Below are positions 1 to 64,000 of a stretch of DNA of 64,000 nt, piece after piece. A program made the position numbers and the translations under genes. The notes beneath the pieces were generated by a model. That model did no database searches, had not been told where the DNA came from, and was given only the letters and a program-made list of their open reading frames with translations. How positions within the stretch are numbered: position 1 is the first letter of the stretch; each line of letters opens with the position of its first letter. Source of the stretch: Mytilus trossulus (taxonomy: Eukaryota). The stretch covers positions 1,426,001 through 1,490,000 of the forward strand of contig NC_086374.1 of assembly GCF_036588685.1 (NCBI RefSeq), in the 5' to 3' direction.

Positions 1-1321
1 TAGAATCACCTGAATATTTATCAGGGTCTTCTTTTGATGAGTACAGATTTTCGTAGAAATTTCTCTCTTCGTTTAGAATTTTTTCTTGTGACAATATTTC
101 AATGTCGTTTACAACTAATTTGTTAATACATTTATTTTTATAATTACGTTTTTCTAATGATAAGAAATATTTTGAATTTCTTTCATTGCCTTCGCAGTGC
201 TCGGCATGTGATCGTATAATAGCCCCTCTTGTTTGATTATTTACTATTTGCTCTAAATCTTCTTTAACAATATCTAATTCAATTAAAAGTGTATTTATAT
301 CTTTATCTAAATATGTACGAGAGAGATTTTTCTGAATTTCGTCTAGTCGTTTTTTTAAACTGGACTCTCTTTCCCGCAATTTCATGTTTTTATATTTGGA
401 ATATTTGACGGTTGCGCCCCTTATTTCACTTTTAATGGTATCCCATTTTAAATTTTTATTTTCTAAATTTTGATATTTATCATCACATTCTGATAAAGTA
501 TTTTTGACTATATCCACATAATCTTTGTCTGTCAATAAACCCGAGTTGAATTTCCAGAAACCGGGACCTCTCTCACTAAAGTTTTCGCCTGACAATGTCA
601 ACTTGATAAGACTATGATCAGATTTTATAGACGGAACAATGGATGTTTTTGTAACACTGCTTGACAAAAAATTCGATATCAACCAAAAATCTAAACGACA
701 TTGTATAAGCGGGGTTCTTTGACGCCAAGTATATAATCTAGAGTCAACATTTTTTGTCCTCCAAATATCACATAAGTCAAATTCTTCTATAAAATCTTCT
801 AATTTACTCGTATATTTGACAGGTGTGTTATATTTTGAACCACCCATTTTGTCTAAAGATGGATTTAGTATCGTATTAAAATCTCCACCCAAAACGAGAT
901 TTTGTTCTAACTTTTCATTTAATAAAATCTTTAATTTTTCAATATATTCAATTTGGTCATTTTCAAAGTTTTTGGTCGGTGCATAATAATTCACAAAAAC
1001 AAAATCTGTGTTATCAATTTCAACAGTTAGAATGAGATACCTTCCGTTTTCATCTGCAATTTTTTCCTTTAATATATAATCTGTTGAGCCATTAAACAAA
1101 ATAGCAACACCTTTAGAGTTCGTTTCCCCGTGCGAAAAATAAATATCTCCACCCCATTCCCTTTTCCATAAAGTTTCATACGATTCAGTACTGTGTGTTT
1201 CTTGCAAGAAAATGATGTCGCTTTGAAATTTTTTTAACCAAAGAAACATGGATTTGCGTTTAAAATCGTTTCCAAAGCCATTTACATTAAGAGAAGTTAA
1301 ATTGATACAATAATTAGCCAT
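1..1321 (-). CDS. LINE (L1/Tx1 clade) ORF2, N-terminal ~440 aa: APE endonuclease plus linker; runs off the left edge
   Basis: Not in the ORF track because no stop falls inside the window. ATG at 1321 reads MANYCINLTSLNVNGFGNDFKRKSMFLWLKKFQSDIIFLQETH...WGGDIYFSHGETNSKGVAILF, then LGGDFN, RLDFWLIS, SDHS, GPGFWKFN and IIRSHAEHCEGNERNSKYFLSLEKR. Frame checked at several points. Confidence 0.93.
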   Translation of the reverse strand, partial: MANYCINLTSLNVNGFGNDFKRKSMFLWLKKFQSDIIFLQETHSTESYETLWKREWGGDIYFSHGETNSKGVAILFNGSTDYILKEKIADENGRYLILTVEIDNTDFVFVNYYAPTKNFENDQIEYIEKLKILLNEKLEQNLVLGGDFNTILNPSLDKMGGSKYNTPVKYTSKLEDFIEEFDLCDIWRTKNVDSRLYTWRQRTPLIQCRLDFWLISNFLSSSVTKTSIVPSIKSDHSLIKLTLSGENFSERGPGFWKFNSGLLTDKDYVDIVKNTLSECDDKYQNLENKNLKWDTIKSEIRGATVKYSKYKNMKLRERESSLKKRLDEIQKNLSRTYLDKDINTLLIELDIVKEDLEQIVNNQTRGAIIRSHAEHCEGNERNSKYFLSLEKRNYKNKCINKLVVNDIEILSQEKILNEERNFYENLYSSKEDPDKYSGDS

Positions 1322-1832
1322 TTTCTAGTTTTGGCTTTACAGTCTTATTATTTTCATATGTGATACACTTAACGTAGTTGAACATTATATAACTAAGTAG
1401 AAACAAAATACAGAAAAACATATCAAATATACAATACAATACAAAAAGAGAGAGAATTCTCTCTGTTCGGTCTGCCTGACCTAAACCATATAATTAATGT
1501 TAATGTTTGTTATATTCATTGTTCATTCTCAATAAAACGCATGTAACTTTCATTCATTAATAAAAACAAAACACTATAGGTTTACCTGTTACGGTTTAAA
1601 GTACATGTAACTTTCATTCATACATAACAACATTACAATTTACAACCTTTACTATAAATGACCCAATTACAGATTGAAATACACGTGCACAGGTACACAG
1701 ACATTCTTGTTGATAATTTTGTTTACCTTTTCTTGCCGACGTACGAATATGGGACACAGTTATATAATGGCAAATATGTATTTTGATAGAACTGTGGATT
1801 GCATTGCATATCACTGGATTCATGTTTTTGCA

Positions 1833-1857
1833 TATATATATATATATATATATATAT
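1833..1857. repeat. (TA)n microsatellite in the LINE inter-ORF spacer
   Basis: Pure AT dinucleotide run. Confidence 0.9.
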
Positions 1858-2570
1858 CGGATAGTTTTTTAAGATTTGCATTGGGTGCAAAACGTATAAA
1901 AAATGTTTAATATATACATTTTTGTTCGCCAACATTGCTGGGGATCGAAAGGATATTCGCACTTTACAAAAAAGGAAAAGAGAATTCATTTTATAGAATA
2001 CCAGTATATTGGATTATTCTAACGTGTGTATGTGCAATTTATGTAAATATAGTGTCAACAACAACAAAAAAGTGGGATTTTTTTTTCTCCCGGGATTATA
2101 GTTATACACAGGGAAGATGATTACTTTTATGATGTCTGCGTGCCGGTACCGTGAGTAAATTTTGTTATATAAAATTACAATATACGCTGCATGTATTTTA
2201 TTGACTTATTTTAATTCATGGTGAAATTATTTCGGATAAAGTTGTATGTAAATTTAAAATTCATAAAAAGTAGTTTCATCTACAGATTACCTATTAAGGT
2301 AATTCATTTGAAATTTGCTTCTTTATAACTCACTGGAACAATGAATACTCTTTTTAAAAATAAAATAGAGAATTGAAACTCTTAAGATACTTTGAAAATA
2401 GTAAACATATAGGATTTGAAAAGAGAATACATGAAACTAAATATATAATATCTAACAAATTTTAAACCTGAAAGAAGAAAAAAAAATTACATTCAGCATA
2501 CTTCACTGCATGTTTATTGTCTATCAAGATGAGTTCAAACAACAGTAAATTAGTTTAAAGTTTTTATTGT

Positions 2571-3878
2571 TTACATTTTGCGGAGAACCGATTTTACTCC
2601 CTCCAAGATAATATTGTTTTTTCTTGAACCTATCTTTGCTGTACCAGATGGAGGTGTACGTGAGGAAATGATAGTTATGTTGTGTGCATCTATTTCTTTT
2701 AAATAGTCAAGTATCCTTGATCCAATTCCGTAGTCTCTGTCGTCATCGTACCCGTCGTGTGTATGTCCGTCTTTGTCTGTAAACCGATATACCAATGTGT
2801 TGTATGTACATGCAGATACTGGGCCCTGCATTATTTGTCGGGCAGCTTCACGAACTTCTGCGTATGTTGTGGTGACAGCAGCTGTGACACAATAAGTATG
2901 ACCATTGTCACTAACTTCATTAGAACTAGTTTGCTCAAATGTACCAAATTTAGACTTGTTACTGGCATCAAAAATAGCTAAAGCTTTTGGTGTTGACACT
3001 TTTTCCACATATTTAGATCCACTTTTGATGAAGAATAAACTGTTTCCTTTAATTTTAGTGCCCACATCTACTTCTTTGTACTCCTTTTGTTTTTGTACTA
3101 GTCTTTTTCTGTTTTCACGCATATCGTCTGGAAACTGTGGAGATCTGTATATGCCATTTAGTAACTCTTTGTTTTGTTTGCCTATTGTTCGTGCAGTGTT
3201 TATGACATGCTCCCGGTCATTGTAGTCATGGAATTTAACAACTATAGGACGGGTGCTGTTTTTATTTGTCTGGGTCCCTATTCTGTGGGCTCGGTCAATT
3301 TTAATATTTTCAGTTATTTTCAAAACATTTTTGAAAATCAATTTTAATTCCGCTATTACGTTTTCGTCATTTCGTTCATGAACCCCTATTACTATAGCAT
3401 TTTCCCTCATGCTGCGTTCAACCAGGTTTGCTATTTGACTTTGTTGACAATCAAGTCTAGTTTCTAAATGTACCACGTATGACTTCATTAGATTTAATTC
3501 CGTTGTCAGTTTTGTATTTTGATTTCTGACTTCGGCTATCATAGTTGTTTGGTCTTCAGTTTCTGTTGCCACAGCTTGAAGTCTGTCTTCAATGCCATCT
3601 TTGGAGTATATGTCATTTTTAATACCATGTATTTCTTCATTTTGGTTTTCAAATTTTATTATAAGACTGTTTAATGTTTGTTGTATGCCTACTATGCCAC
3701 TTAGAAGTTTGTTATTAAATGTTTGATCCTCAGAGTATTCACCGAGGTTTTGTTCGAGTGAGCTCTCTGTCTCCGTCATGTTAGTATCCGCCATTTTTAT
3801 ACCTGTGGTTTGTTTACTATTAAAAGTTTTTGTCTCTATTTCTCTTTCACGTTTACGAGTATTTTGTTTTTCACTCAT
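2571..3878 (-). CDS. LINE ORF1p: coiled coil + L1-type RRM/CTD + C-terminal IMPACT/YigZ (UPF0029)-like domain; likely start is the ATG at 3794 (MADTN)
   Basis: 435-aa ORF with a heptad-rich N-terminal half and L1 ORF1 motifs (RENAIVIGVHE, IDRAHRIG, RPIVVKF, PQFPDDMRENRKRL). The last ~115 aa have an IMPACT-like pattern (TYNTLVYRF..DDDRDYGIGSRILDYL..NITIISSR). Confidence 0.88.
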   Translation of the reverse strand: MSEKQNTRKREREIETKTFNSKQTTGIKMADTNMTETESSLEQNLGEYSEDQTFNNKLLSGIVGIQQTLNSLIIKFENQNEEIHGIKNDIYSKDGIEDRLQAVATETEDQTTMIAEVRNQNTKLTTELNLMKSYVVHLETRLDCQQSQIANLVERSMRENAIVIGVHERNDENVIAELKLIFKNVLKITENIKIDRAHRIGTQTNKNSTRPIVVKFHDYNDREHVINTARTIGKQNKELLNGIYRSPQFPDDMRENRKRLVQKQKEYKEVDVGTKIKGNSLFFIKSGSKYVEKVSTPKALAIFDASNKSKFGTFEQTSSNEVSDNGHTYCVTAAVTTTYAEVREAARQIMQGPVSACTYNTLVYRFTDKDGHTHDGYDDDRDYGIGSRILDYLKEIDAHNITIISSRTPPSGTAKIGSRKNNIILEGVKSVLRKM

Positions 3879-4602
3879 TACCTTTATTCATTACTATCAA
3901 AGTAAGTTTGTTATGTGTTGGTTTCAGAAAAATTCACTGTTTCACCATGTTTAAGTTGAAATTATCAGGCAGGTCGAGCAGAGAGAAAAAAACCTCAACC
4001 ATTCATTTCCAAGGGCAGATAATTATTCATATAAAAGTTTATTGAAATCCCGATAAGTATGATAACCTTGTTTTTTCATTATGTATGGATTCTTTTCTCT
4101 TGTTTCATGTCACAGCTGGATATACATTTCATTATTGAAGACTTCTTTTTATATAGCCGATACGAACTAGTTTGATCTGGGTAATGTACAAGATATATGT
4201 CATTGATTGTCTGGTCGTTTGGGTTAGTCACGATCAACGTTCCACCCATGTCAAAAGTACACGTCTTTAATTTCAATCAACAAATCATATTTACAATCTG
4301 CTTTAAATCTGGACTTGGATAAGTAGTTAATTTTCCATCTCTTGAGCACTTCTGTTTTTACTGTTATTAATAGATATATTGGTTCTGTTACACTCCTGTC
4401 ACATGTTATAAAGGCTATAGTTGAGCATTCGAACACAGGTTTAGCCACACTACATTTAACTATAATTCAGTGGTTATTGTTCGTCATAAATCAGAAAGTG
4501 TTTTCTTTTTAATATTTTTTTAATTTAGATTTTTTTATTGGTTCACATTTTGTCAGGTGGTCTTCTTTTGTAGCTGTATTTGTTATAGTTGATGGTCGTA
4601 CG

Positions 4603-4752
4603 CATTTGCGGATCCAGGGGGGAGTTCCGGGGTTGGAACCCCCCTTTTTATTGGCCGATCAATGCATTTGAATGGGGACATATAGCTGGACCCCCCCCCC
4701 TTTATCCTGGGTTGGGAACCCCCCTTTTTAAAAATGGCTGGATCCGCCACTG
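4603..4752. mobile_element. ~150-bp MITE with 15-bp imperfect TIRs
   Basis: CATTTGCGGATCCAG ... CTGGATCCGCCACTG termini; G/C-run-rich interior; no clean TSD. Confidence 0.7.
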
Positions 4753-5669
4753 TGTACGCTGACATATGGATGCTAAATTTATAGAAAGATTAATCTAAAC
4801 AATATTAAAAAAAATGGAAACAAAATGATTTTCTCACCAGGAGAAAAATACACTGCATTTGTCTTAAACTTGGATTAAAAGTTAACTGAAAATACACATT
4901 CGAATCTCGAACATTTCACTGGTTGGTTTGTGAGTGATCGTCCTCGTAACATTAAAAGCAAGTAACATGAAATCACAAAAACAATCTTATAAGATATATA
5001 ATGTTATTATTGTAATGTAATGATTTTCAGAAATTACAAGAAGGTGTATTTGAAGATGCTGCCTGTCAAAGTCCAGAAGTTTTGGTAAGTTCAAAATGTA
5101 AACATTATGAGAACTTTATATATAAAAACAATTATGCATATAAGAAAAGGATGTGCAGTTAATTTATTCTTATATGAGGATGCTACTTTATCTGAGTTAA
5201 AACTTCGAGCATATTGGTAAGTATATTGCATTAGTGCTAAATCGCCTCAGTGGTCTCCTTACAGCGTATGTATACAAGCTGTGACAAACAAAAGACTTAA
5301 AAAACGAAGGTTTTTTTACAACACTTTTCAGCTTTTGCAAAGATAGCGTTACTTTAGAATAAGAGAACAGACAGGTCGACTCGCGGTTCAAATAATGTAT
5401 ATCAGAGTAGAGTAAGAGCAAAGGCTGGTGGTCGGTTAAAATAAAATATATTAGAGTAGAGTTATATAACATTCTGTTATTCGCACACTTCTTTATTTTG
5501 AACAAGAATTACATCAGGTTACATATCTTACACTTCTTCAACTTGTGACAACAATGATACATGTTTTAAAGTATGTTAGTTCAATCTGATCAATAAAATT
5601 AACACATGAATTATGTTAATAAAACTAGTATCACACTAACGTTGATAGTTCAATGAATCCCCATGTTAC

Positions 5670-7704
5670 TTTATGTCAAAAGAAACTTTATGACATGTCA
5701 AAAGAAACGTTATGACATGTCAAAAGAAATGGTATGACATGTCATTGGAAATGGCATGATATGTCAATAGGAATGATATGACATTAAAACGAATGGTATG
5801 ACATATGAATAGGAACAGTTTGACATATCAATAGGAATGTTATAGAATGTTATGACATATCAATAGGAATGGTATGACATGTCAATAGGAATGGTATGAC
5901 ATATCAATAGCAATAGTATGACATGTCAATAGGAATGGTCGGAAATGTCAATAGCAATAGTAGGACATGTCAATAACAATAGTATGACATATCAATAGGA
6001 ATAGTAGAACATGTCAATAGGAATGGTAGAACATGTCAATAGCAATAGTATGACATATCAATAGGAATGGTAGAACATGTCAATAGAAATAATATGACAT
6101 ATCAATAGGAATGGTAGGACATGTCAATAGGAATGGTATGACATATCAATAGGAATGGTAGGACATATCAATAGGAATGGTAGAACATGTCAATAGAAAT
6201 AATATGACATATCAATAAGAATGGTAGGACATGATATCAATAGGAATGGTAGGACATATCAATAGGAATGGTAGGACATATCAATAGGAATGGTAGAACA
6301 TGTCAATAGGAATGGTAGGACATGTCAATAGGAATGGTATGACATATCAATAGGAATGGTAGAACATATCAATAGGAATGGTAGGACATGTCAATAGGAA
6401 TGGTATGACATATCAATAGGAATGGTAGAACATGTCAATAGGAATGGTAGGACATGTCAATAGGAATGGTAGGACATATCAATAGGAATGGTATGACATA
6501 TCAATAGGAATGGTAGAACATATCAATAGGAATGGTATGACATATCAATAGGAATGGTAGAACATATCAATAGGAATGGTAGAACATGTCAATAGGAATG
6601 GTAGAACATATCAATAGGAATGGTAGGACATGTCAATAGGAATGGTAGGACATATCAATAGCAATGGTAGTACATGTCAATAGGAATGGTATGACATGTC
6701 AATAGGAATGGTAGAACATGTCAATATGAATGGTATGACATATCAATAGGAATGGTAGGACATGTCAATAGGAATGGTAGGACATATCAATAGGAATGGT
6801 ATGACATATCAATAGGAATGGTAGAACATATCAATAGGAATGGTATGACATATCAATAGGAATGGTAGAACATATCAATAGGAATGGTAGAACATGTCAA
6901 TAGGAATGGTAGAACATATCAATAGGAATGGTAGGACATGTCAATAGGAATGGTAGGACATGTCAATAGGAATGGTAGGACATATCAATAGAAATGGTAG
7001 GACATGTCAATAGGAATGGTATGACATATCAATAGGAATGGTAGGACATGTCAATAGGAATGGTAGGACATATCAATAGCAATGGTAGTACATGTCAATA
7101 GGAATGGTATGACATGTCAATAGGAATGGTAGAACATGTCAATAGGAATGGTAGGACATGTCAATAGGAATGGTATGACATGTCAATAGCAATGGTAGGA
7201 CATATCAATAGCAATGGTAGTACATGTCAATAGGAATGGTATGACATGTCAATAGGAATGGTAGAACATGTCAATAGGAATGGTAGGACATGTCAATAGG
7301 AATGGTATGACATATCAATAGGAATGGTAGGACATGTCAATAGGAATGGTAGGACATGTCAATAGGAATGGTAGGACATGTCAATAGGAATGGTAGGACA
7401 TGTCAATAGGAATGGTATGACATGTCAATAGGAATGGTATGACATGTCAATAGGAATGATATGACATGTCAATAGCAATGGTAGAACATGTCAATAGGAA
7501 TGGTAGGACATGTCAATATGAATGGTAGAATATGTCAATAGGAATGGTATGACATGTCAATAGCAATGGTAGAACATGTCAATAGGAATGGTAGGACATG
7601 TCAATATGAATGGTAGAATATATCAATATCAATGGTAGAATATATCAATAGCAATGGTAGGATATGTCAATAGGAATGGTATGACATATCAATAGCAATG
7701 GTAG
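5670..7704 (+). repeat. 22-bp satellite, block 1 (consensus GACAT(G/A)TCAATAGGAATGGTA(G/T))
   Basis: 22-nt period checked (GGAATGG at 7321 and 7343); ~90 units; degenerate left edge. Confidence 0.97.
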
Positions 7705-7920
7705 TGTCGGTGATTTAGAGACAGTTTAACTTACGCGTCAAACGTTAACACTACTTTTAACGCCGTTTTCCATTCACATTGTTAACGTCATCATTATCTT
7801 CTGTTAACGTTGTGCTATTGTTATGTATCATGTTGCTATATAGAGTTGAGATTATACGATCAAACGAACCAGACGTTGTTTTACTGCCTGTCTAGACTTT
7901 TAGTTAACCCATCCGTCACA
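7705..7920 (+). repeat. BEL/Pao 5' LTR
   Basis: TGTCGG...CGTCACA; matches 14392-14607. Confidence 0.97.
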
Positions 7921-10155
7921 TTGGTGCTGCGACCAGAGGATATAATGACGAAAAAGAAAGCCATTCGAGTGGGCCATCGAGGAGCCGCGAGGAGATTAAT
8001 TTCAAAGATTGAAGAGGAATTAGAGAAAGAAACAACACAACGCGACGAAATAGAAAGCCTATGTGAAACCTTGAAGAAAAAGAGGGATATTCTTTCGGAA
8101 CTTGATAATGAAATATTAGAGGAGATTGCAGAGGAAAACATGAAAGCAGAGATAGAAGACTCAGATCGGTATGTTTTAGATATAGAACGGATTTTGACAA
8201 AAGTACGCAATTCATCAAGTTCAAAACAGAAAAATAAATCAAATGAAACTAGCTCTAATCAGAACTTAAATCCAAATGCAGCAGATTTTGTTTTCATCAA
8301 CTCCACATCTACATGTAATACTCCACATCCCATGCAGAATAATGATATGCAATACAGATCGTCAATGAGCGCAACAAATTCTAGCATCTACCACAAGCTA
8401 CCAAAATTGAATTTACCATATTTAATGGCAATTTGTTAAACTGGCAACCTTTCTGGGATGCGTATCAATCAACAATACACGATAACCAAACATTAACAGA
8501 CGTGCAGAAATTTACGTATTTGCAAAATCATATTCAGGGAATAGCCGCGCAATGTATCGCCGGTTTACCACTCACAAGTGCAAATTACTATCAAGCCGTT
8601 TCAATACTGAGAGAGAGGTTTGGTCAGAACCACAAAATCACGAACGCATATATTCAGAATTTAATTGATTTACCCGCACCGAGGTCAAACGCAGACAGTT
8701 TGAGAAACTTTTCCGACAGAATTGAGTGTAGCATACGCGGATTAGAATCGTTAGGAACAAACGAGAGTACATTTGGAGCCATTCTTACGCCTATTATATA
8801 CAATAAATTGCCGTCCGACGTACGAAAAAACATAACCCGAGATCGCGGAAACGACGACTGGGACATCGAATCATTGAGAACAGCAATAAAGAGGGAAGTA
8901 TGCGTACAGGTCGCAGGACAATCTACAGGTCAAAGTAATGAAGATTTAGAAATTTTACCGACCGCTTCGTTTATTGCCGAAACATTTCCAGGAAAGAACA
9001 GGAAACAGTCACGTAAGAAATGTTTATTTTGTGAAGAATCCCATCATCCAAATACATGCAAAAACGTGAAAGATGTTGAGAAACGAATTGAAATTGTGAA
9101 GCGAAAAAAGGTATGTTTTAACTGTTTCGAAAGTCATAGAGTAGCTGAATGTAAATCAGAATTTAAATGCCGCCAGTGCGGAAAGAGACATCACACGAGT
9201 ATACATGTACAAGTACATAACACAGAACCAAAGAGCTTGACCGAAAGCCAGTATAATACACAAAAGACCGTAGCACATACTGCCGTAGAGGAAACGCCAC
9301 TAGAGCTAACCACATCATTGCATTCTACTGTTACTGCACATACAGATGTTTTACTGAAAACTGCCGTAACTCCAGTTTGGTCCGAAAATCGATCGATAAT
9401 GACAAATATTTTACTTGACGAGGGAGCACAGAATTCATTCATAACTGAAGATTTAGCTAGAAAATTAGAAATTGAGTCCACCGAAAAGATAGCACTGAAA
9501 ATATCTGGATTTGGAGGAAACGAAGGACAAGTTCGTCATCTTGATAAAGCAAACATAGCTATTGAAACAGTTGACAATCAAAGAATAGAAATTGAAGTAA
9601 TAATTGTACCGAAAATTGCCGCTCCTATTCAGACAAAATCACAAAAGGAAATCAAAGCACTGTCATACTTACGTGGTTTACGACTCGCACATCCGATATG
9701 CGCAGAAGACAAGTTTAACATATCTTTATTGATTGGCGCAGACTATTACTGGTCAATAGTTGAAGATGAAATAATAAGAGGAAATGGACCGACCGCAGTT
9801 AAGTCGAAAATTGGTTACCTCTTGTCGGGACCCGTACTTACTAAGAACGGAAGTACTTCAAAACAGTCAGCAATGCTGAATATTTTGACTGATCACAGAG
9901 CCGTTGTTTGCGACTTGGAAAAGTTTTGGAACTTAGAAGCGTTGGGGGTTTCAGGAAGCGATACCATTAAAAGTCAGTCTGAAGTTGTACGAGAATACGG
10001 AGAAAAGTCTATAATACTAGAAAATGGAAAGTACACAGCTAAGTTACCATGGAAACCAGATTTCCTTCCGCTGCCGCATAACTTGGAATTGGTTAAACAG
10101 AGGACAGGAAGCGTTATTAGACGTCTAGCAAACAAACCTGATTTATTAAAAATAT

Positions 10156-10560
10156 GTACCAATTATCAGGTTGTCTGCATGTTAATATCGTAAAATATCA
10201 GCTGCGAGACATAATATTAAGCTTTTTGTCGAGTAAGCGCAGCGAACGAGATCAAAAAGCCTTCATATTATTTCGAGCAGCTGATATTTTACAATATTAA
10301 TATGCCGATAACCTAATAATCGATTTATCGGGCTGCATTTGCGTCTTTTGGAAGTATTGTCTTAGTTTCATCAGCAACCGGAAGTTGACTTGATAAGTTC
10401 GGGGCAAACTTATCAACGTCGGTTCAAACATTATGACGTCGCTGATATGCCCGGGTCAAAGTTATTAAGGCCAGGTCAACGTATTTGACGTCACAAAGCC
10501 GTGATATGGAGTTTTATTAAGAGCTGAGCAGATTGATATAGACAGTTGGACGACCGATAA
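10156..10560. mobile_element. 405-bp non-autonomous hairpin-bearing element nested in BEL pol
   Basis: Removing it restores KPDLLKI-Y-GDIIREQERRHFIEKV. Long imperfect inverted repeat 10162-10320 centred on GCGCAGC; no obvious TSD. Confidence 0.85.
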
Positions 10561-12939
10561 ATGGAGATATCATAAGGGAGCAGGAGAGGAGACACTTTAT
10601 TGAAAAGGTTGAGGAAACAAAACTTCCTACCGATCGACCCGTGCACTATATCCCGCATCTATCCTTCCAAGGAATCATCTACTACGCCAATACGCATTGT
10701 TTATGATTGTAGCTGCAAAGATGGAAGAGATAATCCAAGTCTAAATGAATGCTTAGAATCACACCCACCTGTTATGAATGATATTACGGGAATACTTATG
10801 AGATTTCGCGCTAAGAAATATGCTACAACATCAGATTTAGAAAAGGCATTTCTACAAATACAGCTCGACGAGAAAGACCGAGATGCAACGAGGTTCTTAT
10901 GGCTTAGCGATCCTACAAACACATCAAGTCCGCTAATAACATATCGCTTCAAGTCCGTACTCTTCGGAGCTACATGTTCGCCATTCATTTTGAGCGCCAC
11001 ACTTCTCAAGCACTTTAAAGAAAATCCGGGGAAACTTTCAGATACACTTGAAAATGGGTTATATGTGGACAACATTTTAACTAGCTTTGATAACGAAAAT
11101 GACGTAATAGATTATTACAGGAGATCGAGAGAATTACTTATGAAAGGCGGATTCAACCTACGCTCATGGAATTCAAATAGTCCAAAATTACAAGAAATCG
11201 CTAGCAAAGAACAAACCTTAGACAAAGATGAGCTTACTAAAATTCTTGGTATGCAATGGAACGCTAAATCGGACAAGCTGTTTTATCAAAGTAACACGTT
11301 CGAGATGGACAAAAAAGGAAAACTGACTAAAAGATATATTTTACGGCAATCATCCAAGATTTTCGATCCGTTAGGACTATTAAGCCCAGTTACTGTAAAA
11401 GCGAAAATCTTTATGCAATCACTTTGGAAGCTAAATTTGGAGTGGGACGAAATATTACCGGAAGATATCCAATCAAAATGGATATTAATTTCACGAGATC
11501 TAGCATCGAGCTTAGAAACAGAGATTCATCGAAGTACTCAAACACAGAACGAGCATAACAGAAAATTACCAACTCTTCATGTATTTACCGATGCTTCAAC
11601 TCATGCGTACGGCGCATGCGCGTACATCTTGTATGACAGAAAACCAACAATAGTAATGGCAAAGAATCGAGTTGCGCCTATCAAGACTATAACTTTACCA
11701 AAACTAGAGCTTATGGGGGCTGTAATTGGAGCAAGACTTGCTGATCATATCTGCAAAAACTTTCCAGAAACTTTCAGTGAAATACAATTTTGGAGTGATA
11801 GTCAAATCGTACTTAGTTGGCTTTCATCCGTAAAACCACAGAGACAATTTATCAAAAACAGAATTGAAGAAATTAAAAGTTTGTGTGGAGATAATGTATG
11901 GAGATACTGCCCTACGAAAGACAATCCCGCAGATCTACTTACACGTGGTATAACATCTGAAGAACTGCAACAGAACGAAATATGGTTTAGTGGACCTAAA
12001 TGGTTAAACAGCAAAGAAGATTGGCCGACATGGAACGGAAACAATGTAACGTCTAGTGTATGTACAACAATATCGGAGAACGATGACAAAATTGAAACTA
12101 TGGAGAATAATCAAAATGTACGTATTGGTATAGGAGAAATCATAGATATCGAACGGTACAATTCTTATAGAAAACTAACCCGCATTACCGCATATGTAAT
12201 GAGATTCGCAACAAACTGCAAAGCAACAGAAACTGAACGAAAGAAAGATTTGTTACGTAGTGATGAAATTAAAAATGCAAAATTCCTATGAATAAGATAT
12301 ACACAAGGTAAAATATTTAGTGACAAAATAAATTGTATAGATAATTCTACAAAACGTAAAACACTTGTGCGACAATTAAAGCTCTTTCTAGACGAAAAGC
12401 AATTATTACGATGTGGTGGCCGCCGAATAGACAATGCGACAGTAGGAGAAACAGTCAAGTTTCCATATCTGTTACCGGCAAAGGACCGTCTCACACATTT
12501 GATAGTGTTAGAAGCACATGAGAATACACTACATTCAGGAATAAATATCACTCTAGCATACATACAACAAACATTTTGGATTCCGAAATTAAGACAGTGC
12601 GTCAAATCTATATTGATGAAATGTGTAACGTGCCGAAAAGTAATCGGAAAATCTTATCCCGCACCAGAAATTCCACCATTACCAAAAGAGAGAGTTCAAG
12701 ATGCCACACCCTTTAGCATCACCGGTGTAGACTTCACAGGTGCGTTAACGACAAGAAACAGACACAACGAAGAATCGAAGGTTTACATTTGCCTATTTAC
12801 ATGTGCTGTCACTCGAGCAGTACATTTGGAATTAGTTTACGATCTCAGCGAAGAATCTTTTTTATTGTGTTTCCGGAGATTTGTAAGTCGACGATCAGTG
12901 CCGAAAATTATGATGTCAGATAATGCGTTAACATTTAAA

Positions 12940-13477
12940 TATATATACCCATTAAATTTATATATCTCCCAATTGATACGATATTCCCGTGCTTGCATTT
13001 CCTATCATGATTTTCTTGATAGAGGGTTACTGCTCACAAGGAAGCTATTAAACCAAGAGTTCCAAATGGTGAAGTTGAAATCATCCCTTCGTAAATTTTA
13101 CGGACGCCATCACGAGTTGGTTGACCGTTATGGAATAACCGTTTCACAAATGATATCGGATATGTTCCTTACGTCGTAACTACAATCCCCTTCCCTTTCA
13201 TGAATTTGACCTACCGAATTAGACTATTTACCGGATTTGTAATCACATAAGCAACACGACGGGTGCCGCATGTGGCGCAGGATCTGCTTACCCTTCCGGA
13301 GCACCTGAGATCACCCCTAGTTTTTGGTGGGGTTCGTGTTGTTTATTCTTTAGTTTTCTATGTTGTGTCATGTGTACTATTGTTTTTCTGTTTGTCTTTT
13401 TCATTTTTAGCCATGGCGTTGTCAGTTTGTTTTAGATTTACGAGTTTGACTGTCCTTTTGGTGTCTTTCGTCCCTCT
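12940..13477 (+). mobile_element. 5'-truncated Penelope-like (probably Naiad-type) retroelement 3' end nested in BEL integrase
   Basis: Encodes YISQLIRYSRACISYHDFLDRGLLLTRKLLNQ (PLE-type RT thumb) plus 3' UTR. Flanked by TTTAAA at 12934-12939 and 13478-13483; removing it restores SDNALTFK-AASIEISRL. Confidence 0.85.
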
Positions 13478-14391
13478 TTTAAAGCTGCTTCAATCGAAAT
13501 TTCACGACTTTGCAATTCTAAAAAAGTTAAAGAAAATATTCAGAATTATGGCATTGAATGGAAATTCATTCCAAATAGAGCTCCATGGTTCGGGGGCATG
13601 TGGGAAAGAATGATTGGCTTAACAAAAACATCACTTAAGAAAGTATTAGGACGTGCACATGTTAACGACGAGACTCTAAGGACCGTATTAACAGAGATCG
13701 AAGCCACACTCAACGATCGACCAGTGACGTATATTTCAACAGATATCAGAGATCCGGAGCCGCTTACACCATCCCATCTTATACATGGACGAAGAATAAC
13801 AACTTTACCGTATGTATCGTCAAATAGTGCTATTGACAATCTAAATGTTTGTGAATTAACACACACAAACTTGAACAATCAAACGATACGACAGAGACAA
13901 TTGATTGAGAATTTCTGGACGAGATGGAAAGGAGAATACCTTACTTCATTGCGAGAATATCACCAAAGAGCTGGAGTCGACGTTCGGAAGATTAAAGAAG
14001 GCGATGTCGTTCAGATACACGACGAATCAAAGCGCGTACATTGGAAACTTGGAGTTGTGCAGGACACTATTAAAGGCAAGGACGGCTTAGTACGCGTCGC
14101 TATGGTGCGTACCAAATCAGGAATTACAAATCGACCCGTGACGAAACTCTACCCATTAGAAGTCAACAGCATGGACTATTATCTGAGACGAAGTGAACGA
14201 AGAAACTAACGTGTGTGAACAGACTTGTTAATTTTTCTTATTTGTGAAAAGACTGTAAATTCAAAGAGTTTTTTACGTAATTTAATAATTTAATCCTTTT
14301 TTCATTATTTGTGAGATCAATCTATTTTTGTTCTTTCCGCATGCCACTACATATCACAGCTAATGGACATTGCATCTGGTGGCCCCGAGTA

Positions 14392-14607
14392 TGTCGGTGA
14401 TTTAGAGACAGTTTAACTTACGCGTCAAACGTTAACACTACTTTTAACGCCGTTTTCCATTCACATTGTTAACGTCATCATTATCTTCTGTTAACGTTGT
14501 GCTATTGTTATGTATCATGTTGCTATATAGAGTTGAGATTATACGATCAAACGAACCAGACGTTGTTTTACTGCCTGTCTAGACTTTTAGTTAACCCATC
14601 CGTCACA
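14392..14607 (+). repeat. BEL/Pao 3' LTR
   Basis: Matches the 5' LTR; preceded by GGTGGCCCCGAGTA. Confidence 0.97.
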
Positions 14608-16285
14608 GGTAGGACATGTCAATAGGAATGGTATGACATATCAATAGGAATGGTATGACATATCAATAGGAATGGTATGACATATCAATAGGAATGGTAT
14701 GACATGTCAATAGGAATGGTATAACATATCAATAGCAATAGTATGACATGTCAATAGGAATGGTAGGAAATGTCAATAGCAATAGTAGGACATGTCAATA
14801 ACAATAGTATGACATATCAATAGGAATGGTAGAACATGTCAATAGGAATGGTAGAACATGTCAATAGGAATGGTAGGAAATGTCAATAGCAATAGAAAGA
14901 CATGTCAATAACAATAGTATGAAATATCAATAGGAATGGTAGAACATGTCAATAGGAATGGTAGAACATGTCAATAGCAATGGTAGAACATGTCAATAGC
15001 AATAGTATGGCATATCAATAGCAATGGTAGGACATGATATCAATAAGAATGGTAGGACATGATATCAATAAGAATGTTATGACATATCAATAGGAATGGT
15101 ATGACATATCAATAGCAATAGTATGACATGTCAATAGGAATGGTAGGAAATGTCAATAGCAATAGTAGGACATGTCGATAACAATAGTATGACATATCAA
15201 TAGGAATGGTAGGACATGATATCAATAGGAATGGTATGACATATCAGGTAGGACATGTCAATAGGAATGGTAGGAAATGTCAATAGCAATAGTATGACAT
15301 ATCAATAGCAATGGTAGGACATGTTAATAGGAATGGTATGACATATCAATAGGAATGGTAGGAAATGTTAATAGCAATAGTATGACATATCAATAGCAAT
15401 GGTAGAATATATCAATAGGAATAGTAGGACATATCAATAGGAATGGTAGGACATGTTAATAGGAATGGTATGACATATCAATAGGAATGGTAGGACATGT
15501 CAATAGGAATGGTAGGACATGTCAATAGGAATGGTAGGACATATCAATAGGAATGGTAGGACATGTCAATAGGAATGGTAGGACATGTCAATAGGAATGG
15601 TAGGACATATCAATAGCAATGGTAGGACATATCAATAGGAATGGTATGACATGTCAATAGGAATGGTAGGACATGTCAATAAGAATGGTAGGACATATCA
15701 ATAGGAATGGTATGACATGTCAATAGGAATGGTAGGACATGTCAATAGGAATGGTAGGACATATCAATAGGAATGGTAGAACATGTCAATATGAATGGTA
15801 TGACATATCAATAGGAATGGTATGACATGTCAATAGGAATGGTAGGACATGTCAATAGGAATGGTAGGACATATCAATAGGAATGGTAGGACATATCAAT
15901 AGCAATGGTAGGACATGTCAATAGGGATGGTAGGACATATCAATAGCAATGGTAGTACATGTCAATAGGAATGGTATGACATGTCAATAGGAATGGTATG
16001 ACATGTCAATAGGAATGGTAGGACATGTCAATAGCAATGGTAGTACATGTCAATAGCAATAGTATGACATATCAATAGGAATGGCAGGACATGTCAATAG
16101 GAATGGTAGAACATGTCAATAGGAATGGTAGGACATGTCAATAGGAATGGTAGAACATGTCAATAGGAATGGTATGACATATCAATAGGAATAGTAGGAC
16201 ATGTCAATATGAATGGTATGACATATCAATAGGAATGGTAGGACATATCAATAGGAATGGTATGACATATCAATAGGAATGGTAG
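14608..16285 (+). repeat. 22-bp satellite, block 2
   Basis: Same unit as block 1, ~76 copies. Confidence 0.97.
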
Positions 16286-19200
16286 TGTTATATCCGTCAT
16301 TGACTTCTTATTTAGTTACGCCACGCGTATGAATATGTTATTGTTAATTACACACATACTTGATTAAAGTAGTTCCTAAATGTAAACAATGGTTGCTTGA
16401 TGCTTTACATCTCCCCCTCGGCCAATACGTAACAACTGGCGACGAGAACGAACCACAGCAACAATGAACATTACACAATATGAAACAAACGTATAGACAT
16501 TGGTAAAATCGAAGCAAACACTGAACATTTGCATGAAAATAGCTAAATACCGAATTGATAAGCCCGATTCTTTGTTCGACTCCACGTGTGTTCCAAACAA
16601 AGGAATCTGCGGTACATCACATACATCATGGCAACATTTGGTTTGATAGGGAAAATTGACCCATTTGATGAAACAATTGAACCCTGGGACTCGTATGTTG
16701 AACGATTAGACCAATATTTTGTCGCAAATGAAATCGACGGAAACAAAAAGGTTCCTGCCCTACTTTGCCTGATAGGGGGGAAACTATACTCGTTGTTGAG
16801 GGACTTAACATTTCCGGACAAACCATCAGAGAAAACATTCGACGTATTAGTTAAGCTATTAAAGGATCATTTAGCTCCCAAACCGCTACAAGCATCAGAA
16901 CGATTCAGATTTGATAAAAGGGACCAAAAAGAGGGGGAATCAATACAAGATTATGTTGCACAATTACGAAAACTCTCACTGCATTGTGGTTTTAATGCAG
17001 ACCTCAAAGAAAAGTTAAGAGACAGGATAGTTTGTGGCCTTAAAAACCCGAACATTCAGAAAAGGTTATTGTCAGAAAAAGACTTGACATATGATAAAGC
17101 AGTAGATATTGGTGTGGCTATGGAGACCGCATCCAAAGATGCAACCGAATTACAAGCAAAACATAGAACTGAGGGGGTAAACAAAATGAGTGCAAGAAAA
17201 TGTAAATTTCAACCACAGCATAACAAAGGGAACTCTCGCTGTTACAGGTGTAACAACACAGGACACTCACCTTTCGATTGCAAATTCAAGAACGCAATCT
17301 GTCACAACTGTAACAAAACAGGCCACATAAAGAAAGCCTGCATGTCAAAATCTAATAAGAAACCTCAATCAAGAAAATTTGAAAACAAGAAATCCGTACA
17401 TGCTTTAGAGGAAGATTCTGATAGTGATAACTGCATCGCTAGTCTAGAAACATTTGAAATTAATAACGGTAAATCGTCAAAAGATGTCATGTGGTTAAAA
17501 CCTACGGTTGAAGGAGTAACGCTTAAAATGGAGCTCGACACTGGATCAGCAGTATCGGTCATATCACAGGCAGATTTTTCAAAGAGGCTAGGTCATGTTA
17601 AACTAGTCGAAGCTACAATTACATTACAAACTTACTCAGGAGAAAGTATAAAACCTTTAGGGTGTGCAAATGTCAAAGTCCATTATAAAGGAGAAACAAA
17701 TGTGTTGCCACTATATGTAGTACCTAAAGGAGGACCGCCTTTGTTCGGAAGGGAATGGCTAAAGCATATTAAACTTGACTGGAATGAAATTAGGGAGGTT
17801 CATGGTATAAATCAAAAGAAAACAGGGGAAGTAATTAAAGATTTACAAAATAAATACAAAGATGTATTTAAAGATGAACTAGGAACAATAAAGGGAATAA
17901 AAGCCAAATTGTCTCTAAAAGACAACAGCAGTCCAAAGTATATTAAAGCTAGAACTGTGCCGTTTTCTTTGCGTGAAAAAGTAGAAGCTGAATTGGACAG
18001 ATTAGAAAAAGAAGGAACATTGAATAAAGTTCAACACAGTGAATGGGCTACACCTATAGTTCCAGTATTAAAGAAAAATGGAAATGTAAGAATATGTGGA
18101 GATTTCAAGGTTACGTTAAATCCCATGTTAAATGTTGATCAATACCCGCTTCCAAAAATTGATGACATTTTTGCAAATTTGAATGGAGGAATACAATATA
18201 CAAAGATGGACTTAAAGCAAGCCTATTTACAACTTGAAGTAGATGAAGACTGTAAAGACTTGCTAACTATAAACACTCACCGTGGACTATACCGCTATAA
18301 CCGTATGGCGTTTGGAATTGCATCAGCTCCTGCAATATGGCAGAGAACTATTGAACAAATATTAAATGGAATTCCTGGAACTCAATGTTTATTGGATGAC
18401 ATGATAATTACAGGATCGACAGACGAAGAACATTTGAACAATTTAGAGTCTGTACTGAAAAGACTAAGTCAGTATGGACTAAAGGCTAATATAGACAAAT
18501 GTGAATTTTTTAAGGACAGTGTAACATGTTGTGGACATGTAATCGACAAACATGGACTCCACAAAACACCAGACAAAATTGAAGCAATAAGGAACGCTCC
18601 AGCACCGGAAAATGTGTCTCAGCTTAAGTCTATTTTAGGATTGATAAATTACTATGCCAAGTTTTTACCAGACCTATCAGCGACTTTAAGTCCTCTACAT
18701 AATCTTCTGCGTAAAGTTATAAAACATGGAGGTGGACAAAGGAATGCCAAGAGGCGTTCGACAAGGTGAAAGACTTAGTCACCTCAGATATGATATTGAC
18801 ACATTTTAATCCAGAGTTACCTGTCACTCTAGCATGTGACGCATCACCTTATGGTTTGGGTGCCGTCATATCTCATCGATATCCAAATGGATCAGACAGA
18901 CCGATAGCTTTCGCCTCTAGATCACTAGCACCAGCAGAGAAAAATTATTCACAAATAGACAAGGAAGCGTTAGGAATAATTTGGGGAATTAAGAAATTCC
19001 ATTCCTACCTATACGGGCGAAAATTCAAATTGATCACAGACCATCAGCCATTAATATATATATTCAACCCTCAGAAAGGAGTATCAGTTACAGCGTCAGC
19101 TCGTTTGCAAAGATATTCACTTTTCTTGTCAGGATATGAATATGAGATCGAATTCCGAGGAACTGCTAAACATGCAAACGCAGACTCGTTATCTAGACTT

Positions 19201-21062
19201 CCACTAAAAAGTACTGAAATAGACACTTCGTTGAAAATGGTGGAATCTTTCCATATTGCTCAAATGGAAGCAATTCCCGTTTCGAACAAACAAGTTCAGC
19301 AGGAAACAAGAAATTACCGTGTTTTGGGACTTATAACTACCTTCACACAGGATGGCTGGAACACTATTCACAAAGATGGTGAATATGCGCCATATTATTC
19401 TAGGCGAAATGAACTGACAGTACATCAGGGATGCCTTATGTGGGGCGTAAGAGTGATAATTCCTAATAAACTTCGTAGTCAGGTATTAGGACAGATCCAT
19501 GAAGGACATCTTGGTGTCGTTAAAATGAAAGCATTGGCCCGAAGTTTTGTTTGGTGGCCAGGAATCGACCAGGATATTGAAAAGTTGGCAAAAGCCTGTA
19601 ATGGATGTCAACCTAAATCAAAACTCCCCGAAAGGAGCACCGCTTAATGCGTGGGAATGGCCAAGCAAGCCATGGGACAGAGTTCATATTGATTTTGCAG
19701 GACCATTTTTAGGGTCTATGTTTCTTATCATGGTTGACGCACATTCAAAGTGGCCAGAAGTAATAAAAATGAAAAACATTACATCAGAAAGTACAATCAA
19801 TGTTTTGCGAACAATCTTCTCAAGGAACGGAATACCATCACGTATTGTGAGTGACAATGGACCACAATTTACATCACAGGAATTTGAAAATTTCATGCAA
19901 TTAAATGGTATTAAACACATCAGAAGTGCGCCATATCACCCATCGACAAATGGTTTTAAAAGCAGAACGTTTTGTGCAAACTTTTAAGCAAGCTATGAAA
20001 TCTAGTTCAAATGATTCAGGAACCGTTTCGAAAAAACTAGCACAGTTTTTGTTAGCATACCGCAACACTAAACACAGTACAACGAATGAAACGCCAGCAA
20101 AACTTATGATTGGAAGAGATTTGAAAACAAGGATGAATCTTTTAAGACCGAACATTGAAAACCAAGTTCAAACTAAACAGATGGAAATGTGTGACCGTAG
20201 AAAAACTTACCAACGTGAATTTAATGATGGACAATCAGTTGTAGTCCGTGATTACCGGAACAAAAATAAATGGACACCAGGGACGATATCAACGAAAACT
20301 GGACCTGTGTCGTATCAAGTACAAATCGATCCTACAACAATATGGAGAAGACATGCCGATCAAATTATCGATTCAAACATAACTAACACTGAACAATCAA
20401 TTTCAGAACAAACTACATTGGACAATCATATAAGTAGTGAACATGTCAACCCAACAGAAAATGAACACCGTCCACAAAAATCTGAAGAACACAAATCAAA
20501 TCAACCAACAACACCAGTAAAGCGTTATCCAACAAGGGAAAGGAAATCCAACAAGTTGAAAGATTTTATATATAATTGACGCACAGTGTTGTGGGCATAA
20601 TAATCCCACGTGCATCAGTTGAAACCTTTAGGGTTTCCGTATTTTTAGTGTAGTGTTAATTATATCTCGTAGTAAACGTAGTTAGTGAATTAGTGACTTA
20701 GAATAGACAAAACCGAACAGTATTCACATAAGACAGTATTCATTTTATTTTTCATAAGGTGCTATATGAACATTAATTAATACTCAGAACTATTAAAGAT
20801 ATAATCATAATATCAGACTTTTAAAGATAAAGAAGAACTGTTTTAATTTCTATTTCATTTATATATCTAGTCAATTTTAAAGTATTCACTTGAAAAAATC
20901 TAGGGAAGAGAAATGTTATATCCGTCATTGACTTCTTATTTAGTTACGCCACGCGTATGCATATGTTATTGTTAATTACACACATACTTGATTAAAGTAG
21001 TTCCTAAATGTAAACAATGGTTGCTTGATGCTTTACATCTCCCCCTCGGCCAATACGTAACA
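16286..21062 (+). mobile_element. Full-length Ty3/Gypsy LTR retrotransposon (Mag-like)
   Basis: 149-bp LTRs at 16286-16434 and 20914-21062 with one mismatch (GAATATG/GCATATG). TSD GGTAG at 16281-16285 and 21063-21067; PBS TGGCGACGAG (tRNA-Ser(GCU)-type 3' end) at 16437; PPT AGGGAAGAGAAA at 20902-20913. Confidence 0.97.
16628..20579 (+). pseudogene. Gypsy gag-pol (Gag with 2 CCHC, PR, RT, RNase H, IN) with three frameshifts
   Basis: MATFGLIGKIDPFD; CYRCNNTGHSPFDC and CHNCNKTGHIKKAC; LDTGSA; RICGDFK and LLDD; ACDASPYGLGAV; HEGHLG..C..C, HIDFAG, SDNG, AERFV. Frameshifts near 18720, 19615 and 19957. Confidence 0.93.
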
Positions 21063-22553
21063 GGTAGGAAATGTCAATAGGAATGGTAGGACATGTCAAT
21101 AGGAATGGTAGGACATATCAATAGGAATGGTATGACATATCAATAGGAATGGTAGGACATATCAATAGGAATGGTATGACATGTCAATAGGAATGGTATG
21201 ACATGTCAATAGGAATGGTATGACATATCAATAGGAATGGTAGGACATGTCAATAGGAATGGTAGAACATGTCAATAGGAATGGTATGACATATCAATAG
21301 GAATGGTAGAATATGTCAATATGAATGGTATGACATGTCAATAGGAATGGTAGGACATGTCAATAGGAATGGTAGGACATATCAATAGGAATGGTATGAC
21401 ATGTCAATAGGAATGGTATGACATGTCAATAGGAATGGTAGGACATATCAATAGGAATGGTATGACATGTCAATAGGAATGGTATGACATGTCAATAGGA
21501 ATGGTAGGACATATCAATAGGAATAGTAGGACATGTCAATAGGAATGGTATGACATGTCAATAGGAATGGTATGACATATCAATAGGAATGGTAGGACAT
21601 GTCAATAGGAATGGTAGGACATGTCAATAGGAATGGTAGGACATGTCAATAGGAATGGTAGGACATGTCAATAGGAATGGTAGGACATATCAATAGGAAT
21701 GGTATGACATGTCAATAGGAATGGTATGACATGTCAATAGGAATGGTATGACATATCAATAGGAATGGTAGGACATGTCAATAGGAATGGTAGAACATGT
21801 CAATAGGAATGGTAGGACATGTCAATAGGAATGGTAGAACATGTCAATAGGAATGGTATGACATATCAATAGGAATAGTAGGACATGTCAATATGAATGG
21901 TATGACATATCAATAGGAATGGTAGGACATATCAATAGGAATGGTATGACATATCAATAGGAATGGTAGAATATATCAATAGCAATGGTAGGACATGTCA
22001 ATAGGAATGGTATGACATATCAATAGGAATGGTAGAATATGTCAATATCAATGGTAGAATATATCAATAGCAATGGTAGGATATGTCAATATGAATGGTA
22101 TGACATATCAATAGCAATGGTAGGACATGTCAATAGGAATGGTATGACATATCAATAGGAATGGTAGAATATATCAATAGCAATGGTAGGACATGTCAAT
22201 AGGAATGGTATGACATATCAATAGGAATGGTAGAATATGTCAATAGCAATGGTAGAATATATCAATAGCAATGGTAGGACATGTCAATATGAATTGTATG
22301 ACATATCAATAGCAATGGTAGGACATGTCAATATGAATGGTATGACATATCAATAGGAATGGTAGGACATATCAATAGCAATGGTAGGACATGTCAATAG
22401 GAATGGTATGACATATCAATAGGAATGGTAGAATATATCAATAGCAATGGTAGGACATGTCAATATGAATGGTATGACATATCAATAGCAATGGTAGGAC
22501 ATGTCAATATGAATGGTATGACATGTCAATAGGAATGGTAGGAAATGTCAATA
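21063..22553 (+). repeat. 22-bp satellite, block 3
   Basis: Same unit, ~68 copies; ends ~180 bp before the exon at 22737. Confidence 0.97.
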
Positions 22554-23325
22554 TTTGCTTGACCTTCAGAATATTTCATACTTAAATTTACTGCTTATTG
22601 AGAGACTTCGTTGATTCATACTTAAGCATTAAATGTCCACACCCAGATTGTTAAAAGAAGAAGAAAGAAGTATATTTTAGAGCAATCAATAGTAGACTTG
22701 ATAAAATTAAAACTTCTTTTTTATTTATATTTTCAGATGACTAAGAGCGTACTCTGTGTAGAGGCAAAATGTCCTAGCCATAGTGAACTCCTGTTGAAGT
22801 ATGTAGTTATTGTTAACATTATCACTCAAACAAACAGTGATTATATTGCTTCTTTTGTAGTTTTATTTAGAATGTAAAATCGTTGAAAAGACTTAGCTGT
22901 AAAGTGCAATTTTTCAACACTTTACAACCCTATAAAACTTCAAAATCTGGGAAAATATGCAACGATTAACTAACGTTTTAAAGGGTAAAAAAGGGGGGGG
23001 GGGTTACCTTGATCTCATTATCGAGTGTTAAAACTATTTTTTTCTATAGTGTGTTCGCTCTTCCTTCTTTAATTATTTTTTACAAAATGTTTCTGTGAAT
23101 GCGTTATTTATCCAACAGCACCTATCATTCCTCTGTTATTTAAATGTTTTAACTATTTCAGTTTCTCGCCATGGCAATGGTTCAGTCCAAACGTAAGTAA
23201 AATCCAGACAAACTGCCACTTACCAGCAGACACGTGTGATGAAGATGCCACCTTTGGACCAACAGTAACCACTTCCACTTATATGACTACAGATGAACCG
23301 ATGACATCCACTGTGCCAACACAAA

Positions 23326-23594
23326 CAACTGTTATTCCTGGGATGGCTAACGATGCATTAACTGGGTCTGGTAATGGAGAGGACAGTAATACAGTAAGTA
23401 TATATTACACCTATTAACAGTTATTCCTGGGATGGCAAACAATGCGTTAACTGGGTCTGGTAACGGAGAGGACAGTAACACAGTAAGTAAATATTACACC
23501 TATTGACAGTCATTCCTGGGATGGCTAATGATGCATTAACTGGGTCTTGTAATGGAGAGGACAGTAACACAGTAAGTATATATTACACCTATTA
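23326..23594 (+). repeat. 3 x 89-bp tandem duplication of an exon 3' end plus its splice donor
   Basis: GTAAGT at 23394, 23483 and 23572 (period 89). Confidence 0.92.
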
Positions 23595-24344
23595 TGTCTT
23601 TAGTCTTTTGTCCGTCCTTCAAACTCACGTCTGTGAACTCTAGCTCACCTGGCATAAAACATCATTACAAGATCTTCAAATAATTCAGTATGAGAGAAAT
23701 AGTTAACAGGCTCTTTAAGGATTTGTTTTCTCTGAATGATGATGTTTACTAATGTTTTGGCCTCAAACTAATGTAGACAGAGAGAAGGTTCAAACTACAC
23801 AAAAATGCATGATCACCAAACTGATATCCACAAATAAGCTCATCCTGCCTAAAACCATCAGGGGACACCTTATACGAGTTATTGCCATTACATGACGATA
23901 TTCACTTATTGCGTAAGGTGATTTACAAAATACAAACAAAATGCCTCAAGGGAACTTGTAAAATGCATAACTAAGCACCAAAATAGGATAATGAAAAGAA
24001 TGACAAAAATTGTCCAGAAGCTTGTTGAAAAATTTACAGAGGCTACATTGTCGTTTACAAATAAATGAATAAGGAGATATTGTGCAGCCTTTAACAATGA
24101 GACAAACCTATACCGCATATATTGTATAAGCTATAAAGGGTCTCGGCAATACAACATGTGGAACACTTCAAGATAGAAAACCAAGGGTTTGAATTATAAT
24201 ATTTATATGACTTCATAATGCACCAAAAAATCAACATCAGAAGTAATATCACTACTGAATCCAATTCAATTTATTTGAATAAAATATTGTTTAAACTACT
24301 GAATTAAGTAATTTACTATATATTTTGTATATTTTCCGTTTTAG

Positions 24345-24509
24345 AATGATGGATCTTTCATTTCCGAAATGACGATGATTTTAGGAGTTTGTGCTGGTTT
24401 AATAATAGCAGTATCCGGTTTCTTTGTATTGATATATTCTTGTTGGAGAAAACACGGATTGAGGAGAATAGACAAGGTTGGATACACACCACTGAGGAAT
24501 CAGGACTGA
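24345..24509 (+). CDS. Terminal exon: TM helix and cytoplasmic tail with a YxxL motif
   Basis: TTTTAG acceptor; MILGVCAGLIIAVSGFFVLIYSCW followed by RKHGLRR and GYTPL; TGA at 24507-24509. Confidence 0.8.
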   Translation, partial: NDGSFISEMTMILGVCAGLIIAVSGFFVLIYSCWRKHGLRRIDKVGYTPLRNQD

Positions 24510-25042
24510 CTAATATTGGATGATTAATACTACAATCATCATCAGACCCAACACATGTACAAGTTTCTTTAGTCATTGTAGTATTATCTTTTTGTTGTCA
24601 GATTGACAAATATGTCCGTGCTTATATTGCAAATAATCACAATGAATACTATAGTTCTTATATTTGTTTTCAACATTTATTTATTTTTTTACGTTAAACC
24701 GACTTTAGGAATAAAAATTTCAATAAACTTAAAGACACTGACATGTCACATTATAATGCAACGGAAAAATAAATGTATTATTCATTTGTCCATAATCTGG
24801 GTTGAATTTAAATAAAATGTTCAAAAAACAAATTGAGTTAACATTAGTTAGAGTTAACAATACACAACAAGGATGATAGGGGTTTCAAAAATATATAACA
24901 GTACAGCAGACCACATTAACCATCAACAGCCGAATGCTTTGATACAAAACACAAAGGCATATAACAACACAATATAACAATGGTAACCTCATGTTTGCCT
25001 GTAAAAGACTAAATGTGCATACAACAAGTTATTTATATGTAG

Positions 25043-26900
25043 TGTAACACGTCCCTTTAAGGGCAAAGCAGAGTACAAACAAACAAATACTTGGTACTAG
25101 CTAAAATGTTCCATTACAAATCAGGTAAATCACAATATACATCAAATATTTTGAATGTTAATTATGCACTTATTCCCGACTAGAGTCTAGTATTCATTTC
25201 ACTATTGAATGTCACTTATTTAAGAAAAAAACCCACAAATTGTTTCTGCTTATAACAAAGCGCACTGAACTGTCATAAAAATAATTCAATTCTCCTCCTC
25301 TAAGGTTCGGTCTTCCCGACTTTATATATAAGTCCTGGTCATATCCATTGGCGTACTACTGGTGGTTCCACCGGATGTATAATGATAGCAATATGCTACA
25401 ATTCCCCCTTTCTAGAGGACTTTGAAATTCCTTTTCCAGAAAAACAATACCACTAACGAATAAATTCCAAAATATTTAATGAAATAAACTACTGCTAAAA
25501 GTTATTTTCGCGGTACACAATTAAGACCTACTTACGTATCCTATCACACTTTTATGTCCTTCTCGAACTTGGTCAAAACTGCTCCAATTCCAAAATGACT
25601 CACATCTGTATTTAATATAAACTCTTTCCCGTCGATTGCTAGATATGCAAGTATAGGAAAGCTTGCAAGCGTCTTCTTTTTTTTTTTTTCTTTTTTTTTT
25701 TTAAAGAAACCGGAGTTTATTCACAATCGCTTGTTCATTCACAGGGAGCTTTTACCTGCGTTAAATCATAAAGACACTTAGCAATTTTCGAAAAATCCTT
25801 GATAAATCTTTTATAATAAGAAACCAATTGAATGAAAGATCGGAAACATTTTGCGGGCATTCAACCTTGAATATTGCCCGTACCTTAATAGAAGGATCCG
25901 GCCGCATCCCTTCTGTTGACAGAATATGTCCGAGATATCGTGTTTACAAAAACTACACTTTGCAGCCTTGAGCTTTAATCCGGCATCTGATAACCTCTGT
26001 AAGACTTTCTTCAAATTAATCAAATGTTCATCAAATGTTTCACTAAACACTATTATTTCATCTAGGTATACAACTAGAACATGCAATCCTCGCATTGCTG
26101 TCACAATAATTCTTTGTCAACTAGCTCCTGCGTTACACAATCAAAATGACACATATTGTCTGATATTGATATAAACCACCTCTGAGAGTAGTAAATGGAT
26201 TTTTTTCCTCATCCCTTTTTGTATGGATTCATATGCACCTGATAAGCCATTCACAGTTCCAAAACTGACATCCACTTGGCTCCGCTGAGTGCGTCTATAT
26301 TATTCTCTATTCTAGGGATCGCATAGAAATCTTTGATCGTCTTACCGTTCAATTTCCTGTAATCAACACACAGCCGCCACGAAATATTTTTCAATTGCAC
26401 TAATACTTGGAGAACAGGGGCTAAAGGACTTTTCAATAAGTTCCTTATCCTCCAATTTCTTAATTTCATCATATATCGTTTAAAAAGAGGTGTTTGTCTT
26501 GGAGGGTTCTCTACTTGAATTTCTTCTATCAATTTGATATTATGCATACCAATTGTTGTCATTACTGTCATACCTGGCTCTCCTGTCGAATCATATAACG
26601 TATCTGCATACTTCAGCAGGATTTCCCTAAACCTCTCGTTTTTGCTTTCAGCGAGGTTTTCTCTTCTATCACTATACATTTCCACCATATACTGTTATAC
26701 TGTGGAATGTGTTGTGGAGTGGATCCGTGTCCATTTCCTGAACTATAATTTTTACTTTTACAAATTGTGACTTTCATGACGGTCGTAATGGTAAAGTTTG
26801 GTGCTTCACGATAAAATGTACCCACTTTCTTTCTTTTAGACGATTAAAAATTTGACCGATTTTGACGAATAACGTTTTGAGACTAGTCTGTATTTTATGT
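25043..26900 (-). mobile_element. Decayed Gypsy remnant: RT/RNase H fragments, PPT and 3' LTR (25043-25400)
   Basis: ORF fragments WRLCVDYRKLN..IPRIE and VYLDEIIVFS..HLINLKKVLQRL. On the minus strand AGAAAGGGGGAAT directly precedes TGTAGCA...TGTTACA; integrase is missing. Confidence 0.8.
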
Positions 26901-28265
26901 TCTTAATGCTAACAAGGTGTGTGCCAGAACATAGCCACAATCTTACTCCTGTGTAAAGTGTCTTCTTATAGGTTTTATGATCACGTTGATTTATTATAGA
27001 ATTGTATTTTAACATTATGGTTTTACGATGACTGAGTTCTGATGAATATGTTTTATTTCCAACAAAAACTGTGTTTTAAACTTAATATTAAAAGTGTCTT
27101 TTGAATACATCTGTTTTCAAAACTATTTTCCTGTATTATTGATGCAAATGAAATGTATTTTTCTGGCGCAAATGAAAAATGACTTGAGGGGCAAATGAAA
27201 TGTGGATCGAGGCGCATTTAATATGATTTGAGGCGCAAATGAAATTACAAAAGCAAAACGCCGGTCTTATTACAACATTTAATGGTAATCGGCATTATTG
27301 GGAGAGGCCAGTAAATATTGAAATTTGTAAGTTCATCGGAAGAAAGAACAATTATAACTCAATGCATTAATATACCAGACATTTAGGTCTAATTTTATTG
27401 ATGAATGATGTTAGAATTTTCCATGTTTTTTTTACAAATATTCCCCCTTTCAAATCAGAGCATATGGACCTTTTATAGCTAATGCTCTTCGGTGTGGACC
27501 ATGGCTTCGTGTTGAAGGCCGTACTTCAACCTATACTTGTCTTATACTTGTTAACTTTTTTACACTGTGACTTCGATTGGGAGTTGCTTCATTGGCATTC
27601 ATACTAAATCTTATTTCCATTATAAGAACACATGTTTTGTTGTTGCTTTCGTTAACTTTTATTAATACATTATTTAAAAAAAAAGTGATAACAAAAATGA
27701 ATTGAAATACAAAATATGAGAAATTTTAACAAACTGAACTTAAAATGTATGACTTTGTATATAAAATTATCGATATTGATAACAAATAATTGAAGAATTC
27801 AAATATTTACAGTTAAGTATAATACAGAAATTGTGTTGCATATCTCGAACTCGTTTACAATGTTATAATGTAGTTGACACCAAGTTCTCGCGAGAGCTAA
27901 CACTGTGGTGCATCTCCCTACTATATAAAGATCATTTTACACAGTTGTGTTGTGTCTTCGCTTGCAACTTCAGTTCAAATATAATTGAATCCTTACGACT
28001 ATGAACCACATACATGTATTAAACAACAATTACAAACAGAAGAAGAGAATTTGCATATTAAAAACAGTCCGAGATTCTAGAAGAGATCAACTTAGAGTTG
28101 TTTATTATAGTACACATAGAACATGGAATGTAGACAGATAAGCTAATCATTGTTAAGAAATAATTTTTAAAAAAACATGGTCGTTAAGGTTAAATTTTTA
28201 GGAAAATTATTGAGTATTGAGCATTAAAATGTGATCACAGATAGTACTCCTGATGTGTAGTTCAC

Positions 28266-31200
28266 TCAGTATTTCATACAATCAGCACTGGAGTACTGAG
28301 TACACTGTGAGTTACTGGTCGATTCTGCATAACCTGTGATGTTACTTAATCCTGAACCTACAATAGAAAGAATTATTAAATGCTAAAACCTAGTAACATC
28401 AGAACCACGAATTCCATTTCAATATTTTCGTATTATTCTTAAACAAATGTTTATATGAGTAGTTATATTCTAATTATCGCTTCTTAACAAAATACTTCTT
28501 TGAGGGATTGTCTGTGTGATAAAATTTATATATTGATTGTAACGTTTGCTTTTTTTTGTTCAATGAAGAAGTTACTGTCCAGTTATTCAACAGCAAAAAC
28601 GTTAATGAAATCACCTCTAAATCATGTATACAACAACTACTAGTATAAGATTTCATATCCATTTTGACAATGTTTTTCCATTACACTGATTCTGAGAAGA
28701 CTACCGTTTTTTATTAGCAGGCAGTATCATATATAAATAAACAACTCTTCTAAACTTTTGGGAATGTAGAGCTGGGCTTTTTGAATGAAGCGTTTATAGT
28801 GAACTCTTTAAGTTGATAACTCCTCCTTCATTTGGTCTCTGTTGGAAAGTTGTCTCTTTGACAAAAATAGCACATCGTCTTATGTTTATGTCTTCCTTGC
28901 TTCTTTGCTATATGGAATTTTTTAATCTTGAAATCTATAAAGTGTTTTTATTCATTTACATAGATATAGGAATATGTGGTATATGTGCCAATGAGACAAG
29001 TAACAATTTATAAAAGTAAACCATTACATGTCTGATACAAGCTATTAATTGACCATTTATGAGAAAATCGTACAATCTACGAATCTTTAATTATTTACCT
29101 GTGATTAAGTTGTGTAGGTTACAATAGTTTGTTCCATAGTCCAGAACTGCATACCAAGTTTCTGACGTAGAGTAGCCCTGGAGTGAATAGAAAACATGTT
29201 AGGTTAAGTCAAAACTATTTAATCAGTAAATAGAGAGAAAAAATGTTAGACAGAACTAAGAAGCCTTGCAGTGGATAGACAACACGTTAGGATAAGTCAA
29301 AATTATGTAATCAGTATATATATATACAGTGAAAAATAGTTAGACAGAAGCTCAGTAACCCTATAGGGTTTAGAAAACACGTTAGGATAAGTCAACAATA
29401 TTAAACAAGCATGTATTAAAAAATAGTTAGACAGAAGCTCCTCTACATTAAGTTTATCTTTTTGTGTTTATTGAAAATATTTATGTCATTGCAAATCATA
29501 CAAGTTGTTTTGAAGCCTGTGGTGTTACTGATTACAAGTTTAAGTAAACATTACCTCAGTTTTACAATTCGTCCCTGCATCACTAAAGGTAAATGTCAGG
29601 TCATCTTTGTAATGTTTGCTCGGAGTTTCATGTATGGCTTTTAGTGTATTGGTAGATTCACTGACGAACTGTAAATAAAACAATAATTATACAATGCACA
29701 CGATTTACATTTAAAAAAATAATATATAAATAGTTATAGAATATAATATTGTTTCTAAAACCATTTAAACAAAAATAAAATACCCCCCCCCCCCCCCCCT
29801 TTCCCCAATTACCAGTCTTAAAGGGGCAATAGCTACGAGGTATAAAACAATCTAATATATTAGCTTTTTTTGCCCAATCATTCAAGAAATGTTAATAGTG
29901 GAATAATAATTTGCTTTTAGCAGTCAGTTTGGATTGGTTCAATTTTGTCAAAATAAGCTTAATATGAATTATTCACGTGCAATTGAATAATTGGACCTCA
30001 TTGAATCCTTATTCATATGAACTCTAATTTAACCCCTTATAGTTTAAGATGGATAACACGTGAATTGTATGTGTAAAGAAAAGAATGTCAACATTGAAAG
30101 TGAAACAACGGTAAATCATTTGATTGACTATAAATTCGATCCACACAAAAGTCATTCTTTTCACAGGTAAAAACGATGATAGACATTTATTTTTCATCTT
30201 TAATATGAAATCAAATTGACATAGAAAATCAAACAGCACGAGTTTGATTCATTTATTTACATATATACATTTTTATGTTTACATCGCTTATATTGTCATC
30301 GAATGACGTTAGAGGTCAACTCGACAGATATTTAGATGGCGTAAAGATTAGAATAGACACGAAACGAAGCTACGTATTTGTATGCCCGTGCCCTGTTTAT
30401 TGTTTATTTTAGATTTTTAATAGTTTGGATAAAATGTTTCACATTCTGTTCTTAATCAAATTTGAGAAATTTAATTAAAATCGGTGAACATAAATTTGGC
30501 AGCCAGCGCCTCTTTAAATTGACATACATATATGATAGTTTTATTCATAAAGTGACTTCAGGAACCATGTGGAATAGTAATGAAACGCTCCCTCCGTTAT
30601 ACTCCAACTCCAGGACCTGCTAATAAGTAAATGGTCCCTCAATAAATACGTTTAAATTTGAAGCCTACATTATTGCAACAAGTCTCTTAATTTTGAAAGA
30701 AAGGATACTATAGATACATATAAGTCTGCTTTATATTTGCACTGACATCTAGATAATCGCAAATTAAAAGGATCGTTTGAGTAGTTAATATGATTATAAC
30801 TTTCCATTATTAACTTTCAATTTTCAAGATGATGAAGCCTCATCCCAGCAGCTTCTGAAAATAAAGTAAATGTGAGCTAGATGATACGACATTTAAGGCT
30901 TGCATTGCCTATAATAAAATCATTAATAGAGGCTATGTCTTTCTACATAAATTTTAACTGCCATCTTGTTAGCATAAGCTACATCCTCATTATTCTTACT
31001 TTGTATAGACATTTCTCGCCTCCGTTCTTACAGTTGTCTGGCCCATTCCATAGTGTTATTTGGTTTTTCAGTTTTGTTTTTACATTACTACACGCCATGG
31101 AGGGAAACATCCTGAAAAAAGATTCATAAGCAGTGTGAGTGATAAAAACATAATAAAACAAGAATGTGTCTCCAGTACACGGATGCCCCATCCGCACTAT

Positions 31201-33353
31201 CATTTTCTATGTTCAGTGGACCCTGAAAATTGGGGGAAATCTCTAATTTGGCATTAAATTAGAAAGATCAAATCATAGGGAGCATGTGTATATTCATGCA
31301 GTTTCAAGCAGATTGGACTTCAACTTCATCAAAAACTACCTCGACAACAAACTTTAACCTGAAGCGGCACAGGCGGACGAACGGACGAGTGAAAGAACAG
31401 ACGCACGCTCAAACCAGAAAACCTAATGCCTATGAATGGGGCATAATAAATAGGGCATAAAGACTAGAGGCTGTAAAGAGCATGTATCGCTTACATAGAT
31501 CTATTGCATCATCGACGATATGCCAAAAAACAAGAGTGCACACGCTGAAATGTCTCGCCTTCTGTACTAATCATTGATATTATGTTGATAGTCCTAAGTA
31601 TAAAGATTTATTACAACTGTCACATAAACCTAACATTAATCAAGATAACTAAACAAAGACCAATGAACCTTGAAAATGAGGTCAAGGTCAGATGAACCAT
31701 GCCAGGCAGACATGTACAGCTAACAATGCTTCTATACAACATATATAGTTGACCTTTTACTTATAGTTGAAGAAAAATAGACCAAAACACAAAAACTTAA
31801 CACTGTGCAATGAACCGTGAAAATGAGGTCACGGTCAAATAAAACCTGCAGGACTGACATAAAGATCATAAAATATTTCCATACACCAAATATAGTTGAC
31901 CTATGGCATATAGTATAGATAAAAAGACCAAAACTCAAAAACTTAACTTTGACCACTGAACCATGAAAATGAGGTCAAGGTCACATGACATCTGCCCGCT
32001 AGACATGTACACCTTACAATCATTACATACAACAAATATAGTAGACCTGTTGCATTTAGTATGAGAAAAACACACCAAAACACAAAAACTTAACTATAAC
32101 CACTGAACCATGAAAATGAGGTCAAGGTCAGATGACACCTGCCAGTTGGACATGTACACCTTACAGTCCTTCCATACACCAAATATACAAGCCCTATTGC
32201 TTATAGTATCTGAGATATGGACTTGACCACCAAAACTTAACCTTGTTCACTGATCCATGAAATGAGGTCTAGGTCGTGAAAACTGTCTGACAGACATGAG
32301 GACCTTGCAAGGTACGCACATATAAAATATAGTTATCCTATTACTTATAATAAGAAAGAATTCAACATTACAAATAATCTGAACTTTTTTTTCAAGTGGT
32401 CACTGAACCATGAAAATGAGGCCAAGGCCATTGGACATGTGACTGACGGAAACTTTGTAACATGAAGCATCCAAGTCTTCCACCTTCTAAAATATAAAGC
32501 TTTTAAGAAGTGAGCTAACGCCGCCGTTTGAATCCCAAATCTCATATTCCGAAGTCAAACCAGGTACTCTGGTAGAGCAAGCATTTCAGTTTGTACAATC
32601 AGCTAGTACATGTATGAAACGCGCGTCTGGCGCAAATACTAAATTTCAATCCTGGTATCTGGGTCGATGCAACCGCTGGTGGAGTTTAGTCTGAGTAGTC
32701 AACTTCTATGTTGACATGAATTGTCATTGATACGGTCATAATTATAAATTAATGAGTTTATTTATGAACTGTTTACAAAACTTTGATTTTTTAAAATACT
32801 AGGGCTTTTCTTCCTAATGACTATTTATATATAAATATATATAAATATAGTAGACATTCAGCAACCACGAATCACACTATACATCGGAGTAGTCGTAAGG
32901 ATAGGCCCTAATAACTTTAAAATTGCACAGAAACCTGGTACACAGATGATGTTTTAAACTTTCAATCGTCCTCCGAATATTTATAAATTATTTAATACGA
33001 AATATCCCCACAGCAACCTCTTTGAAGGAAACTAATTTGAGTTATCTCTCTTTTTGTTCGTCTGAAATGGTTATGTAAATTTTTAAAAAAATCAAGCTGA
33101 AAGAGAAACAAGTTACAAGTTGTCACAACTATTCAATAATAAAGAGTAGAGTTATATCTTACCAATTAACTCTGCATGAAGCATGTAATGGGTTTGAAGC
33201 AGCAAATCCAACAAAAAGTCCAAGACCGGCTAAAACTACGACTGTTAATACGACCATTGTTATTTTACAACACAATGGTATTTTCTTGCAACACGAACCG
33301 CAGGATTTAGGCGAATTATCAGTTCCAAGCTTCCGGTATGGTTTACTGCTCAT
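28266..33353 (-). CDS. Paralog A: uncharacterised 195-aa type II membrane protein with an 8-Cys ectodomain; exons 33353-33163, 31111-31000, 29668-29555, 29177-29099, 28357-28266
   Basis: Canonical GT/AG, open frame: MSSKPYRKLGTDNSPKSCGSCCKKIPLCCKITMVVLTVVVLAGLGLFVGFAASNPLHASCRVNW|MFPSMACSNVKTKLKNQITLWNGPDNCKNGGEKCLYK|FVSESTNTLKAIHETPSKHYKDDLTFTFSDAGTNCKTE|GYSTSETWYAVLDYGTNYCNLHNLITG|SGLSNITGYAESTSNSQCTQYSSADCMKY*. Exon sizes 112/114/79/92 are shared with paralogs B and C. Confidence 0.93.
29170..29440 (-). repeat. Three degenerate ~90-100-bp repeats copying the exon-4 acceptor region of paralog A
   Basis: Recurring AGAAAACA(T/C)GTTAGG(T/A)TAAGTCAA...GTTAGACAGAA, each beside GTAGCCCTG / GAAGCCTTG / GTAACCCTA. 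Confidence 0.75.
29822..30513. mobile_element. Non-autonomous Kolobok-like DNA transposon
   Basis: TTAA|AGGGGCAATAGCT ... AGCCAGCGCCTCT|TTAA. Confidence 0.7.
31157..31450 (+). mobile_element. Short Helentron-associated (HINE-like) element
   Basis: AACAAGAATGTGTC start, (ACGG)n-like microsatellite, terminal ATGCC..GGGGCATAA hairpin. Confidence 0.6.
31529..32545 (+). mobile_element. HINE-like element with ~6 internal ~147-bp satellite-like repeats
   Basis: AACAAGAG start; TGAACCATGAAAATGAGGTCAAGGTCA recurs at ~31664, 31811, 31958, 32104, 32251 and 32404. Confidence 0.75.
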
Positions 33354-33682
33354 GACAATGAATGTACACTTGATAGTACTCGGAAACAAACAATAGTTAT
33401 ATAAGGTAAATACTGTCACATGATTATGAGCGTGGTTTATTTTTGAAGTTTATAAATAGAATGAGGGACACTATGGTTGGTAATTTATTATTATTTGCTT
33501 TTGAAAAAAAAAAGTAAAAAATATAATTATAAAAAAATGATGAATTAGTACAATTTTTTTTTTAAACAAGAATGGAAATTTCTTTCTCAGAAATTAATGA
33601 TAAAATTGAGAATTGAAATGGGGAATGTGTCAAAGAGACAACAACCCGGCCAAAGAAAAAAAACTGTTACAATATAGAAGGT

Positions 33683-36600
33683 TACGGAAGCCGATAAGGG
33701 CCATTCAAAAAAAAAATTTTATGTCGTTATTACGACATAGCATGTCGTAATTTCGACATAAGATGTCGTTAAAACGACATCGCTATGTCGTAATTTCGAC
33801 ATATCATGTCGTAATAACGACATCGCTATGTCGTAATTTCGACATATCATGTCGTAATAACGACATCACTATGTCGTTTTAACGACATAGCTATGTCGTA
33901 ATAACGAGCTATATTTGAAAGAATATGTATTATGATTGGCAAGAGACTAAATGACATAGAAATTAACAATTATACGTCATCATAATGTCCCCGATAATTA
34001 TAAAAGCCCCCGCATGGTCAGCTATAAAAGAGGGAAGAAAGCTACCAGAGGGAGAGTCCCCGGAATGCTGTGTGGCAGACAGTGTTATTATTTAATTATT
34101 AGCTCCCTTGGTAAAACTCCAAATTTCATATTTAATGTATTATATTGTTAAATAATTTACATGAAGCTTAATAAGTATATATTTGTTAATTGCATAGCTT
34201 TTGTTATTTGAATTCATTGGTTGAAGATATTTATTTATATTGTAAAGTTTAATATTTGCATCGTCGCAAAATCTTTGGTTACCTTCTTTGGATACCTTCA
34301 GTGAGAAACTTATATATGTTATAGATACCAATTTCGATTATCTTAGCCCACTGTGCTAGGGTTGTACAGTCAAACAAAGTCGGATAGATATTAACAAGTT
34401 ACCGGTCGTAGATTAGCTATGCTGTCACACATGTTGGAAGAATGAAATGTGGAATTAGTAGAGGACTGAAATTGTACAACCAAGTCAAGCCAAGCTTTCC
34501 ATCTCCCTTTAAATTAGCGCAAACTACATGGCTTCTTGGTATAAGGGTGTATTGTGTGTATTGATAGCTCTATTTCTACTTTCAAACGTTGGGCACGCGC
34601 GATGTTCCTACAAACCCTAGTATTTAAAAAAGAATCTTCGAAATTTCATCCTCAAAACAAAATAAAAATGTTAGAAAACACGAACCAATATTAAAGCAAA
34701 TTCAATATATGTTTTGAATTATGTTTTGACAGCTCTTGATCATCTCCTAAGTAATATCTGGTATATTTGAGGATTAAAAAAAGAAAGCTATGTGAAAAAA
34801 ACGGATGTCCCCATCTAACGTTACATTTATGAAAAACTGTTTTAACTCTTATGTATAGTGATCTATTTCTTATTCTCTGATCTTCTTGATTCTTGACAGC
34901 AACAACGACATGTGTCGGTTCTTTGTGGCGTTAAAGCCGTTATTTTACCAAATTTCATTTAACTCGACTGCATATTATAGTAGAAAATGAATAAGAATAG
35001 TAAGACAATAATAATATCTAACAAAAGTACAAATATTTGCTTCATGTGAGTTCAGATATTGCTGATTCAATAAAATCTTCTGACTACACAGTCGTTTTTC
35101 AAACGGTAGCCATTTTGTCAAAGTTGATATTTCATTTTTCAAAGCAGTTTAAGGCGTATTTTTTTTTTTATAATTGATCAAAACAAAAGTTAAATATACG
35201 AAGAGTAAAAAATGCCAAGATTCTTTCCTTATTAACTACATATTTGGGTCTTAAAGGAATAAAATGATTCGATACATTACAAAACGGAAGGCAATTTTTC
35301 CAAATGTCTGAAAACGTCTAAAATCCCAAAGACGCTAATTTCCGACGTTAAATGTGCTAAAGTTTCAATTAAATATTTATGATAATTAAAACAAATCGTG
35401 TTATGAAATTTGGAGAAAGATGTTAATGATTGCTGCCGAAAAAAAATTAGTGTATGTTGCTAAAGACTCAGCCCGGGGAAATAGGTTCGACACAGGTTAA
35501 ATTTTGCAATTTTTATTAATTGTATAGCTTTTAACGATTTATTTAAAAGAATTTGGAAATGGGGGGAAAATCCCATTTTGTAAAATAAATTGAAATTTGT
35601 GTTACGGAAGTACTCCGAAATAGATCATTTAAAGTCGTCACTTCAGTTAGGTGCAATCACCAATATCAAAACACTTAATACCAGTTCACGGAATGTTTTA
35701 CTTCGCGATTTGTCCTGCTATTTCGTGATGACAGTAATTCCTGTACTAGCGAAGCCGAAACTTTTCGTCAATATAAACTTGTGCATGAAATGGAGGTAAT
35801 TGAAAGATGAATCCCAAACTGCAACGAAAACCGTTTCATCGAATTAAACAAAAACGGGATTATATTTTTGTTTGCCGTTTTCGCGGACGACCCAGGAGTA
35901 GATTACTTCCCAAGCCAAGGTTCAAGTAATAGAAGGGGTGTATTTGGACAACTTAAGTGTCAGGGAAATTACAATTCTATTCAAATTTAACCAAGGGTAA
36001 AAATGTTCGATTTACTTGCAGAGTGTCAGATATATTTGTATTAGGGATGAATTAAGATATAGAAATTTTACAATGACAGATGATATGCAACTTGAAAGTT
36101 AAACATCCTGTGATAAAAAAAAATATGAGAACCGTATACATGTACTTCCGTCCCATCTTTCCTTCCTACATTACTTGCGACAGTACTGCATTTTAAGTTG
36201 AAATAACTTAAAGGGTAAACATTATTATATCGATTTCCACAACTCGAGGTAATTTTTTGATAAAATGACATCACAAAAAGAACAGAACCAGAATCAACCA
36301 ACAATATAAAAAACCGAATAAAACTTAAGTGAAACGTGTTGTGGGAATATCGTGCCCAACGTTTGAAAGTAGCATTAGAAGCCATGTAGTATGCACTTAT
36401 TTTGAGGGAGATGGGATGCTTAGCTGTCTAGTTAGGCTCGCATATTCACATAGTAGTATCTCCCTAATCAGTCTGTAGAGCCATTTGACAACAGTTAATT
36501 TATTCACCCCAAATAGTTTTTAATAAAATATATAAGTTTCTCACTGAAGGTATTCAAAGAAGGTATCCAAAGATTTTGCGACGATGCAAATATTAAACTT

Positions 36601-37181
36601 AACAATATAAATAAATATCTTTAACCAATGAATTCAAATAGCAAATGCTATGCAATTAACAAATATATACTTATTAAGCTTCATGTAAATTATCTAACTA
36701 AAAATTATATAACAATAAAATGCATTCAATATGAAATTTAGAGTTTTACCAAGGGAGCTAATAATTGAATAATAACACTGTCTGCAACACAGCATTTCGG
36801 GGACTCTCCCTTTGGTATCTTTCCTCCCTCTTTTATAGCTGACTATGCGGGGGCTTTTCTAATTATTGGGGGCATTATGATGAAGTATAGTTGTTAATTT
36901 CTGTGTCATTTAGTCTCTTGGCAATCATTATACATATTCTTTTATATATAGCGATGTCGTTATTACGACATAGCGATGTCGTTATAACGACATAGCGATG
37001 TCGTTATTACGACATGATATGTCGAAATTACGACATAGCGATGTCGTTATAACGACATGTTATGTCGAAATTACGATATAGCGATGTCGTAATAACGACA
37101 TCTTATGTCGAAATTACGACATGCTATGTCGTAATTACGACATAAAATATTTTTTTTGAATGGCCCTTATCGGCTTCCGTA
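33683..37181. mobile_element. Non-autonomous IS3EU-like fold-back DNA transposon
   Basis: TACGG...CCGTA termini; 6-bp TSD GAAGGT at 33677-33682 and 37182-37187; subterminal palindromic ATGTCGTAATTACGACAT-type repeats. Inverted arms are closely similar for ~640 bp and traceable to ~930 bp; no transposase ORF. Confidence 0.88.
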
Positions 37182-37574
37182 GAAGGTCACCAACAACATT
37201 TTTATAAAAATAAACATTTCAAATCAAGTTAACAGGTAAATATATGCGGATATCGATATCGCGGTAGTTAAGTGTCTGGCTGAGATTGTGTTTTTTCGAG
37301 TAAATCGGTCCACTTTTTTTCGAGTGTGGATCGGAGTTTTTTCGAGTGATATAATACGCCGTCAGGACATTTAATTTTATTTCGCAAGTTTAGTTTTATT
37401 CATGATTGTTTATCTGCTTAATGAAAACTATATAAACACAAATTTGAACACAAACTATGCATAACTTCCTTGAATATCACCATGATCACTAAAGGAAATC
37501 TTTACTACAGAAGAGATCATTTCAGACTCTCCGTTTCTATATAACAACATTCCAACAGCGCCAGCATACAGAGT

Positions 37575-38030
37575 ATATATCTCCCAATTGATCTCCAAAT
37601 TGATACGATATCCTCGGGCTTGTATTTCCTATCATAATATCCTTGAATGATAGAGGATTGCTGATCACAAGGAAGCCGAGTATTAAAGCAATAGTTCCAA
37701 ATGGTAAAGTTGAAATCATCCATTCGTAAATTTGACAGACGACATCACGAGTTGGTTAATCGTTTTGGAATAACGTTTCACAGATGATAAAGGATATGTC
37801 GTAACTACAATCCATTTCCCTGTTCACTACGAATGTGACATACCAAATTATACTTTTTACCGGGTTTTTAATAACACGAGCAACACGACGGGTGCCACAT
37901 GTGGAACAGGATCTGCTTACCCTTCCGGAGCACCTGAGATCACCCCAAGTTTTTGGCAGGGTTCGTGTTGCTTAGTCTTTAGTTTTTATGGTGTGTCTTG
38001 TGTACTGATACTTGTCTGTTTGGTGGTTGG
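37575..38030 (+). mobile_element. Degenerate copy of the same Penelope-like 3' fragment as 12940-13477
   Basis: Shares ATCTCCCAATTGATACGATA... and CAGGATCTGCTTACCCTTCCGGAGCACCTGAGATCACCCC. Confidence 0.85.
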
Positions 38031-38039
38031 TTTTTTTTC

Positions 38040-38940
38040 GTTCCCTATTGTTAATTTTCCTTTTTTGGATGGTGATATTCCTTTGGCACCATCTTACGGT
38101 GTTTATATTTCATAGCTCGTTCGCTATGCTCGTGTCTGTTGTGACGTTTTTGATTTAAATGAATGTAATCTATGCATTACTGGTAAATTATTAAGCCAGG
38201 GATTTCGTTACCACAATTTACATATTTTTTATATTTGGTTTCGAAGTTTTGTTGTGCCTCTAGAAAACTTATTTCAAACGGGATAGCACATCCTCGTATT
38301 TACGGAGATATTGTTTTATACCGTGCCCGGGAATTTAGAAACGATCCTGACAAACTTATTAGCTTGTTCTCTGCTGAATACTACACTTTGAGTGTAGCGT
38401 AATACAAGCAGATTTCAGTTGAGTTAACTTATTGATCCTTTAATAAATCTATTCTAAAGGGTTATCAATTCAGCACTGTAATTAGATCCTTGAATATTGT
38501 TTTTATTGGTATTGATATTGATTTTGTTATCAATGAGTTAAAAGCAAACTAACCATTATTGTTATATACATATACACTTTCTTGGATCTATACAATCTGT
38601 CGATACCCGTATCTTGGCATTGCACAAGGTCATGTTTTCTCTGACTGTTTATGATGTCTTAAATTTACACTAAATCGATTGGAAGTTGGATGTGTACTGA
38701 TTTATATTTTGTTCTTAAATACATGACTTTATTTATTTGATGTTATTGGCGTTGAACTAGCTGTGAGTGTCAGTAACTGAAAGTACTTTTAGGTCTGTAT
38801 TGAGTGTGATTTGGTTGTTGAGATATACTTGTACCCAGAAATGTCCACTCTGCATGTGAAGTATTTATATTTTTATTCATCTGATGAGTTAAGCCTTTTT
38901 CAACCGATTTTAAAGTTCGTTCTTATGTTGAACTGTTACA
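38040..38940 (+). mobile_element. Second Penelope-like family: RT C-terminus and 3' UTR, decayed
   Basis: FPIVNFPFLDGDIPLAPSYGVYIS*LVRYARVCCDVFDLNECNLCITGKLLSQGFRYH. Confidence 0.75.
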
Positions 38941-38959
38941 ATTCAATTCAATTTGTCAA

Positions 38960-39107
38960 TTCGGGGCCTTTTATAGCTGACTATGCGGAATGGGGTTTAC
39001 TCATTGTTGAAGGCCGTACGGTGACCTATAGTTGTTAATTTCTGTGTCATTTGGTATGTTGTCGAGAGTTGTCTCATTGGCAATCATACCACATTTTCTT
39101 TTTTATA
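38960..39107 (+). repeat. Abundant short interspersed repeat; related copies at ~27465-27620 and 57470-57593, partial reverse-strand relatives at ~24070 and ~60600
   Basis: GGGGCCTTTTATAGCTGACTATGCGG...TTGAAGGCCGTACGGTGACCTATAGTTGTTAATTTCTGTGTCAT...GTCTCATTGGCAATCATACCACAT recurs in the window. Confidence 0.8.
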
Positions 39108-39585
39108 TCACCTTTTTCCACAGTACTAGTAAATACTTCTTGCCTTTATTGTATAACCTTACGCATAGCACTGTTATAACCATATAAAAAAGAGCTTATC
39201 ACATATTTTGGAAAACGTGCATTTCAGCAACTTATTTTTATAATATATCTTACATTGCATTTTCGGGGTACTGTCTCATTGAAATATTATACCTAAACTG
39301 ATGAGAAACTTTTGAGTTATATGACACATTTGCAACTCCAAAATTATTCAATGATCGTTTCTCCAATCGAATAAGCTAGTGCATCAATCTTATTGTCGTC
39401 TTGTGTAAGTTCAAGTGTACTTGTAGTACCAAATATTCTTCTAAATATTGAACATTCCAAGGTCTCGTATCAGTGACGTTGTTTCTTACATCATGTTTGG
39501 TCACTGTTTGTGTGAGATACGTATATAACCTTGACCAAGAAAACAGACTTTCTTTACAAGTTGTGCCTCTAGAAGAACAATCAAT

Positions 39586-42500
39586 ATGAATAGTTATATT
39601 TCAGTAGCTCTTGTTGTAATCTTTGCTGGATGTTCAATTGCCTATCCAACCCATGCTTCCTGCAAAATACAATGGTAAGAATATATGTTTCAACTATACT
39701 TTTCTTTTTATAAGTTCCTAGAGGACCATATGAATTTGAAAAAACGCAGCGTATACGTCAACGAAGGCATGTATTTGAGTTTTCACGTACGTACGTTTTC
39801 AAATAGCTACTGGAAAATTCGATCTCTATTCATTTAAAGATATATTTCAGATTTTTTTTTAATTGATTTTGCATAAATTATTTGCAATATTCAGATGAAG
39901 TTCAATGCATTAAAAAATATCATAAATACCGCCCACTTTTACTTCTCTTTTAATTCTGACAATGGCTGGCTTATAGTAAGTCAAAAGTTTACATATATTA
40001 CACATCTAAAATAAAATTCCAAAAGTAACACGTTGTTCAAGTTCTTATCGTTGGATTTCAAATATATTCTCTTATCAAATTATTTTATTGCCGCAGACAC
40101 TATGCTATGACAAAATGGCTAGTTCTATTCTGAGCTCTTGTTGAAAAGATCTTTAAAATTTTAGCTCTTTTTGCCTTTTAGCAATGCAAACTATTATTAT
40201 CGCTGACTCAGCTTGTGTCCGCCTCCCATTTTTCGTCGTCGAAATTTCTTCTTTTAAAATACTTGCTAAAGAACATAGGACAAATATATACCAAGCTAAA
40301 ACTTACCCTTACTGTGTCTGGTATAAAGATTATAGGTTTATCGTTTTGTGTGTACTGTTATTAGACGTATCATTGTTTTCGTCATGACATTGTCGGGTTT
40401 TTTTCCTACTTCAATTATTTGAATATCACGATCAGGTGATGGAGGGGGAGGGGGATAAGACTGAAGGCCAAGACAAAAATTATTTGATCACGTTCACATT
40501 CATCTGTGACATAGATAATCATAACGGCCAATAAAATCATGATAATATTAGTACACAAAATACATAAGCTATATTGAGCTTTTTGTCGTCTAAGGACCGA
40601 TTAAAAGACGTATATTTCTAAGTTTCATGAACTTCAAAACATTCAATGGGATAACTTCACTGTTTTCAAACAGACGCAATTTTTGAAAATTTCTTATATT
40701 TAAAAGCAGTTTTGAACGTTTGTGAGCTACGGCTTAAAAAATGGATAAAGTCATGTATGAATTAATACCAAACAAATCTCCTTATATCAAAAAATCAAAA
40801 AGATGAATAATTTCGTATGTGACGTCATTTATTTTAATTGCGTTGACGCCTGGACTGATTCGGGTGTGTCTATGCTGTATTGAACTTGGCATCATGTATT
40901 CGGGTTTAGTTTTCTGTAATAAGTTAATACTTCAGTTTCATTATGAATATATCTTTCATATTCATTTGTTAAAATTTACTGTTTGCAATAGCATGAATCG
41001 TTCTATATAATAATGGGGTTCTTATCCCGTGCATAAAAACAATGCCGTATTTGGCAAAAGCTTTTCAACTTTTGATCTTCAGTGCTGTACAACTTTGTAC
41101 TTTCTTTTATATCTGGGCGTTATGTATTCGGGTTTATCATATATTTAGTACAAAATACATCTATTTTGTATATCTAATACAGGTTCGTTTTTCCAGTCTG
41201 TATCACCTACCCTGTATCGCATACCCCGTATCGCATAGCTAAACCCGTATCGCATACCCCGTATCGCATGGTAAAACCCGTATCGCATACCTTTTTTTTT
41301 TTTTTTTTTTTTTACATAAATTCAGTTTTTATTGGGTTTTTTTGCTGAAATTTTTTTTCCTATAAATAGATAAAATTTACTGTTTGCAATAGCATGAATT
41401 GTTCTATATAATAAGAATGTTCTTATCCCGGGCATACAAACAATGCCGTATTTGGCAAAACCTTTTCAACTTTTGATCTTCATTGCTGTACAACTTTGTA
41501 CTTTTTTCACTTTCGATGTTATCTATTAATCATGTTTTTCTTTGTCTATGTTCTCCTATTTATTTGTATTGTAGTCCTGTAATATTATGTTGTCATTTCA
41601 ATGTTATATTTAACTTTGCCATTAAAGTGCGAGATTTGGCATGCCATAACACCAGGTTCAACCCACCACTTTTATTCCCCTTTAAAGGTGTCCTGTACTA
41701 AGTCAGGAAGATGGCCATTGTTATAATATTGTTCGTTTCTGTGTGTTTTGCATTTTAACGTTGAGTCGTTTGTGTTTTCTCTTATTTTTGAGATATTGAG
41801 ATAAGACGTGGCACGGTACTTGTCTATCCCAAATTCATGTATTTGGTTTTGATGCTATATTTGTTATTCTCGTGGTGTTTTGTCTGTTGCTTGGTCCGTT
41901 TCTGTGTGTGTTGCGTTTCGGTGTTGTATCGTTGTTCTCCTCTTATATTTAATGCGTTTCCCTCGGTTTTAGTTTGTTACCCCGATTTTGTTTTTTGTCC
42001 ATGGATTTATGTGTTTTGAACAGCGGTATACTACTGTTGCCTTTATTTATTGAATACTTTCTAAATCTGTGCAGGTATAGTTTAGGTTATTACATACGTT
42101 TGGAAGAACTTTTGTAAATTCAGAGCATAACATTAAATTGTATGTTCGGTGTTAATGCAATTTGTATTTGTTATTTTTTAAGGACATTTGGGATCAGTTG
42201 TGATATGGTCAAGGACAAAATCAAGACCCAAATATCTACATGGAAAACAGCAGATAACTGTCCAAATGGAGCAGGCGAAAAATGTCTGTATACAGTACGT
42301 ATTGTCAGCAGTTTAATTTGTCTATTATAGACAAGTAAAAGGTTACTGCAAAACGCTCATTTACTTTATGAATTTCAATTTAAAAGTATGTTTTATACAT
42401 TTTAACATATCTGTTATGAATCAGACATTTTTGAATCGTTGGAATTAATGGATTCGAATTTTGATCTTTCTTTATCTTTTTACATTTACTTAATATATAT

Positions 42501-45500
42501 ATATATGCGTAATTTTGCAAGGAACTGAAGTAAATGAAACTGTTACCAGTTCCTTGGTCTAAACGACCCTTCTTACTGCATCGTATAAAATGATAGGTAT
42601 AGTTTAGCAGTCTGAAATGGTAAAAACAATATAAATCCTAGTAATTTAGCGCAGTAATAAGAAATCATGTTTAAAAGATACGTTGTAACTTGATTGTGAC
42701 TATATAGTATACCAACTTAAGAATCACAGACACATTAGCGATAAGTACTGTACATTTTTGCACTCTCAACAAAAAAAGCAGTCATTCCTACAATTGTTCA
42801 GAAATTGACCCCTATCTACATGGTTATTTTCTTTTACATGATCCAGGGGTCGAAATTAGAACTAGTCTGGTGATCCAACAACAACATAATAAGACTAGCC
42901 TCGTTATGGTCTTGTATCATGCAGCACCTTCATTATAGTACTTTTAACTTGATTGGTTATTTATTTCACTTGATGTTTCAGTTTGTGAGTGAAACAGATA
43001 CAACCATAACAGCCAAACACGCGACACCAGTTAAACACTACATGGACGATTTGACCTTCACCTTTACTGCAAGTAACAGCATGTGCAATGTCAAGGTAAG
43101 TTCAAGGGTTATTCGGGTATATACTTCTCTTTATACTTTTGTTATATAAAAAAATCTGATCGAATTTTTTTCATGGTAAATTAATACAATTCCGAAAGCG
43201 TCGTTAGTCAGAATCGTCTATTGTGCGCGATCCGGTACCTATAGCTGTTACGTGTTTTGTAAGACACTGGAATGTCAAAATATTATATACTAGTATATTG
43301 TTGATCAACAGTTAAATTGACCATATTTTTTACTTTAATGTAGAAGTGAATAAAAAAGATTTACTCCAATCTAAGTTAACAAAGCATTGTCCCTAGAAAT
43401 CAAACTAGACTAACTTGACAGTGTGTAACGAACAATGACTAACAATCCAGATAAAAGGAGTAAATGTTGATGTCTTTAGCAATTATGATGAGTGACACTA
43501 ACCGTGAAATGGATATCTTTTGTTAATCGTGTATCCTCGGTGGCTTACTTGTCATTCACAACGCGACGTGTCATAAGTTGAGCAGGGGGTATTCGCCTTC
43601 CACATCACACGGGTCTACACCCGAACTTTTATTGGAATCCAAATGCTCCTTTTGGCTTGATTTATTAATGTCATTTATACAGACTATGTAGACCTCGAGC
43701 TTCACTTATGAGACATTATTTGTCGATATAAACACCTGGTGCAGTAAAATTGGTAGTGTGAATATGTTTAGTTTATTATTGCTTTATATTTTTTTATGTT
43801 CCATTTGTTCAATAAAGTAGGTATGGTACTGGTTAATACATTTTGATAATTTTTTTTAATGTTTTAATTTGTAGGGTTTCTCCACATCAGAAACATGGTA
43901 TGCTTACCTTGACTACAGCACAAACTATTGTAATCTATCTATTTATTTACATTACTGTATTAATTGTAGGGTTACTCCACATCAGAAACATGGTATGCTT
44001 ACCTTGACTACAGCACTAACTATTGTAACCTCAACAACCTTATCACAGGTATGGCATTACCTAATCATAGGTAGAACTACTATATAAACTTGTATACTTT
44101 AATCTTTATCACAGGTATGTCATTACCTAATCATAGGTAGAACTACTATATTAACGTGTATACTTTAACCTTTATCACAGGTATGTCATTACCTAATCAT
44201 AGGTAGAACTACTATATTAACGTGTATACTTTAATCTTTATCACAGGTATGTCATTACCTAATCATAGGTAGAACTACTATATTAACGTGTATACTTTAA
44301 TCTTTATCACAGGTATGTCATTACCTAATCATAGGTAGAACTACTATATTAACGTGTATACTTTAATCTTTATCACAGGTATGTCATTACCTAATCATAG
44401 GTAGAACTACTATATTAACGTGTATACTTTAATCTTTATCACAGGTATGTCATTACCTAATCATAGGTAGAACTACTATATTAACGTGTATACTTTAATC
44501 TTTATCACAGGTATGTCATTACCTAATCATAGGTAGAACTACTATATTAACGTGTATACTTTAATCTTTATCACAGGTATGTCATTACCTAATCATAGGT
44601 AGAACTACTATATTAACGTGTATACTTTAATCTTTATCACAGGTATGTCATTACCTAATCATAGGTAGAACTACTATATTAACGTGTATACTTTAATCTT
44701 TATCACAGGTATGTCATTACCTAATCATAGGTAGAACTACTATATTAACGTGTATACTTTAATCTTTATCACAGGTATGTCATTACCTAATCATAGGTAG
44801 AACTACTATATTAACGTGTATACTTTAATCTTTATCACAGGTATGTCATTACCTAATCATAGGTAGAACTACTATATTAACGTGTATACTTTAATCTTTA
44901 TCACAGGTATGTCATTACCTAATCATAGGTAGAACTACTATATTAACGTGTATACTTTAATCTTTATCACAGGTATGTCATTACCTAATCATAGGTAGAA
45001 CTACTATATTAACGTGTATACTTTAATCTTTATCACAGGTATGTCATTACCTAATCATAGGTAGAACTACTATATTAACGTGTATACTTTAATCTTTATC
45101 ACAGGTATGTCATTACCTAATCATAGGTAGAACTACTATATTAACGTGTATACTTTAATCTTTATCACAGGTATGTCATTACCTAATCATAGGTAGAACT
45201 ACTATATTAACTTGTATACTTTAATCTTTATCACATGTTTGCAAATTATGTAGTTACTCCTTTGTCCATAATAAATACAAGCATGATAAAAACAGAAACA
45301 TTAGCATGATAAAAGACAGAAACACTAGCATGATAAAAAAAAACCAGAAACACTTACATGATAAAAAAAATCCCCAAAACACTTGCATGATAATAAAAAA
45401 CCATAACACTTGCATGACAAAAAAAAATTAATCCAGAAACATTTGCATGATAAAAACAGAAACATTAGCATGATTAAAGACAGAAACACTAGCATGAAAA

Positions 45501-45952
45501 TACAACAACTCTCGAATAAAAACAGGAACTCACACTAGCATGTTTAAAAACGGGAACACGAGCACTGAACTCGATTGAATAATTTTCAATTATAGATATC
45601 AATATTCTACATTTTTGTCAACTCTATGGAAACAACGCCGCATCTAAATTTTGCTAAAGCTCTCCTGTATTTACCAACGAACTTTTAGTTCTATTCTGAT
45701 TATTTAATCTTTTCATTTTGTTTATAAGAAAATCTAGAAGGGTACTATGCAGTTAAACATAAAAAAAAAACTTGACATGTGACAGGGTAAACATAGGTCT
45801 TGCTGGATAATTATGATTCGCAAGATGTTATAGAAAATTGAATGTCTATTTTTCTTTCAGGTTCTGGACTTGACAAGGTTAATGCATACAAGGAGGTCAC
45901 GAGCGATGCTGTTTGTACACAATATTCCAGCAAAGATTGCGATAAATATTAA
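39586..45952 (+). CDS. Paralog B: uncharacterised secreted 161-aa Cys-rich protein; exons 39586-39674, 42183-42294, 42982-43095, 43970-44048, 45861-45952
   Basis: MNSYISVALVVIFAGCSIAYPTHASCKIQW|TFGISCDMVKDKIKTQISTWKTADNCPNGAGEKCLYT|FVSETDTTITAKHATPVKHYMDDLTFTFTASNSMCNVK|GYSTSETWYAYLDYSTNYCNLNNLITG|SGLDKVNAYKEVTSDAVCTQYSSKDCDKY*. Signal peptide; canonical splice sites. Confidence 0.94.
41690..42050. repeat. Interspersed repeat ending GAACAGCGGTATACTACTGTTGCCTTTATTT; opposite-strand copies at ~47598, 51796, 53305, 54893, 56971 and a same-strand copy at ~57280-57330
   Basis: AAATAAAGGCAACAGTAGTATACCGCTGTTC motif seen at least 7 times. Confidence 0.8.
43871..43935 (+). other. Truncated duplicate of paralog B exon 4 with its own acceptor
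   Basis: TTTGTAG|GGTTTCTCCACATCAGAAACATGGTATGCTTACCTTGACTACAGCACAAACTATTGTAA, 95 bp upstream of the complete exon. Confidence 0.9.
44049..45236 (+). repeat. 18 x 66-bp near-perfect tandem array starting at the exon-4 donor of paralog B
   Basis: Unit GTATGTCATTACCTAATCATAGGTAGAACTACTATATTAACGTGTATACTTTAATCTTTATCACAG; GTATG at 44049, 44115, 44181 ... 45171. Confidence 0.97.
45280..45560 (+). repeat. Degenerate ~22-28-bp minisatellite (GCATGATAAAAACAGAAACAC)
   Basis: GCATGA recurs about 10 times with A-rich spacers. Confidence 0.75.
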
Positions 45953-47291
45953 AATATTTAAAAATGTTTTTGATATTTACTTGATATTCTAATTCTTCAT
46001 AGTTAGCCAACCAAGTTGGTTTCATCTTTAGAGACACAGAAGATTTTGCAAAAACAATAAAAGTAACAGGTCTTTTTGCAGTTACTATTCACATTTTAAG
46101 CTACGTTGTGATCTTGTGGAGTTAACAAATGAAGACTGTTAAGTCTGTTGAAATTTAGATAACATGTAAGCCAACAAACAAAAAAGGAGTATATTATAAT
46201 GCTGTTACTTTAAAAAAAAATAATAATTAAAACGGTCGTCATTATCAAACAAAGATATGTTATCAACGAAACATTTGGAGAGATTTTATCCATGGCTCAA
46301 ATGTCATAATGCAGAAACAAAAGATTTATACTTACTCGAGTCAATCAGTTGCTGATATAGCACTGACCTTTGTAATAATGCTATAAAATATAATACGTTG
46401 TTTGTCATATCATGGACATTACGAAATTAAATTAGGCACAGTTTAACATGATTTAAAAGACAACATCATTACACCGAAACTGTAACCAATTTTCATTCTT
46501 GATCCGTAAACTCAAAAACAGACAAAGATGTCCTCACTCGTCAGACATAGAAGTTAAGATTCTAAATACACGGACAAACAGGTCATATTATTTGGAAACA
46601 CAATGGTTGCCAAAGTTGTAGTCTAGGAATCGATGATGTTATTTCCACCTTTTGAATCTTCCTCCTCCATTATCTAGCCAAGTTCGGTTAAGACAGTATT
46701 AAAGGTTCAAAGGGGTTTGTCTAGAAAACAACAGGTTGACTCCATGATACCTGGACATCATAGATACATTTTCAGTGATAGAAGTTGATTCATTTTATAA
46801 GTGATAAGACCGTTTTATTTGCCTTTGTTTGCACATGAGTTATCACAATAGCATCAAATGGTAATCATCTTACCTACCGGAATAGACATTACTCTGTGAA
46901 AAGATACACCGTACCAAACGAAAATCCCCGTAAAGGAGAGAGAAAAATAACAGTACGGTAAGAAAAATAGACTCCTTTGTCGTAAATTATTGATTAGCAT
47001 TTCCCGTGTATCACTTACTAGTAATACAAATGAAAAAGAGGACAATTATTGCTGTTGTTTTTTTAATATCATCAACATATTCTTGATTGTTTGCAACTTT
47101 CACCATTTCTACATCTGAAAATGTCTTTACCAAGTCAGGAATATGGCAGTTATTTTCCATTCGTTTTTTATGTGTTTTGTTATTTGACTTTGCCATGTGA
47201 TTAGGGACTTTCCGATATGATTTTCTTCTAAGTTCAGTATTTTTGTGATTTTACATTTTTGTACTTGGTTGGCTATAAAACTATGTTAATC

Positions 47292-47345
47292 TGAGCGTCA
47301 CTGATGAGTCTTATGTAGACAAACCGAACCGCACGTCTGGCGTAT
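47292..47345 (+). ncRNA. Degenerate type I hammerhead ribozyme (GAAA box mutated)
   Basis: GCGTCA-CTGATGA-GTCTTATGTAGAC-AAACCGAACC-GCACGTC-TGGCGT. Confidence 0.6.
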
Positions 47346-48489
47346 AAAATTATAATCCAGATATCTCTGATAACTCTTTATAATGTTCTAGCCAAAAGTG
47401 AATTATAAAGTCCTGGAGTAGAATAAGAAAAATACCGGGCTCCAAGAAAAATTGCAAAGGAAAAGTCTCTTATCAAATGCTCAGACAGATCAAAAGAACA
47501 AAATAAAACTGTCAAACAAACCTGGTTTTAGCTGAACCTCTCAATTGTATGATAGTCTCAATAATTTCATCATATTGACAGCAATGTATAAACTAAACAA
47601 AGGCAACAGTAGTAAACCGCTGTTCGAAATTCATAAATCGATAGAAAAAAAACACAAATCCGGGTTACAAACTAAAACTGAGGAAAACGCAGTTAATATA
47701 AGAGGAGAACAACGACACAACATTAAAATGTAACACACACAGAAACGAACTATGCATTAGACAAATCCGATGAGAATAACAAATATACAACATAAATACT
47801 AAATACATGAACTTGGGATAGAAAAGTATCGCGACACGTCTTATAGCAATCCAAATTCAGACTCAAATAAAAGAGGAAACAAACGACACAACAGCAACAC
47901 AACGTTTTTTAACCTTATTTTAAACTTATTACAGAAAGAAGAAAAAACGGATACATTACACAAACCAACATAATCCAATAGCAGAAAAGTACACACCCGA
48001 GTTAGTCAACGCCTGAAAGCAAAAAGTAACATCACATTTGAAATGGTAAAAAAAGCACAAATAATGACGTCACATTTGAAATTCTAAAACAGCACAGAAA
48101 ATGACGTCAAATTTGAATGACTAAAACTATTTCTCAAAAATAAGATAGAATTATGTTTGATTTAAGATTATATTTGTACAAAATACTGATATTACATTTA
48201 ATAACAATGAAAATTGCAACACTTGAAGATAATTGACGATATAATAGGTAAAAATGTCGATACAGCTCTCAGAATTATGCTATCATCTTAATTTCTATAA
48301 AAGCAAACAACTCTTATAATCCTGGTACTTTTGATTACTATTTAAACAAGAATAAACAAAATGGAATATAGACACTCTATAGCCAAAGCACTGTAAAACA
48401 ATGGCGGCATGTAAAAATAATGTCAGTTTCAAGAATCTTCAAGATCATCATGTATTATTTGTGAAGTTGAAATGGAATCGGTACAAGAA

Positions 48490-49000
48490 CATCATTCACA
48501 TCTTTAGCTCAACGTGCATACATCTGATTATACGTTCATGTGTTTCACATCCTATCTTTTATGGTAATATTTTATAAACTAACATGTCGTCGGCATTCAC
48601 CTCAAAAACTAAACCTTTAAACAGACTTTTCAGAAGTGATTTAGTTACGATACTATTGTCAGGTCATGAAAGATTGCATTTTGTTATTATCAAATATTGA
48701 ATAGAGCATACTATATCGGTCTTTACATCAGAAATAAACACAATTATTCTAAAACCAGTAATTGGTATGATGAAACCCCATATGAGAGAATTGTGCTTGA
48801 TTTTCATATAATGAAGACTTAAGCTTTCTATCAGGTTAATTGAGGTCTGGAGCTTGCATGTCAGTAACCACTAGTATAGTCCATTGTTTATTTATGTTAT
48901 CATTGTTATTTTGCTTGGTTCCTTATGTTACCTATTCTAACATTGAAGTTTTCTTTTAAACTGAGTTTTACTGTGCGTATTGCTGCGTCATTGTTTATTC
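48490..49000 (+). mobile_element. Highly decayed Penelope-like 3' fragment
   Basis: Resembles 38280-38560 (CACATCCT..TTTATGGTAATATT, AAACCTTTAAACAGACT, TACTATTGTCAGGTCATGAAAGATTG). Confidence 0.5.
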
Positions 49001-49965
49001 TACATTTCTATAGGTAAAGTGGAGGGTTTAGATATCACAAAATAGGTAAACTGTGCCGTATTTTTATGCATGTCCCAATAAGGGACATCTGGCCATTGTT
49101 AGCCTTGTATGGTTTTCCCGGTTTATTAATATGTTTCGGAGTTTAGTGTCCCATCGGATCCATTTTCTATGAACTAGTACATATTTTTGTTTTCTGATGT
49201 TTTCTCCGGGTGAAGAGTTGCTTTCCTATCCTTGATTGATTTTGCTGTGTATTTGATGTGCTTTGGAAAGTATATGTTTGAAAGCAATTTGAAAACATGC
49301 GCATTACCTTTTTTTCACAAATCGTCAGTTTAAGTGATATTAGTTTAAGAGTGTTGAAGAGTTATTGTTTCCATCCAAAGTATTACTTGCAGAGAATTCT
49401 TTTTAAACATAATCTTCAGTTTTGCCACTTAAGTTGAACAATAAGATAAAAATATTAGTATACTTCAGATAAATACCCCCCCCCCCCCCAAAAAAAAAAT
49501 GCTTAATCATAAGGAACAGATAAAACAATTATTCACAATAATTCTATAATGTCGTTTCTGCGCACTGACTCAAAAATGATATCTGACTAAATTAGTTTAA
49601 TTTTTTTCTTGTTCAAAATGACAAATGGATCTAACTTTTCACAGCTGACGACGAAATTCATTTTGAACTTTCCTGTGCTGTTACGCTGGTTTCATATCGA
49701 CATCAGTTCTACTTTTTATCCTTGGATGATCACCATTCTAAGCTAATCAGCTGTGGGTATCAGATCTGTCTTTAGATCAAAAGATCAAACATACCAAGAT
49801 TGTCAAATTTTGATTAACATGTGAACCATCTCATGGCCTCATGTCAAGTCACGTTGTTTCTTATCATTAAGGGTCACTGATTTGTGTGACTGAATCCACA
49901 TATATTTACTTGTCAGAGAAAACATACTTTCTTTCTAAAGGATCCCTCTAAGAAGAATAAGCAGA

Positions 49966-52900
49966 ATGAATAGTTATATTTCAGTAGCTCTTGTTGTTAT
50001 CTTTGCTGGATGTTCTATTGCATATCCAATCCATGCATCCTGTAAAATACAATGGTAAGAATATGTAATTTTTTTTAAATATATTTTACTTTTTATCTTT
50101 TTTAAGATGGCATCTTTTTCCGATACACAGACATTTTGTTATTTGACTTTTGGTGTTTTGTTGCTTTTCATAGTGATACAGATTATAACACAACGTTGAC
50201 TGCTGAACACATTGTTTGACATATTTACCTAGCATGTATGTTTGTTTTGTTCAATCGTCGTTGTCAATATAATAGAAGTTTATGCGACTGTCATCAAGTG
50301 AGAGGTTAATCGAGCTATAAAACCGGGTTTAATCCACTATTTTCTACATAAGAAAATACATGTTCAAAGTAAGGCATATGCCAGTTGTTATAATTTTGTT
50401 TGATGTGTTTAAAAAAGCGATAATGTCTATTTTATTGGGACATTTAAGTCATACTCAGGTTTGCAACGTTTAAATGAAGTTTAACTGTCATAATTTCCAA
50501 AAATTCTCTAACACCACGAAAGCATGGATTGTTTATCATTTCTGATCGATAGAAATATTATCCACAGTTATAGCTCGCGTTTCGTAAACCATCATGTTAC
50601 AGTATGCATAAAACGAGCACAATAATATCTACAACAAATTAGGTCTTGTTCCTCGGAACTCTGTTTCTTATCTCGCAAGGTCGTCGGATTATAAGTAGGA
50701 TTTGTCTTATAAATAAACTCATCATAGATACCAGGACTATTTTTAGTATATATGCCAGACGCGCGTTTCGTCTACAAAAGACTCATCAGTGACGCTCGAA
50801 TCCAAAAAAGTTTAAAAGGCCAAACAAATTACGAAGTTGAAAAGCATTGAGAACCACAATTCCTATAAGTTTTGCCAAATACAGCTAAGGAAATCTATGC
50901 CTGAGGTAGAAAAGCCTTAGTATTTCAAATAATTAAAACAAATTGTAAACAGTAAATTTATAATAAATATAACCATATCGCTGACAATTCACGTCAGCAC
51001 AAAAGTGCTGACTACTGGACTAAACGTAACCACACTCATTTAGTACATCGTACCACAAACTAGATCTCCTGTTCAAGAACTTTTTTTTCTTATTTTGCAA
51101 GGTCGTCGGATTACAAGGATATTGTTTATAAAACGTACCAAATATTCCATTATCTTAACAAGGAATATTTATACCTTGTATTTTACTCGAACATTGATTT
51201 AAAAGGGTTCAGATTTTAAAAGTATATCTAATTAATGGGTCCTATATTTAGATTATATAGTACTTTTTAATAATTTCGAATTCAAATGCAATGCAACATT
51301 TAGATTCTAAGATCTATTCTAACAGACCTAGCTTGAAAATATTCCGTTCTTAAGATTCAAATTGCCCTTTAATTAAAATCATTTGATTTACAGGATATTA
51401 CCATATTTAAGACGGAAAATATTGTATAAGTTTGTTAATTCAGAAGACCATTTAATAGTATATTCTCCATTATCTCTGAAAGAAACTTCCCAATTAAATT
51501 ATGAAAACAGTTTATATTCTGTAATTTGCTAGGACATTTGGAATCACCTGTGACATGGTAAAGGAAAAAATCAAGAGCCAGATCTCCACCTGGTCTACAG
51601 CAGATAACTGTCCAAATGGAGCAGGAGAAAAATGTCTGTATACAGTAAGTATTGTCAGTGATTAGAATCGAAGGACAAGTATTTTACCGCAATGAGTTCA
51701 TAAACATGTACTTAATAAATTGTAATTTAATCCGTTAGGTATGTTCTATACATTTTGAGGTCAGTATGTTGGGGTGAATATATATTAATCAAGATGAGGC
51801 AACAGTAGTATAACACTATTCAAAAGTCATAAATCGATAGAGAGAAAACAGATCCGAGTTATTAACAAAAACCAAGGAAACACATAAACTGTAACTGTAT
51901 AAACATCTTTAGCTCTGGTATATTCATTGTTTGTTTTATGTAACAATTGTACTAAAATGAAACAAAATGGGTCGATACGCTAAAAATCTGAAAAAAGGTG
52001 CATTGCATGTAGAGTTTGTGAATCAGCAGCTCAATTTATTTTATGGACTTCACCTTTTTTAATTTGCCTTGAAGTTCAGTTTTGTTTTTGGTACTTTATT
52101 CAACAGAATGTGTGTTTAATTTATATATCTTAAAACACGTATTAATTACCTTTATCCCCCGCGCTGACTGTCGGTTATAATATCGAATTGACCGCCATTG
52201 ATCTAATGATGCTTGACTAATCTGTACTAAATGAATACTATAGTTGTTATCCATTCGGTCGATGTTTCTGAGTTTTGATTTTGCCATTTGATTTGGGTTT
52301 CTACTATTTTCAATTTTCCTCGGAGTTCGGTATTTTTTGTTATTTAATTTTTGTTTGTAACGACATGGACGCTATCACTGTTCTGTTCTCTAATTGGACG
52401 AAAATGTAATATCTGATGTTTTAACATTCGTTTGTAAGAAAAGCCAGTGCAAACCATATCAATGCAAATTATTTTTACAACAAGTGTCTGTATCGTATTT
52501 CTATTTAGTGCCCCTTAAACCCCCTTGATATAACTATCTAATATAAATAGTAATCTGTTAAAAAATATCAACACAAAAAAACGTTTAAGAAGTTCAAAGA
52601 AATATAATGTTTAAAAGCACAAAAACAAAGGTCTATAATACAGAACAGACAGTAGGGTCAACTCATTGCTATCATATAATAAGTTTTTCCAGTTATACTG
52701 TCGGCATCTTGTTTATATTGGCATAAAAAACCTCGTTGACCATACGTGGTTAAGACATATTCCATATATATTAATATAAATGAACTCATCAAATATACCA
52801 GGCTTATGATAGTGTACGTCAGACGCGTGATTCGTCTACGAATCATCACAGTTATTGAGTTTATACTTTTAAATCATTATGTTCATATACAATGGTGTTT

Positions 52901-55365
52901 TCGCATAAATAAGTGCATATATTTATATATCATAAATTATTTGAATTGGTTTGAATAAAATTAAATATAGCCAGTTACTACAAAAGAAAATGCCTGTAAC
53001 AATTCAGGAATATGGCAGTTACTTGTTAACCATTCGTTTGGTGTGTTAGAGCTTTTGATTTAGTTTGCCATTGTTTTATGGTCTGTCCGTTTTGAATTTC
53101 CCTCAGAGTTCGGTATTTTTGTTATCTTACTTTTTGAAATTTTAGTTTGTTGGTGAAACAAGTACAACTATCACAGCAAAACACTCGACACCAGTGAAGC
53201 ATTACCTTGATGATTTGACCTTCACGTTGACCGCAAGTAATAGTATGTGCAATGTAAAGGTAAGTCCAAGAGACACACAAATGAAATAGTGTAATATACT
53301 ACTTAAATAAAGGCAACTGTAGTATACTGCTGTTCAAAACTCATAAATCCATGGACAAAAAACAAAATCGGGGTAACAAACTAAAACTGAGGGAAATGCA
53401 TTTAACATTTTGCTATATTTAACACTAAAGCATTGATTTAATAAATCTTGATAATTTAATTTTGGATGTAACGCGTCTCCTGATTGGCTGACGTTATTTT
53501 GTTATGAGCTTAAAGACATAATTCAGTCATGTGACCGTGACGTCATCAACGTTTTTTTCATGTTTTTTTACGGTTTAAAATGGAATTTAGAATTAAATTA
53601 TAAGAAATGACTGTAATATTTTTCTGTCTATTCGAAATAACATAAAAAATGTGGTGCACACTGTTAAATAACCCGCTACGCGCGTTATTCAGAGTGCACC
53701 ACATTTTTTATGTTATTTCTTCATAGACAGAAAAAATATTACAGTCATTCCTTAATTGATCTAAGAAATGATATGCAAGGTGTATAAATGTAGAGTATTT
53801 CATAGGGAAAAAATATACAAAACTTTTTGAAATGTCAGAGAAAAAGTCAGAACTAAGTTTTTTGGTTTAAGGCTTGTCACAAATAAACTCATTATCGATA
53901 CAAGGACTAAATTTTGTATATACGCCAGACGCGCGTGAATATCTTATCTTAATGATATGTTTGCATCCTTTTTATGTCGAGATCAAATTCCAATCGTAAA
54001 TCACTTGAGGTCATGTCGATGGTAGATTGGATGGTCACCAGACCTAAACGAGAGACGAAATATATAAACGGGACGTATGAATTTATACATCAAAACAAAA
54101 ATGTCAATTTCATGTCAGAACATAAAAACAACAAAAAACATACGCTTATGAAATGTTGTTACTTTATGGCAAGTTCGAGCATTGTTAGTTGATTCAAAGC
54201 TTTTTCGGCAATTACTATTTAATATATAGAATGGTATTAATCAAATTCGAGACTGTGAGTCAATTTAATGGGCATGAATTGCTAGGTAGTTGGAAAACAT
54301 ATCTTTATATCTAGGTATAAACATACACATGATATGGATACCTGATGTCGCTTATAAGGTTTCGATTATTGTGTCCATAAGGTATCTTTATCCATGATAT
54401 CTGTAAATATATTGCTTACTTAGATCTATTTATATAAATTACTGTTTAAAGATCTTTAAATTGTAGGGTTACTCCACATCAGAAACATGGTATGCTCACC
54501 TTGACTACAGCACAAACTATTGTAACCTCAACAACCTGATCACAGGTATGTTCATATCCTAATGTAAATTCGTATGAACAGACTTGAATTTCACTTATTA
54601 CACACGTTGCAAGTGTATAACAAAAACTACTATGTAATTTCAAAAAGGAAAAAACACATTATCATCGAAAACAGAACGAGTGAAACAAAATGACATTGTC
54701 CTGACTTGGTACATACTTTTCCCGAAGGGTATTGTGGGTTAAACCTGGTCTTATATCTAGCTTTAAAACCTCCTTGTTGTATGTCAGAAAATGCAGATTT
54801 TTTTAATCGTATGAAATGTGTTCCTGCGAGGTAAATGACAACAAAGGGTAGAAAGGAATGTCAGTATTCGAGCCTTAGTATCAGATTTGTTTAAATAAAG
54901 GCAACAGTAGTATACCACTGTTCAAATCTCATAAATCCATGGACAAGAAACAAAATCGGGGTAACAAACTAAAACTGAGGGAAACGCATTAAATATAAGA
55001 GGAGAACAACGACACAACACTAAAATGTAACACACACAGAAACGGATCAAGCATCAGACAAAATCCCACGAGAATAACGAATATAACATCAAAACCAATT
55101 ACATGAATTTGTGATAGACAAGTACCGTGATACGTCTTATCGCAATGTGAATTTACACTAAAAATAAGAGAAAACAAACGACGCAACGTTAAAATGTAAC
55201 ACACAGAAACGAACTAATGTATCCTTAATGAGTTATGGTATCAAAGAATTCATGTTTCTTACTTTTATTTAAGGATCCGGACTGGACAAGGTTAACGGAT
55301 ACACCGAGGTTACCAGTGATAGTGTGTGCACACAATATTCCAGCAAAAATTGCGAAAAATATTAA
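49966..55365 (+). CDS. Paralog C: secreted 161-aa Cys-rich protein, close duplicate of B; exons 49966-50054, 51533-51644, 53146-53259, 54467-54545, 55274-55365
   Basis: MNSYISVALVVIFAGCSIAYPIHASCKIQW|TFGITCDMVKEKIKSQISTWSTADNCPNGAGEKCLYT|FVGETSTTITAKHSTPVKHYLDDLTFTLTASNSMCNVK|GYSTSETWYAHLDYSTNYCNLNNLITG|SGLDKVNGYTEVTSDSVCTQYSSKNCEKY*. Confidence 0.94.
50751..50797 (-). ncRNA. Minimal type I hammerhead ribozyme with intact core, inside a ~310-bp Penelope/retrozyme-type repeat (~50710-51020)
   Basis: Minus strand: GAGCGTCA-CTGATGA-GTC(TTTTGTA)GAC-GAAA-CGCGCG-TC-TGGCATA. CUGAUGA and GAAA boxes, stem II, palindromic stem III, GUC cleavage triplet. Confidence 0.85.
53430..53757. mobile_element. 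Hairpin-bearing non-autonomous element, same architecture as 10156-10560 but in opposite orientation
   Basis: ~70-bp inverted arms spanning 53601-53754 centred on CCGCTACGCG (minus strand GCGTAGC); CTGATTGG and TGACGTCA motifs in the body. Confidence 0.75.
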
Positions 55366-57882
55366 ATCATTTGGTCTAATTGGTGTAATTAATAATGTTA
55401 TTATATAAGTATTAAAGTATTTAGTAAGATTATTACAATTAATGTTATTATATAAATAATAAGATGTGGTATGAGTGCAAATGAGATACTAGTAACTCAT
55501 TCCAATTTACAATGTAAAAATGGTCAAAGTATTACCTTCAACTCGGAGCCTTAGCTCACACCGAATCGAAAGCCCCAACATGACTAGCGTAAAACAATTC
55601 AAACAGGAAAATCAACGGTCTAATTTACATAAAAATGAGAAACCAGAAACACATACGAACCACATTAAAAACGACAGCCAGTGAAAAACAGGTTACAGAC
55701 AGATAATGATGATATGTCAATATAAAATCTTTCATATTGTAAATTTCAATATGTAGTCTTGAGTAACTAAGTAAATGACGAAAACAGTAGTATGTCAATG
55801 TTTGGATCTATCAATTCAATTAGGAAGAAACGAAAAAGATAACAAAAATAAACCTGAAGAAAGTTTCAATCCGAAAGGAGCAAGACCGGGTGATTCGATG
55901 TTATTGTCGTCTCTTTCTGTGCATACGGCACCCGCTATGCAAATTCATTCAGTCAAACTGTATCAAACGGTAACAGAACGTGTATAACAGGCTAAGTTAC
56001 AATTTCAATCTTTCTTTGATAAACATAACTCTGATGGATTCAGTTTTTTTTTTAATAGAAAGGAAATTCACAAAAAACACTTAGGTAGGTTAACGCACCA
56101 CGACGGAGCAGACGGTACATTACTGTTAATAAATAGGAATTTGTTAGTTTAAAAGTCGAATTCATCACGTTTGACATAGTTTCTTCTTTTAAGTTGTCCA
56201 CCTTTGTCAAAAACAGGCGAACGATGCCAAAGCGATATTCAAACAAAAGTCGACAATAATTCTAAAAACAATGAAAGACAAATTGGTATCATCACTGTTG
56301 TTAAACTTCAGTTATCTTTACACACAGTGTGTGTTTACTGATCAAATTTGGTTGTTCACATTTGTTCTCTGTCTTTTATAATTTTCATGACAATGGCGAA
56401 TAACTGCAACCACCAGCCAAGTATTTATTTTTCAATTTTATGTTTTGCTAACATCATAAACATGGATTTCTGTTTTTGTAAATTGAATCAAACGTTAAAA
56501 TAAAATAACTGCAAAAGGATAAAAAAAAAATCATTATATAAAGTATACATATATATTTTCCCCGAGTGAGTTGAAAGCTTAGTTCATTATAACTGATAAA
56601 TTCATCAAGGGATGCTTTTAAAAAGGTTTTATTTCACAAAATACCTTTATACTGATTACTGAGCTAAATATACCCTTAGGGATTATAAATAAAACATAAT
56701 TGTAGGGTAATAAAGATGCGAGACATACCAGAGTAGATCAGAGTAACAATCAAAACTCGAAGAAACTCAAAATGTCATGGCAAAAAAATGAAAAACATGC
56801 CAAAAGACAAGCCGCAATCTAAACTGAATGATAAAGAAATTATATGGTAAACAAACACGAAACGAAAATTACCAAAAGTGTCAAGAAGGTTTAGTAGATC
56901 CTACTCGACTTATGACACGGTCAGTGTGTTTCAAACAACATTATATCGATGTGGCTGCCAAATGTGCGATAAATAAAGGCAACAATAGTATACCGCTGTT
57001 CAAAATACATAAATCCATGGACAAAAAACAAAATCGGGGTAACAAACCAAAACCGAGGGATCGATCAATTGCGAAAACATAGAAGTCTTGGTTTGGTAGA
57101 TAACGTCGTTTCAGTGGATGCTGGGCAAATCAAATGTCATCTACATTTCGTACTTTATAAACTTATGATTAAAGGGATAATGTGAACCAAAATCAAGTAA
57201 TAAAAATATTAAAAGAATACTTGGAATATGTACAAGTACATACAATAACTGTAAAGATACCACGGATTTGGGTTTTTTTCTCAATCGATTTATGAATTTC
57301 GAACAGCGATATACTACTGTTGCCTTTATTTATGATATCTTAAATCTTAAAGTCCATTAAAACAGACAACAATCTGGTAATCAATCTTGAATGACAATAC
57401 GAAAGCAGACTTCGATATATGATTGATTAATTGAGAGATAGATAGCTTGAAATCCCCAAGTAAATGCATATGGTATTGGCTTTGTTCATTGTTGAAGGCC
57501 GTACGGTGACCTTTAGTTGTTAATTTCTGTGTCATTTTGGTCTTGTGTGGATAGTTGTCTCATTGGCAATCATACCACATCTTCTTTTTTTATACATTAA
57601 TATATAGATTACAAGGCACTCTCCTCCGACAACAGCACAGAGCATAACAACGTTTAAAATGTTCTCATTCTAAACCTGACAATACTGGGCATTTGGAGTT
57701 TAAAATATAGTGAGTTGCACGATTATGCGAGGGACATTATTTCCCTCAGCTAGGTAACACCAGCCAAGGACACAATATTTCTGTGCTAACTTGGATTATC
57801 AATGATACGGTCATTTTCTGTAATTGATGAGAACGTTGAAATCAAGGGTTTTCTATCATCAGTCAATAATGATAGATGCCAG

Positions 57883-58181
57883 GGACCTAGATTTCTAAAG
57901 TATCGTAATCTATGTCATAAAAGAGAGACGAAAGATACCAAAGGGACAGTCAAATATATAGTCATAATATATATCTTAGGACATATTTTATGATCATCTT
58001 ATGACCATCATATGATATGTCTTAGGATTTAAATCAAAGCTGTCTTAAGAGAGTCATGGCTATGATGCACTTATGACTGTCATAAGTGAACATTATTTTC
58101 TACTAGTTACTATTCAGCTAACTGACCATCAATATTCATAAGACATGTCTTAGTCATAAGCTACTTTTGAAAACCAGGCCC
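57883..58181. mobile_element. PIF/Harbinger-like MITE
   Basis: CAG|GGACCTAGATTTCTAAAGT ... ACTTTTGAAAACCAGGCCC|CAG: imperfect TIRs and a 3-bp TSD. Confidence 0.55.
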
Positions 58182-58320
58182 CAGTCACCTCATTTGACAT
58201 ATATAACGTTAAGAAATTTTAGTTTTCAACTTTTTTCCACCATATTAGTCTCGTTTAGATGAAGTGTGTGTCTGGTGTGTTAAAATACTAGTGGTAGATA
58301 CCAAAGGTATTGAAAACTTA

Positions 58321-58900
58321 CAAGTCATAGACAAAAACACAACTAAGTCATAGACAATAACACAACCAAGTCATAGACAAAAACACAACCAAGTCATAGA
58401 CAATAACACAACCAAGCCATAGACAAAAACACAACCAAGTCATAGACAATAACACAACCAAGTCATAGACAAAAACACAACCAAGTCATAGACAATAACA
58501 CAACCAAGTCATAGACAAAAACACAACCAAGTCATAGACAATAACACAACCAAGTCATAGACAAAAACACAACCAAGTCATAGACAATAACACAACCAAG
58601 CCATAGACAAAAACACAACCAAGTCATAGACAATAACACAACCAAGTCATAGACAAAAACACAACCAAGTCATAGACAATAACACAACCAAGTCATAGAC
58701 AATAACACAACCAAGTCATAGACAAAAACACAACCAAGTCATAGACAATAACACAACCAAGTCAAAGACAATAACACAACCAAGTCATAGACAATAACAC
58801 AACCACGTCATAGACAAAAACACAACCAAGTCATAGACAATAACACAACCAAGTCATAGACAATAACACAACCAAGTCATAGACAAAAACACAAACAAGT
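58321..58900 (+). repeat. 23-bp minisatellite (CAAGTCATAGACAA(A/T)AACACAAC), ~25 copies
   Basis: Period 23; A and T variants mostly alternate. Confidence 0.96.
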
Positions 58901-58941
58901 CCACTATTACATAAATTTTAAGCCTGGTACCTTTTCTGACA

Positions 58942-59111
58942 TTTTTCTTTTTCTTCTTCTTCTTCTTTTTTTTTCTTCTCGGTCTTGTTCTTGTTCTTGT
59001 TCTTGTTCTTGTTCTTGTTCTTGTTGTTGTAGTTGTTCTTGCTTGTTTTTGTTGTTGTTCTTCTACTTCTTCTTGTTGCTGTCGTTGTTCTTGTTGTAGA
59101 TTGTTCTTCTT
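58942..59111 (+). repeat. (TTC)n/(TTCTTG)n/(TTG)n microsatellite abutting an assembly gap
   Basis: Low-complexity run followed by Ns. Confidence 0.92.
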
Positions 59112-59255
59112 NNNNNNNNNNNNNNNNNNNNNNNNNNNNNNNNNNNNNNNNNNNNNNNNNNNNNNNNNNNNNNNNNNNNNNNNNNNNNNNNNNNNNNNNN
59201 NNNNNNNNNNNNNNNNNNNNNNNNNNNNNNNNNNNNNNNNNNNNNNNNNNNNNNN
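59112..59255. other. Assembly gap (144 N)
   Basis: Run of N. Confidence 0.99.
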
Positions 59256-59689
59256 ATAGACACTCCGATAATTACATGCTGGTGCATACAATAACATTTT
59301 TTAATTTTTTACCTCAAATAAAACAGATAATAATTCTAAACATGTATTGATGCCAGAATGTTATGTTATTTACACATTGTTAATTTTAAATATCGGAGTT
59401 ATTCAGCAGCTATAAAGCTTTTATTTCCTGATGTCCATTTGTAGGCCAAAGTATTCTACACTAAAGATTTTCGACTTATGCAAGATCCAAGCAAAATATA
59501 ATCAATTTTGTCGGGTTATGCAGTAGCGTTCAACATCAAAGTTATAATAGAAACTTATTTGCAACAACCCTATGAACATAGCACAGAGGGTCCGGAAGGT
59601 TTTACTCTCTAAGGTAGAAGTCTACTCCTGTATTCGGAATATGTCAGATAATTGAATAACACTGATAATAAAAAAAAATACAAGTGTAG

Positions 59690-60595
59690 AAGATATTTTC
59701 GAATAGGAAAAGCAAACTAACATATTTGCAGACTTTTACGACACATAAGCAACCCCAGCAACAAATGAACGATTTAATGCAAAGTATATGGAGAAATGCG
59801 AATGTACATACTTCAACTCAGACAAGTATATATCAATCTAATATCAACGCAAAATAAAAGTCCAAAATTTACAGATGAAGAAATTAAAAATAGCCATTAG
59901 TTGGTCACTTTAGATATGCCGGTGGCACAATTTCTCCAGATATTAACAGTATCATAATGTCAAGGACAATATTTGATACATGTTATCTTCACAACAGGCG
60001 TTCCTACATCCAGTTCATAAAACAAAACAAAAATCCAACATTAACATCGAAATACAGAGGACTATCAGTTACCTCCGTTTTAGAGGAAATCTTTGAATAC
60101 GCATTTATAGAGAAATGATTCAATGTTTATAACCAGACAGAACTCCGATTCCGTTTTACAAAGAATCTCCCATGGTTTCTCGTATTTTTTTCTGAACTCA
60201 TGCTACATGCAAAACAACAAAAGAAAAACTTACATCTATCAACTCTTGGCATTCAAAAGGCCTTTTATTTGGTACATCATATGATTTTACTATAAAAATT
60301 ATTTTATGAAGTACCAGCAGATGTCAGGAAAGGTATTTAAACTCTACATTGTGATATGTCAACAGAATTAACATAGAATAATCACCCGGCATCATTATAA
60401 TAGAATAATCCCCCGGCATCAGTAAAATAAATCAAAAACCTTGAGTAAGACCATGAGGTGTCCTATCCACTCATTTCTATAATTTATATATTAATGATAT
60501 CAATGACTTGTCAGTAGAGGTAGACAAAAGAGCACTATCATGACTAACAATAGGACTATAATATTGTGGCAGGCCATAATGTGCAGATACTATTG
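59690..60595 (+). mobile_element. Decayed LINE reverse-transcriptase remnant
   Basis: KYRGLSVTSVLEEIFE, LGIQKAFYLVHH (cf. LDIxKAFD) and VRP*GVLSTHFYNLYIND (cf. GVRQGGVLS) in the expected order. Confidence 0.7.
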
Positions 60596-60807
60596 AACAC
60601 ACCGTATAGTCAGCTATCATGAAAAGGCCCCGATCAGACAATGTAAAAAAATTCAAACGAGAAAACTAACGGCCTTATTTATGTAAAAAAAATTAACGAA
60701 AAACAAATATGTAACACATAAACAACCGACAACCACTGAATTACAGGCTAAGACAATAATTGAGAATCCTAGTTATACAACAGAAAATATAACATGTTTC
60801 GTGTATA

Positions 60808-60966
60808 AAAGAGGGACGAAAGATACCAAAGGGACAGTCAAACTCATAAATCTAAAACAAACTGACAACGCCATGGCTAAAAATGAAAAAGACAAACAGA
60901 AAAACAATAGTACACATGACACAACATAGAAAACACATGACACAACATCAAAAACTAAAGAATAAA
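60808..60966 (-). mobile_element. 3' tail of the Penelope-like family seen at 12940-13477
   Basis: Reverse complement of 13340-13480. Confidence 0.85.
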
Positions 60967-61073
60967 CTTGCAGAAGTTAGTATTTTTACAATTTGATAAT
61001 CATAATAATTTTCGGTTTTGAATTACTTATAAATTTTATAATTTACTGCTATTCACATGGTATTAATTAAATT

Positions 61074-61580
61074 AAATAAACTCATCATAGATACCAGGAT
61101 TGGAATTTTATATTTACACAAGACGCGCGTTTCGTCTACAAAAGACGAGTTCATCAGTGACGCAATTCAAAGCTTTATTTATAGTCGGCACGCTCGAATA
61201 AAAAAGTGATAAAAGGCCAAAAAAAGTACGAAAAAACGGTAAAAACACAAAAATACTGAACTTCGAGGAAAATTCAAAAAGGAAAGTCCAAAATCAAAAG
61301 GCAAAATCAAAAGTCCAAACACATCAAACGAATGGATAACAACTGTCATATTCCTGACTTGGTACAGGCATTTTCTAATGTAGAAAATTGTGGATTGAAC
61401 CTGGTTTTATAGCTAGCTAAACCACTCACTTGTATGACAGTCGCATCAAATTCCATAACATTGTCAACGATGCGTGAACAAAACAAACATACTTAAAGAG
61501 TAAAAATGTCGAATAGGGGTACATCAGTCAACATTGTGTTATCATCTAAATCAACTACGAAGTTGAAGAGCATTGAAGAT
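61074..61580 (-). mobile_element. Hammerhead-bearing repeat with a disrupted core and a nested ~320-bp repeat (~61235-61555)
   Basis: GACGCGCGTTTCGTCTACAAAAGAC-GAGT-TCATCAGTGACGC; the element resumes at TACGAAGTTGAAGAGCATTGA after the insert. Confidence 0.7.
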
Positions 61581-61642
61581 CACTGATGCTGATATTCCAA
61601 CTGTGAATTTTGAGCATCATTTCATCTAAATTTATTCTTTAA

Positions 61643-62235
61643 GGTGGTATGGGTGTCTTTCGCCATCTTGGATTGTAAAAAACAGAGAATCTAAGGTCCA
61701 TATTTTCTATCAAATTAGCAAAATTTGATGCAAGAATGCAGATATGTCATGTGTTTTTAATTTTAAAAGATCCAATTTATAAGAATATAACTTATAAATA
61801 TAAATATGTGTACAAGTGTAGATTATTTTTGGTTGTTTTTAAATATTTTGAAATTGTCATTTTAAGGGGAGGTAACTCTAAAACAGTGCATTTTCTGTTG
61901 GATTGTTCATGGAATTTTCCTTCTTTGTATTTTAGCCGGAAAAAACGTACGGTGACCCTATCTTTTCTTTTAATATTATCAAAGCATTGTTTGAAAGCTA
62001 TATTTTCCTAATTTTATTTTACAATTCTATCATTTCGTTTAGTTTCTATTCACAAAATGGTGTTTTTTCCTGTATAATCCATACAAAATGTGTCATTTTG
62101 TCACGACCCGTAGCTTGAAAAAATGCACGGTGACCTATCATTTTTATAATATGTTTTAACATGTATCAATAGATACTACATTTTGGCAAAGTATGAACAA
62201 ATTCTATCATTTTTATTTTAGACTCCCATACCCCC
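61643..62235. mobile_element. Non-autonomous Kolobok-like DNA transposon
   Basis: TTAA|GGTGGTATGGGTGTCT ... AGACTCCCATACCCCC|TTAA. Confidence 0.78.
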
Positions 62236-63655
62236 TTAAGAACTGTTTAAATTGTCTTACCTTAACTAATGTCTCATTTGCGTATAATAAAACGGGTGAT
62301 CCGATGGGGAGGAATTTATAGAGAAAAGAAGAATATTTCCGGAATTTATGCCCGTAACTAACTCACTTATTAGAAATAATTTAAGTGCATGCCTAAATGA
62401 TAATAATGAATAGATAATTTTAAAACAAAGAATAATTTATGTTAAAAAAAATATATATAAATATATTGATATTTTAATTCTTCTCTATATACTAGAATAT
62501 TTATTGAATATTTGTCATTTTAAATATAACACAAATTAGTATTTACTTATTAAAGTTTTGCCTTGTTATGATATGGTCTGGTATCCTGTTTTGCAATAAA
62601 GGGAGCTCATTCTTATTTATAGTTTGTGAAAGGACCCAGACAATACAAGCAGAAAAATGGCATCACAGTCTCAGGTGATAATCTATAATTATATTCAACT
62701 GTTGTAACACATCTGACTAATCACAATGCTTATAAATAGTTTGAATAGATGTTATTTTTACTTGGTCTTAGCATTGCAAGATTGTATTAGTTTGACGTAG
62801 TTTAGATCCTGTGATTTTTTCCCCAGAGATTGAGAGAAATAAAAAAAAACTTATTTGTGTTTTTTTTTTAAAGATATCTTAGAATCCAGGATTTGACGAC
62901 ACAGATCCTTGTGAGAGCTAAATTTATTCGAAAATAAATATGTTTTGTGTGATCCATGGTTAATTTTAGAGGGACCCTGACAATGGAACTTATTTGAAGA
63001 AATACTGTCGGAGTTTTAGAAAAATTGCTAATTTTAGTCAGTTCAAAAATATTTTAAAGTCATGGAATGGAAATGACTGTAAGTGCACAGTTTGTGCAGA
63101 CTTTTAGTTAATATATTATGCAAATCTATTTACCATCTAGATCATATCCCATTTTTTCAATTTTTATGCTATGCATTTTTTACCAGCTTTTATGCCTAGT
63201 TTACACTTATATGCTTTTAGCCTTAACATCTAGCTTATGCTTATATTCTGCTTTTAGTGCTTCATTTTTGTGCTGTGATATTTATTGCATGTGTACTATA
63301 TTATGTATTGTGTTGTTATAAATGTTGTACTGTTATATAATGTCTCATATGTCGGTTAAAAGCTCATTAGAGCTTATGTTTGTCTATGTTTTATATACCA
63401 TGCCGACTCTAAATAAAGCTTATTTATTTATTTATTTATTATATTAGTATGGTTAGAAAACAAACTTTTACTCAAACAGTGTAAACACCCTCCCTCTCTT
63501 TTATCCTGGTATACGGAATCCCCTTTTAAAAAACTTAATTCACCTCTGTTTTGTATTCAATATATACAAACATGTAGCTGCGGAACTGTAGCTCTTAGAT
63601 CCTTGTGTTATTTATTTACCATCACCCGCTAATTAACAAATAAAATAAAAAGGAC

Positions 63656-63870
63656 TATAAGAAGGGGGAGGTAAGAGGGGTCCTGATCCCAAAATTCCTG
63701 GCTTAAAAACACGAAATCCGGAGGTCCTTAATTTAAATAAATTTAATTCCAGACATCCTGAAATTTGAATAAAAAATTCCCTTTATCCCGAAGGAGTCAA
63801 CCCTGAAATCCAGAGCATAAAAACAACTGATCCATGAGTCTCGATTAAAGGTCCTAACCCCCCTTATAAG
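63656..63870. mobile_element. Possible MITE
   Basis: TATAAGAAGGGGG ... CCCCCCTTATA termini with internal ATCC(C/T)GAA-type repeats. Confidence 0.45.
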
Positions 63871-64000
63871 ATTTACAGTTCTGCAGCTAATATATACATA
63901 CATTAGACAATATTAAATGTAATGATAAAATCACTTGACTTAATTATTTCAAGTTCAATTCAGATAAATTTGTTATCTTTTGAATATAATGAACATTTTC

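Follow-up and report, generated by a model that had tools for sequence, protein, structure and literature searches.

A diverged IMPACT-type ancient domain, probably captured, at the C-terminus of ORF1p in an apparently young Mytilus LINE

The analysed window, 64,000 nucleotides of Mytilus trossulus DNA (contig NC_086374.1, positions 1,426,001 to 1,490,000), opens within a poly(A)-tailed LINE of 6.7 kb that is flanked on both sides by TSDs. In order, it comprises some 145 nt of 5' UTR, an ORF1 of 435 aa, 1.25 kb of spacer, an APE-RT-zf-RVT ORF2, and a 3' UTR with poly(A) tail (Table 1). The open frame of ORF2 leaves the window and ends at G000:C2:1423539. Pfam places APE (PF03372), RT (PF00078) and zf-RVT (PF13966) domains in it, and residues 4-880 match human L1 ORF2p at E 1e-99. 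Blastn comparison of five full-length copies shows that the sequence common to them begins at window positions 4022-4032.

Table 1. Features of the LINE and of its ORF1 protein; positions are those of the window unless a contig is named.
Feature	Position	Strand	Basis or remark
Upstream TSD copy, just beyond the LINE 5' end	~4032-4045		
5' UTR and LINE 5' end	3879..4032	(-)	blastn, five full-length copies; termini inspected
ORF1, 435 aa plus stop codon, intact	2571..3878	(-)	open reading frame
ORF1p aa 1-54, disordered N-terminus, poorly conserved	3717..3878	(-)	pLDDT <50; 31-43% identity to P0007/P0008
ORF1p aa 55-156, one long helix, taken as coiled coil	3411..3716	(-)	AF2
ORF1p aa 157-235, L1-type RRM	3174..3410	(-)	2w7a Z 12.7, rmsd 2.5 A, 89 residues
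ORF1p aa 236-298, L1-type CTD	2985..3173	(-)	alignment to 2ykp, 2yko, 2ldy reaches residues 294-295
ORF1p aa 299-318, variable linker	2925..2984	(-)	30-40% identity to P0007/P0008
ORF1p aa 319-435, diverged UPF0029 / IMPACT ancient domain	2574..2924	(-)	sequence and structure matches
Non-coding ORF1-ORF2 spacer, 1.25 kb	1322..2570	(-)	in every copy of the element
(AT)13 inside the spacer	1832-1857		
ORF2 start, ATG at 1321-1319	1..1321	(-)	open frame, 1262 codons
3' UTR, poly(A) tail, second TSD copy	near C2:1423296		outside the window

The five full-length copies are 98.9-99.4% identical across about 6.7 kb. Genome-wide, the domain described below occurs at 17 loci, eight of which hold an intact ORF1 with an open 438-codon frame. 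The TSD of the window copy is some 13 bp long, that of copy L022 at least 9 bp, and poly(A) tails are seen. A reading of the sequence alone had proposed an apparently intact, multi-copy LINE family, and the near-identical full-length copies, the intact ORF1s, the poly(A) tails and the TSDs bear this out. From its sequence, the element looks like a young member of the L1 superfamily, with at least one family of the lineage currently active. Its type is probably Tx1, a clade name taken from the literature statement that L1-superfamily LINEs of bivalves are Tx1 (PMC10294476) and not from an RT reference tree. RNA evidence consists of a few dozen RNA-seq reads together with metatranscriptome contigs that may contain DNA; the reads, which are sparse, show no splice joint across the ORF1-ORF2 spacer.

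That this ORF1 might be no transposon protein at all, being instead a domesticated host fusion gene, a mis-assembled gene model or a chance similarity, has next to no chance of being correct. NCBI does name oyster relatives 'protein IMPACT homolog', and 17 loci in a genome is a low copy number, yet the copies are spread over different chromosomes, each accompanied by an ORF2, poly(A) and a TSD of its own, and their flanks differ from copy to copy. Chance similarity is excluded by the homology statistics and the fold match given below.

Most of ORF1p resembles mammalian LINE-1 ORF1p, with coiled coil, RRM and CTD in the same order (2ykp, 2yko, 2ldy, 2w7a; PF02994), and the gene likewise lies upstream of an APE-RT ORF2 in insertions that carry poly(A) and TSDs. 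In the AF2 model, residues 113-295 match the trimer of human L1 ORF1p (Z 11.4-12.3), and the C-terminal part of the long helix aligns with trimer chains 2ykp and 2yko. A family profile matches 2ykp, 2ldy and 2w7a at E ~1e-4 (2ykp at E 9e-5). These structural alignments and profile matches agree with the earlier description of a normal L1-type coiled coil-RRM-CTD. By homology to L1-type ORF1p, we infer a homotrimer that binds its own RNA. Three features distinguish the protein and its element from the mammalian system. The window ORF1p scores under the PF02994 cut-off, which its relative P0014 exceeds. The spacer between the ORFs, 63 nt in human L1, is 1.25 kb here. Above all, ORF1p continues beyond the CTD into an additional folded domain of about 117 residues, the same residues that had been quoted at first inspection as the end of an open 435-aa frame.

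Sequence comparisons and structure prediction together confirm a diverged UPF0029/IMPACT ancient domain at residues 319-435. Direct searches reach this family only marginally: residues 329-408 match Pfam PF01205 at E 1e-4 with 22.8 bits, under the gathering cut-off of 27 bits; the related Mytilus-type proteins P0007 (22.9 bits) and P0008 (26.0 bits) are also sub-threshold; and phmmer of the window ORF1p against the PDB places the IMPACT homolog 6bqi (Yih1) first at E 0.14, which is marginal by itself. Lineage-based searches are far stronger. The C-termini of ten related, non-Mytilus-type LINE ORF1 proteins were made into an HMM, which matches residues 319-434 over its full length with 42 bits (E 2.6e-12). 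BLASTP aligns the domain with that of the oyster protein P0097 at 34% identity (E 2e-17), and P0097 itself scores 72 bits on PF01205. The window domain is thus a UPF0029 member by descent, through its match to the lineage HMM and to relatives above the cut-off. Built from the three Mytilus-type sequences by themselves, a profile gets no further than E 0.08 against 6bqi, so the sequence tie to IMPACT needs the canonical intermediates.

The predicted structure points the same way. The AF2 model of ORF1p has a pLDDT of 86 overall and above 90 across the C-terminal domain, and residues 314-435 superpose on 2cve (Z 14.9, rmsd 2.3 A, 111 residues), on YigZ 1vi7 (Z 14.6) and on Yih1 6bqi (Z 10.2), giving the domain the N-domain fold of YigZ and IMPACT. 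A control model built from the three Mytilus-type sequences only has Yih1, 2cve and L1 ORF1p as its top Foldseek matches. The sequence-only reading, which had proposed an IMPACT-like C-terminal domain and suggested Pfam and AlphaFold with Foldseek as checks, therefore fails on PF01205 and succeeds on the fold, and the lineage HMM and oyster BLASTP matches uphold its central claim. Its remark that the RWD domain is absent also stands: PF05773 matches neither the window protein nor any of the fusions examined. With no RWD and an L1-type N-terminal part, ORF1p cannot be counted as an IMPACT orthologue, whatever the NCBI names of its oyster relatives.

The fusion extends well beyond the window copy and is common to a LINE lineage whose sequences come from mussels, oysters and numerous metagenome contigs; where the origin of a member is known, it is a mollusc. 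At least 65 distinct clusters combine ORF1 with a canonical UPF0029 domain; those of known origin are molluscan, mostly from oysters, whose genomes hold fusion paralogues. Two ESM Atlas clusters of the fusion are also mostly Mollusca. Canonical relatives score well on PF01205 (P0014, 86 bits; P0015, 88; P0016, 102; L029 ORF1, 97). L029 is a complete metagenome element in which a canonical ORF1-UPF0029 is accompanied by an ORF2, collinear with and 37% identical to that of Mytilus, and this one contig supplies the ORF2 linkage for the canonical members.

Phylogenetic analysis, which the earlier reading had recommended with host IMPACT and bacterial YigZ as references, derives the domain from eukaryotic IMPACT. 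In an ML tree built without the host (Mytilus) IMPACT, whose exons were not joined into a protein, the 69 LINE-borne domains group without exception in a single clade (support 100/99, recovered in 100% of bootstraps) that lies next to the IMPACT proteins of eukaryotes and well away from bacterial YigZ. The LINE-domain HMM gives animal IMPACT 100-119 bits and E. coli YigZ 16 bits, and the family profile gives Yih1 78 bits against 18 for bacterial 2cve and 11 for 1vi7. A bacterial (YigZ) origin was rejected on the tree placement and on these low scores. That all LINE-borne domains fall in one clade points to a single capture; the sequence data indicate that it took place in the ancestor of the lineage and that ORF1 and ORF2 have been co-evolving with the domain since. 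An IMPACT gene of the host itself lies at G000:C6:71213981-71214843, and a PF01205 search of the whole genome returns only the two exons of this gene, with no LINE copy and no canonical-domain LINE. Overall, a captured IMPACT domain on the ORF1p of a young Mytilus LINE is the best explanation, to which we assign a probability of roughly 80%.

Within the lineage, the IMPACT signature motifs are all present in most members, those with a canonical domain, and the Mytilus clade has departed from this pattern. Across 24 signature columns, each at least 85% conserved in both the canonical LINE-borne domains and IMPACT, 14 are replaced in the Mytilus clade and the window keeps ten, so that the initial remark that some conserved residues differ proves true on a larger scale. 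The replacements include S327H, F329Y, H332T, H359Y, Y362L, A363V, G381R, E382D, W408T and F421N; the invariant loop motifs S-x-F...H, H-N-x-Y-A-Y-R, D-D-G-E and R-W-x-G...G..R-F are accordingly no longer intact in the window domain. Owing to the sub-cut-off Pfam score and the loss of most signature residues, the Mytilus domain may no longer bind the ancestral ligand. To our knowledge, no catalytic activity is known in the UPF0029/IMPACT family.

Such losses, a very long stem branch (some 3.9 substitutions per site) and a Pfam score under the cut-off are also what a functionless relic would show, the ancestral fusion having been useful or neutral and the Mytilus domain now a decaying tail on a functional ORF1p. 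This is very unlikely given the pattern of conservation. Identity to P0007 and P0008 is 67-75% in the domain, on a par with the coiled coil, RRM and CTD (63-79%) and far above the N-terminus and linker (30-43%). The replaced signature residues are identical across all three Mytilus-type sequences, fixed in proteins that are only 64-68% identical overall. A dN/dS comparison, another of the checks first suggested, gives the domain 0.31 and 0.21 against two diverged genomic fragments, low values despite the dead copies among the sequences compared. The fold is confidently predicted, and no truncated-ORF1 subfamily was seen among the 17 loci. On sequence and model evidence, the predicted fold of the Mytilus-clade domain is kept under purifying selection.

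Structurally, the domain is homologous to the ancient domain of IMPACT, Yih1 and YigZ, with the same predicted fold, yet its surroundings are different. IMPACT and Yih1 consist of an RWD and the ancient domain and inhibit GCN2 through GCN1; bacterial YigZ joins UPF0029 to a C-terminal domain of its own. LINE ORF1p lacks the RWD, and hence the known GCN1-binding part, as well as the YigZ C-terminal domain. Unlike either, it is encoded by a multi-copy mobile element, with the Mytilus form remodelled at the signature positions. These differences bear on the idea of a stress decoy or modulator, by which the domain would compete with host IMPACT for the partner of its ancient domain, or otherwise change GCN1/GCN2-eIF2alpha signalling, allowing the LINE RNA to be translated in stressed cells or the germline. 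The domain does derive from IMPACT, the host retains its own IMPACT gene, and the canonical LINE-borne domains keep all the signature residues they have in common with IMPACT. Mouse L1 ORF1p moreover associates with ribosomes and with PRKRA, a factor of the PKR pathway, so that a mammalian ORF1p is known to engage an eIF2alpha-kinase pathway (PMC10289378). The RWD, the site of GCN1 binding and GCN2 inhibition, is missing from every fusion examined, however, and 14 of the 24 common residues are gone in the Mytilus clade, which leaves a decoy role unlikely. Absence of the RWD would rule out an IMPACT-like block of GCN1 and makes direct competition for GCN1 unlikely.

An extra nucleic-acid-binding or chaperone module, giving the ORF1p trimer further contacts with RNA or DNA, appears similarly improbable. 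The domain directly follows the RNA-binding RRM-CTD, the Mytilus-type domain is mildly basic (median pI ~9.1), and a structural paper on YigZ reportedly suggested nucleic-acid binding. At a median pI of 7.0 and a net charge of 0, however, the canonical LINE-borne domains are neutral, and host IMPACT domains are the more basic; the charge comparison between LINE-borne and host IMPACT domains finds no shift towards positive and thus leaves RNA-binding specialisation unsupported. RNA binding by the ancient domain is undocumented in the literature consulted, and the statement in the sequence-only reading that this domain binds nucleic acid is not established, its function being given as unknown even in IMPACT (PMC4503747).

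Returning to the captured domain itself, a tentative model can be drawn for its function. The ancient domain would be displayed three times, on an ORF1p trimer that coats the LINE RNA, and could act there to dock a host partner linked to translation, either the ribosome or a binding partner of the host's IMPACT. Yih1 and IMPACT are reported to associate with ribosomes, actin and Cdc28 via regions that overlap the linker and the ancient domain (PMC4503747). Docking might retain the bicistronic RNA and nascent ORF1p at the translation apparatus, or alternatively promote the synthesis of ORF2 despite a spacer of unusual length. The Mytilus domain would have undergone remodelling of its original ligand face, so the partner or the binding mode has probably changed. 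This combination of triple display, docking and a remodelled Mytilus face, acting in no IMPACT-like manner, is a possibility that we rate clearly below even odds. Doubtful, too, is the broader formulation in which the domain docks ribosomes or translation factors and so ties the bicistronic RNA to the translation machinery or blunts the GCN1/GCN2 stress pathway.

Collectively, these results describe a new kind of LINE ORF1 accessory domain, present throughout a whole LINE lineage. We know of no earlier LINE ORF1 add-on that derives from a translation regulator. Those described elsewhere are SGNH esterase, PHD and CCHC knuckles (PMC3905857, PMC4120745); the ancient domain resembles them as a modular accretion of a host-derived domain onto ORF1p and departs from them in coming from a translation regulator. 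A literature search found no paper joining UPF0029/PF01205 with retrotransposons and none on the fusion. The lineage also offers a natural experiment, in which the ancient domain has been separated from the RWD and joined to an RNA-coating trimer. It comes in two natural forms, both testable as constructs: motif-complete in oysters and metagenomes, and motif-remodelled with the fold retained in Mytilus. The function of the IMPACT/YigZ ancient domain, which is conserved in all kingdoms, is a long-standing open question. If the docking or stress reading were true, this would be a LINE with a built-in translational-control domain and would give a first functional handle on the ancient domain. Genes named 'IMPACT homolog' or 'IMPACT-like', matched here by name only, appear as candidates in oyster studies (PMC5989259, PMC12564202), and LINE ORF1 proteins account for dozens of the oyster gene models called 'protein IMPACT homolog' or 'IMPACT-like'.

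The window spans G000:C2:1426001-1490000. The ORF1 of its Mytilus element is a single open frame, and a protein search shows that M. edulis and M. galloprovincialis encode near-identical proteins. The sequence-only reading described a normal L1-type coiled coil-RRM-CTD followed by an in-frame extension, and the L1-type part is correctly described. Besides the helix and RRM listed in the table, residues 113-295 of an AlphaFold2 model superpose on the chains of the human L1 ORF1p trimer (Z 11.4-12.3), and the ORF1 family profile matches 2ykp, 2ldy and 2w7a (E ~1e-4). The C-terminal ~117 residues are the tail which that reading had quoted as an IMPACT/YigZ (UPF0029)-like domain.

By itself, the Mytilus tail offers marginal sequence evidence for this identity. 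Against Pfam PF01205, the window protein scores 22.8 bits over residues 329-408, below the 27-bit cut-off; its top PDB sequence match is the IMPACT homolog 6bqi (E 0.14), and a profile from the three Mytilus-type sequences alone reaches E 0.08, with no improvement on the single sequence. The link to UPF0029 is firm because relatives with canonical tails, in which the signature motifs are kept, bridge the distance. Protein search uncovered ORF1-like relatives of the same architecture (P0014, P0015 and P0016) that score 86-102 bits for PF01205, and P0014 additionally exceeds the cut-off for PF02994, the L1 ORF1p family. In a joint alignment, the Mytilus tail corresponds to the canonical tails motif for motif. 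An HMM built from the tails of ten canonical members only matches window residues 319-434 end to end (42 bits, E 2.6e-12), and the oyster protein P0097, itself at 72 bits for PF01205, is 34% identical to the Mytilus tail (E 2e-17). The proposed family membership thus holds through the relatives and the lineage HMM, with the window copy itself too diverged for the Pfam cut-off.

The AlphaFold2 model, built on a 63-sequence alignment with canonical sequences included, has a mean pLDDT of 86, rising above 90 in the tail. Its residues 314-435 match Thermus TT1547 (2cve; Z 14.9, rmsd 2.3 A over 111 residues), E. coli YigZ (1vi7; Z 14.6) and yeast-type Yih1 (6bqi; Z 10.2). Because canonical sequences were in the alignment, a control model was generated from the three Mytilus-type sequences only. 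Poor overall (pLDDT 58), it keeps the order of secondary structure, and its top Foldseek matches are Yih1, 2cve and L1 ORF1p, with 1vi7 YigZ further down. In both models, the predicted fold agrees with an IMPACT/UPF0029 identity.

The fusion is widespread. Searches with P0016 recovered more than 50 clusters of ORF1 with canonical UPF0029 from ENA, JGI and Logan assemblies, and adding metagenome loci brings the distinct fusions to 65, beside 17 domain-bearing loci in the M. trossulus genome. All named members are oysters (Crassostrea/Magallana, Saccostrea and Ostrea), and the members of two ESM Atlas clusters (57 and 242 proteins) come from eukaryotes, mostly Mollusca. The one canonical element seen with its ORF2 attached, the 5.8 kb metagenome contig L029, is a whole element: a 376-aa ORF1 with a 97-bit UPF0029 domain, a ~700-bp spacer and a 1233-aa APE-RT ORF2 that is collinear with, and 37% identical to, Mytilus ORF2. 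Oyster models P0097, P0138-P0144, P0151, P0159, P0163 and P0168 (including K1QFM4_MAGGI) also fuse a LINE ORF1p to UPF0029 and lack an RWD domain; they go by 'protein IMPACT homolog', 'IMPACT-like' or 'IMPACT-like protein', so fusion proteins are already in public databases under misleading names. Oyster genes so named, matched by name rather than by established gene identity, appear as candidate or differentially expressed genes (PMC5989259, PMC12564202). Our literature search found no paper joining UPF0029, PF01205, the IMPACT domain or YigZ with retrotransposons or ORF1; by that search, a LINE ORF1p here carries a previously unreported kind of accessory domain. P0022, a 362-aa ORF1-like protein of L1 type, is recorded under a MAG of the bacterium Candidatus Thiodiazotropha sp., a bivalve symbiont, and probably stems from host DNA that ended up in this bin.

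Profile comparisons place the source among eukaryotes. The LINE-domain HMM gives animal IMPACT 100-119 bits versus 16 bits for E. coli YigZ, and the family profile gives Yih1 78 bits versus 18 and 11 bits for the two bacterial structures. A maximum-likelihood tree covering 96 domains unites all 69 LINE-borne ones, the Mytilus clade among them, in a single clade (support 100/99) that recurs in 100% of bootstrap trees and leaves eukaryotic IMPACT outside; the 126 columns do not fix the position of this clade among eukaryotic IMPACTs, and the branch of the E. coli root is very long. The IMPACT gene of the host, seen as two unjoined exons at G000:C6:71213981-71214843 (PF01205 35.5 and 43 bits) and left out of the tree, supplies the only loci that pass a PF01205 search of the whole genome. 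Read most simply, the ancient-domain exon(s) of a eukaryotic IMPACT gene, probably an animal one, were captured a single time and have co-evolved with the LINE since.

The window copy and four others fetched with long flanks are 98.9-99.4% identical across ~6.7 kb, confirming a multi-copy ORF1-UPF0029 gene upstream of APE-RT.

Layout of the Mytilus LINE and its ORF1 protein
Feature	Position	Strand	Description
5' UTR			~145 nt, first in element
ORF1	window 2571..3878	minus	435 codons, after 5' UTR
ORF1-ORF2 spacer	window 1322-2570	minus	1.25 kb, non-coding
ORF2	ATG at window 1321	minus	1262 codons open, continues past window start
3' UTR			~240 nt, then poly(A) tail; 3' of ORF2
Long helix	ORF1p aa 55-156		single helix in AlphaFold2 model
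RRM	ORF1p aa 157-235		structural match 2w7a, Z 12.7
Linker	ORF1p aa 299-318		poorly conserved, connects L1-type part to extra domain

No long ORF occurs in the spacer, which is 98-99% conserved from copy to copy and contains (AT)13 at 1832-1857. ORF2 encodes APE, RT and zf-RVT domains; its match to human L1 ORF2p covers residues 4-880 (E 1e-99). All copies examined sit in flanks of their own, each with a target-site duplication, ~13 bp at the window copy and at least 9 bp, adjoining the A-tail, at another copy (L022). Among the 17 loci, ORF1 is fully open in eight and the domain 100% identical in five. The element is a low-copy, very young L1-superfamily LINE that is probably active; a bivalve transposon survey assigns the L1-superfamily elements there to the Tx1 type (PMC10294476). 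Support from RNA is thin: three RNA-seq runs gave a few dozen reads, and these sparse reads show no splice joints across the spacer. Gut metatranscriptome contigs cover ORF1 and reach position 4022, the 5' end of the element. Four M. edulis gene models (P0003, P0011, P0012 and P0013) join parts of ORF1 with Exo_endo_phos_2 endonuclease, C-type lectin or kringle domains, and are probably annotation chimeras of a LINE in or near genes or other elements.

The Mytilus domain has diverged far, with a clade stem of ~3.9 substitutions per site. Canonical LINE-borne domains and IMPACT share 24 conserved columns, of which the window keeps 10; the altered residues noticed earlier thus extend to 14 columns, among them both histidines, Gly-Glu in DDGE and the Trp of the RW motif, with identical replacements in all three Mytilus-type sequences. 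That the domain is a relic is very improbable, since its identity to the related sequences P0007 and P0008 (67-75%) is on a par with that of the coiled coil, RRM and CTD (63-79%) and is about twice that of the N-terminus and linker; compared with two diverged genomic fragments, it yields dN/dS values of 0.31 and 0.21, which are biased upward because the comparisons include dead copies. By these comparisons, the Mytilus domain is not decaying.

The architecture, the descent and the constraint of the domain are shown directly; its role is inferred. IMPACT inhibits GCN2 through an RWD domain that binds GCN1. A modulator or decoy of the IMPACT/GCN pathway is an unlikely role for the LINE-borne domain, as the fusion, unlike IMPACT, has no RWD to bind GCN1. 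An extra nucleic-acid binder is equally unlikely, and the charge comparison does not speak for it. We prefer, at a probability of roughly 0.3, a docking module that each ORF1p trimer would present threefold and that would link the RNP to the translation machinery. The ancient domain is described as being of unknown function, with its invariant loop motifs grouped on one face, and regions that overlap this domain and the linker are enough to bind actin, the ribosome and Cdc28 (PMC4503747). In mouse, L1 ORF1p is found in association with ribosomes and with PRKRA, a factor of the PKR pathway (PMC10289378). Such docking might also influence how ORF2 is synthesised across spacers of unusual length (0.7-1.25 kb), and its binding face would have been remodelled in Mytilus.

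Elsewhere in the window, at 7810-10193 on the plus strand, a 209-aa ORF and a 586-aa ORF adjoin each other. DUF1759 (119 bits) and DUF1758, a putative peptidase, occur in the larger one and suggest the gag-protease portion of an LTR retrotransposon of the BEL/Pao type.

Follow-up and report, generated by a model that had tools for sequence, protein, structure and literature searches.

Elements of the Drosophila Pao clade (roo, 3S18 and Max) are described as having a 5-bp TSD, like the mussel elements reported here, with a low-information palindromic motif beyond it (PMC3276498). Palindromic target motifs are the rule among the Drosophila elements of that study, whose accessible text does not treat tandem arrays as a target context, and fly Gypsy elements are given a TSD of 4 bp, as compared with 5 bp in the mussel Gypsy element. 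In molluscs, the described BEL/Pao clades are Sparrow, Sinbad, Surcouf, TAS and Suzu (PMC6238403). Steamer of Mya arenaria (PMC10663159) and MchSLE1 of Mytilus chilensis (PMC11046912) are likewise bivalve Gypsy elements, about 4.8 kb long and with short LTRs; their 5-bp TSD shows a palindromic bias specific to the family, and gag and pol share a single frame, as was seen here in a relative (L001) of the mussel element. The description of MchSLE1, with 185-bp LTRs and a tRNA-Asn PBS, sets it apart from the present element, which has 149-bp LTRs and another PBS. LTR elements lying within tandem arrays, as here, are reported for rice SZ-22 in CEN155 (10.1101/2024.07.28.605524) and Arabidopsis Tal1 (PMC11735389). 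Both reside in centromeric arrays of megabase size that hold thousands of insertions, accompanied by chromatin tethering in the case of Tal1; SZ-22 shows a positional bias within the monomer, yet its insertions occur along the entire monomer and peak over 20 bp. The mussel locus is unlike these systems, as it comprises two insertions of two superfamilies in a 5-kb, putatively intronic minisatellite, with no sign that the BEL family favors the array. Among open-licence papers, we found none that describes this 22-bp repeat or a minisatellite register shared by two LTR superfamilies; the sole literature match to "22 bp" (PMC5139131) was unrelated, as far as its accessible text goes.

The window analyzed was a stretch of 64,000 nucleotides of Mytilus trossulus (contig NC_086374.1, positions 1,426,001 to 1,490,000). 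The host repeat is a tandem 22-bp unit of about 5 kb in total, at positions of about 5673-22553, which is split in three by the two elements (Table 1); TRF counted 84, 76 and 68 units in segments A, B and C, respectively. The map of unit variants is a patchwork with duplicated blocks and with restarts at both elements, and head-type variants resume in segment B from about 14729. TRF gave 42 rows for the window, none of them a second array of the unit, and searches with an exact degenerate pattern of the array retrieved no stretch from either viral or metagenome contigs (0 in each). The array has the appearance of a low-copy minisatellite, present at one or a few loci. In public runs, its summed depth was about 50-150 times that of single-flank contigs, a figure that is not a copy number.

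Table 1. Features of the repeat array and the two LTR retrotransposons (positions in the window).
Feature	Position	Strand	Remarks
Putative host exon upstream of array	5031..5084	+	ag|...|gt, open frame; chosen by eye
Array segment A	5673..7704	+	variants run head-type, core, tail-type; closes with TSD copy 7700-7704
BEL/Pao LTR retrotransposon	7705..14607	+	domain order gag-PR-RT-RH-IN
BEL 5' LTR	7705..7920	+	216 bp, TG...CA; PBS-like TGG stretch from 7922
BEL 3' LTR	14392..14607	+	216/216 identical to 5' LTR, 0 mismatches
Array segment B	14608..16285	+	TSD copy 14608-14612 at start, TSD copy 16281-16285 at end
Phase break, net -8 bp	15240..15257	+	at 15246/15247; right side in register of both elements' right junctions
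200 bp left of Gypsy	16086..16285	+	exact repeat at 21770-21969
Gypsy LTR retrotransposon	16286..21062	+	order gag(CCHC)-PR-RT-RH-IN
Gypsy 5' LTR	16286..16434	+	149 bp, TG...CA
Gypsy PBS-like TGGCGACGAG	16437-16446	+	common to relatives L001, L004, L005
Gypsy 3' LTR	20914..21062	+	148/149 identical to 5' LTR, 1 mismatch
Array segment C	21063..22553	+	opens with TSD copy 21063-21067; closes in tail-type variants
Putative host exon downstream of array	22737..22798	+	chosen by eye

The first-pass annotation had recognized a BEL/Pao and a Gypsy element with near-identical LTRs; its coordinates for both proved exact, the LTR comparison bore out the similarity (Table 1), and Pfam domains upheld the assignment to two superfamilies. 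The BEL element carries, in order, DUF1759, DUF1758, RVT_1, Peptidase_A17, Integrase_H2C2 and DUF5641, each above the curated cut-off, and combines these BEL-specific domains with TG...CA LTRs, a PBS-like start and a 5-bp TSD. Its coding region is broken by a frame change near 8.4 kb, a non-coding gap at 10194-10575, an in-frame stop near 12290 and a nested repeat near 13.4 kb. Its RT frame, queried against genome contigs, yielded no relatives (0 of 28). The Gypsy element matched RVT_1, RT_RNaseH, Integrase_H2C2 and rve above the cut-off, together with zf-CCHC; it shows the PR-RT-RH-IN order of Gypsy with the integrase downstream of RNase H, the protease match being weak and below the cut-off. 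Three frame switches separate its coding region from the single 1326-aa frame of L001. That both elements are broken internally, like the patchwork nature of the array, had escaped the first-pass annotation. With its short LTR, single frame (as in L001) and 5-bp TSD, the Gypsy element resembles the Mag lineage/C-clade, a candidate placement. Of 130 pattern matches to its RT frame in metagenome contigs, 6 were relatives; viral contigs yielded none (0 of 7). Two of the six relatives retained an LTR pair and a TSD that could be read, one was cut at the contig start, and three were without an LTR pair; the two complete ones, distant but sharing the PBS, have 5-bp TSDs of GATCC and TCAGG, so that neither GGTAG nor the array is seen at either of these two usable loci. 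Both mussel elements have the canonical TG...CA termini, a PBS-like start and a 5-bp TSD, as in ordinary insertion.

The two elements interrupt one array at the identical register and face the same way, each flanked by a GGTAG duplication of 5 bp, as had been claimed from the sequence and was confirmed at all four junctions: the left flank ends in AATGGTAG and the right flank begins with GGTAGGA at both. Across each element the phase of the array falls back by 5 bp, indicating that the 5-bp TSD is genuine. Since target motifs are described as palindromic (PMC3276498), the match in orientation is uninformative. To weigh the match in register, we scored the Drosophila Pao target matrices (PMC3276498, File S6), which are fly-derived and fit the mussel BEL loosely, at every array position. 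Of the 44 classes, the matrices left 7.6-11.6 effective ones; among the 22 registers, the one observed ranked 3rd to 5th and carried 7-13% of the mass, thus not being top-ranked, and the BEL insertion site scored only 0.2-3.4-fold over the background. The observed site also passes a four-position exclusion rule, the near-exclusions described for Drosophila Pao and 412-clade Gypsy elements (PMC3276498), as do 7 of the 22 registers, whereas 15 fail; of the two complete Gypsy relatives, one (L005) breaks the rule. The motif of Steamer, a related clam Gypsy element (CATN-5-NATG; PMC10663159), is unmatched at the mussel site, with two of six positions matched at the observed register and three of six at the best register in the unit, and was ruled out as an explanation because the observed register gains no advantage from it. 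With 8-12 effective classes of 44 left by the Pao matrices, agreement in register costs between 1/8 and 1/44. The initial estimate of 1/44 holds only where one family or both lack a register preference, and gives way to 1/8-1/12 if both follow Pao-type preferences. The match concerns n = 2 insertions and was picked after the fact in a large scan.

We favor, with a probability of about 0.55, the explanation that two independent, ordinary integrase insertions took place and that their agreement in register is chance among the few registers allowed by a weak, shared local preference. Each integrase would read a low-information palindromic motif around the 5-bp stagger, such a motif would leave about 5-7 usable registers in a 22-bp repeat, and the orientation of insertion would be a coin flip; the restart points may have come to lie beside the elements afterwards, through unequal exchange in register or the joining of two alleles. 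Against this reading count the loose fit of the fly matrices to mussel, the rank of the register below the top and the breach of the exclusion rule by L005. A lack of register preference in this Gypsy element would keep the agreement at 1/44. If neither family favors the register, the match would be pure coincidence, a 1/44 event singled out post hoc; the sample of two, a scan breadth of some 250,000 windows, the lack of any gain from a Steamer-type motif and the behavior of L005 all agree with this. However, the site obeys a rule that 15 of the 22 registers fail, although this happens in about 1 in 3 cases by chance, and a third junction in the same register (Table 1) is left out of account; we regard coincidence alone as unlikely.

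A stronger interpretation in the first-pass annotation proposed that the satellite is a phased landing pad or sink that draws insertions, with a protein on the GACATGTC palindrome of the unit, or DNA shape, leaving about one bond in each unit open to any LTR integrase. The identical register, orientation and TSD of two superfamilies speak for it, as does the presence of two young full-length elements separated by 1.7 kb or less of host array. The -8 bp junction, whose right side lies at the same bond, may have been left behind when an element was removed via CA microhomology, and a within-monomer bias is known in one rice family, as the SZ-22 peak occurs in a 155-bp unit (10.1101/2024.07.28.605524). 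However, a symmetric bound protein would leave the orientation unfixed, only some of the units carry a perfect palindrome, an array that appears to occupy one or a few loci is no genome-wide sink, and no signal of helical phasing was present. The WW-SS amplitude at 10.2-10.5 bp, a sequence proxy, was 0.023-0.026 in the array as compared with a background mean of 0.063-0.064, and the 22-bp period drifts one full turn across one nucleosome; on this proxy, rotational nucleosome phasing in the array was ruled out.

The flanks of the BEL family also argue against a landing pad. When the BEL LTR was compared with contigs of four runs from four studies, covering four other mollusc samples, 21 contigs departed from its 5' end and 18 from its 3' end among the rows listed (24 of 78 loose-end rows). 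These rows were mostly AT-rich blends with an agreement of 0.48-0.61, and among them none resembled the array unit and none ended or started with GGTAG; most copies thus do not appear to lie in the tandem array, since the flanks, blended as they are, were diverse and non-array in all four runs. Array-flanked contigs could be concealed within such blends. A preference of both families for GGTAG everywhere is ruled out for BEL by this diversity, and the 3'-side blends begin with A instead of G, so that GGTAG is not the mussel BEL consensus. A terminal A, nearly excluded by the fly Pao matrices (16 of 412), is found in at least 4 of the 21 5' flanks, and the mussel flanks fit the fly matrix (PMC3276498) only loosely. 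Taken together, the diverse flanks, the low-copy appearance and the lack of 10-bp periodicity leave the landing pad unsupported, short of refutation, and we consider it distinctly unlikely. What survives of the interpretation is its weak form: it is plausible that local DNA sequence or shape limits integration to a few positions per unit, which is already-known biology, whereas a sink with one exposed position finds no support here. Were the strong form true, the short repeat would isolate target-choice features common to two distant integrases, the same 22 sites being offered in every unit, and would tie integration to minisatellite expansion.

Target preference alone leaves the restart points and the third same-register junction unexplained. 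The overall order of the array is head-core-tail, BEL, five units, head-core, Gypsy, core-tail, and both elements sit where the variant pattern restarts, with chances of about 3% and 2%; the BEL element lies in an inter-module gap of roughly 7 of 226 units, and the 200-bp left-flank repeat of the Gypsy element, recurring 5.7 kb downstream, is equalled or exceeded by 1.8% of unit ends. Unequal exchange or an assembly join may be the source of the restart points and the -8 bp junction. The array has about four phase breaks, and one register match among such breaks is not rare. The modular order and the position of BEL between modules would fit the joining of two alleles, either in the assembly or through a real unequal crossover, with BEL near the tail of one allele and Gypsy in the core of the other. 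Several frame breaks in both elements despite near-identical LTRs point the same way, although long-read indel errors could also yield them, as does the BEL 3' junction, for which no bridging contig was found among the 32 of 315 pieces listed, a result we do not count as evidence of an artefact. The LTR variants at 14522 and 14529 were missing from nearly all depth in the four runs, suggesting that those samples probably lack this BEL copy and that an absent bridge says little. As all four junctions also have clean TSDs and no unique flank is duplicated, a two-allele join seems very unlikely; under it the elements need not share one array copy, which weakens the sink argument and leaves the register match still to be explained.

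The same restart points, tail-to-head at BEL and with the repeated left flank at Gypsy, could be read as each element being a hybrid, formed by unequal recombination of two same-family copies at different units, which would hide up to four same-register insertions and imply a strong register preference. We hold this to be highly improbable, as the tail-type alternation appears to run about one unit past BEL before the head type, the LTR pair of each element is identical or nearly so though the family is polymorphic, and exchange halting at a large heterology would look alike with one insertion each. Quite improbable, in our judgement, is the proposal that the unit offers one bond chosen almost always by unrelated LTR integrases and that each insertion triggers in-register rearrangement of the adjoining array. 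On that view, three to five same-register events would be recorded in the two elements, the two restart points and the -8 bp scar, and the array would serve as a natural, repeatable reporter both of a target rule common to these integrases and of minisatellite turnover set off by insertion.

On present evidence, the locus neatly illustrates a variable, putatively intronic repeat that has received two young LTR insertions. In practice it teaches that, once ordinary target preferences are taken into account, register agreement in a short repeat should be judged against a null of about 1/10 rather than 1/44. Given the two putative exons that flank the array, the array and both elements would be intronic and sense-oriented.

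Two LTR retrotransposons, a BEL/Pao element (BEL) and a Gypsy element, interrupt a tandem array of 22-bp units. At both, the left flank ends AATGGTAG and the right flank starts GGTAGGA. The 22-bp phase steps back by 5 bases across each, indicating a real duplication of the target site (TSD), 5 bp long, and a shared orientation and register, i.e., the position of insertion within the unit. This bears out the first-pass annotation, which had described the same register, orientation and GGTAG TSD for both. Its assignment to two superfamilies agrees with the Pfam domains: DUF1759, DUF1758, Peptidase_A17 and DUF5641 in BEL, and RT, RNase H and then rve in Gypsy (8 of 11 frames searched gave matches, 1 of these 8 outside both elements). 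The near-identity claimed for the LTRs was also found, the 216-bp BEL pair being identical and the 149-bp Gypsy pair differing at 1 base. Both elements start with TG, end with CA and carry a PBS-like TGG stretch downstream of the 5' LTR. They are additional members of known superfamilies, and their interiors are broken: BEL has a frame change, an in-frame stop and also repeats nested within it, and Gypsy switches frame 3 times when compared with L001, a relative from metagenome contigs that has a single 1326-aa frame.

Features of the window
Positions (strand)	Feature	Details
2571-3887 (-)	438-aa open frame	coiled-coil-like start; weak UPF0029 match below cut-off; presumably resembles LINE ORF1-derived proteins
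5031-24457 (+)	putative host gene	small Cys-containing exons, Thr-rich stalk, transmembrane-like exon near 24350-24450
~5673-22553	22-bp array	3 segments, ~230 units
5845-22553	head-core-tail, twice	second head locally triplicated, with three 25-bp units
7705-14607	BEL/Pao element
10162-10320	stretch inverted on itself (79.5%)	where a non-coding gap separates BEL frames; nested MITE possible
13353-13481	129-bp repeat nested in BEL integrase region	97.7% identity to 60806-60934 (reverse), despite identical LTRs
15246/15247	third junction	net -8 bp phase break
16286-21062	Gypsy element
21770-21969	exact repeat of the 200 bp left of Gypsy
23327-23594	three 89-bp repeats	copy exon end and donor site of putative host gene
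33720-33907; 36948-37144	two arrays, palindromic 21/22-bp unit	unrelated to the 22-bp array
37591-38022	fragment 83% identical to BEL integrase region	older relative
44040-45235	66-bp tandem array, 99% identity	within repeat; single-unit relative near 54459-54550
59112-59255	144-base assembly gap (N)	adjoins 23-bp array and TTC run

The chance of such agreement had been put at about 1 in 44 (22 registers on two strands), which holds if either family is register-blind but rises, to as much as 1/8, if both have a Pao-type preference. As a rule, the motifs that LTR elements target are palindromic, carry little information and reach beyond the TSD (PMC3276498), so that either orientation is equally likely and certain registers are almost closed. 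When every array position was scored with three Pao matrices from File S6 of that paper, fly matrices applied here to a mussel array, 7.6-11.6 effective classes of the 44 were left, and the observed register ranked 3rd to 5th of 22. A four-position exclusion rule, seen in the Pao and 412-clade Gypsy matrices, passed 7 of the 22 registers, the observed one included. If both mussel families follow Pao-type rules, agreement costs about 1/8-1/14. Three observations count against this: BEL 5' flanks end in A in at least 4 of 21 mussel cases vs 16 of 412 in flies; the Gypsy relative L005 violates the exclusion rule; and for the Steamer motif, as given in PMC10663159, the observed register scored 2/6 vs a best of 3/6 in the unit. 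The honest range for this one pair, picked post hoc, is 1/8 to 1/44, and p<0.01 under the Pao matrix was computed to take four same-register insertions.

Insertion outside the array was assessed by comparing the BEL 3' LTR and short flanks with 4 runs, from 4 studies, out of the 18 public runs containing the stretch, which include mollusc metagenomes. Among the loose-end rows listed (24 of 78), at least 21 contigs depart the BEL 5' end and at least 18 the 3' end. Most of these rows are AT-rich blends (agreement 0.48-0.61) in which the TSD opens with A and closes with T or C; a preference for GGTAG everywhere thus does not apply to BEL. None of the 24 has array-like flanks. Going by these AT-rich, non-array flanks, the BEL family inserts widely, even if one contig flanked by the array might be concealed within a blend. 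The window-specific LTR bases 14522 and 14529 are replaced in nearly all depth across the 4 runs, which therefore probably lack this BEL copy, so that finding no piece bridging a BEL junction among those listed (32 of 315) is uninformative. Two complete Gypsy relatives with the same PBS, among 6 loci found via the RT frame, have TSDs GATCC and TCAGG.

We favor an ordinary cause for the match (probability roughly 0.55): each element would have inserted independently, only restricted registers would be usable, and the two would have met at one of these by chance. Pure chance, for which the full 1/44 would apply, appears unlikely. More doubtful is a landing pad, in which the unit exposes one phased position to LTR integrases. 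Rice SZ-22 shows register bias within a satellite monomer, its 2,258 insertions giving a broad peak (10.1101/2024.07.28.605524, as excerpted), and Tal1 targets satellites through chromatin tethering (PMC11735389, as excerpted), but neither defining feature is established at the present array. It is similarly doubtful that unrelated LTR integrases almost always choose one bond of the unit, their insertions provoking array rearrangement. Searches of open-licence papers yielded no report of this 22-bp repeat or of a register match between LTR superfamilies.

Along the array, the variants of the unit run head-core-tail, then BEL, five units, head-core, Gypsy and finally core-tail. BEL occupies the gap between two modules, roughly 7 of the 226 units wide, and the exact repeat of the Gypsy left flank has a suffix length reached by 1.8% of unit ends; the corresponding tests at the three remaining element edges gave nothing unusual. 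At the third junction, the left side ends CA and the right side resumes in the register common to both LTR right junctions; the break would be a simple deletion or a scar left when an LTR element was removed. These post hoc and modest patterns suggest in-register unequal exchange at element edges. They could instead reflect a join of two alleles, an improbable source of the register match, or more than two same-register insertions, some hidden, which is the least likely account of the patterns and a very improbable one of the match.

Nucleosome rotation is unlikely as the register selector, judging from the sequence: against the 10.2-bp nucleosomal repeat, the 22-bp unit slips 1.6 bp each time and so completes one turn within 147 bp, and the array WW-SS amplitude at 10.2-10.5 bp is lower than background.

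No further array of the 22-bp unit occurs elsewhere in the window. Exon-like + strand segments with ag/gt ends, picked by eye, flank the array on both sides; from these putative exons, the array appears intronic and both elements sense. Summed depth at the array end was of the order of 50-150x that of single-flank contigs in 4 runs, which is not a copy number, and is more in keeping with one or a few loci than with a major satellite.

What the first reader, a model, noticed from the sequence alone, without database searches (positions are those of the whole stretch)
44049..45236. Array of back-to-back 66-nt mini-introns: a tandem-repeat-built recursive-splicing ladder
Seen: each unit starts GTATGT (the first GTATGG), has a branch-like TTAAC about 28 nt before its end and a pyrimidine-rich tract, and ends CAG. 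That makes 17 zero-length-exon CAG|GTATGT junctions directly after exon 4 of an intact gene. The unit end copies the last ~10 nt of the exon, and the final unit ends CAT, showing a microhomology origin. Retaining any unit gives a stop (MSLPNHR*). The true donor is weaker than its 17 decoys, and paralog C has GTATGT at this position. Known: AG|GT ratchet points mediate recursive splicing. Inference: the array is removed stepwise or tunes productive splicing by copy number, and it models intron multiplication by tandem duplication.
Basis: partly seen in the sequence, partly recalled or inferred. Interest (0 to 1): 0.72.

Follow-up and report, generated by a model that had tools for sequence, protein, structure and literature searches.

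The report
Splice-donor minisatellite in mussel gene
In a likely mussel gene, a 66-base piece covering the end of an exon and its splice signal is repeated 18 times; it is a real repeat of a known kind that appears young and variable in length, and it is likely cut out in one piece from the first signal rather than step by step.

Summary
The array is real: 18 x 66 nt, 17 internal CAG|GTATGT junctions, units 3-17 identical, with a 66-nt loop in a DNA run. It is a minisatellite spanning the exon-4 donor, like human F7, CBS, LMNB2 and ABCA7 and lancelet 'mirages'. AG|GT follows from duplicating across a CAG|GT donor; an 8-nt exon/intron microhomology marks both ends. Paralog C and one relative carry one unit, another relative about two. 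In that relative a 95-nt repeat spanning the ACCEPTOR of the same exon looks expanded about 11-19-fold instead (contig depth, rough). The unit's acceptor scores below 13 of 15 real acceptors, unit 1 lacks the branch-like TTAAC, and the intron would be about 690 nt without the extra units. So a main-route recursive ladder is unlikely, though untested: RNA contigs show only the mature exon 4-exon 5 junction, which both routes give, from an animal of unknown array length. Mirage papers already note AG/GT signals, normal splicing and an intron-gain model. This scan noted such repeats before, in this genome and two others. New member of a known kind; a useful natural allelic series.

The parts
44049..45236 (+). 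Minisatellite, 18 x 66 nt, filling the 5' part of intron 4 of gene B; repeat register 44040-45235 (9 exon + 57 intron bases)
   Evidence: self-loop in DNA run X1
44049..44114 (+). Unit 1: authentic donor CAG|GTATGG; three private letters (+6, +38, +42) that can serve as a barcode for recursive intermediates; lacks the TTAAC
44181..45170 (+). Units 3-17, identical (recent expansion or homogenisation)
45171..45236 (+). Unit 18, ends CAT; with its downstream flank it resembles the start of intron 4 of paralog C
43970..44048 (+). Exon 4 of gene B (79 nt); its last 9 bases belong to the repeat register
   Evidence: GT..AG joint from exon 3 in RNA contigs
43875..43969 (+). 95-nt duplicate of the start of exon 4 with its own acceptor; two acceptors here, apparently expanded about 11-19-fold in organism B
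   Evidence: 125-nt (95+30) loop contigs in runs X2, X3, X4
45861..45952 (+). Coding part of exon 5 of gene B; conserved C-terminus with Cys150 and Cys158, lost if a later donor is used
39586..39674 (+). Coding part of exon 1 of gene B (hydrophobic N-terminus, likely signal peptide, judged by eye)
42183..42294 (+). Exon 2 of gene B
42982..43095 (+). Exon 3 of gene B; weak DUF1499 match below Pfam's cut-off
54546..54675 (+). Start of intron 4 of paralog C: single-copy counterpart of the unit and its downstream flank, donor CAG|GTATGT

Best explanation
This is a minisatellite whose 66-base unit spans the donor of exon 4, likely born by slippage or unequal exchange at an 8-base match between the exon end and the intron, and the intron is likely removed mainly in one step from the first donor, with the 17 extra junctions acting as mostly silent pseudo-sites. 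Shown: the array, its boundary-spanning register, the microhomology, one unit in paralog C. Shown roughly, by contig depth: different copy numbers in relatives. Inferred: the exon ends in CAG, so each copy must recreate CAG|GT, and no selection for recursive sites is needed; exon definition across the 79-nt exon 4 would pick the nearest donor, as in F7; a few per cent of leak to the second donor, giving a 139-aa truncated product, or occasional use of an internal junction would fit the precedents.
For: Microhomology: 8 identical bases before the boundary at both ends, then GT. Single-copy state: C's intron start aligns with unit 18 plus flank, score 52, reached by 1 of 2000 shuffles and 1 of 1939 random window segments; in run X6 one 144-nt contig runs from exon 4 through one unit into the flank (only 23 letters on the exon side, under the tool's 31-letter bridging rule). 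Lability: 66-nt loop depth 352 vs 27.5-30 in X1, 9.4 vs 4.8-5.4 in X4. Units 3-17 are identical while X1's two haplotype contigs differ at 11 of 156, 19 of 232 and 12 of 265 letters nearby. By-product: 6 of 13 real donors examined have AG before GT (6 of 11 listed, plus two printed donors of A without AG). Weak acceptor: 3.6 bits against a leave-one-out median of 8.7; 13 of 15 real acceptors score higher. Without 17 units the intron is 690 nt, like 728 in C and 741 in A. The same accident recurs: the 95-nt acceptor repeat of this exon, an 89-nt x3 donor repeat at 23327-23594 and degenerate acceptor repeats at exon 4 of paralog A. RNA contigs of X14 show B-type exons 2-3-4 joined at GT..AG and exon 4 running into exon-5 letters. 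Precedent: only the first donor is used in F7, LMNB2 and PDGF, the first three in CBS and 6-16 (PMC1557585); mirages with AG/GT signals splice normally (PMC3087553).
Against: No nascent RNA or lariat data were available, and the mature junction is the same by either route. X14 is another sample with other alleles, so its array length is unknown; its B-like exon-5 loose end is only 10-12 letters (13 of 14 like B, 12 of 14 like C, by eye). The unit is a formally complete small intron: 12 pyrimidines in 17 positions, within the real range of 8-14, top 8% of AG sites, branch-like A at -27 in units 2-18. A duplicated AG|GT was spliced at 6-16% in human cells, and about 60 nt was given as the minimum intron length (PMC3265369). 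Recursive lariats occur in short introns too, as a minor route (PMC10156609). The acceptor matrix rests on 15 sites, many paralogous. The F7 results are from mammalian cells.
Confidence: 0.72

Rival explanations
1. The array is a working recursive ladder: most transcripts first splice exon 4 to an internal CAG, which regenerates a donor, and the intron is removed in two or more steps.
For: 17 formal acceptor-donor junctions; each unit also resembles an RS-exon, a short exon flanked by a downstream donor (PMC8605326 introduction); branch-like A at -27 and a T-rich tract; de novo splicing of duplicated AG|GT at 6-16% (PMC3265369).
Against: Known ratchet points are conserved and lie mostly in long introns; here the junction is absent from paralog C and apparently from X6 and the intron is 1,812 nt. 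Unit 1 lacks the TTAAC. The unit acceptor is weaker than 13 of 15 real ones, including this intron's own (8.7 bits). In introns under 1,000 nt conventional lariats prevail.
Confidence: 0.08
2. The array is a length-dependent splicing burden or dial, as in ABCA7: more units divert more transcripts to later donors or to exon skipping and lower the output of gene B, with paralog C buffering the loss.
For: ABCA7: a donor-containing 25-bp VNTR whose length tracks downstream exon skipping and lower expression (PMC5954066, passages). Any later donor truncates the conserved C-terminus: last 30 residues 22 of 30 identical to clam P0001 and 18 of 30 to ray P0002. Copy number differs among relatives.
Against: In ABCA7, retention of one unit was about 2% and did not change with length. 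In F7, later pseudo-sites do not compete even when strengthened. No genotype-expression data were available here, and nothing shows selection on length.
Confidence: 0.15
3. The array is an assembly artefact or is much shorter in the animal.
For: Fifteen units are identical; no long read spanning the array was seen; X1 may be the assembled sample.
Against: X1's loop depth is about 12-16 times single-contig depth; edge units carry private letters; the head-to-tail junction, with the unit-2 variant, also stands in runs X2 and X4 of another organism.
Confidence: 0.03

Closest known systems
Human F7 IVS7 37-bp VNTR, with CBS intron 13 (15-20 units), 6-16 intron 2 (25 pseudo-sites), LMNB2 (100 bp x 10-15) and PDGF intron 4 (81 bp x 16-18). 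PMC1557585; seen: abstract, Introduction, Discussion
   Same: First unit spans the exon-intron boundary; the donor is reiterated down the intron; similar unit sizes and copy numbers; polymorphic length.
   Different: The F7 exon ends UGG, so no AG|GT arises there; here every junction is CAG|GT with a branch-like motif. I did not check whether the other four have AG|GT. Use of the first donor was shown in those genes and only inferred here.
Lancelet 'mirage' minisatellites (Adh3, globins BflGb6 and BflGb9). PMC3087553; seen: passages, supplements not opened
   Same: Tandem copies of an exon-intron boundary in a marine invertebrate; many carry AG/GT signals; length differs between haplotypes; inner units homogenised, edge units not; regular splicing; both 5' and 3' boundaries can be hit; an intron-gain model already proposed.
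   Different: There the two boundary types are shown in different genes; here both boundaries of one 79-nt exon carry their own repeat, and relatives seem to have expanded opposite sides.
ABCA7 intron 18 25-bp VNTR. PMC5954066; seen: passages
   Same: The unit holds the donor; retention of one unit gives a premature stop.
   Different: A length effect on exon skipping and expression is measured there and unknown here.
Recursive-splicing ratchet points and RS-exons. PMC8605326 (outline, Introduction); PMC10156609 (outline, one Results section)
   Same: Juxtaposed acceptor and donor, followed at about 50-70 nt by another donor.
   Different: Ratchet points are conserved, mostly in long introns, and proven by intermediates or lariats; these are young, not conserved, in a 1.8-kb intron, and untested.
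Intron birth by duplication of an AG|GT (ATP2A1). PMC3265369; seen: abstract, one Results section, Discussion
   Same: A tandem duplication across AG|GT makes a GT...AG segment above the roughly 60-nt minimum.
   Different: There the AG|GT is exonic and a new exon junction results; here it is an old donor shared with paralogs A and C, and no new junction appears.

Membership tests
Boundary-spanning minisatellite (F7 type, 'mirage') | Head-to-tail unit that spans an exon-intron boundary | tested here: met
   Register 44040-44105 = 9 exon + 57 intron bases
Boundary-spanning minisatellite (F7 type, 'mirage') | The splice site is reiterated inside the intron | tested here: met
   17 further CAG|GTATGT
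Boundary-spanning minisatellite (F7 type, 'mirage') | Unstable copy number | tested here: met
   18 in the window, about 2 loop-depth equivalents in X4, one unit in X6 and paralog C; between organisms, by rough depth; variation within one species not shown
Boundary-spanning minisatellite (F7 type, 'mirage') | Inner units homogenised, edge units divergent | tested here: met
   Units 3-17 identical; units 1, 2, 18 differ
Boundary-spanning minisatellite (F7 type, 'mirage') | Regular mRNA made from the authentic (first) site | tested here: inconclusive
   Exon 4 runs into exon-5 letters in RNA contigs of X14, but that sample's array length is unknown and the route is invisible in mature RNA
Recursive-splicing ratchet points | Juxtaposed acceptor and donor | tested here: met
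   Formally present 17 times; acceptor 3.6 bits, below 13 of 15 real ones
Recursive-splicing ratchet points | Conserved site across related species | tested here: not met
   No internal junction in paralog C; one unit ending CAT in X6
Recursive-splicing ratchet points | Long host intron (typical, not obligatory) | tested here: not met
   1,812 nt; 690 nt with one unit
Recursive-splicing ratchet points | Splicing intermediates, recursive lariats or sawtooth coverage | not testable with these tools
   Only assembled contigs were served
Intron gain by tandem duplication | A new exon-exon junction at a formerly exonic AG|GT | tested here: not met
   The intron position is shared by A, B and C, and exon 4 still meets exon 5
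DUF1499 (host protein) | Pfam PF07386 score above the curated cut-off of 22.6 bits | tested here: not met
   Exon 3: 12.7 bits; full-length homologs P0001 and P0002: 17.6 and 16.9 bits; a lead only

The most novel reading that the evidence does not exclude
A VNTR has built, from one donor, a run of complete 66-nt mini-introns that the spliceosome really uses: a substantial share of transcripts shed the array through internal CAG|GT junctions, so the gene tolerates any copy number because each unit is self-removing. With the acceptor side of the same exon expanded in a relative, this would be a natural series showing recursive splice sites arising and multiplying within a genus.
Probability: 0.1. 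Interest if true: 0.62.

Novelty: new member of a known kind. Interest (0 to 1): 0.27.

Why it matters
As it most likely stands, it is one more boundary-spanning minisatellite, showing how tolerant splice-site choice is of 17 decoy donors. Its use is practical: close relatives seem to carry 1, about 2-3 and 18 donor units and up to about 19 acceptor units around one small exon, and unit 1 has private letters that would mark a recursive intermediate in a single read. That allows a clean test, in an invertebrate, of first-donor choice against recursive use. If recursion proved to be a main route, it would show that recursive sites can arise in one mutational step and multiply without selection.

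Tried and rejected
No whole genome is held, so no genome-wide count of such repeats or of intron sizes was possible. The run search listed no holder on record as RNA: 'no RNA holder listed'. RNA contigs of X14 and X24 had no cover over unit 1; contigs drop rare forms, so this is not used as evidence. X3 had no contig on the 66-nt unit, and X6 none over 43907-43945; not used. Seven of 24 listed runs were laid (X1 twice, X2, X3, X4, X6, X14, X24); X2-X4 are one study; both outputs cut some rows. RNA folding of exon end plus four units: z = -1.46, 16 of 200 shuffles as good, so no masking structure is claimed. The idea that the unit is an old copy of the exon-4 tail: without the last 10 bases, 67 of 2000 shuffles scored as high; not pursued. 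Protein searches: none with the exon-3 query, two with the exon-2 query, 39 unnamed hits, no usable Atlas hit; no function found. The minimum intron size in bivalves was not found in two searches (listings only). Searches for a VNTR used as recursive sites gave no such report; in PMC13196383 the four passages shown do not link repeat units to recursive sites. The library lacks most subscription papers, and no supplements were opened. No human-type splice-strength model was run; my recollection that the +6 G and +6 T donors score about equally comes from no call. No look-alike stretch among the scan's other genomes.

Full report
Observation. The array is as described: 18 units of 66 nt at 44049-45236, 17 internal CAG|GTATGT junctions, first unit GTATGG, last unit ending CAT. 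Tandem Repeats Finder gives period 66, 18.1 copies, 99% matches, in register from 44040, so the true unit is 9 exon bases plus 57 intron bases. Units 3-17 are identical; unit 1 differs at +6, +38 and +42, unit 2 at +55, unit 18 at +42 and +66. One correction matters: the +38 change removes the branch-like TTAAC from unit 1, the first rung of the proposed ladder.

Host gene. Gene B has five exons and encodes 161 residues; intron 4 is 44049-45860, 1,812 nt. Paralogs A (minus strand) and C share the intron position, with 741 and 728 nt; B with a single unit would have 690. Homologs exist in a freshwater clam and a ray (94 and 90 of 161 identical); DUF1499 matches stay under the cut-off. Use of any later donor ends the protein at 139 residues and drops a conserved C-terminus with two cysteines. 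That the animal is a mussel comes from earlier AI notes on this genome and fits the clam homolog and the mollusc and marine holders; I did not establish it myself.

Origin. Eight bases before the exon end recur just before the end of unit 18, each followed one base later by GT. The start of C's intron 4 aligns with unit 18 and its downstream flank, score 52, reached by 1 of 2000 shuffles and 1 of 1939 random window segments. In DNA run X6 (organism C) one contig passes from exon 4 through one unit into the flank at flat depth; it has only 23 letters on the exon side, under the tool's bridging rule. The ancestral state is therefore likely one unit, duplicated by slippage or unequal exchange at the microhomology. 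Since the exon ends in CAG, every new copy must carry CAG|GT. This is common chance material: 6 of 13 real donors examined have AG before GT.

Reality and lability. Run X1, possibly the assembled sample, has a 96-nt self-loop at depth 352, against 27.5-30 for flanking contigs and 19-24 for haplotype contigs nearby, a ratio of about 12-16. The tool warns that depth is no copy number, so I use it only as a rough guide. In organism B the 66-nt junction exists (X2, X4) but at about twice single depth (9.4 against 4.8-5.4 in X4). There the 95-nt repeat over the acceptor of the same exon forms a 125-nt contig that begins and ends on the same 30 letters, at 11, 16 and 19 times other contigs in X2, X3 and X4 (one study; in X3 the only comparison contig is C-type). 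So both ends of one 79-nt exon sit in repeats, and relatives seem to have expanded opposite sides. The window holds two more boundary repeats, at 23327-23594 and at exon 4 of paralog A.

Are the units good introns? A matrix from 15 real acceptors in the window scores the unit acceptor 3.6 bits; the leave-one-out median is 8.7, 13 of 15 score higher, and 476 of 6029 other AG sites score as high. By pyrimidine count the unit is within the real range (12 of 17; real 8-14). A YTRAY motif lies at a fitting distance before 1366 of 6030 AG sites. The unit is thus a possible but weak acceptor. The matrix is small and partly paralogous. The first donor differs from the others only at +6, one more mismatch to the MAG/guragu consensus quoted in PMC1557585. 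No stable fold stands out.

RNA. Two runs guessed to be RNA show GT..AG joints for exons 2-3-4 that the DNA runs lack. In X14, labelled with the same organism as X1 but another sample, the main contig is B-type (2 differences each in exons 2 and 3; C-type contigs have 16-20), and exon 4 runs on into exon-5 letters, C-type in one contig and B-like in two short ends. This shows normal mature mRNA. It cannot tell one-step from stepwise removal, and that sample's array length is unknown.

Mechanism. Most likely the 79-nt exon is defined with its nearest donor and the intron leaves in one piece, with a small leak to donor 2 (inferred; 0.72). In F7, identical downstream pseudo-sites are functional but unused, even when strengthened; LMNB2 and PDGF use only the first site, CBS and 6-16 the first three (PMC1557585; abstract, Introduction and Discussion read). 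Lancelet mirages often carry AG/GT signals, vary in length, homogenise inner units and splice normally, and the authors already propose them as a route to intron gain (PMC3087553, passages). Against this reading: a duplicated AG|GT was spliced at 6-16% in human cells, with about 60 nt named as the minimum (PMC3265369), and recursive lariats occur in short introns as a minor route (PMC10156609, one section). Occasional use of an internal junction is therefore plausible, perhaps one chance in four by my judgement; a main-route ladder gets 0.08, because true ratchet points are conserved and mostly in long introns (PMC8605326, Introduction). A length-dependent burden as in ABCA7 gets 0.15; there, exon skipping tracked length but single-unit retention (about 2%) did not (PMC5954066, passages).

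Novelty. It meets four of five features of boundary-spanning minisatellites, with the fifth inconclusive, and fails two features of ratchet points, with the decisive one untestable here. I found no report of a VNTR used as recursive sites (limited library; supplements not opened). Earlier notes of this scan describe the same kind of repeat three times in this genome and in two other genomes; they gave me the mirage lead, which I then read, and are not counted as support. Verdict: new member of a known kind, interest 0.27. The two-sided, lineage-swapped expansion and the barcode letters in unit 1 make it a handy test case.

Noticed in passing
window 43875-43969; runs X2, X3, X4: A 95-nt duplicate spans the acceptor of exon 4. 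In three runs of organism B (one study) it forms a 125-nt loop contig at depth 80.8, 125.6 and 98.7 against 4.8-7.9 for other contigs, with a head-to-tail junction in X4. The upstream copy's acceptor scores higher than the real one (14.2 against 9.3 bits) and would shift the frame if used.
   Followed up: partly
window 23327-23594: A second donor-spanning repeat, 89 nt x 3, at the end of an exon (23162-23393) of an unrelated gene; each copy reads ACA|GTAAGT, with no AG before the GT.
   Followed up: partly
window 29187-29395, minus strand: Degenerate 88-nt repeats upstream of exon 4 of paralog A hold two acceptor-like copies (29361, 29265) before the real one (29178): the same exon boundary looks duplicated independently.
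   Followed up: partly
window 28269-33240 (A, minus), 39586-45952 (B), 49966-55365 (C): Three paralogs of a roughly 160-aa, cysteine-containing, probably secreted protein with homologs in a freshwater clam and a ray; weak DUF1499 match; function not found. Extra exon-4 flanks in X1 and X6 hint at more copies or divergent haplotypes.
   Followed up: partly
window 45273-45504: Degenerate 24-29-nt repeats follow the array inside the same intron.
   Followed up: no
window 5845-7704, 14608-16285, 21063-22553: Three arrays of the same 22-nt satellite (about 84, 76 and 68 copies), roughly 6-9 kb apart; a frame near 18170 looks by eye like retrotransposon reverse transcriptase, so the satellite may sit in terminal repeats.
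   Followed up: no
window 58321-58901 and 59112-59255: A 23-nt x 25 tandem repeat, and a run of N.
   Followed up: no
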